Positions 1-64,000 of a stretch of DNA of 64,000 nt are shown piece by piece. The stretch is taken from contig OZ241827.1 in assembly GCA_965202585.1 (NCBI GenBank), positions 14,818,001 to 14,882,000 on the forward strand, read 5' to 3'. The notes under the pieces were generated by a model. That model did no database searches. It saw only the letters and a list, made by a program, of their open reading frames with translations, and had not been told where the DNA came from. The translations under genes were made by a program, and so were the position numbers. Within the stretch, counting starts at the first letter, position 1. Every line of letters starts with the position of its first letter. This DNA is from Thalia democratica (lineage: Eukaryota).

Positions 1-420
1 CAACTTATAAGAAAATAGTATTATTTGTAACTCTTGTTCTCGTTTTTATTCATAAACATTGTCAAAACTTTCCAATACACTAAAGTTGGTTTAGATTGTA
101 TTTAGATAAAGCTGCTATGGAACTTCAAAGATAAACAAAGAAAAACTATGAAATTAAAAAACTTTGACAAAATAACTCAGTGTTTTAGTAATTATGTTTT
201 ATTGATATATGTACAAGTTAACAATTTTACACAAAATAAATGAACATGAAAATTAGCCAAGTAATGTAACAAGTAACGTAACAATCAAAATAAAATTAAC
301 TATAACAAAACAAAAACAAGTTTGAGTTAAACAACCAAGTAAAACTTAGGCTAGTAACCAACTTGAAACTAACAAACGTTCAATCAAAACAAAAACATTT
401 CAAAACAATTTGTTCAGCAA

Positions 421-2560
421 CTAATTACTGAATTCTTTAAACTTGTTTACAAATTTCAAAACTTCTTCACTTTTGACTTCATCACTTGCGGCTTTGCACA
501 AAACTTCAATTTTTTTGTAATTCTCACTAGCTTAGCTATTCCAATTTGAAACATCCTTTTTCAGCGTTTCACCACTTATTTCCGACATCTCATTTTTCAT
601 AAACTCTTCAGTTTTTGCTATCTGTTCGCCATACTCCTTAGCAAAACTTTTAACTAAACTGCATTCCAACTAGTGATGTACCGGACCCAAATCCGGACTT
701 TTTTTTCAAATTAGAATCCGGCCGGAACCGGATCCGGACTTTTTTTTCAAATTAGAATCCGGCCGGAACCGGATCCGGACTTTTTTTTCAAACTAGAATC
801 CGGCCGGAACCGGATCCGGACATTTTTTTCAAATTAGAATCCGGCCGGATCCGGATATCAGACAAAAATGGCAATATCCGGCCGGACCCGGATAGTGAGT
901 GCGGTACATCACTAGAATAAACTAGCCTGAGTCAGAATGAGGTTTTAAATAACTGAAAAAAAAAGAACTTTAATCTAATATTAAGTAGAACAGCTAGCCA
1001 CAAGGTTTACAAATTTAGTTGTTATTTACAATTAAAAATCTGAAATCAAGTTCTTGAAGAAAATACATAAGAAAATTACAAAATATTCAAAACTGGATCA
1101 GCTCAAACTCAAAATCTAAAAGAAAACTAGCCTGAGTTTTTTTAAAAAAACTAAACTAGCCTGAGGCAGTCCAAGGTTTTCTAAAATTCCAAAAAAAATT
1201 CAAACTAGCAGGCTTGCCACTGTTTAAGTCAATAAAACTACCTAGAGTGAGTATAAACAAGCCTGAGTCAGAATGAGGTTTTCAAAAACTGAAAAAATTA
1301 TTTTAATCTAATAATCAGTAGAACAGCTAGCAAAGGTTGACAATTTGGTAGTAAAGTTGTGGACTGATTGTGGTACACTTAACTTATTAGTACTACCCAT
1401 CATAATAAAACCCTGCCTTATTTAATTAATATCTAACAAACGTTAAATTCTAACTGAGACTACTTTCTATAATCAGACACCACAGTTTTGAGTGATGAAT
1501 CTTTTATATAAAACACAACAAGAAATACTAGCATATACAAAATTATTAATTATTTTGGTAACACTTAAAAACTGGAAGCTATTTAATTCTATATCAAAAG
1601 ACTTAAAACAAAAAACTAAAAATTAAATTAAACTATTAGTAATCAAGAAACTGTAAAATTTTTAATAAACTATTTAACTATAAACCTGGATTAAATATTT
1701 AAACAATTAAACACCTGTTGAAATATTCACTTTTGAAAAAAAAACACTACTTACAATAAGCATTCACAAAAACGTTCAAGATATTTTGTTGTTTCAAGCT
1801 GCACACCAAACTAACTAATTGGTTACATATAAACTGCCGGTCATGTTCTGATGTTTTGTTGCATTAGTATTTAGTTTAAAACATTTCGTCATATGATTCT
1901 CATTGGCTTGTACATTCAACCGTGTTAACTCTAAATATTCTCTGAGCTCAACTTTAAACAATAAATAATGCAAGTATTCATTCCAAAGTTTTCAATTTTA
2001 CAACATATGTAAAGAGTTGCATTTCATGAAATGTTTAATTCATAGTTTAAATGTAAACAAATGTAAATTAGTCACGTGTACAAAATAAGCCAATCACGTA
2101 GGTGTTTAATTTTAACTGACAAAAATTACTGTTATTAATTTACACAGGGTTTGTTTTTGAAAAAATAATTTTCAGTATGCTCTTTTTTACTAACTAGATC
2201 CGGGTCCGGCCGGATCTCTGTTAGGATCCGGCCGGACCCGGACTTTTTTTTCAAATTAGAATCCGGCCGGAACCGGACCCGGACTTTTTTTTTTAATTAG
2301 AATCCGGCCGGAACCGGATCCGGACTTTTTTTTCAAATTAGAGTCCGGCCGGATCCGGATATCAGACAAAAATGGCAATATCCGGCCGGACCCGGACCCG
2401 GATAGTGAGTCCGGTACATCACTAATTCCAACTCAATTTCTTTCAAATATCTGATACTTTCTCTAGCATCTGAGATATTCAATTTACCTCCAATTTGCTT
2501 TAGCAACAGTAGCTTTATGTGAGTAAACAAATAGAGTAATATATTTATGAATATCTTTCT
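421..2560 (-). pseudogene. Paralogue D (C-terminal helical domain only), unit 1; nonsense codon plus hAT insertion
   Basis: With 671-2432 removed it reads ...KEIELECSLVKSFAKEYGEQIAKTEEFMKNEMSEISGETLKKDVSNWNS*ASENYKKIEVLCKAASDEVKSEEVLKFVNKFKEFSN*. This aligns to B (WNDKVSEMNQKVEVL) and C (KFIQIYSNQ...VKQWNEKV...DEINTDGLVSYV). TAA at 532-534. Confidence 0.7.
671..2424. mobile_element. Non-autonomous composite hAT-type DNA transposon (1754 bp)
   Basis: 16-bp perfect TIR TAGTGATGTACCGGAC. 8-bp TSD ATTCCAAC at 663-670 and 2425-2432. The empty site (single attccaac) is at ~45023-45030. Subterminal ~41-bp CCGGATCCGGACTTTTTTTTCAAATTAGAATCCGGCCGGAA repeats. No transposase ORF. Confidence 0.93.
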
Positions 2561-4200
2561 ATAACTTTAGTTCAGTTTATTTGCTAAATTGCTTAATAAA
2601 TAGTTAATAGATATTGTCCATAATATTTAAAACAATTTTATTTGCTAATGTTTTAGTTCTGACCAAGTTATCAACTACAAGGTGAATATTTAGCATTGTC
2701 ACGGTTGAATAATTTTTGACTTATGAGCCAAAAATTTACTCAGGCACTTACAATCAGTGTAGTTCTAGTGTTAAAAAAGTTTTGCATTTTGGAATGATGT
2801 AGTCTAACCATGTATATATGTTTTGAAACCAACATTATATGATCTTTCTAAAAGTTAAACAACTACATTAAATATGATGTTACTTGTAGTTTATTGAATA
2901 ATTAACTAGTTGTTTTATTTTCAATTGTCAGAAAAAAAAGTTTTAATTTTTAGTTTAATTTTTTAGTATTAGAATTAAAAATTTTAGCTTGTTTTTTATT
3001 GCATCAGTTGTTAAAATTTATTTTCTTCTTATTTACTTGAAAGAAAATATCAGGATAGGGCTAACTCAAGTTAGTTTAGAACATTTTAGACTAAAGCTTG
3101 TTTTAATGAGTTAGATTTTTTTCTCTCTAGATTTGAAATCGTATATAACTAATTTGATGTTGTTTAAACATTTAAGTTTTATTAACTATTTTATGTTTTT
3201 ATTTTTTAAACTTAACTAGGTATTAAATGTTATTAAAAAGCAAATTACTAGGTTTGCAAATACTAAGATTATAAGGAAAAAAAATTAAATTCTTAGATAA
3301 TTAGGCATTTCGACTAGTTTTAGGTTTTTTAAATAACCTTGATATTTCATTTTTTAAATTTTTTACTAAATTTAGGCTATTTCATATATTTAACTCATTT
3401 GTAAATTTTAGTTTTGACTAAAATTTGTTTTTTTTTTATATCAGGCTAGCTATTGATCTTTGTTGAAATAACTTAGTTGTCTTTACAGATATTTTTAAAT
3501 AGGTTAAAGTAACTAAAAAAAGATTTTTTTCTAATTGTTGTTTAACTTAATGGTCTTTAAAACCTTTACAAATTTCGAATTTTGAAAAAAGTTTTTGAAA
3601 TGTCTATTTTTGTTCAGGCTTCTTATAGTAGCTCATGCTAGTTATTATGTTTTAAACTTGGGCTTTAAATCTATGGTTTAAATTTATTTTTTAAACTTGA
3701 GCTAAATTGTTTTATTTAAATTACTAGCCAACTTTTTTTACCTAAATTATTTTTTCTTTATAAATTTAGTTCTTACGTTTATGGTTATTAAAGTTTAAAT
3801 AGTTAGATTAGTTTTTTTTTATTTCTAGTGTCATTTTTAAGGTTGTCACAGTTTTAGGCTATTAAATTAAACTCAAGTTTATCTAAAGTATTTAAAAAAC
3901 TCAGATCAGTTCAGGCAAGCTTAAACTTAAAAAAAAAACAAGCTAAACTTTAACTAAACTTAAATTAAAACCTGATTTGGATACTATCACTGAATTCATG
4001 GTTGCTAGAAAATCTCCTAGGAAAACCTAGAAATTAAAAATTTACAAAAAAAAACCTTGAAAACTTACATTTTAAGAAACTTTGACAAAATCTAGTAAAA
4101 CCTAGGAGTTAAAAAAAAAACTAAACACCTTAAAAAAATCTGGGATTTTAAATTGAAAATTCTGAAATTAGGATTAGGTATGAAAAACTTATTACAAACA

Positions 4201-4648
4201 GTAGTATTTACTTTTTACTTGGAGTTTTGAATATTATAAATAACAATTTAAAGTAGCTTCACAGTATTTTTCTAAAATTTTGTAATATTTAGACAAGTTT
4301 TTTACTTATATTGGAATTAAACAAAATGAATTGTACTCTTAAAAGATATCTTAAAAGATATCTTAATAGTTATCTCGTATATTAATTAATTTTTTTTTTA
4401 TAAATGTTTTTTTATATTTAAACATTTATTAGAAAAAATAAATTAATAAACGAGATAACTATTTTCCAAGTTTTATAAATATCTTCCAGGCTTTTAAGAT
4501 TACAATTCATTTTGTTTAATTGTAATATTAAACCAAATATAAGTAAAAAACTTTTTTTAATAGCACAAAGTTTTAGAAAAATACTGTGAAGCTACTTTTA
4601 ATTGTTATTTATAATATTCAAAACTTCAAGTAAAAAGTAAAATACTAC
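4201..4648. repeat. ~450-bp AT-rich foldback palindrome (probable foldback MITE), unit 1
   Basis: 4201-4283 (gtagtatttactttttacttggagttttgaatattataaataacaatttaaagtagcttcacagtatttttctaaaa) is the near-perfect reverse complement of ~4565-4648. Pairing continues inward (aatagttatctcgt / acgagataactatt) to a short loop at ~4410-4420. Confidence 0.88.
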
Positions 4649-6695
4649 TTTTTTGTAGTTATAATAGAATTTATAGATTAAAAATTAGTTTTAACTGTAT
4701 TTTTTATCATTTTTAAACTTGTTTTGGATGTATAATCAGGTTTCGTTATAAACAGAGACTAATAAAGCTAAAAGTCAAGTACAAATTATAAACATGGAAG
4801 TACAGGGTTTTTCTGCATCATAACAATATCATAAACAAGTTTAAACTTTACTTTAAAATCTTAAATCATTTATAATTTGTTTATAGTGTTTTTATTAGTA
4901 TTTAATTTATAGTTGTAGTCAAAGCTAATCATTTTGAACTGTATGTACATTTTTATATTATTAATTCTTTCTATTTTTTTTAAACAAAAAATAAAATAAA
5001 AACTAAAAGCATATCATATGCGGGAACAACAAAGGTACTTATGTGATTACAAAAAAAAAATTTTAATCACTTTTGTTGCTCATGGAAACTCCCAGGGCAC
5101 TTTGAAGAATTTGATAGAATGTTCTGATGCGGTTTTACCCCAAATGTAACATCCATTTAATATCTGGAAATTATTTCTGCTGTGAAAAAAAACTTCAACT
5201 TTTTGCTTTTGAGTTAAGTACTGTCATTTGGTGAGCCTAGTAATTAAACCAACAGATTTAAAAAAAGAAAGTTAACAATTTTACAGAGGTTATGTTAGTT
5301 ATAGGAGATCAGTAACACTACTAGATGCAGCTAATAAACACCAAAAAATAATAGGAAAAAATGACTGATCATAAATTTTTAATGCCCTTTCAATGTTTTA
5401 ATATTAAATTACAGTAAACGACATAGACGAATTTATTACCATTATCGATGACAATAATTGTGTAATCCAAAGTAAAATTCTAGCAGAAGCAAACTGTTTT
5501 TTGTTTTCAACGAAAGCGGGCGTTGAAGGAAAAGAGATATTTTGTCAGATGAAGTAATAGATGTTGATATTATCAATACAAGTTTAAATATAAGTGTTCT
5601 TAATGATGACTTACTAATTCTATGGTTTTGGAAGGAAAAAGTTCATTCAGCAGAAAAGAAAGCTGTTGTTAGTAAGATTCATAAAAATTTAAATCTGGCT
5701 TTTAATAACGTTTAAAATGTTTTAATAACAAATTATCAACAAGAAAGTAGTCTGCCGACTTAGAAAGTAGGTTACTATTACAGAAATAATTTATACAGTG
5801 TTTACTTCAACGTTAACTCCACCGTTTGTTATACTCGTTTAATATTTTTCAATTGCCTTCTAGACAATTCTTACCTCCATATTTCAGTTATAAATGATGC
5901 TAATGTAAATACACTGTTCGTTTTTTAGTGTGTAAGTCTTATCAAGAGCTTTTTCATTTTTTTGTATTTAATCATGAGATTTCTAGATGTAAACTACACT
6001 TTTCTTTGTTGTCGTTTAATTTTATCTTGGGTCTTTTTACACTTTATTAGCATTTTAGAATGTTATTTTGTTTTTCTTTTATAGAAATTTATTTTATAGA
6101 AAAACCCTAAGTAAAAACATTAATTTTGTTCATCAATACTAGGCAACAGAGCTGTTTTTAGTTATAGTTAAGAAATACAAACTTGCACTTTAAACAACGT
6201 TTCAACGGAAAGTGCGAATTAGAGAAGAAGAGTGTACATTTAAAAAAAAGTATAGATAATATAGTTTTTTGTAAAGCATATTTTCATATTTACTTACTTG
6301 GAATATAATTGATAATTTATTACTTTTTTACTGCAATTAAAAAAAAACTTTTAAATTTACATAAAACAACTTTTAATTTTTAGATGCTACGAATTTTCTA
6401 TTGTTTTATTGTAAAATCAACATAAGAAAGATATTAACTCTGGCTGCTTATAATAAAACTAGACTAGTATTTATATTTTGTTTTTTAGTTTATCTATCTA
6501 CACGCACAATATTTATTTATAAATGTATATTGTATTTCTGTTTCAATTGTTACTGCTGATAAAAACTATAATCAATTTGTTTGTGAGCATAACTTAATTA
6601 ATAGCTAAACATTGTTTAACTATTATTCATTTATAAAAGTAAACTTAACGTTTCATCAACAAAAAACCTACAATCTAGATTTAAGACTATAAACT

Positions 6696-6921
6696 ATGAG
6701 TACAAGTACAAAATACAAACAAGTTAAATTAGAACTTAGTTCATTGAAGATCCCTGAAAAAAAGAATACTCAACCTGAAAGTTTAGATCAAGAGTTACCC
6801 AACAGTGGTTCATCTTGTACAAGTTCTAAAGGTCATGGTTTTTTGAAGCAATGTAAACAAGTTATTTTGCAACAAACTGATGATACATATCTGCAAAGAT
6901 TTATAAAAATTGGTCAACAAG
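6696..6921 (+). CDS. Probable exon 1 of BACK-Kelch gene, unit 1
   Basis: ATG at 6696 and an open frame conserved in unit 3. The donor CAAG|GTAAAA at 6921/6922 is phase 1, matching the phase-1 acceptor TTACAG|GT at 8276/8277. Confidence 0.65.
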
Positions 6922-8276
6922 GTAAAATAAACTATCAACTATCTTACACACTTTGCTTACTGGCAATTTTATTTTGAAATAATTAAAGTACATAGTAAAA
7001 TATTGCACTATCTTAATTTATAATATCAAAAAATATATTTAGATGTTTCTTAAGCATCAAAATCAAAGTATATTTAGAGTTTAGCATATTATTCTGTTTA
7101 CTAGATAAATTTTCTAATTAATTAAGTTATATTTTCTTAAGTGCTTAAACGTTTCTATTAAAAGTTCTTTAGTCTAATTTCTTCTAAGAAGAAACAAAGT
7201 GTCAAATAAAATTTATACCAAACAATTTGTTTCAAAGCTTTCGTTTATTCAACATATAATTACGGCTGTAAAAAAATCATATTTAAATAAAATTAAATTA
7301 CAAGTAAAAAAGTAAGAATAAATAGATAAACAATAAAATTACTCAAAAATATATAAAAAAGCAACTTTAATGTTTTAGACTTATAACTTTAGATAAAATT
7401 TATAAAAGCTTTAAAAACTTAGGTCAATTTTTTTTTATACACATGAAAATAAACGAATAGCAAAGTAGCGTCATATAGCTAAATTTATACTTTAATAAGT
7501 TATAATAGTTTTTAGTTAAAACCAGTTTATGGTTTTTTACCTAAGTTAGTAATTGACTAAAACTTTTCTACCCAAAACTGTTCTCTATAATCAAAACTTT
7601 AGAAGCTTGGGTTGTTCTAAGAAACCAACCTAATTTGCATTATCGATGTTTAAGTTGTTTAAATTATCATTATGGTTACCTTAGTAATGTCCGTAAAGAG
7701 CAGATTCATCTCGAAGGTTTTTAATACTGATCTTTGACTTTAATTTTTCCAATTGGCCCGATGAGCGGGCAATCTAATGCTGAAACTATCTTATGTCTGT
7801 CCTACATAATCACTACCACAGCTTGTGCGCAATGCTACGTAGATACCAGAACTTTTAAATTTTATCATTGGGAATAACTTCTATTCCTTACTTTGAATGG
7901 TAACAAATTCTTGATATACGCTACATTTGTATTGGGCCGTGATTTTCACATAGTGAGAATTTCTATTAGAGATGATCCTTTGTTTTTGTTTGTCATTTTT
8001 TAGTCATAGATATAGATTAAAACTAGATAAAAATTAGATATAGTTTTAGTTTGAATTGATTTTAAATTAATATTAAAATATAGTTAAGCAGACTAAATTG
8101 ATTGTTACATTTTAGTTATATTACATTCGTGAGCATATATTCTAATACGTATTATAACATTGTAATTTAATAATTAAGTACTCAAAAATTTAACTGTTAA
8201 TTTTAGAATATACTTTTCAATTACTTTTAAAAAACTTAAACAAATATATGTAGGACTTATACATTGTAAATTACAG

Positions 8277-9625
8277 GTAGCCTAGATTCTAAAGAGATTA
8301 ATTTATTATCACTATTGAAAAAGTACAAAATCTCTCTGAATGATGACGTAAGGAATGTTACATACGATTGGATGAAAGATAAAATAAATGTTAACAACGT
8401 CGCAGCTCTGTACTACTCATCACAAATTTTTAGCTTGTCTGAACCATCGTTGCGTTTTATTGAGCGTTGTTTCCCAATGCTTGTTGATTCACGCAAATTT
8501 TTAGAGTTGGACGTTGTGTCAGTTGCGAAACTGCTTTCAAGCAGCGAGTTGAACGTCGATACAGAGTTGCAGGTGTTCAATGCAGCCAACGGATGGTTAA
8601 ATCACTATAAGGAACGTAGCAAACACGCGAGCTATATTTACTCTAAAGTTCGTGCTTCGTTGTTATCAAATGCTGCTTTGAAATATATTTCAAGCAAATA
8701 TAATATTCACCTGCATGCTGATTCTTCCTCTATGAAATCTAGTACTAGGTACTGCGAACAACGTAACTTCAACATAATTGTTTGTGGGGGTCGGGACATT
8801 GATGCACTCGACGCAATCAGCGATGTGTACAGTGTTCAAGCCAGCGATCAATACAGCGTGAGTGTTTTACCACAAACTAAAGCAGGCAGCCGAGAATATT
8901 ACGGTGCGGCTTGCGTAAAAGGCAAAGTTTACGCGTTTGACGGTCAAGATGACAACGGCCGCAGCGCAAAATGCGTTGAAACGTATTCGCCTGCCACTAA
9001 CGCTTGGGAAGTTGTTGCTGACATGGACGTTTTACACTTTTATGACTATTGCGTGTGTTCGTTCATGGACAAAGTTTACCTGATGGGAGCAACTATGAGG
9101 CAAGAGCGCAGCACTTGCATTGAGTTCGATACGAAAAATCTGACGTGGAAGGAGGTTGCTGGAACGAATCAAGAAAGATTGCATGCGGCTTGTGCTGTGT
9201 TTGAAGGAAGAATTGCTTTGTCCGGAGGAGCTTACGGAGCGGAAAGGTTTAACACCGTTGAGGTGTATGATCCTTTCGACGACTCATGGACCTACATGCC
9301 CAACATGGTCAAAAGAAGAAGTTATCACAAATCAGTTGCAGTTAAGAACAAGTTGTTTGTAGTTGGTGGTCCCAATGAACCAACCTGTGAGGTGTTTGAT
9401 TCTTATTCTAGCAATTTTGTTCTTATTGCAACGCCTAATTCTTATAACTACTTACTACGCTGTCCTAGTAGTGTGGTATCAATCGGAAGCAAGCTTGTTT
9501 GGTTTGATGATTTGTTAAAAAGTATTGTGTTTTATGATGTTGAAAACAATAAATGGTCGCAGCAATTACTTGAAGTAACAAAATATGTTTATTTTCATCG
9601 TTATGTTAAACTTCCTCAATCATAA
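8277..9625 (+). CDS. BACK-Kelch repeat protein, exon 2 (spliced product ~524 aa), unit 1
   Basis: BACK signature (KFLELD..V.KLLSSSELNVDTELQVFNAANGWL.H.KER..H...IYSKVR). Kelch blades include IIVCGG, VETYSPATNAW, IALSGG..FNTVEVYDPFDDSW..MPNM..RR and KLFVVGG. The ORF track's start is a TTG, and the frame is open back to the acceptor at 8276. AATAAA at ~9745. Confidence 0.92.
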
Positions 9626-9949
9626 CATATTTTAGATTTATAATAGTAAAAAATCTAAAAACAAACAGATAGAATAATCGTGTAATTTTGGTTTTAACTT
9701 TTATTTAGACTTTTATTTAGATACGTGATGTTTTCATACGAGAAAATAAATATAAAGTATTTTCAAAACATATAATAGGTAATGTAGTTTATATGTGTCA
9801 ATAAAAATTAGATAATAAACATTTCTGTGTCTTATATTTCGTCGAAATTCTTTTTTTAATCGTTCTATTTATATAGTAAAATAATTTTATCATAGTTTAA
9901 AATTAATTCAACATTCTTTTTTTTTTAACTTATCAAGTAGATGCTAAAC

Positions 9950-10463
9950 CAGTGGTCGGCACGGTGTACACTGGTGCACACTAGTATACACGAAATGTTT
10001 TTTAGGATGAACGAAATTTTTAGGGTACACGAAACTCATTTAGGGGTACACGAAATTTTGATATCACAAAAAAATACATAGAGTTAGATCAAGTATGCAG
10101 TTAATATTTAATAAAGTAATTAAAAAATACTGATCTTGGGATTTTGTAGTAATTGCAGAGAAGTGTCCAATTAATAAATATGTAAGATAAAGCCATATAA
10201 CTAAAATATCATCGTGAAAATAAAGTAAAACATATAAAGAGGTCAATTAAAAATAGGACCAATTAAAAAGTTTCAGCTTCAGTTGTTAAATGGTTTGCGT
10301 GTAAATACAAACTGAGTTATGAATTTTAAGGAGAAATGCACTAACAAAAGTGTTTACGTAGTTCGACCACTAGCGGCGTTTATTAAACTTAGATCTAGGG
10401 TTGCACCAATTTTATTTTTTGCAGCTTGGTGTACATAGAACTTGATTAGCTTGCCGACCACTG
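9950..10463. mobile_element. hAT (Charlie-like ends) MITE, 514 bp, unit 1
   Basis: 12-bp TIR CAGTGGTCGGCA; 8-bp TSD TGCTAAAC at 9942-9949 and 10464-10471; no coding capacity. Confidence 0.92.
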
Positions 10464-10810
10464 TGCTAAACCATTTCTTCAAAATGTGTATGCTTGAATT
10501 GATTGAATAATCTTTCTATAGTCAGTTTAAATTTTAATTTTCTTTTTATATATTCATTTATAATTTAGTAAAATTAAATATAAATATGCTATCTACATTA
10601 CATGTAGCTTCCGATATATGTTTACATAAAAATACCCACTTTGTTTAGTTGTACAGTTGTTTCAGTGCGATGTATCACCTAAGCTTGCCAATTTGAAGTA
10701 TTTTTACATATAGCTTAGGTAAATACAAAGCTAATAACAAATAATAGCTTAAAAGTATTGAGAAATACAGCTAAAAAGTTGCAACAGAGTTTGTTCATAA
10801 AATTATTCTA

Positions 10811-13800
10811 GAAGTTATCCAAGGAGTTGTATAAGAAGTTGTCTGAGTACTCATCCAAGTAGATATTCAACTATGCCAATGTTGATATCGAACTAGTTAT
10901 CCAAGTACTTTGTATCCAGGTAATTACCCAGGTGTTGTAATTAAAGTATTTTTAAAATACTTATCTAAGAAGTTTTTATCCAACCAGTTGTAATCAAATT
11001 TGTTGTTACTGAAATGGATATCCAAGCATCTATCCAATAAATTGTTATCCAAGTTATAATCAAAGTTGCTGTTATCCCATTTTTAACACAAGTAGTTCTT
11101 TAGTAGAAGTTTTCAAAACTGTTTTCAAAGCTGCTATCCAAGTAGTAGTCATCCACATAGTCAAACCAGTATTATCCTAGTAATATAGAAGTGTTTATCC
11201 AAGCAGTTGTTAGCCAAGTAGTAGTTATTGAAGCATTTATCCAAGTAGTTATAAAGGTAGATATCTAAGTTACTATCATTCAAGCAACTGTTATCAAATT
11301 AGTTGTTATCAAATTTATTTTTTCAAAAAGTTATCGAAGTGATTATCGAGTTAGTTAACTAAGTTGTTATATAAGTTATTACCAGAGTAGTTGAAATCCA
11401 TGTTGCTATCCAAGCAGTTATCCAAGTAGTTGCCCAAGTAATTAACAAAAAAATGGTTTAACAAAATAGTTGTCCATTTAGTCATTAAACTAGAAAATAA
11501 AGCATTAGATTTCGAATTTGTTATACAAGTCGTTGCTATCCAGGTTGTTTTCTAAGTTGTTATCAAGTTAGCTACCCTAGCATTTGTCTAAGCATTTATC
11601 AAGTAGAAGTAATCGATTTTTTTTATCAATGTATTGTTAGCTAAGTAGTTATCAAAGTAACTATCTATGAATTTATCTAATCAGTTATTTAAGTAATTAT
11701 CCAAATAGTTATTATCTAGGTGGCTATCCAAGTAGTAGTTATTCAGGCAGTTTTTACCCAATGAATTAGTATAAAAATAATTCTTGTCTAAGTAATTACT
11801 ATTTAAGTAGTTTTTATCGAAGTACTTGTTATCTAAGTAATAAAGAAAGTAGTTATCCCAATGATTATCACAGTATTTATCTAAGTAGTAATCAAAACAG
11901 TTGTTGTTTGAGAAGAAGAATTAGCTATCATAGTAGTTATTATCCGAGCAGTTATCCAAATAGTTATCCAATCAGTTTTCATCCACTTGGTTGTTATTCG
12001 AGTAGTTGTTATCTAAGAAGTTATCCAAGTAGTTATCAAAGAAGTTATTGTTTAAGTTTTTCTTAATCAAGGATTAGCTATCCAAGTAGTTATCCAAGCA
12101 GTTGTTATCCAAGTTCGTGACCAAGTAATCGACCATATAGTTATCAAAGAAGTTACATAAGAATTTTTCAAATAAGTTGTCCAGGTAGCTATCCAAGTTT
12201 TTGTCCTAGAAGTTTTCAAAGTATTTAACAAGGTAGTTGTTATTCAAGTTAAATTTCAAATAGCTATCGTAGAAGTTATCCAAACAGTTGTTATCGAAGT
12301 TGGTATCAAGTGGTTATCCAAGTAATTATCCAAGTACTTATCCAAGAAGTTGTGATCCAGGTATTTATTAACCGAAAAGTGTTTATTTAAGTTGTTATCA
12401 AAGTAGTTGCTACCCAATTAGTTATCCAAGCTGTCATTTAAGTAATTATCCATGTAGTTTTCCATGTAATCGTCCAAGTTGTAAAACAAGTAGCTTTTAT
12501 ACAACTTGTAATCATATGTTTTGTGATTCAAGTAAAACTATTTTAAGTAGTTGTTATCCAAGGAGTTACTATCGAACTAGTTATCCAAGTAGTTGCTTTT
12601 CAAGCAGTTATCCAAGTAGTTGTTATTCAAGTAATTATCTAATTAGTTATCATAGTAATCAATTTAGTAGTTATCCAAGTAGTTAAACAAGCAGTTTCCA
12701 TCCACGTAGTTGGAATCAAAGTAGTTTTTATTTAGGTAGTTGATACCTATGTAGTTTTTATCCAAGTATTTATTATCCGAGAAAGTATTCAATCAGTCAT
12801 CCAAGTAATTATCTAAGTTGATACCATGGTATAGTCATGCAAATTGTTATCCAAGTTGTTACCCTATTAGTTTTCCAAGCAGTTATTCATGCAGTAGTTA
12901 TCTAAGCTGTTATTAAAGTAATTATCTAAGTAGTTGTTATCCGAATAGCTGTCAAAGTTAACATTGAAGTATATATACAAGTAATTGTCATCCAAATAAC
13001 TACCAAAATAGTTGTTAATCAAGTTATTGTTAACTACTTAGTTGTTATACTAGTTTTTAAATAAATGACTATCAAAGTAGTTATTGATGTTGTTGTCCAA
13101 ATAGCAGTTCTCCAAGTATCTTTTATCCAAGCTGTTGTTATCAAAGTAGTTGTACAAGAAGAAAACTTATAATTTGTTCAAATAGTTGGTCAAGCTGTTT
13201 TTGTATTCAAGTAGTAGTGTATCCAAATTTTTAGCAAAATAATTATCCAAGTAATTGTTATTTAAACAGGTATCCAAGTAGTAGTTATTCATTAACTAAA
13301 TTATTAAAATTTTTATCCAAGTAGTTCCATGTACCTTTCCAAATTATTATCCAGAGAGTCAAATAACTAGCTGTCTACGAAGTTCTTCAAATAGTCATCC
13401 TAGTAAGTAACCGAGTACTAGTTGTCCAAGTAGTCATTTAAACGATTGTCCAAGTAATAGTTATCCAGAAATTTGTTATCCCAGTAGTTCTTATCCCAGC
13501 ACTTATTCAAGCAATTAAGTAGTTTTCGAAATAATCAGCCAAGTAGTATTCCAAGTATATATCTGATTAGTTTTCCGAGTAGTTGTCATCCAAGCAAGTA
13601 GCCAAGTAGTTATCCAAATAATTGTCTAAGCATTTATCCAAGTAGTCGGTATACAGTTTGTTCATATCCAAGTAATCATCGAAGTAGTCATCCCAATTGT
13701 CATTCAAGTAATTATCTAAGTAGTATCCAAGCAGTTGTTATCTATAAATTTCATCCAAATTGGTAAATATCCAAGTAGTCTTTGTCCAAATAGTAGTTAT

Positions 13801-13850
13801 CTAAGCAGTTATTTAAATAGTTCTTACAAAAAAGTTGTTATCTATGAAAA
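10811..13850. repeat. Degenerate (GT)TATCCAAGTA(GT) satellite, ~3 kb, unit 1
   Basis: Very many imperfect 12/15-nt units (tatccaagtagt, tatccaagtagttgt). The minus strand reads as N-Y-L-D(-N) repeats with frequent stops. Confidence 0.9.
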
Positions 13851-15229
13851 TGTAGACTTAATAAAAGTAAAAATACAGATTTTATGTAAAACAAAATATA
13901 AAATAATAGCAGTTTTTTAAACAAACTTATCAAAACTTCTACAATGCTACTGTTCAATATATTTAACGCAATATTATATTTTTAGATATTGTTCAAAAAA
14001 AAACATGTCATCTTATTAAGTTTTAAATACTATATTTGTCAAAAATTTTGTTAAGTGTAGTTTCGTAGATTTTGGTGTTTAACAGTACATTTAACTGAAA
14101 AATAGTAGTGCATGTTAAGGATCCAGTATAAAATTAGAAGTATATAGAAAACGCTACTATATATTGTAGTATTAAGAAATCAAAATAGATTCATATATTT
14201 TTATGTAGTAACTTTTAAGCCTTCGATTTATCATTCTTAATGTTATAATAAAACAAAAATATAATATAAAACTAAAATATTTTACGCAGATTTATTGGAA
14301 CAATTATACTGTATTAAAATGGTTTCGTTTATGACCTATTTGCTTAAACAATTTAAGTTATTGCAATTTAGAATTTTACTTCATGTGTATGTTAAGGTTT
14401 ATAAGCATAGTTTTCTTTTTTATCCATCTTTAAAAAAAGTAAAAAATTAAAACAGACTTTTAAATAAACTGAAATAACTTTAACTAAAAATGTGTAAAAG
14501 CATATACTATAAAAATTGATTTTTCACAAAACAAATTCATAAATTTTTTTACAATATTTGTTTTTCTTTTATTCATAGCAACTTATTTTAACTCAAAGAC
14601 AAACTTTACACCTTATTACCTCAAACAATTATTTAGTAGTGGAGTATTTTCGTTTATTTAATGTTTTATTGTGAAATATTTACAGAACTTTTCTAAAATA
14701 AGTGTTGTTTTACATAAAAAAGAATATAAGATATGAAAGGCGTTGGCTAAGGGTTAGGTCTTGCAAATTTCAATAAAAACATTTTAAAATTGTCGTTATA
14801 TGTATTAGCAAAAAACAAAAGTAGTTTTATTTTTATTACATAATTAAACTTACTTATCGTTTTAGTTTAAAAATTTAAATTTTAGTGAAGTATACCACTA
14901 GACTAAAGTTGGTTTAATTTATATATATATATATATAACTATTATGGCACTTCAAACATAAAGAAACAAAATTAAATAATTCTGTAAGATTCAAATAAAA
15001 TAACCCAGTATTTAAGTAATTATGTTTTATTGATATATATATTAACAATTTTACACCAAATATATGCACATAAAAATTTTCCAAGTAATGTAACAAGTAA
15101 CGTAACAATCAATATTAAAATAACTATAATAAAAGAGAAACAAATTTAGGTTAAACAACCAAGAAAAACTTAGGCTACTAACCAGCTTGTAACTAATAAA
15201 TATTCAATCAAAACAAAAACATTTCAAAA

Positions 15230-16336
15230 CTATTTTTTCAGCAGCTTTTCACTGTATTCTTTAAAATTGTTTACAAATTTAAATTTTTTTTCTCTTTTCA
15301 CTCGCTTAATTGGCCATTAAGCATTTTGGAGTCTTATTAATCTAGCAAGCTCATTTAATTTAATCAGTTGTAATAAGAATATAATCAGTGTTGCTAGTGT
15401 TGTTGAGTTCTAACTCACTTTATAGAGGTTTTAATCGTGATCATTGCTTTGCATGAAACACCGTGTTGAATAAAAATCTCAATCTGAAATTGTCTTATTG
15501 ATGTTTATTTTTCTTACAATCGTCCAGTATTTCCTCAATTATGCCAAATGATCTTGGGTGTGCTTGGAATACTATTTTTACAACAATCAGTTCGTCTTTA
15601 CACTTGGTTATTTTGGCACGTAAGCTTGAAGCAACGAATAGCTGATTTTCTATACCTGAATCTAAAGTGTTTTCAGTATGCAAATTAGTGTTAAAATCAA
15701 GCTTCTCAGCATTTCTGTCGTTTTTTGATTCACTAACTTCAGAGCAACTTTGAGCATTTATACCAGAAGAACTTTGTTTTCTTTGTTATTTTTGCTTATA
15801 CTTACTGCGGTTTCGGCTGCGGTAAAACTAGTCTTTTTTTTTTCTTTTTTTCTCGAAACTTCATTCAAGTTGCTCTCCTCTACATTTTTATTAAAATGTT
15901 TATCTTTCTCAGTTTCACTCTGTGCCTTAGCATTTTTAGTTCTACAACAAATATCAATTTTATCCGATTCCTTGTCACCCTCTTTTTTGGGCACAACTGC
16001 TGTTGATAGGTGGCAATCGCCGCCAGAGTTGTCAACTGGATCATGGCAAATACAAGTGACGTCATCTGAAGACTATTTAACTACTTGACTGTGTTTAACT
16101 ACACTTGGTTTCTTACTAACAAGTCTGTGTGTACACTTTGGTTCTGGTTTCGGATTTGTTGGGAAATTCCGATAAGACATTTTACTGTTCTTATCATCGC
16201 GATCAGTATTACCAACAGACATTTTACTTTTCTTTTTTGAAAAGTAACGAACAACAACGAACAGTGTCGTCAAACCAATAAGTACGACCATAAATTCACA
16301 AAAACTGATGTAAAGTTCAAATGAAGTCCTTATCAT
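15230..16336 (-). pseudogene. Paralogue A1 of the signal-anchor/helical family
   Basis: Starts MIRTSFELYISFCEFMVVLIGLTTLFVVVRYFSKKKSK (ATG at 16336). In-frame TAG at 16073-16075, 4-bp deletion versus A3 near 15775, and further disruptions. The end (KFVNNFKEYSEKLLKK*) is homologous to D. Confidence 0.8.
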
Positions 16337-18251
16337 TTTATTTGCTCGAACAAACTGCAAAATAACAAGTCCAAAGTTTAATTTAGAGTTTGTCACAAAA
16401 AAAAAAGGTAAATAGTTTAATTTAATGTGATACAGAACAACTTCTTATATTTAAATCTAAAACTAATAATTAATAAAAGTTAATTGTTGGTTGACTGCTT
16501 CTCATTATTGATAAAGACTTAAAAGTTTTAAATATTTATATAATTCTTATTTTTATTTAACTTACTTTAATTGAATAAATTCTACAATATAACTTTTTTT
16601 AAATGTTTTTTCACAAAAGTGCTTATCAAACAAAAACAATATAAATTTTAGTTTATTTTTAACAAAATTAAACTTTTATCTACCTTATAAAACAATGATT
16701 TTATAAAGATAATCATAAAAAAGAAGTTTTTAAAATTTAACTGGTCCAAACAAATTTACGATTCTCATATATAATAAGTGGGTTGCCTTTAATATTTTCA
16801 AAATAATTTTATTTTTTAGAAAATCTTAAAAAGTAATATAACTTTTAAAATGATTATATTTAGTAAAACAATATTGTCAACTTTATTATGAAGTATTATT
16901 CAAACTTGTCAACTTTGTCTTCTATTTAGTTTTTCAACATTTTTTCATAGTTATCTCATAAATTAAATTTAGTTTCCACTATACCCTTATTTTTAACTAA
17001 ATAGTTGAAATGACTTTACACCATAATCAATAATCATAATGATGATTACATTGTTGAAAGTTATAGGAAAAAATAAAACATTCAAAGCAACAGTTTGTTT
17101 TAAATGGTAGTTTTGGATATCTTTAATTTTTTTATAAAAGAAAAATGTAAAAAAAATATAGGAATTTAACATTGCAAGGTTCTTAAGCAAATCAGTTTAT
17201 TTTTGTCTTTTTTTGTTTTAAATTAATGCTAATAAAACTTATTAAAAGTTTATATGCAATTTTTGTTATTTATATGCTTAGAAAAGAGCTGTAAAAATAA
17301 AAGGGTTTGATTAAAACATATTTGTTAATGTGTTAACTTTATTTAAAACTTTAATGAACTATAATATACATATAGCGATTAAGTTTATACATAAAAATAA
17401 CGTTTTGAAGCAAGGTAAATTACTATAAAGTTTTTATAAAAACGTCATTAGCTGTAACCATATACGTAGATTAAAAAATTAATCAAAAATTTTTGTTTGA
17501 TTAAAAAAAGGTTGTCTTGTTTTAAATGGAATTATAATTATATAAAATTAAATTGACGGAAGTTCAAAAATTAGACACATTTCTTAATAGCCCTAATTTA
17601 ATTGCTAAATTATTTGTTTTTTTATCTGTTGCTGTCTTACCGATAATTTTATTTTTAAATTTACAAAAGGTGACATAATATTGAATAAAGCTTAATAGAT
17701 ATATTCATTTGAAAGTTTTCATAAAGCTTATGGTAACTTTTAATACTGATTTAATTTCAAAATAATGTTTGAGTTTTCTTACTATTTGAAATTTTTAGTT
17801 GAAAGTTTTTAAAAATTTTTCAATTTTGTGGTAAATTATGTTCAAATGTTGAAAGCAAATGTTTATTACATATTAATAATACGAAAAAATAACAAAAAAC
17901 TGATCATTTTTCATACCAACTTTTCGATATGTAGAGCTAAAACTTTAAGTTTGTCTGGTTAATTTTAGTTTTTTAAGAATATAAAACAGTTGAAAATTAC
18001 CATCAAAGTATAATTACTGCTTTGATTTTTTCTTATATTATTTAACATTGTACATTTTTCAAAAATAATTAAAAGTCATTTTAACGATTTAGTTAAAGAA
18101 ACTGCTACAAATTAAGAAGTTAAAATCTTTTTATTAAACAAAACATTTGTATTGTTAACTGCTTTAAAATTTAAAAGAAAATATATGATGTAACGGGTTT
18201 TTAGTAGAAAAATACTTTATATCCTTAATCATTTTATTTTGTATTTTTGTT

Positions 18252-18829
18252 TGCCTGTCATGTTCTGATGTTTTGTTGCATCAGTATTTAGTTTGAAACA
18301 TTTCGTCATATGATTCTCATTGGCTCGTACATTCAGCCGTATTAATTCTAAATATTCTCTGAGCTCAACTTAAAACAATAAATAATGCAAGTATTATTTA
18401 TTCAAAATTTTCAATTTTACAACATATGTAAAAAGTTGCATTTCTGAAATGTTTATTTCATAGTTTAAATGTGAACAAATGTAAATAAGTCACGTGTACA
18501 AAATGAGCCAATCACGGTAGGTGTTTAATTTGAACTGACGAAAATGACTCTTATTAATTTACACAGGGTTTGTTTTTAAAAAAATACTTTTCAGTATGCT
18601 CTTTTATACTAACTAGATCCGGGTCCGGCCGGACCCGGATCCGGACTTTTTTTTTTCAAATTAGAATATGGCCGGAACCGGATCCGGACTTTTTTTACAA
18701 ATTAGAATCCGGCCGGAACCGAATCCGGACTTTATTTTTAAATTAGAATCCGGCCGGATCCGGATATCAGACAAAAATGGCAATATCCGGCCGGACCCGG
18801 ACCCGGATAGTGAGTCTGGTACATCACTA
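18252..18829. mobile_element. 5'-truncated copy of the right ~590 bp of the 671-2424 hAT element
   Basis: Matches ~1835-2424, including CCGG subterminal repeats and the right TIR (ctggtacatcacta). No left TIR or TSD found. Confidence 0.85.
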
Positions 18830-18891
18830 GTTCCAAACGTAACAAAATTTTTAACTCGTACAAGAATAAATATAATCGGGTTTGATTATAT

Positions 18892-19222
18892 AGTGGGAAA
18901 TGATCAAGTAGAAATTATGTAGATGGGAATTAATTCGGGTGGGAAATGATCGGGTGGGAATTGATTTTGGTGGGAAATGATCGGGTGGGATTTGATCGGA
19001 TGGGATTTGATTTGGGTGGGATTTGATTCGGGTAGGATTTGATCGGATGTGATTTGATTAGGGTGGGAAATGATCAGGTAGGAAATGATCGGGTGGGATT
19101 TGATTCGGTTGGGATTTGATTCGGGTTGGATTTGATTCGGGTGGGATTTGATTCGGGTTGGATTTGATCGGGTGGGATTTGATTCAGGTGGGAATTGTGC
19201 GGGTGGGAAATGAACGGTTCCC
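18892..19222 (+). repeat. G-rich 15-16-bp minisatellite (GGGTGGGATTTGATTC / GGGTGGGAAATGATC)
   Basis: Roughly 18 tandem imperfect units with strong strand asymmetry, ending in gggaaatgaacggttccc. Present only in unit 1. Confidence 0.88.
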
Positions 19223-20904
19223 ATTAAAAACAATAGGTAAACTTTTCAATTAATAAAAACATCGGCGAAAGTCTGGACTTTCGTATGCTGTGAGACAAGC
19301 TCAAGTTTAACAAAAGGGTTGATAATACTAATTCGATCATCAGACCACAAGCCTTCGGTAGACTTAGATCGGTTTCGTTCTTATTATGACTCACCTGTTA
19401 GTCACAACTGTAAAACTTGCACCCTTCAATTTTCAAACGGCTTTTACATGAAAGAACCATTTGCTGGTATTGATCAGTGACGTCAGCACTGTTAATTACC
19501 GTGCAACGTTTAAGACATTGTTCACTAGGCAAGACATCTGGTACGCTTGTATTAAACACGATCAACAAAAACATCAGCGACAGCCTTCAGAGCAAAAGAC
19601 GTATTGTTGGAATTTGAATTGTTATGTATGAATTTTTTATTATCTAATTTCAAAATTAATATAATGAACTATCAATGAAAGAAAATATAATGCTTACTTG
19701 TACTATCACAAGCTATGATAGGTAGTATAATTTTATTGATTGCATATTTAAATGTTGGTGTTTACTATATTTAACTGTTTTGTTTTTAAACCCTTTTAAC
19801 TAATTTTTGTGTTTTAATTTTTGTTTCTAAGCATACCTTTATTTCGAATGTTTTCTAAGAATCTGTAAAAGCCTAAAACTGAAACGTTTTATTTTCAAAT
19901 CTGGATTTTTAAATTGCTTAATCATATAGTATTTTAAGTAATTTATTTAAAATAAAGACCAAAAATGTTAAAATCATTTCCTTACACGTATTTTGTACAA
20001 CAATAGAGTAGTTTTATTAAATCATCTATGTTTTTTTAATTTAGTGATAAGATTTTGATTTGTAATTTTATAGTCTATATGGTTACTGCATAATAGTATG
20101 ATTTAATTCTAGATATATCGCATGCAAAATATATAAATAATATTTATTCTTAAGGACTTTTTAGATTTGTGATTATATGAATTTAAGTTTTTTGTAGTTT
20201 TTATGTACTGTAACTGCGATTTATTTTCAATCAAGTTAACTTATAAGTTAAAAAATACAAACAGTTTAAGGTGTAGAAAGCGTTATTTAACTTCATAATA
20301 GCTTATATTTGCAGTAATTACACAAGTATATTACCTTTTTTACTAAGAAATCATTTGTTTTCATTAATCATAGAATAGTAAATAGGGCTCGCAAACTAAG
20401 TCATAGTTTCGTCAAAAATATTTGATAAAAACTTATTGATACGCTTATAACAATGTATATACATACGAAAAAACCATTTGGTTTTATTCGAAACATGCTT
20501 TTTCAACTAAAAGTATTTGCTGAATTCAAAAAAAAATTATAAAATATTAGTTGGTTTTTTTGAAACATAAATAGTAATTTTAGAAATTAAAAAAAAAAAT
20601 TGATTTGAAATAATTCAAATGTTTTTATAATCCTAATTCCTGCAGTACCTTAATATATTGTATCTTTTATTATTTTTTATTAATCGATTATTATTAGAAT
20701 TAAGTTAAGGTTATTATGAATAAAGCAATATTTTTTAAGTACTTTATTGATCATATATCATCCGCAATAAAAAAAGAGAAACAATACATCAACAACTTAT
20801 AAACAAAAAGGTCCAAATTTACAAAGGTCTTTACTAGAACATCAACTGCAGTAGAAGATGGAGGTAACTCCATCCGAAACATAATGTAGGTGTTCGTTTA
20901 TTTT

Positions 20905-22787
20905 CTACTGTGAACTGAGCTTTAAGGAGTTTACCATATCTTTACTCAAAGTGTTAACTTGTCCAACTAAGTCTTTCAATTCTTTAAGCTTGACTTCCTT
21001 CATCAAATTTAAAGATAAGACTTCAACTTTTTGGTTCATCTCAGAAACTTTATCATTCCATATATTTTTTGAACTCAGGTCTCTACTAATTTTAAGTTGA
21101 TTTAAATTATGTGGTTGATACTCTTTAGCAGCGACAACCAGACCAGTAATATTTTTCAAAAATTTGTGGTATTTGACTAAGTCTGATTCAATTTCAATAA
21201 CCTTTTTTTTTCTAAGGTTTTTGTTTAAGTTTAGACTCTCAACAACTAACTTTAAAGCCTCTTTTCTGATTTTAACAGTTAAAATAGAGAAGTTTCTTAA
21301 TTTCTTTCCAAAATTACTTTTAACAACTACTTTATTATTTGAACGTTTGTTTTCATGCTTAAACGCTTTGTTAAGAAGTTTATTTATACGATACTTTTCA
21401 TCTTAACTAGATTCTTTTTTAAGTTATGGAATAGCGTAAGAATTTCACCAAAATAATTTTCTTCTTTTTCAAGTTTATTTATCCCTAAATCTAGCCTATC
21501 AGTAAGTTCACAAAAACTATTGAAATTATCTTCAGAATTTGATTTATCTAGTCTGTTATGACAACCTCTATCATTGGCTGAAGAATTTATAGGATTATTT
21601 TTCTTAAATTTTTCATTTCTTGTTATACCCGACTTTTCTAGTGCAGTACCTTTGTTTCGACAAAAGGAAACATCTTCTGGACTCATCTGTGTTACAAAAC
21701 TTGTACTATTGTCCTTACAACCGAATTCTACAGAATTTAAAATGCAACCATGTTTAGGATTGTTCTCACGTTTAACTTTGCTTTTAGTTTCTTTAACTTT
21801 TAAACGTTGTGCATTTTTAATTTCAGAGTAATTATCAACACAATTTTTCGTGCTATTAATTAAAAAACCATTCTTAGACTTACTCTTGTTTTGAAGACTT
21901 TCAACTTCTAAATGTTGTTCATCATCAATTTCAGAGGATTTATTCACGGAATTTTTGTCACTATTATTTACAGGATCTTTCCCTGAGTTTACTTTGCTTT
22001 GAAGACTTTTAACTTCTAAATGTTGTTCATCACCATCTTCACAGGATTTATTCACAGAACTTTTGGTGCTATAATTTACAGGATAATTTTCAGATTTAAC
22101 TTTGCTATGAAGACTTTGAACCTCTAAATATTTTTTATCATCTATTTCAGAAGATTTATTCACAGAATTTTTGATGCTTACATTTACAGGATCTTTCTCA
22201 GATTTAACTACGTTTTGAAGACTTTCAACCTCTAAATTTTGTTCATCACCATTTTCAGAGGATTTATTCACAGAATTTTTGATGCTTTCATTTACAGGAT
22301 CATTCACAGATTTAACTTCGTTTTGAAGACTTTCAACCTCTAAATTTTGTTCATTATAAATGTCAGAGAAACTTTTATCAGAGTCTTCAGGCATGACTTT
22401 ACTGTTATTCTGATCAGACTTAATTACTGTCGGTTGATGAGAACCACTGAGATTCGCAGAAAATAAAATTTCGACGGAGCCGTTCACTGACTTAACATTT
22501 TTAGAGCAAGAAACTACAGGATTACCTTTCACAGCCGTACCTGTTTCCACCTCATTTTGCTTTCTGTTGACAAAACTGTTGTTATTTACAGACAATTTTT
22601 TGGATTGAGATGAACCTTTTTGGTCAGACGTAGAGTTTTTATTATCTATTGAACTGTAGTTTTCAGTTAGTTTACCGCCATCTTTATACTTCTTTGCATA
22701 TAAATAAACAAGTGTTGCCGACAAACTAATAACTCCAACCATCAGTTCACAAAAACTGACAAAAAGTTCAAATGCAACTGTTATCAT
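20905..22787 (-). pseudogene. Paralogue B1 (signal-anchor, five 36-aa repeats, helical C-terminus); frameshifted
   Basis: ORF 21384-22787 ends KMKSIV* where B2 and B3 read KMKTRERINN (4-bp loss near 21390). The downstream frame continues to LKLSSQ* at 20905. AATAAA on the minus strand at ~20743-20748 is conserved in all three B copies. Confidence 0.82.
21813..22352 (-). repeat. 108-bp (36-aa) in-frame coding tandem repeat in B1, 5 units
   Basis: Unit EQ(N/H)LEV(E/K)SLQ(N/S)(E/K)V(K/N)S..DPVN.S.KNSVNKSSE(N/I)(G/D)D, read directly from the translation. Confidence 0.9.
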
Positions 22788-34522: not shown

Positions 34523-36301
34523 CTACTGTGAACTGAGCTTTAAGGAGTTCACCAAATCCTTACTCAAAACGTTAACTTGTCCAACTAAGTCTTTCAATTC
34601 TTTAAGCTTGACTTCCTTCATCAAATTTAAAGATAAGACTTCAACTTTTTGGTTCATCTCAGAAACTTTATCATTCCATATATTTTTTGAACTCAGGTCT
34701 CCACTAATTTCAAGTTGATCCAAATTATGTGGTTGATACTCAATAGAACCGACAAGCAGACCAGTAATATCTTTCAAAAATCTGTGGCATTTGACTGAGT
34801 CTGATTCAATTTCAATAGCCCTTTTTTTTCTAAGGTTTTTATTTAAGTTTAGACTCTCAACAACTAACTTTAAAACCTCTTTTCTGATTTTAGTAGTTAA
34901 AGTACAGAAGTTTCTTAATTTCTCTTCAAATTTACTTCTAACATATAATTCATTATTTGTATGATGGTTTTTATGCTTAGACGCTTTGTTAAGAAGATTA
35001 TTTATACGCTCACGAGTTTTCATCTTAACTAGATTATTTTTTAAGTTATGGAATAGCGTAAGAATTTCACCAAAATAATTTTCTTCTTTTTCAAATTTAT
35101 TTATCCCTAAATCTAGCCCATCAGTAAGTTCACAAAAACTATTGAAATTATCTTCAGAATTTGATTTATCTAGTCTGTTATGACAACCTCTATCATTGGC
35201 TGAAGAATTTTTAGGATTATTTTTCTCAAATTTTTCATTTCTTGTTTTACCCGACTTTTCTAGTGCAGTACCTTTGTTTCGACAAAAGGAAACATCTTCT
35301 GGACTCATCTGTGTTACAACACTTGTACTATAGTCATTAACAGTGAACTTTCCAGAATTTAAAATGCAACCATGTTCAGGATTGTTCTCACGTTTAACTT
35401 TGCTTTTAGTTTCTTTAACTTTTAAACGTTGTGCATCTTTAATTTTAAAGGAATTATCAACACAATTTTTCGTGCTATTATTTACAAGACCATTCTTAGA
35501 CTTACTCTTGATTTGAAGACTTTCAACTTCTAAATGTTGTTCATCATCAATTTCAGAGGATTAATTCACAGAATTTTTGGTGCTAAAATTTACAGGATAA
35601 TTCTCAGATTTAACTTTGCTATGAAGACTTTGAACCTCTAAATATTTTTTATCATCTATTTCAGAAGATTTATTCACAGAATTTTTGTTGCTTTCATTCA
35701 CAGGATCTTTCTCAGAATTTACCTTGCTTTGAAGACTTTTAACTTCTAATGATTGTTCATCACCATTTTCAGAGGATTTATTCACAGAATTTTTGATGCT
35801 TTCATTTACAGGATCATTCACAGATTTAACTTCGTTTTGAAGACTTTCAACCTCTAAATTTTGTTCATTATAAATGTCAGAGAAACTTTTATCAGAGTCT
35901 TCAGGCATGACTTTACTATCAATCTGATCAAACTTAATTACTGTCGGTTGACGAGAACCACTGAGATTCGCAGAAAATAAATTTTTATCAGAGCTGTTCA
36001 CTGACTTAGCATTTTCAGAGCAAGAAACTACAGGATTATCTTTCACAGCCGTACCAGTTTCCACCCCATTTTGATTTCTGTTGACAAAACTGTTGGCATT
36101 TACAGACAATTTTTTGTATGGAGATGAACCTTTTTGGTCGGAAATAAAATTTTTACTACTTTTCGAACCGTAATTTTCAGTTAGTTTACCGCCATCTCTA
36201 TACTTCTTTGCATAAAAATAAAGAACTGCTGCCGACAAACCAATAACTCCAACCATCAGTTCACAAAAACTGACAACAAGTTTAAACAAAACTTTTATCA
36301 T
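34523..36301 (-). pseudogene. Paralogue B2: full-length frame (592 codons) broken by one in-frame TAA
   Basis: ORFs 35561-36301 and 34523-35308 are in the same frame. The intervening 84 codons are open and homologous to B1 and B3. TAA at 35561-35563 replaces AAA (Lys of NSVNK). Four 36-aa repeats (~35435-35866). Confidence 0.82.
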
Positions 36302-38749
36302 TTTATTTGCTAGGGAAATGATCTGTAAAATATCAATTATCTTAAAACATCAAAATCTTGGTCTTAGCGGTTTAAAAGTAGATAAATTAATTTATAAATT
36401 CTAAAAGTTGACTTTCAGAACATGTTGCTTATAGAGCTGGTTAGTTGTACAAGCTATATACTGTAACAAATAATGTTATTAAACTATAGGTTAAATAACT
36501 GGTTTACTGTATCCTTTAATCTAGTTTAATAAAAGTTGCTTTTTACAGTTCTATATGAAATGTTTCTGAATGAGATTTTAAAAGACAAAAGTTCTTAACT
36601 AGTCTGAGTAGTTAGTATATACAGTATAAAATTTCAGTTATTAAGTAATATGGTAGTGTAGATAGTTTTTAATCAGAGAGTTATTTATATATTAGTTTTT
36701 TAAATTAAATAAATTGAACTATAATAGTTTAAGTTTATTAGTTTATTTTTGTTTTTGTTTAAAATATATCATCTCGGAAAGTATTAAAATGTTTAGAAAA
36801 TTATAATTAAATATAAATAAAGAAAACTTTTAGATTTAAATTTGTATACTTCCTTTCAACTTTATTTTTATTAGTTATATAAAAACATCAAGAATAACAA
36901 ATTTAAAATTTAATAAGTAACTGGTTAAACATTTTATGACTCTAAATAATTGTTTGAAGTACTACATAACATACTAGCATTATCTGCATACTTCTAATAA
37001 TATTCTTGATATTTAACATGTAACATGTTTTTTCAATTATATTTACTGTAAAACACCAAAATGTATAAAAGTACATTTATCAAACATTTGTCAAATAATA
37101 TTTTCAACATTCAATAAAACGACGAGCTGTAAAAGTTATATAATGTCTAAAGATGATGTTTTACGTTAAATTTATGGCAACTAAGTGTTTTTTGAACTTT
37201 ATTTATATTATGTTATTACACTTTTACGGTAGTGTTGTCATATTCTGTTAAATACCTTGAGTTTTATTCGACAACTAATTTTTTTAGATTTATAATCAAT
37301 AAAAAATCAATATTTCTAACTTTACTAAATTTAAATTTGCTACTGTTTTGGTTTTTAAACTTTGAATTTTTAATTTCCATCAGTAATTAATTGTATAATA
37401 ACGACAATTAAATCTTTACGAAATTATGAAACTAGTTTTAACTAAAAGTTCTTATTGCTTATGACTTATTGATTAACAATTTTGTTGTAGTTTAAAAATA
37501 AAATATAAAAACTTTTACATTTTTTTATTTAAACAAGAATTAAAATAGTTAAAACCATCAATGAATAATTATCTCAGTCAGTCTTTTACAAATAATTTTA
37601 AAAGATATTTTGTTTATTTAAAAAAAAAAACATTGACAATTTTTATTCAAATAGAATACTACTTTTTTTTATTTCTTGATAATACGTATAAAGACTGTTT
37701 TAAAATATTTTTATTAAACGTTTCAAGACCTAAACCGGTAGTCAACGCCTCTTATATCATATATCGTTCCCTATGTTACCATATTTGGGTGAAATATCAA
37801 AGTTATTTGAGAAGAAAGTACAAGATCTCACACAATCCACTTACATTCATACAAAACATAAGATAGTATTTGTTTCAAACCTACTTTTAATATTTAAGCT
37901 CAAGGACCTGATACCTAACCAAGATAAAGTTGTGTCGTATATAGTTTAAATTGCTTCTTCGAATAAAGTCATATTGGTCAGACGTCCACGAATTTTAAAA
38001 CAAGAGTTAAATAACATTTACTATAATATTTATTAAATTTCATGAAATAAAAAAAAAACTAAAATAACGAAAAGATCATCGATAGCGGAAGTTTAATTGA
38101 TGACACAGATTGTGCAAATAACTATATGCCAATGAGATTTATTTATGTTAACCATTCTAATAATTTTACTGACCTAGTGAGATTAAAGGCTATATCAATA
38201 TTTTTAAACAAACGAAAAGGTGTTGATTTTAAAGTTTCTTTATTTGCTTAGTAATTGGCCATTTTGTTTTTTTGTACTATAGTTAGTTTAATAACTGTTT
38301 TTGTGTTGATTAATTTTCTACTATTGTTAATCTCATTATTGACTAATGAGCATTAAGATGTTCTTTTGTTGTTTTTAGTGAAAAACTATGTTTTAAGCTC
38401 TCCAGTTCTGCAGTAACGTTTCTGATAATATGCAGTGAAAATGTATTAAAACTTTTAACAAAAGCATCTGAGTATTTTTATATATTTCGATATATTTACA
38501 ATAGACTCATGTTTGCGTTATTAAATATTAAATATTTATTTTATACGATTACAGCAAAAAACTGTTTTAGTTAAATTAAATATATATTTGCCTTGCTTTA
38601 AGACTTTAGATTTTCATACTTAATCTATAAAGATGTATTATAAAATAATTTAGTCAAAAAAAAAACGATTTTTATTTAAACAAAGTAAATTTAAAAGAAA
38701 TAAGTTTGTAAAACCGTATCACTTTTACAGCTCTTCCTTAGCAGATAAA

Positions 38750-40263
38750 ATGATATATAGTTCATTTAAACTTGAAATCAGTTTTTGTAGACTGATGGTT
38801 GGAGTTATTGGTTTGTCGACATCAATTGGTGCTGTTCGTTATTTTTCAAAATTAAAAAACAAACAATCTGATGTAAATGTCAAAGCTACACCAAATACTA
38901 ATACCAGCAAAGATAATTCAGCAGAAAGTACAAGTTTATCTACTTTTAAGCTACCAACTGTTAGAAGTATAGAAACTTGCAGTAACAAACCGCTAATGTG
39001 TACCAACCGTAGTTTAAGCAATAGTAGAAACGCTGTCATTTGTCTTGACCCGAGTAAAAATGACACTGGTTCAAGCAAGGAAGAAATCCTTCACAATATA
39101 ATGTCTTCTAAAATTGTGAATAGTTGCGCTATATTTTCCAATGTAAACAAACCTGAGATAAATTTAAATGAAAACCAAGTTCAAAATTTTGTGAAAAACA
39201 GATCAAATATGGGCAGTGATTCTAAACTAAATGAAAGCAATTGTGACTTAAATAAAGTTTTCAATGTAGAGGAAAAGAGAGCACAAAACATTTTGGATAA
39301 AAAACTTTTAGATGACTCAAGTTACCAAGAGAAACTACGAGTAGAAAGTATTTGTAGTTTAGGCGATGAACAAGATTTAAAAACTTTTTCTAAACCAGCA
39401 ATTAGTAGTCAAAAGAGCACAAATTCAAAAAACGAATGTTTGAAAACTCTTTCGGTTGAAAAAATCGCAAACGATTCTAATGTTTCAATTTCAGACTCGT
39501 CTAAAAACGAACAGGAAGACAACAAATGTCAAGATTTAGCTACAAATACTTTTAAAAGTCAAGAAACTGACTCTTTTATTATAGGGAAGATGAAATTTAT
39601 GACAATTTGAACCATAAAGATTCTTGTTTAGAGTTCTTTAATACAAAACTAAAAACACTTCAAACCGATAAAATATTTTTTAACAAAGAATGCAACGAAA
39701 TAAGTAACATTTACAGTGCGTTTCTTAAGCATAAAAGTTTAAAAGGTACCAAAAAATCGAGCTTTCTTAAAAGCATTAGTGCGAAATATGAGCATTCGGT
39801 TCGTGAAATAAAATGTTCTAACAGTATGGCTAACTTCGGCAATAAACGAAAAGAAAGTATTTACGATTGGTTTTTGTATATGAAAAGAGATTTGTTAAAT
39901 AGCATGAAAACTTCCCTAGAAAACCCAACTTCTGACAAAGTTTTAAAAATTGTTTACAACAAAGTCCTATCAGGTTTCAACAAAATGTGTAAATTCATTC
40001 AAATGTACTCCAATCAGTGTGAAGAATCAATTGAAATAATTCGAAAGATTCTTGTTGATAAAAGTAATTTAGAACTAAATGTTAAACAATGGAATGAAAA
40101 ACTTTGTGCTATGATTATAAATATTGAAGCTTTAACTTTAGAAACAATTGAAGTAATCAAAAAGTTAAAGTGTGATGAAATAAACACTAATGGACTTGTT
40201 AGCTATGTTAAAAATATTTATAGAGAAGGTATTATGATATTAAAATTGTTTAAATGTGAGTAG
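38750..40263 (+). pseudogene. Paralogue C2, frameshifted by an internal deletion
   Basis: Collinear with C1. The ~60 bp encoding AFNKNSKDNKLNTTFHAETT are missing at ~39570, shifting the frame. The downstream frame (YREDEIYDNLNHKDSC...LFKCE*) is intact. Confidence 0.82.
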
Positions 40264-40647
40264 TACTAGTTATATGAAGTTCACGATATGTTTATAAGCG
40301 TTTGTTTTTTATTTGTCATTAAGTGTTTTAGTGAGCTTTTTAGTTATCAATTTATAATTTTGTTGTTTTATCAATTTACTTATTTAGTAATTGTTACATT
40401 TGTTTTTTGTTACGAACAATAAAAAATGTTTACCAAAATTTTGTATTACATTGATAAATTAATTTAATAAAAATGATATTACGAAATTAATGTGCTTTTA
40501 TTTAACAAACAACATATTAGACTTGAAAGAAAACAATTCTAATATATTAATAGCTGTTTAGCTTAATAATTAATTAACTCATTTCCTAAATAACTTCACA
40601 ATTTTTTTGATCCCATTTTTTTGTACTTTTATAGTTAAAAATAAACA

Positions 40648-40761
40648 TTTTAAATTTGATTCCCTCTACCTTATACCTCTGGGTTTAAAATCTTCCAAGA
40701 ATATTTCAAATTAATTCCCTCCACCTTAAACATACGGGTTTACAAAACTCCCCAGTGTTTT
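40648..40761. repeat. ~54-bp minisatellite, ~2 units, downstream of C2
   Basis: Same unit and flanks as 26966-27462. Confidence 0.75.
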
Positions 40762-43700
40762 ATATAACTATTTAGACATGTATAAGAATGCCCATCGCTC
40801 ACTTTGCTCTAAATGAATGTCAAGGTTTAAAAGTCTTTTTTAATGACTAAAATATCAAGCCACTTTTTTATATTTATTTACTTCCGACAAACCAAATTAA
40901 AATAAAGCGTTCATATCTAAAAAAATATTTTTTATTTTATGTTAAATCGGTTGTTGAACTAATTAGTAAGACTATGATCGTAAAAAAAATAAAATATATA
41001 TGTTAAAAGGAAATTAGAAAAAAAATTTTGTAGTTTTTAGTTAGACTGCCAAATGTATTTTTTTTAAACTATCAAGTTACTTTTTTATGTGGTAATAAAT
41101 ATTAACCTTTAAATTTTCTTTCAGGATTTTTAACTCATTCAGATAGTAACTCGTCGTAATGTGAATTGTCAGACTTCGAACAATCGTGCACCCATTTTTG
41201 ATATTTCATAACTAAGTAACTTTATCGAAAAATTCAGATTCGGAGGAATAAAATTTTAACATACACTGTGGCATAATATTACAGCGGTTCTTTATTTTTC
41301 TTTGATTCATTTTGTAACAGATTTTCATCTTGAGTTTACTTACGCTATATAACAAAGCTATAAATAATCTCACAACTAACTCAAATTAGACATTTATTAA
41401 AAACAATAAATATAAATTGTAGAGCATTTCACAATATACAAATAGAATTTTTTAATAACTGTGGAATCGTTTTCTTTTTTATCAAAATATTACTTAGAAA
41501 AAAATGTTCAGATAGACTAACAGTTAAAAAAACAGTGCAAAAACTATAGAAATTGTGTTTAATTTATAAATTTTATTAAAAGTTCATTTTAAAACTTTTA
41601 GACAACTTGAATAAGTATCTAGCCTTTTTCAAGCGCTAAAACTACTTTTAAACGTTTTAAAATTAGTAATCTCGCACAGAGGCATTTTTAATAAAAAATA
41701 TAAAAGTCGTTTTTTCTTCTTAAAAAACTAACATATAGGTGTAACATTTTTTACAACATAAAGAATTTTTTTCTCAGCTACACTTGTTTTGAATTAAACA
41801 ACAATTTTATCCTTAGATTATGTATAAGTATTCCTTAAATTACTTTTAATTAGATTTGTATAAATTAGGATTATGAAAAATTGGCACACTCTTAGATAAG
41901 AGTTTGAAACCTATGTTAAATAGTACTTAAAACGATATTTCTAAAGATTATATTTAGGATGTGATTACTAACAAAAAAGTTATTTCTGTTAAATTTTTGT
42001 AGTATATGTTGGTTATAAATTCAAAGTAACAGATCTTTCAGCTTGTAATATTCCGGTAGCTAAAATTTATTTCTGATATTTTGTTTGAAAGGAGGTTGTT
42101 TTGCAAATCTATTTATAGTTATAAGTAAAAGTTTCTAAAACAAAATATTAAGGATTTGAGATAAAATTTGTCTACTACTTTTGATTGACGACTAGAAAAT
42201 CAGTCATTTGATTAAAGAAAAATAGAAACAAACTTTTAAATAGTTTTTACCGCCTTTGCTTTATCTTCAAATTGTATCAAATAAGTAAAGCGGATTGAAA
42301 AGGATACCCACAAGTATTAGATGTTGTACTTTGAAAAATATGAAAGTTTACGAAAATAATTTCTTTAACCTAGCCTCTATGTTATTTTTAAAACTTTTTT
42401 TTTTCATTTTAAACCTTATTGCTTTGTTGAACGTTTTTTTGGTGTACCTTATAGCCCCAAAAATATAATCATTGAAAACCTATTTTGTTGAAGTAGTTTT
42501 ATTTATTATTTCTTTATTTCTTATACAAAACTTTTTAAAATTGAAACTATTGAAATGTTGTTTAAAACTTATTTTTGGAAATAAGTTTTAAAGTTTATTC
42601 GCTACCAACGGCTTTAAATATGGGTTTGTTTGATTCATTGACATAATAAGTTGTATTTATGAATATCTTACAATTTAAGAGTAAGTGTTTAGTAAAGTAA
42701 AATTGCGGATCGTGTAAAACTTGCTCGATTAACAAATTTGTTAAAACTACACTGGATATTTTGGACTTTGTACAGAAAAGAAAGAGAAGGTCTCGTTGTA
42801 ACTAAAACTAAAACTGCGGCCGGGGAAAACTTTAATTTACAAAATTTAGCCCGCGTACACCGAATGCCTGCCGGCTTCTGCCTTACATAAACTAAATTAA
42901 AACAGTGAATACAATAGGATTCTAATTTAATTATAAACTAGTATTTACTACGAATAAAAAGTGAAAACAAAAACATTATAAATTTGTAGATACACATGTA
43001 CATAAACATGCAATTAAACTCAACTATTTTAGCTTTGCAAGTTTTGAAAACACGCTTTTGGGTGTAGCTGGTTTACTATTAAAGCTAAATGATATTTAAT
43101 AAGTTAAAACAATTTAAACATTGTTTTTAATTCTTTTAAATCAAAAGTTTTGAAAACCAGATGTTACTCTTCTACATTTTGTTAAAAAAACAATAAGTAT
43201 TAGATAAACATGATATGGAGATAAACTATTAATAATTTAAGCGATCAAAGCTGCGATGTTTGCAAATTCTTAAGGCGTTGAAATTGTTACTAAGTTTTTT
43301 CGCAAATTATTTTTCCTGAATAGTTTAACAAGATTGATAATGAATTCCGCAAATGTTATAGTATATTACTTTATAAATATGCATCAAGTAATTAAATGTG
43401 TATATTTAACTCACAATAAAGTAAGAGATTTACTAAACGATAATTTTGTTTTACTAAAAGCTACTGTATTCTTAAACCATGTTATATAATATCAAATACA
43501 TTTTTTTTAAGTATTCAAAAATATTTCTATTTTCAGAATTATTTTATATAAATGTAGTGACAAAAAATTATTAATAAGTTGTTATAACATGCAGCAAATT
43601 AAAAACCTTTTTTTATAAACAAAAGATTTCTACAGAAACAGTACAACTTATAAGAAAATAGTATTATTTTTAACTCTTGTTGTCGTTTTTATTCATAAAC

Positions 43701-43853
43701 ATTGTCAAAACTTTCCAGTACACTAAAGTTGGTTTAGATTGTATTTAGATAAAGCTGCTATGGAACTTCAAAGATAAACAAAGAAAAACTATGAAATTAA
43801 AAAAAATTCAACAACATAATTTAGTGTTTTAGTAATTATGTTTTATTGATATA

Positions 43854-44573
43854 CAGTAGACTACCGCTTAAGTACGCAAATTAAACCCGACCAAAAAGTG
43901 CGTACTTAGCACGGGTAGTGCGTACATTTTGACGACATAGTATAATATGAAATTTAATTGTTTGTTTTCTTTTTTACAACTAGCCACCAAATAATTTAGC
44001 CAAATAAAGAAGTCTTTTTATTTTAAATAACATTAATACATAATGCTAATCTGCAAATTTTTTTAATAGATTTTAAAATGATTTATTATTCTTTAAAAAG
44101 TTTCTACACAATTAATACATACATTTAATATAGCACGTCAATGTCAGTCAATGATACAAAAAAGAATATTAAGCCATATTTTCGATATTTTGTTTTGTTA
44201 GAAGGAAAGTACTAAACTACATTGTGTTTACCAAACATTTTCAAAACATCAATATGTGTACATTTAAATTAATTATGACTTATGTAGGTTTTTTTAACTT
44301 TTTCATCTAGATTTATTTATTTTATAGCATTACAGCTCAAATATCATTATTTTTCACTTTTCTGTATTATAACAGGACTGTCACAATCTTAGGCCACTTA
44401 GACTACTCAGGATTACTCACCCTAGTTTAAAAGTTGTGAAAGTCTCAGGCTAGCTAAGCAGGTTGGCCGTTCTACCTGGAACCTTTTAGATATTTTTTGT
44501 CTTTCTGGATAAGTGCGTACTTAAGGCGGGATGCGTACAAAAAAAAAGTGCGTACTTAAGCGGTAGTCTACTG
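43854..44573. mobile_element. Tc1/mariner-superfamily (pogo-like ends) MITE, 720 bp
   Basis: 25-bp perfect TIR CAGTAGACTACCGCTTAAGTACGCA; TA duplication at 43852-43853 and 44574-44575; subterminal aagtgcgtactta repeats; absent from unit 1. Confidence 0.93.
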
Positions 44574-44782
44574 TACAAGTTAACAATTTTACACAAAATA
44601 AATGAACATGAAAATTAGCCAAGTAATGTAACAAGTAACGTAACAATCAAAATAAAATTAACTATAACAAAACAGAAACAAGTTTGAGTTAAACAACCAA
44701 GTAAAACTTAGGCTAGTAACCAACTTGAAACTAACAAACGTTCAATCAAAACAAAAACATTTCAAAACAATTTGTTCAGCAA

Positions 44783-45160
44783 CTAATTACTGAATTCTTT
44801 AAACTTGTTTACAAATTTCAAAACTTCTTCACTTTTGACTTCATCACTTGCGGCTTTGCACAAAACTTCAATTTTTTGTAAACCTCACTAACTTAGCTAT
44901 TCCAATTTGAAACATCCTTTTTCAGCGTTTCACCACTTATTTCCGACATCTCATTTTTCATAAACTCTTCAGTTTTTGCTATCTGTTCGCCATACTCCTT
45001 AGCAAAACTTTTAACTAAACTGCATTCCAACTCAATTTCTTTCAAATATCTGATACTTTCTCTAGCATCTGAGATATCCAATTTACCTCCAACTTGCTTT
45101 AGCAACAGTAGCTTTATGTGAGTAAACAAATAGAGTAATATATTTATGAATATCTTTCTA
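44783..45160 (-). pseudogene. Paralogue D, unit 3 (no hAT insertion)
   Basis: ORF 44893-45129 plus continuation. Same TAA as the unit-1 copy, with an additional 1-bp frameshift just downstream. Confidence 0.7.
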
Positions 45161-46806
45161 TAACTTTAGTTCAGTTTATTTGCTAAATTGCTTAATAAAT
45201 AGTTAATAGATATTGTGCATAATATTTAAAACAATTTTATTTGCTAATGTTTTAGTTCTGACCAAGTTATCAACTACAAGGTGAATATTTAGCATTGTCA
45301 CGGTTGAATAATTTTTGACTTATGAGCCAAAAATTTACTCAGGCACTTACAATCAGTGTAGTTCTAGTGTTAAAAAAGTTTTGCATTTTGGAATGATGTA
45401 CTCTAACCATGTATAACTGTTTTGAAACCAACATTATATGATCTTTCTAAAAGTTAAACAACTACATTAAATATGATGTTACTTGTAGTTAATTGAATAA
45501 TTAACTAGTTGTTTTATTTTCAATTGCCAGAAAAAAAAAGTTTTAATTTAAGTTTAATTTTTTTAATATTAGAACTAAAAATTCCAGCTTGTTTTTTATT
45601 GCATCAGTTGTTAAAATTTATTTTCTTCTTATTTACTTGAAAGAAAATATCAGGATAGGGCTAACTCAAGTTAGTTTAGAACATTTTAGACTAAAGCTTG
45701 TTTTAATGAGTTAGATTTTTTTCTCTCTAGATTTGAAATCGTATATAACTAATTTGATGTTGTTTAAACATTTAAGCTCTATTAACTATTTTATATTTTT
45801 ATTTTTTAAACTTAACTAGGTATTAAATGTTATTAAAAAGCAAATTAATAGGTTTGCAAATACTAAGATTATAAGGAAAAAATTTAAATTCTTAGATACT
45901 TAGGCATTTCGACTAGTTTTAGGTTTTTTAAATAACCTTGATATTTCATTTTTTAAAGTTTTTACTAAATTTAGGCTATTTCATATATTTAACTCGTTTG
46001 TAAATTTTAGTTTTGACTAAAATTTGTTTTTTTTTTATATCAGGCTAGCTATTGATCTTTGTTGAAATAACTTAGTTGTCTTTACAGATATTTTTAAATA
46101 GGTTAAAGTAACTAAAAAAATATTTTTTTTTAATTGTTGTTTAGCTTAATGGCTTTAAAACCTTTACAAATTTCGAATTTGGAAAAAAGTTTTTGAAATA
46201 TCTATTTTTGTTCAGGCTTCTTATAGTAGCTCATGCTAGTTATTATGTTTTAAACTTGGGCTTTAAATCTATTGTTTAAATTTATTTTTTAAACTTGAGC
46301 TAAATTGTTTTATTTAAATTACTAGCCAACTATTTTTACCTAAATTATTTTTTCTTTATACATTTAGTTCTTACGTTTATGGTTATTAAAGTTTAAATAG
46401 TTAGATTAGTTTTTTTTATTTCTAGTGTCATTTTTAAGGTTGTCACAGTTTTAGGCTATTAAATTAAACTCAAGTTTATCTAAAGTATTTAAAAAACTCA
46501 GATCAGTTCAGGCAAGCTTAAACTTTAAAAAAAAACAAGCTAAACTTTAATTAAACTTAAATTAAAACCTGATTTGGATACTATCACTGAATTCATGGTT
46601 GCTAGAAAATCTCCTAGGAAAACCTAGAAATTAAAAATTTACAAAAAAAAACCTTGAAAACTTACATTTTAAGAAACTTTGACAAAATCTAGTAAAACCT
46701 AGGAGTTAAAAAAAAACTAAACTCCTTAAAAAACTCTGGGATTTTAAACAACCTTAAATTGAAAATTCTGAAATTAGGATTAGGTATGAAAAACTTATTA
46801 CAAACA

Positions 46807-47251
46807 GTAGTATTTACTTTTTACTTGGAGTTTTGAATATTATAAATAACAATTTAAAGTAGCTTCACAGTATTTTTCTAAAATTTTTTGATATTTAGAC
46901 AAGTTTTTTACTTATATTGGAATTAAACAAAATGAATTGTACTCTTAAAAGATATCTTAAAAGATATCTTAATAGTTATCTCGTATATTGATTTATTTTT
47001 TTTATAAATGTTTTTTTATATTTAAACATTTATTAGAAAAAATAAATTAATAAACGAGATAACTACTTTCCAAGTTTTATAAATATCTTCGAGGCTTAAA
47101 GATTACAATTCATTTTGTTTAATTCTAATATTAAATCAAATATAAGTAAAAAACTTTTTTTAATAGCACAAAGTTTTAGAAAAATACTGTGAAGCTACTT
47201 TTAATTGTTATTTATAATATTCAAAACTTCAAGTAAAAAGTAAAATACTAC
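46807..47251. repeat. Foldback palindrome, unit 3 copy
   Basis: Homologous to 4201-4648; arms are reverse complementary (gtagtatttactttttacttggagttttgaatatt / aatattcaaaacttcaagtaaaaagtaaaatactac). Confidence 0.88.
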
Positions 47252-49326
47252 TTTTTTGTAGTTATAATAGAATTTATAGATTAAAAATTAGTTTTAACTG
47301 TATTTTTTATTATTTTTAAACTTGTTTTGGATGTATAATCAGGTTTCGTTATAAACAGAGACTAATAAAGCTAAAAGTCAAGTAGAAATTATAAACATGG
47401 AAGTACAGGGTTTTTCTGCATCATAACAATATCATAAACAAGTTTAAACTTTACTTTAAAATCTTAAACCATTTATAATTTGTTTATAGTGTTTTTATTA
47501 GTATTTACTTTATAGTTGTAGTCAAAGCTAATCATTTTGAACTGTATGGACATTTTTATATTATTACTTCTTTCTATTTTTTTTTAAACAAAAAATAAAA
47601 TAAAAACTAAAAGCATACCATATGCGGGAACAACAAAGGTACTTATGTGATTACAAAAAAAAATCTTTTAATCACTTTTGTTGCTCATTGAAACTCCCAG
47701 GGCACTTTGAAGAATTTGATAGAATGTTCTGATGCGGTTTAACCCCAAATGTAACATCCATTTAATATCTGTAAATTATTTCTGCTGTGAAAAAAAAAAC
47801 TTCAACTTTTTGCTTTTGAGTTAAGTACTGTCATTTGGTGAGCCTAGCAATTAAAACCAACAGCTTTTAAAAAAGAACCAACATAACCAATTAAAACCAA
47901 CATAACCCAACTTTGCAGAGGTTCTGTTTGTTATAGTAGATCAGCAACACTACTAGATGCAGCTAATAAACACCAAAGAAGAATAGAAAAAATTTACTGA
48001 TCATAAAATTTTAATGCCTTCTCAATGTTTTAATATTAAAATTACAGTAAACGACATAGATGAATTTATTACCATAGACGATGACAATAATTGTGTAATC
48101 CAAAATAAATTTCTAGCAGAAGCAAACTGTTTTTTGTTTTCAACGAAGGCAGGCGTTGCAAAAAAAAAAGAGATATTTCGTCAGATGAAGCAATGGATGT
48201 TGATATTATCAATAAAAGCTTAAATATAAGTGTTGCTAATGATAACTTACTAATTCTAAGGTTTTGGAAGGAAAAAGTTCATTCAGCAGAAAAGAAAGCT
48301 GCTGTTAGTAAGATTCATAAAAATGTACATCTGGCTTTTAATAACGTTTAAAATGTTTTAATAACAAATTATCAACAAGAAAACTTGTCTGCCGACTTAG
48401 AAAGTAAGTTACTATTACAGAATAATTTATACAGTGTTTACTTCAACGTAAACTCCACCGTTTATTATACTCGTTTAATATTTTTCAATTGCCTTCTAGA
48501 CAATTCTTACATCCAAATTTCAGTTATAAATGATGCTAATGTAAATACACTGTTCGTTTTTTAGTGTTGAGTCTTATTAACAGCTTTTTTTTTTTTTTAT
48601 TTTTTAGTCATGAACTTTTAGATGTAAACTACACTGTTCTTTGTTGTCGTTTAATTTTATCTTGGGTCTTTTTACACTTTATTAGTATTTTAGAACATTT
48701 TTTTGTTTTTCTTTTAATTTTCTTTCATAGAAAAACCCTAAGTAAAAACACTAATTTTGTCCATCAATACTAGGCAACAGAGCTGTTTTTAGTTATAGTT
48801 AAAAAATACAAACTTGCACTTTAAACACAACGTTTCAACGGAAAGTGCGAACTAGAGAAGAAGAGTGTACATTAAAAAAAATAATAGATAATATAGTTTT
48901 TCGTAAAAAATATTTTTATATTTACTTACTTGGAATATAATTAAACTTTTATTACTTTTTTACTGCATTAAAAAAAAACTTTTAAACTTACAAAAAAGAA
49001 TTTTTAATTCTTTGATGCTACGAATTTTCTATTGTTTTATTGTAAAATCAACATAAGAAAGATATTAACTCTGGCTGCTTATAATAAAACTAGACTAGTA
49101 TTTATATTTTGATTTTAGTTTATCTATCTACACGCACAATATTTATTTATAAGTATATATTGTATTTCTGTTTTGATTGTTACTGCTGATAAAAACTTTA
49201 ATCAATTTGTTTGTGTGCATAACTTAATTAATAGCTAAACATTGTTCAACTATTATTTATCTATAAAAGTAAACTTTAACGTTTCATCAACAAAAAACCA
49301 ACAATCTAGATTTAAGACTATAAACT

Positions 49327-49552
49327 ATGAGTACAAGTACAGAATACAAACAAGTTGAATCAGAACTTAGTTCATTGAAGATTTCTGAAAAAAAGAATAT
49401 TCAACCTGAAAGTTTAGATCAAGAGTTACCCAACAGTGGTTCATCTTGCACAAGTTCTAAAGGTAATGGTTTTTTGAAACAATGTAAACAAGTTATTTTG
49501 CAACAGGCTGATGATACATATCTGCAAAGACTTAAAAAAATTTGTCAACAAG
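49327..49552 (+). CDS. Probable exon 1 of BACK-Kelch gene, unit 3
   Basis: ATG at 49327; donor CAAG|GTAAGA at 49552/49553 (phase 1). Confidence 0.65.
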
Positions 49553-50537
49553 GTAAGATAAATTATCAATTATTTCACACACTTTGCTCACTGGCAATTT
49601 TATTTTACAAAAATTACAGTGCGTGAGAAAATATTGCATTATCTTAATTAATAATATCAAGAAAAAAAAGGTGTTTCGTAAGTATCAAAATCAAAGTATA
49701 TTTAGAATTTAGCATGTTACTCTGTAATCTAGATTAATTTGCTTATTAATTAAGTTATTTTTTTTAAATACTTAAACTTTTTTATTAAATTTTCTTTAGT
49801 CCTTAATTTCTTCTAAGAAGGAACAAAGTGTCAAATAAAATATATACCAAACAATATTTTTAAAAGCTTTCGTTTATTTAACATGTATTTACGGCTGTAA
49901 AAAAAGCATATTTAAAGAAAATTAAATTACAAGTAAAAAAGTAAGAATACTTAAAGAAACATAAATAAGTTACACTATTGTGTTAGTATTATAATTTTAG
50001 ATAAAATTTATAAAAACTTTAAAACTTAAGTCAAAGTTTTTTATACACATGAAAATAAACGAATAGCAAAACAGCATCGTATAATGATTTTAACTTCATT
50101 TTTTTAGTTTGAATGGTAACAAACTCTTGCTATACACCATATTTGTATGGGGCCGTAATTTAAACATTGTAAAAAATTTTGTTAGAAATGATCCTTTGTT
50201 TTTGTTTGTCATTAAATGTTCTTTAGTCATAGATATAGAATAAAACTAGATAAAAATTAGATGTATTTTAGTTTGAACTAATTTTAAATTAATATATAGT
50301 TTAGCAAACTAAATTGATTATTACATTTTAATTATAATACGATCGTTAGCATCTATTCTGATACGTATTATAAAATGAACAAATAAACTAAGAAAGACTT
50401 TACTACATTTATGCATAAACACTGTAAGTTATAAAATAAATTCTAAAAGTTTGACTTTTATTTTTAGAATTAACTTTTTAATCACTATCAAAAAACTTTA
50501 ACAAATATATGTAGGACTTATACATTGTAATTTACAG

Positions 50538-51886
50538 GTAGCCTAGACTCAAAAGAGACTAATTTATTATCACTATTGAAGAAGTACAAAATCTCTCTGA
50601 ATGATGACGTAAGGAATGTTACATACGATTGGATGAAAGATAAAATAAATGTTAACAACGTCGCAGCTCTGTACTACTCATCACAAATTTTTAGCTTGTC
50701 TGAACCATCGTTGCGTTTTATTGAGCGTTGTTTCCCAATGCTTGTTGATTCACGCAAATTTTTAGAGTTGGACGTTGTGTCAGTTGCGAAACTGCTTTCA
50801 AGCAGCGAGTTGAACGTCGATACAGAGTTACAGGTGTTCAATGCAGCCAACGGTTGGTTGAATCACTATAAGGAACGTAGCAAACACGCGAGCTATATTT
50901 ACTCTAAAGTTCGTGCTTCGTTGTTATCAAATGCTGCTTTGAAATATATTTCAAGCAAATATAATATTCACCTGCATGCTGATTCTTCCTCTATGAAATC
51001 TAGTACTAGGTACTGCGAACAACATAACTTCAACATAATTGTTTGTGGGGGTCGGGACATTGATGCCCTCGACGCAATCAGCGATGTGTACAGTGTTCAA
51101 GCCAGCGATCAATACAGCGTGAGTGTTTTACCACAAACTAAAGCAGGCAGCCGAGAATATTACGGTGCGGCTTGCATAAAAGGCAAAGTTTACGCGTTTG
51201 ACGGTCAAGGTTACAACGGGCGCAGCGCAAAATGCGTTGAAACGTATTCGCCTGCCACTAACGCTTGGGAAGTTGTTGCTGACATGGACGTTTTACACTT
51301 TTATGACTATTGCGTGTGTTCGTTCATGGACAAAATTTACCTGATGGGAGCAACTATGAGGCAAGATCGCAGCACTTGCATTGAGTTCGATACGAAAAGT
51401 CTAACGTGGAAGGAGGTTGCTGGAACGAATCAAGAAAGATTGCATGCGGCTTGTACTGTGTTTGAAGGAAGAATTGCTTTGTCCGGAGGAGCTTATGGAG
51501 CGGAAAAGTTTAACACCGTTGAGGTTTACGATCCTTTTGACGACTCATGGACCTACATGCCCAACATGGTCAAAAGAAGAAGTTATCACAAATCAGTAGC
51601 TGTTAAGAACAAGTTGTTTGTAGTTGGTGGTCCCAATGAACCAACCTGTGAGGTGTTTGATTCTTATTCTGGCAATTTTGTTTTTGTTCCAACGCCTAAA
51701 TCATATAACTACTTATTACGTCGTCCTAGTAGTGTGGTATCAATAGGAAACAAACTTGTTTGGTTTGATGATTTGTTAAAAACTATTGTGTTTTATGATT
51801 TTGAAAACAATAAATGGTCGCAGCAATTACTTGAAGTAACAAAATATGTTTATTTTCATCGTTATGTTAAAGTTCCTCAATCATAA
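50538..51886 (+). CDS. BACK-Kelch repeat protein, exon 2, unit 3
   Basis: Acceptor TTTACAG|GT at 50537/50538; open frame to TAA at 51886; 19 amino-acid differences from unit 1 within the 436-aa ORF. Confidence 0.92.
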
Positions 51887-52210
51887 CATATTTTAGATTT
51901 ATAATAGTAAAAAATCTAACAAAAAAAAAGATAAAATAATCGTGTAATTTTGGTTTTAACTTTTATTTAGACTTTTATTTAGATACGTGATGTTTTCATA
52001 CGAGAAAATAAATTTAAAGTATTTTCAAAACATATAATAGGTAATGTACTTTATATGTGTCAATAAATATTAGATAATAAACATTTCTGTGTCTTATATT
52101 TCGTCGAAAATTTTTTTTTAATTGTTCTATTTATATAGTAAAATAATTTTATCATAGTTTAAAATTAATTCAACATTCTTTTTTTTTAACTTATCAAGTA
52201 GATGCTAAAC

Positions 52211-52724
52211 CAGTGGTCGGCACGGTGTACACTGGTGCACACTAGTATACACAAAATGTTTTTTAGGGTGAACGAAATTTTTAGGGTACACGAAACTCAT
52301 TTAGGGGTACACGAAATTTTGATATCACAAAAAAATACATAGAGTTAGATTAAGTATGCAGTTAATATTTAATAAAGTAATTAAAAAATACTGAACTGGG
52401 GATTTTGTAGTAATTGCAGAGAAGTGTCCAATTAATAAATATGTAAGATAAAGCCATATAACTAAAATATCATCGTGAAAATAAAGTAAAACATATAAAG
52501 AGGTCAATTAAAAAGAGGACCAATTAAAAAGTTTCAGCTTCAGTTGTTAAATGGTTTGCGTGTAAATACAAACTGAGTTATGAATTTTAAGGAGAAATGC
52601 ACTAACAAAAGTGTTTACGTAGTTCGACCACTAGCGGCGCTTATTAAACTTAGATCTAGGGTTGCACCGATTTTAGTTTTTGCAGCTTGGTGTACATAGA
52701 ACTTGATAAGCTTGCCGACCACTG
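52211..52724. mobile_element. hAT MITE, unit 3 copy (insertion predates the duplication)
   Basis: TIR CAGTGGTCGGCA; TSD TGCTAAAC at 52203-52210 and 52725-52732. Confidence 0.92.
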
Positions 52725-53071
52725 TGCTAAACCATTTCTTCAAAATGTGTATGCTTGAATTGATTGAATAATCTTTCTATAGTCAGTTTAAATTTTAATT
52801 GTCTTTTTATATATTTATTTATAATTTAGTAAAATTAAATATAAATATGCTATCTACATTACATGTAGCTTCCGATATATGTTTACAAAAAAATACCCAC
52901 TTTGCTTAGTTGTACAGTTGTTTCAGTGCGATGTATCACCTAAGCTTGCCAATTTGAAGTATTTTTACATATAGCTTAGGTAAATACAAAGCTAATAACA
53001 AATAATAGCTTAAAAGTATTGAGAAATACAGCCAAAAAGTTGCAACAGAGTTTGTTCATAAAATTATTCTA

Positions 53072-56000
53072 GAAGTTATCCAAGGAGTTGTATAAGAAAT
53101 TGTCTGAGTACTCATCCAAGTAGATATTCAACTATGTCAATGTTGATATTGAACTAGTTATCCCAGTACTTTGTATCCAGGTAATTATCCAGGTGTTGTA
53201 ATCAAAGTATTTTTCAAATACTTATCTAAGAAGTTTTTATCCAACCAGTTGTAATCAAATTTGTTGTTACTGAAATGGTTATCCAAGCATCTATCCAATA
53301 AATTTTTATCCAAGTTGTTATCAAAGTTGCTGTTATCCCACATTTAACACAAGTAGTTCTTCTAGTAGAAGTTTTCCAAATTTTTTTCAAAGCTGCTATC
53401 CAAGTAGTAGTCATCCACATAGTCATCCCAGTATTATCCTAATAATGTAGAAGTATTTATCCAAGCAGTTGTTAGCTAAGTAGTAGTTATTGAAGCAATT
53501 ATCCAAGTAGTTATAAAACTAGATATCTAAGTAACTATTATTCAAGCAACTGTTATCAAATTAGTTGTTATCAAATTTATTTTCCAAATAGTTATCGAAG
53601 TGGTTATCGAATTATTAACCAAGTTGTTATAAAAGTTATTACCACAGTAGTTGAAACCCATGTTGCTATCCAAGCAGTTATCCAAGTAGTTGCCCAAGTA
53701 ATTAACAAAAAAAGGGTTTAACAAAATAGTTGTCCATTTAGTTATTAAACTAGAAAATAAGACATTAAATTTCGAATTTGTTATACAAGTCGTTGCTATC
53801 CAGGTTGTTTTCTAAGTTGTTATCAAGTTAGCTACCCTAGCATTTGTCTAAGCATTTATCAAGTAGAAGTAATCGATTTTTTTTATCAATGTATTGTTAG
53901 CTAAGTAGTTATCAAAGTAACTATCTATGAAGTTATCTAATCAGTTATTTAAGTAATTATCCAAATAGTTATTATCTAGGTGGCTATCCAAGTAGTAGTT
54001 ATTCAGACAGTTTTTACCCAATGAATTAGTATAAAAATAATTCTTGTCTAAGTAAATACTATTTAAGTAGTTTTTATCGAAGTACTTGTTATCTAAGTAA
54101 TAAAGAAAGTAGTTATCCCAATGATTATTATCACAGTATTTATCTAAGTAGTAATCAAAACAGTTGTTGTCCGAGAAGAATTAGCTATCCTAGTAGTTAT
54201 TATCCGAGCAGTTATCCAAGTAGTTATCCAATCAGTTTTCATCCACTTGTTTGTTATTCGAGTAGTTGTTATCTAAGAAGTTATTATTTAAGTTTTTCTT
54301 ATTCAAGGATTAGTTATCCAAACAGTTGTTATCAAAGTTTTTGACCAAGTAATTGGCCAAATAGTTATCAAAGAATTTTTCAAATAAGTTGTCCTGGTAG
54401 GTATTCAAGTTTTTGTTCAAAAAGTTTACTAAGTATTTAACAATGAAGTTGTTATTCAAGTTAAATTTCAAATAGTTATCGTAGAAGTTATCCAAACAGT
54501 TGTTATCGAAGTTGGTATCAAAGTGGTTATCCAAGTACTTATCCAAGAAGTTGTTATCCAGGGAGTCATTAACCAAATAATGTTTATTTAAGTTGTTATC
54601 AAAGTAGTTGCTACCCAACTAGTTATCCAAGCTGTCATTTAAGTAATTATCCATTTAGTTTTTCATGTAATTGTCCTAGTTGTAAAACAAGTAGCTTTTA
54701 TACAACTTGTAATCATATGTTTTGTGATTCAAGTAAAACTATTTCAAGTAGTTGTTATCCCAGGAGTTACTATCGAACTAGTTACCCAAGTAGTTGCTTT
54801 TCAAGCAGTTATCCAAGTAGTTGTTATTTAAGTAATTATCTAATTAGGTATCAAAGTATTCAATTGAGTAGTTATCCAAGTAGTTATACAAGCAAGTTCC
54901 ATCCACGTAGTTGGAATCAAAGTAGTTTTTATTCAAGTAGTTGATTCCTTTGTAGTTTATATCCAAGTATTATTATCCGAGAAGGTATTCAATCAGTCAT
55001 CCAAGTAATTATCTAAGTTGATGTCCTGGTATAGTCATGCATATTGTTATCCAAGTTGTTACCCTATTAGTTGTCCAAGCAGTTGTTATCAAAGTAGTTA
55101 TTCATGCAGTAGTCATCTAAGTTGTTATTCAAGTAATTATCTAAGTAGTTGTTATCCGAATAGCTGTCAAAGTTAACATTGAAGTATATATACAAGTAAC
55201 TGTCATCCAAATAACTACCAAAGTAGTTGTTAATCAAGTTATTGTTAATGACTTACTTGTTATACTACTGTTTAAATAAATGACTATCAAAGAAGTTATT
55301 GATGTTGTTATCCAAGTAGCAGTTCTCCAAGTATCTTTTATCCAAGCTTTTGTTATCAAAGTAGTTGTACAAGAAGATAACTTATTATTTATTCAAATAG
55401 TTGGTCAAGCTGTTATTTTTATTCAAGTAGTAGTGTATCCAAATTTTTATCAAAATAATTGTCCAAGTATTTGTTATCCAATCAGGTATCTAAGTAGTAG
55501 TTATTCATTAACTAAATTATTAAAATTTTTATCCAAGTAGTTCCATGTACCTTACCAAATTATTATCCACAGAGTCAATTAACTAGCTGTCCACGAAGTT
55601 CTTCAAGTAGTTATCCTAGTAAGTAACCGAGTACTAGATGTCCAAATAGTTATTTAAACGATTGTCCAAGTACTAGTTGTCCAAGTAGTTATTTAAACGT
55701 AATAGTTATCCAGAAAGTTGTTATCCCAGTAGTTCTTATCCAAGCAATTACTCAAGTAGTTAAGTAGGTAGTTTTCGAATTAATTAGCCAAGTAGTATTC
55801 CAAATAAATATCTGAGTAGTTTTTCGAGTAGTTGTTATCCAAGCAAGTAGCCAAGTAGTTATTAAAATAATTGTCTAAGCAGTTATCCAAGTAGTTGGTA
55901 TACAATTTGTTCTTATCTAAGTAAAAATCCTAGTTGTTATCCAAGTAAATACCCAAGAAATTATCGAAGTAGTCATCCCAATTGTCATTCAAGTAATTAT

Positions 56001-56130
56001 CTAAGTAGTATCCAAGTAGTTGTTATCTATAAATATCATCCAAATTGGTAAATATACAAGTAGTCTTTATCCAAATAGTAATTATCTAAGCAGTTATTTA
56101 AAAAGTTCTTACCAAAAAATTGTTATACAT
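53072..56130. repeat. TATCCAAGTAGT satellite, unit 3
   Basis: Collinear with 10811-13850, with unit-sized indels. Source of ORFs 53226-55540. Confidence 0.9.
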
Positions 56131-57510
56131 GAAAATGTAGACTTAATAAAAGTAAAAATAAAGATTTTATGTAAAATAAAATATAAAATAACAGCAGTTT
56201 TTTAAACAAACTTATCAAAACTTCTACAATGCTACTGTTCAATATATTTAACGCAACATTATATTTTTAGATAATGTTCAAAAAAAAAAAACATGTCATC
56301 TTATTAAGTTTTAAATACTATATTTGTCAAAAATTTTAATAAGTGTAGTTTCGTAGATTTTGGTGTTTTACAGTACATTTAACTGAAAAATAGTAGTGCA
56401 TGTTAAGGATCCAGTATAAAATTAGAAGTATATATAAAACGCTACTATATATTGTAGTATTAAGAAATCAAAATAGATTCATATATTTTTATGTAGTAAC
56501 TTTTAAGCCTTCGATTCATCATTCTTAATATTCTAATAAAACAAAAATATAATAAAAAACTCAATAATTGGAACAATTATACTGTATTAAAATGGTTTCG
56601 CTATTGACCTATTTGCTTAAACAATTTAAATTATTGCAATTTAGAATTTTACTTCATGTGTATGTTAAGGTTTATAAGCATAGTTTTCTTTTTTATCTAT
56701 CTTTAAAAAAGTTAAAAAATAATAACAGACTTTTTAATAAATTGAAATAACTTTAATTAAAAATGTGTAAAAGCATGTACTATAAAAATTGATTTTTCGT
56801 AGAACGAACTCAAAAATATTTTACAATATTTATCTACATATTTGTTTTATTTTTTTCATAGCATTTTATTTTAACTTTAAAGACAAACTTTATACTTTAT
56901 TACCTCATACAATTATTTAGTAGTGGAGTATTTTCGTTTATTTAATGTTTTATTGTGAAATATTTACAGAACTTTTCTAAAATAAGTGTTGTTTTACATA
57001 AAAAAGAGTATAAGATATGAAAGGCGTTAGCTAAGGGTTAGGTCTTGCAAAGTTCAATCGAAACATTTTAAAAATGTCATTATACGTGTTAGCAAAAAAT
57101 AAAAAGTAGTTTTATTTTTATTACATAAATAAATTTACTTATCGTTTTAGTTTAAACATTTAAATTTTAGTGAAGTATACCACTAGACTAAAGTTGGTTT
57201 AATTTATATATATATATAACTATTATGGCACTTCAAAAATAAACAAACAAAATTAAACAGTTCTGGAAGATTCAAATAAAAATAACTCAGTGTTTAAGTA
57301 ATTATGTTTTATTGATAGATATATTAACAATTTTACACAAACATATGCACATAAAAATTTTCCAAGTAATGTAACAAGTAACTTAACAATCAATATTAAA
57401 ATAAATAATAAAAGACAAACAAATTTAGGTTAAACAACCAAGTAAAACTTAGGCGGCTACTAACCAGCTTGTAACTAATAAATATTCAATCAAAACAAAG
57501 CATTTCAAAA

Positions 57511-58627
57511 CTATTTTTTTCAGCAGCTTATCACTGTAATCCTAAACTTATTTACAAATTTCAAAATTTTTTCACTTTTTACTCGCTTAATTGGCCATTA
57601 AGAATTTCGGAGTCTTATTAATCTAGCAAGCTCATTTGATTTGATCAGTTGTAATAAGAAAATAATTAGTGTTGCTAGTGTTGTTTAGTGTATATGGATT
57701 TGTCTATCTTACTTTATAAGTTTTTAATCGTGATCATTGCTTTGCATGAAACACCGTGTTGAATAAAACTCTCAATCTGAAATTGTCTTATTTTTCTTAC
57801 AATCGTCCAGTATTTCCTCAATTATGCCAAATGGTCTTGGGTGTGCTTGGAATACTATTTTTACAACAATCAGTTCGTCTTTACACTTGGTTATTTTGGC
57901 ACGTAAGCTTGAAGCAACGAACTGCTGATTTTCTACACCTGAATCTAAAGTGTTTTCAGTATCCAAATTAGTGTTACAATCAGGCTTCTCAGCATTTCTG
58001 TCGTTTTTTGATTGACTAACCTCAGAGCAACTTTGAGCATTTTTACCAAAAGAACTTTGTTTGTTTTCTTTGTCATTTTTGCTTATACTTACTGCAGTTT
58101 CGGCTGCGGTAAAACTAGTCTTTTTTTTTAATTTTTTTCTCGAAGCTACAGTCAAGTTGCTCTCCTCTACATTTTTATTAAAACTTTTTTCATTTTCAGT
58201 TTCACTCTGTGCCTTAGCATTTTTAGTACTACCACAAATATCAACTTTATCCGATTCCCTGTCACTATCATTTTTGAGCACAACTGCTGTTGATAGGCCA
58301 CAATCGCCGCCAGAACTGTCCACTAGATCATTAGAACTATCAGTGACGTCATCTGAAGAACGAAAAGTCTCAGGATTGACTGCGTTTTACTACACTTGGT
58401 TTCTTACTAACAATTTTGTGTGTACACTTTGGTTCTGGTTTTGGATAAGTTGGGTCCTTCTGATCAGACTTTTTACTATACTTATCATCGCTACCAGTAT
58501 CACCAACAGAGTTTTAATTTTTCTTTTTTAAAAAATAAAGAACAACACTGACCAGTGCCGTCAAACCAATAAATACGACCATCATTTCACAAAAAATGAT
58601 GTCAAATTTAAATGAAGTCTCTATTAT
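57511..58627 (-). pseudogene. Paralogue A3
   Basis: Start ATG changed to ATA (58627); TAA at 58514-58516 just after the transmembrane segment; frame break near 58375; 183-codon open segment 57772-58323 homologous to A1. Confidence 0.8.
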
Positions 58628-59661
58628 TTTATTTGCTTGAAAAAGCTGAAAAATAACAAGTCCAAAGTTTAATTTAGAATTATTTTGGAGAAAAAGTCAG
58701 CACTTTAATTGAATCTGATACATAACAACTTGGAATATTTAAAACTAAAAATAATAATAGAAAGAGTATTAATTGTTGGTTTACTGATAGAAACTTAAAT
58801 GTGTTAAGTACCTATGCAATTTTAATTGTTATTAAACTTACTCTAATTGATTAATATTCTGTAGTGTAACTTTTTATAAACGTTTTTTCTCAAAATAGCT
58901 TACCAAACAAAAACAATTTAAGTATTAGTTTATTTTTAACAAAATTAAACTTTTATCTACCTTATAAAATATTGATTTTTTAAAGGTAATCAAAAAAAGA
59001 ACTTTTTAAAATTTAACTGCTCCAAACAACTTTACGATTCAAATATATAAAAAATATGTTGCAAGTAACACTTTTAACATAGTTTTTTTTTGAAAATCTA
59101 AAAGAGTAAAAGGACTTTTAAATTAATTATATCAATGAAAACAATATTGTCGACTTTATTATAAAGTACTATTTAAACTTGTCAACTTTGTTAACTATTT
59201 AGTTTTTCAACATTTTTATAGTATCTCATTAACTAAATTTTTTTACTTTTAGTTTTTAGTTTTTCACTATCACTGTTACCTTTAGCTTTACCCTCGGTCG
59301 GTAACTTATTATTTTATTTTTACTTTTTTTTTTCAAAATTTTTAGTTGACCAATAAAAAAACTTTATATTTATGTTAACTATCAGTGTTACTCCAAAGAC
59401 TTACCTTCGGTGGCAGCTTTTTTCTTTATGTATATATGTTTATTTCTATTTTATATATATATAATTTATTTTTTAAAATTTTAATCGCGTGCAAAGTTGA
59501 CCCTCCAGTCAAAATAAACAATAAAAGAAAATATATGATTTAACGGGTTTTTAGTAGAGAAATACTTTATATCATTAATCATTTTATTTTGTATAGTATT
59601 CTTATAAGTACTACTACTACTCTTTAAGTTTTTTAAAAATAGAAAAAGCGTATGCTAAAAC

Positions 59662-60143
59662 GGGTAGGTGTCTAATTTGCACGAGCGTACAGAACTGCAC
59701 GACAACACTTTTGCACAAGGGAACAAAATTTCACGAAGGCTCTTTTGCACGAAAGGTCACGAGCAGACAATTTTGCACGGAGACATTTTTGCACAAGTTG
59801 AACTTTTTTCATTTTTTTTTTACTTTTAGTTTTAGTTTTTCACTATCACTGTTACCTTTAGCTTTACCTTCGGTCAGTAACTTATTATTTTATTTTTACA
59901 ATTTTTTTTTTCAATTATTTTAATTTACCAATTAAAAAACTTTATATTTGTGTTTACTATCAATGTTACTCCAAACCCTTACATTCGGTCGGCAGCCTTT
60001 TTCTTTATGCAAATATGTTTATTTCTATTTTATATATATATAAATGTTTTTTTTTTAAATTTTAGTCGCGTGCAAAATTGACCCTCCAGGCAAAATTGAC
60101 CCTTGGTGAAAAATTAAACTTGTGCAGTTTTGTTCTCTCGAGC
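59662..60143. mobile_element. Degenerate TIR element with TTTTGCACGA subterminal repeats (family uncertain)
   Basis: tgcacgagcgtacagaactgcac (59678-59700) versus gtgcagttttgttctctcgagca (60122-60143) is a 19/23 inverted match. Its interior (~59820-60093) is duplicated at ~59240-59513. Confidence 0.5.
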
Positions 60144-60537
60144 AGTTGAATTTTTACAAATACTTTTTATAACCATCTTTATAAAACAAACATTTTAAAA
60201 TAGATTTAAGTTTGTAATTAAACCCAACTAATCTTTTGTTGTTTTTATTTCATCAAATATTTTGATTAATCCCACAGAGCAAAAGTTACACTATAAGACA
60301 TTACTCGATTTAAAGTCAGTTAAATAACATTCGAGTATATAAAGATATTGTAGGCATCTAGTTTTTCTTCAATAAAAGAAGAAATCAAAATAAAAAAAAA
60401 ACGGTTTTAGTTTTAAAATTTTTGAGGTTGTTATATAAACATTTTACTAAAATAAAATAAAGACTCTAGTTTTCTTGTAATTTATTTGGATCGGAATTTT
60501 TTTCTTGTCATTATACATCTCATATATAGAAAGTAAA

Positions 60538-60591
60538 ATTATAAAAGTTTCATTTAAACTTAATGTCAGTTTTTGTAAATTGATGGTTTGA
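60538..60591 (+). pseudogene. Isolated N-terminal remnant of a C-like paralogue
   Basis: aagtaaaATT ata aaa gtt tca ttt aaa ctt aat gtc agt ttt tgt aaa ttg atg gtt TGA = (I)IKVSFKLNVSFCKLMV*, versus C1 aagtaaaATG-IKVSFSFDVSFCKLMVG. Confidence 0.65.
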
Positions 60592-62618
60592 ACTACTTAC
60601 CATTGCTTTAATACCTGCGAAGTTTGAATAAGAAATGTTTAATTGTGCTTTAAATGATATAAACCAAGTGACATATAAGCCTGTTTGAGTTTATTTTAAT
60701 AAACTATAAAACATTTTATTTTCAAAAAAAAATATCGTAGAGTTTCAGTTCAAATTGTACATATATTTTTTACTGGTTGTTGATTAATGTTGTTTTAAAT
60801 AAGTTATTCATCAGGTTTAAACTCATACACATTGTTAAATCAACATAACACCTAAACTTTTGTTTCAAAAAACGTAAAATAACTGTTTTTCTATGATAAA
60901 AGTAACTTGTCATTATACATGTTGAGATGTAGAAGTCTACTTAAATTTTTCTAATAGTGCAAAAAAATAATCTACTTTAACTTACAGCTGTTAAATGATT
61001 TGTAGATGTGCAAATATAAGTTAAAAAAAACTGATAATTGCGAACAAAGATTGTTAATAGAGATTAAAACGAATTATTTTCGTTATAGCAAATCAATAAT
61101 TTATTAAAAGTATTAAGTTTTTCAAAGCCTAACGTCTTTTATGTATGTTAATCTGATAACACAATTACACAAAGTTGTTATTTGTTCTTCAACAAGTTTT
61201 ATTTTGTATCTTTTCAATAAGTTTAAGTAGTACATGCTAAGCAAAAACGAAATAATAAAATAACTTCAAATAAAAATCTGACGAAGCTGTTGACCATTAC
61301 AACTTTACCTTTTTACAACAAATAGTATAAAACTATGTGTATATATATAAACTTTACGTAAAAGGCTTATTATTAAAAACAACGTTTTCTTTTTGTAGAA
61401 AATGTATGATTAGATTAAAGCAAAAACCAGATATAGTCAATGGATAATATAACAATGAATGACACTTTACTATGCATAAATTTTTCAACTATAATTTATT
61501 AATGTGTTTAAGTTACTAAATTGTAATAAACACAAAACATTGGTGTTTACTATATTTAACTGTTTGGTTTTTAAACCCTTTTAAATAACTTATATACTTA
61601 AATTTTTTTCTAAGCAAACTTTTATTTGGGAGTGTTTTCTAAAAATCTATATAAGCCTAGAACTTAAACGTTTTATTTTTAAAAGCTGAATTTTTAAATT
61701 ATTTAATCAAATCGTACTTTAAATAATTTACTTAAACAAAAAAATAAAAATGTTGAAAATATTCTCCTACACGTATTTTTTACAATAATACAGTAGTTTT
61801 ATCAAAGCATATATTTTATTTTTAGTAGGAAGTTTTCGAATTGCCATTTTATAGTTTACATAGTCACTGCATAATAGTATGATTTAATTCTATTTACGTC
61901 TACTCACAGGTAAGAAATATTAAATAAATTATTCTTAAGGACTATAGGCTAGACTACTCAAATTTTAATTGCGATTTATTTTCAAGTAAGTTTAACTTAA
62001 AAGTAAACAAATATTTAAAGATGTAGAATTTAATGTTTTGTAACTGGAGATTACATTTGGAGGAATAAAGTAAATTACGTTTAGTGTCTCTTTGTACAAA
62101 GCCATTATAGCAGTGATACATAGAATCGTAAATAGGACTCGCACAAACTATATAAAATTACATATAAATACACTGATAAAAAGTCAATATACATATGAAA
62201 CAACCGTTAGGTTGTATATGAAACATGCTTTTTCAACTAAACGTATTTGCTAAATACAAAATAATATTAAAAAAAAATTATTGGTTTTTTGATAATAAAA
62301 TAGAAGGTTTTAGTAATTCTATGTAATTCTAATTCTTGAGTTAATTAATAAATTGTATCCTATTGTTAATTTTAGTTACTCGGTGATTAAGAGGTCTTAC
62401 TAAAAATAAGTCAAGACTTAAGGTCATTATAAATAAAGCAAAATTTGTTAAGTACTTTATTGATCATGCATCATTCGCAATAAAAAAAAGAGAAACAATA
62501 CATCAACAACTTATAAACAAAAAAGTCCAAATTTACAAAGAACTTTACTAGAGCATCAACTGCAGTAGAAGATGGAGGTAACTCGATCCGGGACATAATG
62601 TAGGTGTTCGTTTATTTT

Positions 62619-64000
62619 CTACTGTGAACTGAGCTTTAAGGAGTTCACCATATCCTTACTCAAAGTGTTAACTTGTCCAACTAAGTCTTTCAATTCTTTA
62701 AGCTTGACTTCCTTCATCAAATTTAAAGATAAGACTTCGACTTCTTCGTTCATCTCAGAAACTTTATCATTCCATATATTTTTGAACTCAGGTCTCCACT
62801 AATTTTAAGTTGATCTAAGTTTTGTGGTTGATACTCTTTAGCACCGACAACCAGACCAGTAATATCTTTCAAAAAACTGTGGCATTTGACTAAGTCTGAT
62901 TCAATTTCAATAGCCCTTTTTTTTCTAAGGTTTTTATTTAAGTTTAGACTCTCAACAACTAACTTTAAAACCTCTTTTCTGATTTTTACAGTTAAAGTGC
63001 GGAAGTTCCTTAATTTCTCTCCAAATTTACTTTTAACAACTAATTCATTATTTGTATGATGGTTTTCATGCTTAGACGCTTTGTTAAGAAAATTATTTAT
63101 ACGCTCACGAGTTTTCATCTTGACTAGATTATTTTTTAAGTTATGGAATAGCGTAAGAATTTCACCAAAATATTTTTCTTCTTTTTCAAATTTATTTATC
63201 CCTAAATCTAGCCCATCACTAAGTTCACAAAAACTATTGAAATTATCTTCAGAATTCGATTTATCTAGTCTGTTATGACAACCTCTATCATTGGCTGAAG
63301 AATTTTTAGGATTATTTTTCTCAAGTTTTTCATTTCTTGTTTTACCCGACTTTTCTAGTGCATTACCTTTGTTTCGACAAAAGGAAACATCTTCTGGACT
63401 CATCTGTGTTACAACACTTGTATTATAGTTTTTACAACCGAATTCTACAGAATTTAAAATGCAACCATGTTCAGGATTATTCTCACGTTTAACTTTGCTT
63501 TTAGTTTCTTTAACTTTTAAACATTGTGCATCTTTAATTTCAGAGGAATTATCAACACAATTTTTCGTGCTATTATTTACAAGACCATTCTTAGACTTAC
63601 TCTTGTTTTGAAGACTTTCAACCTCTAAATTTTGTTCATCACCATTTTCAGAGGATTTATTCACGGAATTTTTGTCACTATTATTTACAGGATCTTTCCC
63701 TGAATTTACTTTGCTTTGAAGACTTTCAACTTCTAAATGTAGTTCATCACCATTTTCAGAGGATTTATTCACAGAATTTTTGGTGCTATAATTTACAGGA
63801 TAATTCTCAGATTTAGCTTTGCTATGAAGACTTTGAACCTCTAAATATTTTTTATCATCTATTTCAGAAGATTTATTCTCAGAATTTTTGATGCTTTCAT
63901 TTACAGGATCTTTCTCAGAATTTACCTTGCTTTGAAGACTTTTAACTTCTAAATGTTGTTCAACACCATTTTCAGGGGATTTATTCACAGAATTTTTGAT
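62619..64000 (-). pseudogene. Paralogue B3 (5' end outside window); -1 frameshift near C-terminus
   Basis: Open from the window end to 62750. A run of 5 T at ~62779-62783 (6 in B1 and B2) shifts SKNIWNDKVSE to SKIYGMIKFLR*. The homologous stop is at 62619. At least four 36-aa repeats (63530-64000). Confidence 0.78.

Follow-up and report, generated by a model that had tools for sequence, protein, structure and literature searches.

A stretch of 64,000 nucleotides from Thalia democratica, hereafter the window, carries several reading frames that begin with nearly the same amino acids and end in related domains. Do these frames belong to genuine genes, how large is the family they represent, and where in the cell would its proteins reside? 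A sequence-only reading had proposed four family members, fast-evolving, lineage-specific and membrane-tethered, possibly at mitochondria. All of the strings on which it rested are present, namely shared N-termini (leader strings at 16286-16306(-), 22737-22757(-) and 25013-25033(+)), the basic patches behind them and C-terminal motifs (WN motifs at 21037-21060(-) and 26387-26410(+); motifs of the copy called D at 403-543(-), with a second copy at 44765-44875(-)), and profile searches with leader and head placed the similarity far beyond chance. The count of four proved much too low. We found approximately 11 family loci in the window, 78 places in the genome that match a head profile, about 22 of them in open frames of at least 450 aa, and at least 150 loci that match a 45-aa leader profile (E up to 1e-5).

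Module architecture and copies in the window

Each protein is built from three modules: a conserved leader of ~40 aa, a low-complexity spacer, and a head of ~195 aa that carries a WNxKV...IExL motif. In the leader, a short N-tail in which hydrophobic and polar residues alternate is followed by a single stretch of 15-19 residues, weakly hydrophobic and with many small side chains, and then by a Lys/Arg cluster. The spacer is composed of Ser, Asn, Lys, Asp and Glu in low-complexity order, spans 250-600 aa and frequently contains tandem repeats, such as the 108-nt (36-aa) unit present in 5.3 copies in copy B (21801-22368) and the repeat at 35377-35882 in copy B'. The coding region is a single exon. 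In 20 of the 20 members examined, a splice-acceptor-like TTTTACAG was observed 18-22 nt upstream of the ATG, suggesting that the 5' end of the mRNA is most likely spliced or trans-spliced.

The copies in the window fall into subtypes A, B and C (Table 1). Only C is intact; the other 10 of the 11 loci are broken. Copy D had been taken as a separate fourth type, but it is what remains of an A-type head, truncated and carrying a stop, and like its second copy at 44765-44875(-) it lies outside the interval 15230-40263 to which the family had been assigned. The sequence at 14895-15302, which overlaps copy A, also resembles D (blastn).

Table 1. Family copies and associated features in the 64-kb window.
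Feature	Position	Strand	Description	Basis
D	403..666	(-)	A-type head relic with in-frame stop	tblastn of intact A-type L052 and L051, residues 571-658 and 733-823; six-frame reading
D, additional piece	2372-2530		Lies past a ~1.7-kb repeat insertion	
A	15150..16336	(-)	A-type pseudogene; leader intact at 16202-16336; frameshifts and stops in body	
B	20908..22787	(-)	B-type; frameshift near 21384-21396	
5' region of C	24956..24982	(+)	Acceptor-like TTTTACAG (24956-24963) and 19-nt conserved 5' leader ending AGCAAGTAAA, abutting the ATG of C	
C	24983..26560	(+)	Intact, 525 aa; leader 1-40, low-complexity spacer ~41-325, six-helix head 326-525	
A-type 5' fragment	32958..33191	(-)	Leader lacking a start codon, and first ~75 codons	
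B'	34523..36301	(-)	B-type; 592 codons in a single frame, interrupted by a lone premature TAA at 35561-35563	
C'	38750..40263	(+)	C-type; 64-bp deletion relative to C at ~39578, giving a frameshift	
D2	44756..45129	(-)	Second A-type head relic, duplicate of D within the window's ~42.3-kb repeat	
A2	57787..58627	(-)	A-type, duplicate of A; stops and frameshifts	
C-like leader relic	60568..60588	(+)	Isolated, followed by an immediate stop	
B''	62622..64000	(-)	B-type; frameshift near 62780; continues past the window end	

Family unity, selection and distribution

Head profiles built from one subtype recovered the other subtypes, in agreement with the earlier observation that the C-terminal domains share motifs. 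Across subtypes the matches spanned 1e-4 to 2e-17 (A-B 2e-7; B-X 3e-10 to 2e-17; X-C 3e-8), and none of 2,550 shuffled decoys reached E<10. Three alignments, A1 to A3, likewise support a single family. Intact paralogues of 497-823 aa were found for each subtype.

We estimated dN/dS by region in C-type, C1-cluster, B-type and A-type pairs. Values were 0.2-0.6 for the head and 0.3-0.6 for the leader, while the spacer, at 0.8-1.2, was about neutral, in line with the earlier suggestion of a fast-evolving family with unrelated linkers. Purifying selection on head and leader, combined with a neutrally drifting spacer, supports their being real genes. The broken state of 10 of 11 window loci, the high copy number, and the tendency of low-complexity spacers to produce long antisense ORFs as well could be taken to mean that the frames are decaying repeat or mobile-element copies, or chance ORFs in AT-rich low-complexity DNA. 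We regard this as very improbable given the selection pattern, the intact frames of 500-820 aa in each subtype and the confidently predicted fold described below; moreover, Pfam scans found no mobile-element, transposase or reverse-transcriptase domain, the copies sit inside larger segmental duplications rather than forming discrete elements with ends, and relatives have been retained in other marine samples.

These segmental duplications, of 1.5-5.6 kb or more, hold family copies together with a BACK-Kelch gene, whose own family numbers 5,816 first-look candidates genome-wide. The closest BACK-Kelch paralogues share the same duplications, one of them adjoining an A-type gene on C4, and co-duplication explains the adjacency, which need not mark BACK-Kelch as a specific partner.

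Marine metagenome contigs aside, neither Pfam nor PDB sequences nor 1.8 billion cluster representatives yielded a relative, which upholds the idea of a lineage-specific family. The sole relatives outside this genome are 30 library matches; all 10 that were looked up are ENA-only records, and 5 of the 6 contigs traced come from Tara Oceans. A profile search of PDB sequences returned only a stretch of TRIM45 (E 0.89). Feature searches of the ESM Atlas returned nothing for the head and one match for the leader (0.76, under the noise level), and an Atlas fold search gave unrelated families with TM of at most 0.54. Neither C nor an intact B paralogue had an exact match in public assemblies. A word-based protein search with full-length C was also blank, its candidates probably swamped by low-complexity words, and the same search with the leader only yielded one candidate and no match; since relatives did turn up in the profile search, neither blank carries information. 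To judge from these searches, the family is confined to this marine animal and to ocean metagenomes.

Predicted fold of the head

AlphaFold modelled the B-type head as an all-helical, six-helix bundle (pLDDT 88.9, pTM 0.86) and the C-type head as all-helical as well (pLDDT 79.8), as anticipated when a helical-bundle C-terminal domain was first suggested. In an alignment of 31 head sequences only F116 and N151 are nearly invariant. For both models, the best whole-domain structural matches were PhoU-like bundles (PF01895; 3l39, 2iiu, 2i0m) and, from ALMT channels, the helical domain on the cytosolic side (7voj, 7w6k), reaching Z 11.7 across 168 residues (rmsd 3.7) and Z 10.7 across 175, and in Foldseek an E of 0.019 at TM 0.41. 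The PhoU-like matches as a group scored Z 9.9-11.7 over 156-175 residues, which puts them first in the list but still below the level of Z ~13 that the tool gives as background for helical bundles. In the PhoU domain, two homologous repeats of three helices each bear conserved acidic motifs for metal binding. The family head had no PhoU match in Pfam scans covering 14 heads and 8 full-length members, no detectable internal repeat when its first half was compared with its second (hhalign, probability 0.2%), and, in the 31-sequence alignment, no conserved acidic motif of the metal-binding kind. On the models, the PhoU likeness reads as a common helix arrangement rather than homology.

The folds put forward earlier for comparison with this domain found no support in our fold searches. 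BAR and F-BAR domains matched poorly (Foldseek E 0.09-0.9, TM 0.16-0.38, rmsd 23-31 A). Alpha-pore-forming toxins (ClyA, YaxB, AhlB, Hbl) gave partial matches only, with Z 7.1-9.0, and the head has no hydrophobic window. Four fold searches listed neither the MLKL four-helix bundle nor HeLo among their matches, an absence that is weak evidence. The Pfam scans revealed no confident family or transposon domain, in keeping with the initial failure to match a named family. An HTH_58 match in the 823-aa A-type paralogue (E 7e-10 overall) was set aside as a repeat or composition artefact, since no single stretch of it passes.

Predicted location and possible meaning

In family members, one hydrophobic window was found in the first 60 residues and none above a Kyte-Doolittle value of 1.6 elsewhere. 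The hydrophobic segment varies between 11 and 21 uncharged residues, with 9 aa inserted in L039, and the 10 residues that follow it contain 3-6 Lys/Arg in 15 of 16 head-family leaders and 2 in the remaining one; 2 of 3 distant leaders likewise have 2. In most cases the C-flank carries more positive charge than the N-flank. The Wimley-White value of the segment is 0.00-0.44, and below 0.4 in 14 of 16 head-family leaders, by a rough estimate that may differ from the procedure of the study cited below and would also pass signal peptides. Such a short and weak core (~0.0-0.4) is also seen in cleavable signal peptides, and GLSA(T/A), which hardly varies, might be where signal peptidase cuts. Eight positions of the leader are invariant or nearly so (S11, F12, C13, L15, I20, G21, L22 and Y31), a degree of conservation beyond what is normally required of a signal peptide that will be thrown away. 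The presence of just one hydrophobic segment per protein likewise favours an anchor.

We propose that the leader acts as an uncleaved N-terminal signal-anchor, that the basic cluster would keep the C-terminal side cytosolic, and that the head, carried on its long flexible spacer, may project from an organelle or endomembrane surface as a protein-binding module. For the proposal as a whole, namely a real, selection-maintained and taxon-restricted multigene family that evolves through duplication, both tandem and segmental, and in which genes often die, with a leader that anchors a cytosolic head without being cleaved, we see roughly even chances.

A serious rival, though on balance the less likely reading, is a different fate for the protein: the leader could be a cleavable signal peptide, in which case the protein would be secreted or lumenal (tunic, mucus net, body fluid, immune or reproductive) and both spacer and head extracellular. 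The leader has the textbook layout for this, with a Lys-rich n-region (1-14), an h-region LMVGVIGL and a small-residue c-region SATVGA, and its hydrophobic core is weak. Against cleavage stand the dense Lys/Arg cluster directly after the hydrophobic segment, the constraint on specific leader residues, the variable length of the segment, and the absence or shift of the putative cleavage motif in A and B types. Family evolution would suit secretion, as the leader is kept at 150 or more loci, its heads are sometimes unrelated (those of three distant leader-bearing genes, from the clusters C9 and C5, matched neither the family head nor one another), and the genes evolve by birth and death in tandem arrays. 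Secreted families are the best-known example of such a pattern, in which a constant leader sits on unrelated heads and the genes form large tandem arrays where many copies are dead. Composition speaks the other way: N-glycosylation sequons are no more frequent than the shuffled expectation, cysteine counts are variable and not conserved, proline content is 1-5%, and the family members examined have neither a conserved cysteine pattern nor mucin-like Pro/Thr content.

Within the uncleaved signal-anchor reading, the original suggestion of mitochondrial outer-membrane proteins with Tom20/Tom70-like targeting is a special case. Outer-membrane signal-anchors follow a rule of moderate transmembrane hydrophobicity (Wimley-White <0.4) and at least three basic residues after the transmembrane segment (PMC4010795), and by our rough calculation the leader would fall within both parts, with features that also fit a cleavable signal peptide. 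The mitochondrial outer membrane is thus allowed by this rule of thumb. The counts of 14 and 15 of 16 leaders given above speak for mitochondrial targeting, but we think this destination unlikely: the rule sorts known signal-anchored proteins from one another and not from signal peptides, the calculation behind it is rough, and Pfam scans detected no TPR or other Tom-like domain. Further, we know of no precedent for lineage-specific outer-membrane proteins in such numbers, from dozens to hundreds.

With at least 150 leader-bearing loci, under selection, this family is among the larger lineage-specific gene superfamilies in the genome, and the 40-aa leader and the confidently modelled head make a defined, testable object. 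Salps and their relatives rank among the chief grazers of the ocean, yet hardly anything is known of their molecular biology. If the leader is a signal peptide, the proteins become candidates for uncharacterised extracellular material, or for factors in immunity or reproduction; if it is an organelle-surface address, the family would represent an unusual large-scale expansion of organelle-tethered proteins. Improbable as we hold it to be, the leader might even be a dedicated address of this kind, on the mitochondrial outer membrane or another membrane facing the cytosol, and the more than 150 genes a fast-turning repertoire of tethered helical heads on long flexible stalks, serving intracellular, organelle-displayed recognition, for example of intracellular parasites or viruses, or the sorting of organelles in the animal's unusual embryos. 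We know of no counterpart to such a recognition repertoire.

Two known systems invite comparison. As in the Tom20/Tom70/OM45 targeting class, the family leader has a single N-terminal segment, moderately hydrophobic by the rough estimate, followed by at least three basic residues, with the bulk of the protein downstream; in sequence and domain content, however, the two are unrelated (no TPR, no Pfam match), and whereas the Tom import receptors are conserved and single-copy, the family described here is huge, tandemly arrayed and lineage-specific. In conotoxin-type secreted superfamilies, a conserved signal sequence precedes divergent mature parts. Here too the leader is the best-conserved module, common to families with unrelated or unrecognisable C-terminal parts, in tandem arrays with rapid turnover. 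Conotoxins, however, are small disulfide-rich peptides, whereas the present proteins are 500-820 aa long and have a basic cluster after the leader, a spacer that is disordered and a helical head poor in cysteine.

Copies in the window and their duplications

The proteins consist of an N-terminal leader of ~40 aa, a low-complexity spacer and a ~195-aa C-terminal head. A six-frame translation, combined with tblastn queries from intact paralogues, revealed about eleven loci of three subtypes (A, B and C) in the window (G000:C2:14818001-14882000 within an 802-Mb assembly; G+C 23-34%, zero N), and C is the sole intact copy. Every string quoted in the sequence-only reading was located in the window, but the family of four members it proposed is considerably larger, with 78 head-profile matches and at least 150 leader loci genome-wide. 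By the same inventory D, presented there as a fourth type, is an A-type head relic; its motifs lie at 403-543 (-), outside the interval assigned to the family, with a duplicate at 44765-44875 (-).

Leader-head family copies in the window
Copy	Subtype	Position	Strand	Remarks
A	A	about 15150-16336	-	leader start 16336
A2 locus	A	57787-58627		
5' fragment	A	32958-33191		
D	A	403-666 plus 2372-2530		head relic
D2	A	44756-45129		head relic
B	B	20908-22787	-	frameshift near 21390; leader start 22787
B'	B	34523-36301		single premature TAA 35561-35563
B''	B	62622-64000		frameshift near 62780
C	C	24983-26560	+	intact, 525 aa; leader start 24983
C'	C	38750-40263		64-bp deletion
Leader relic	C	60568		

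About 14.5 kb of the window (2425-16970) repeats ~42.3 kb downstream (45024-59240) at 88-94% identity, and a second pair also matches (20705-22283 vs 62418-64000). This ~42.3-kb tandem segmental duplication carries a Kelch gene together with A- and B-type copies. Inside the repeat unit the B-C gene pair is itself duplicated (20706-22246 vs 34324-35868; 24903-27079 vs 38670-40762), the nested duplicates lying ~13.7 kb apart. No tRNA genes or Rfam families were found within the 64-kb window. A relatively G+C-rich satellite at 18624-19233 and 1835-2431 is built of 16/31-nt units (TGGGATTTGATTCGGG) plus a 41-nt unit; one copy of the block sits between both pieces of the D relic, and spurious ORFs arise from it (e.g. 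18904-19233). Directly downstream of gene C is a 54/107-nt tandem repeat (27044-27426; 7 or 2.9 copies, 72-73% matches), and the flank at 27396-28737 is common to C and C'. ORFs antisense to the A-type spacers (15750-16088 (+), 112 aa; 58061-58531 (+), 156 aa) are most likely not genes, and resemble each other only because their sense strands are duplicates.

The duplicated Kelch gene is a single ORF (8315-9625 (+) and 50576-51886 (+)) encoding a 436-aa BACK+Kelch protein that lacks a BTB domain within the ORF. Its family is very large: a first look at the genome gave 5,816 candidates, and of the 147 matches from a word search (E up to 1e-5) almost all are records kept only in ENA. The nearest paralogues, at 95%, 95% and 84% identity, each adjoin leader-head family copies, one of them at C4, 56.06 Mb, beside an 823-aa A-type gene.

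Extent of the family

Columns of the 45-aa leader alignment (alignment A2) average 57% identity; S11, F12, C13, L15, I20, G21, L22 and Y31 vary little or not at all, and the profile of this alignment yielded at least 150 scored leader loci from 329 candidates. Heads of the other subtypes share only 13-19% identity with the C head. Single-subtype head profiles detected other subtypes (A-B, 2e-7; B-X, 3e-10 to 2e-17; X-C, 3e-8), whereas none of 2,550 shuffled decoys scored at E<10; the heads thus align significantly with one another, bearing out the mutual similarity noticed in the sequence-only reading. Matches to the head profile (A1) cluster on C1 (29.65-31.03 and 39.09-39.19 Mb), C2 (14.81-15.01 and 57.05-57.10 Mb), C4, C5 and C7, the C1 29.65-31.03 Mb cluster entering as match counts. 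About 22 of the 78 lie inside open frames of at least 450 aa, and every subtype has intact paralogues (497-823 aa).

Additional leader-bearing clusters (L064-L066; C5 72.2-73.7 Mb, C5 77.2-79.1 Mb and C9 43.7-44.2 Mb) hold genes of the same three-part build, with long, repeat-rich spacers and without the SFC motif, whose C-terminal ~200 aa show no match to the WN head or to one another. Since these leaders carry heads unlike the WN head, the leader is common to several head families.

Pfam scans of 22 sequences gave nothing credible. HTH_58 reached E 7e-10 in the 823-aa A-type protein L051 (G000:C4:56078724-56081195), but no single stretch passes, and the score is probably an artefact of a repeated spacer motif. 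Searches of PDB sequences and of the ESM Atlas gave no relative. Among 1.84 billion cluster representatives, profile searching recovered 30 proteins, of which 23 scored E up to 1e-10. All ten outside relatives looked up are ENA-only records; the six followed to their source derive from metagenome assemblies, and five of these bear a Tara Oceans label (PRJEB4352 or TARA). Four of these six contigs match the genome's paralogues at 73-90% nucleotide identity and two have no nucleotide match; the three contigs examined at the gene start retain acceptor and leader. Given these database blanks and the marine metagenomic origin of the relatives, the family is, as far as can be seen, confined to this animal and closely related marine organisms, as the sequence-only reading had supposed in calling it lineage-specific and matching it to no named family. 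Its proteins fall into no named family, and we rate it as real and undescribed, of a familiar general kind.

Selection, gene start and the leader

Between intact paralogues, dN/dS (Nei-Gojobori) was 0.2-0.6 over the last 200 codons (0.9 in one very recent pair), 0.3-0.8 over codons 1-40 and 0.7-1.4 for the spacer; purifying selection thus acts on head and leader, whereas the spacer drifts. Spacers are rich in Ser, Asn, Lys, Asp and Glu with little proline, and those of the B type include about five units of a 108-nt repeat. That the copies are a non-functional repeat seems to us barely credible.

An acceptor-like (T)TTTACAG lies 18-22 nt 5' of the ATG in 20 of 20 members examined, three metagenome contigs included. 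Between it and the ATG is a conserved stretch ending AGCAAGTAAA, and upstream of it conservation drops to background. From the conserved site and stretch we infer that the mRNA 5' end is probably spliced or trans-spliced. Synonymous divergence is 0.08 in the first 40 codons vs 0.73 in the head between L011 and L016 (C1 cluster), and about 0 vs 0.96 between the A-type loci L051 and L052, with C-type copies showing the reverse. The low values suggest that in some lineages the 5' end has undergone patchy gene conversion or is constrained at the nucleotide level.

Each protein has one weakly hydrophobic segment (11-21 uncharged residues; Kyte-Doolittle 1.6-2.2 over 19 residues) and no second, followed within ten residues by 3-6 Lys/Arg in 15 of 16 head-family leaders. 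By the positive-inside rule a basic cluster keeps its side cytosolic, so this cluster would hold the C-terminal side in the cytosol. N-glycosylation sequons are at or under shuffled expectation (in C, 7 vs 9.2 ± 2.4), and cysteines vary between members, unconserved. The main rival is that the leader is a cleavable signal peptide and the proteins are secreted, which we regard as a serious though less likely possibility. The n/h/c layout and nearly invariant GLSA(T/A) fit a signal peptide, as does the weak hydrophobic core, and secreted families classically show what is seen here, an unchanging leader joined to divergent bodies in tandem arrays that turn over fast. The leader's residue-specific conservation and the variable length of its hydrophobic segment favour an uncleaved signal-anchor, and we give a membrane tether of this kind roughly an even chance. 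As such a tether, the leader would let the head act as a binding module, held out from the membrane surface by a long disordered stalk.

The sequence-only reading had suggested a possible mitochondrial outer-membrane location for this tether. Signal-anchors there are described by a TMD that scores under 0.4 on the Wimley-White scale, together with three or more basic residues in the C-flank (PMC4010795). By rough calculation the first part of this rule holds for 14 of 16 head-family leaders and the second for 15 of 16, which allows a mitochondrial location; however, the rule fails to tell anchors from signal peptides, and we consider that location unlikely.

Predicted fold of the head and likeness to known systems

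AlphaFold2 modelled the C-type head as six helices (14-sequence alignment; pLDDT 79.8, pTM 0.69), in keeping with the helical domain proposed earlier, and gave a better model for the B' head (31-sequence alignment; pLDDT 88.9, pTM 0.86). Foldseek found no PDB match at E up to 0.001; its top matches were PhoU-like (2iiu, E 0.019, TM 0.41), and BAR/F-BAR matches had rmsd above 20 Å. In an exhaustive VIA-align search with the better model, PhoU-like six-helix bundles ranked first (3l39, Z 11.7 over 168 residues; 2iiu, 10.7; 2i0m, 10.3) and the cytosolic helical domain of the ALMT channel next (Z 9.2-9.9), the C-type model retrieved the same PhoU-like proteins (Z 9.9), and ClyA, YaxB and AhlB matched partially (Z 7-9), all values under the tool's stated background level for helical bundles. 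The head has no hydrophobic hairpin, and MLKL and HeLo were absent among the matches listed; the BAR, alpha-pore-forming and MLKL/HeLo folds put forward for comparison are not supported.

Because the Z values fall under the helical background, Pfam scans of the family gave no PhoU profile match, and neither an internal repeat nor a conserved acidic motif was detected in the head, we read the PhoU likeness of the models as probably no more than a shared helix arrangement. Among known systems, then, PhoU-like bundles would resemble the head in that arrangement only, secreted superfamilies with conserved signals are alike in evolutionary pattern only, and signal-anchored outer-membrane proteins are alike in targeting features only.
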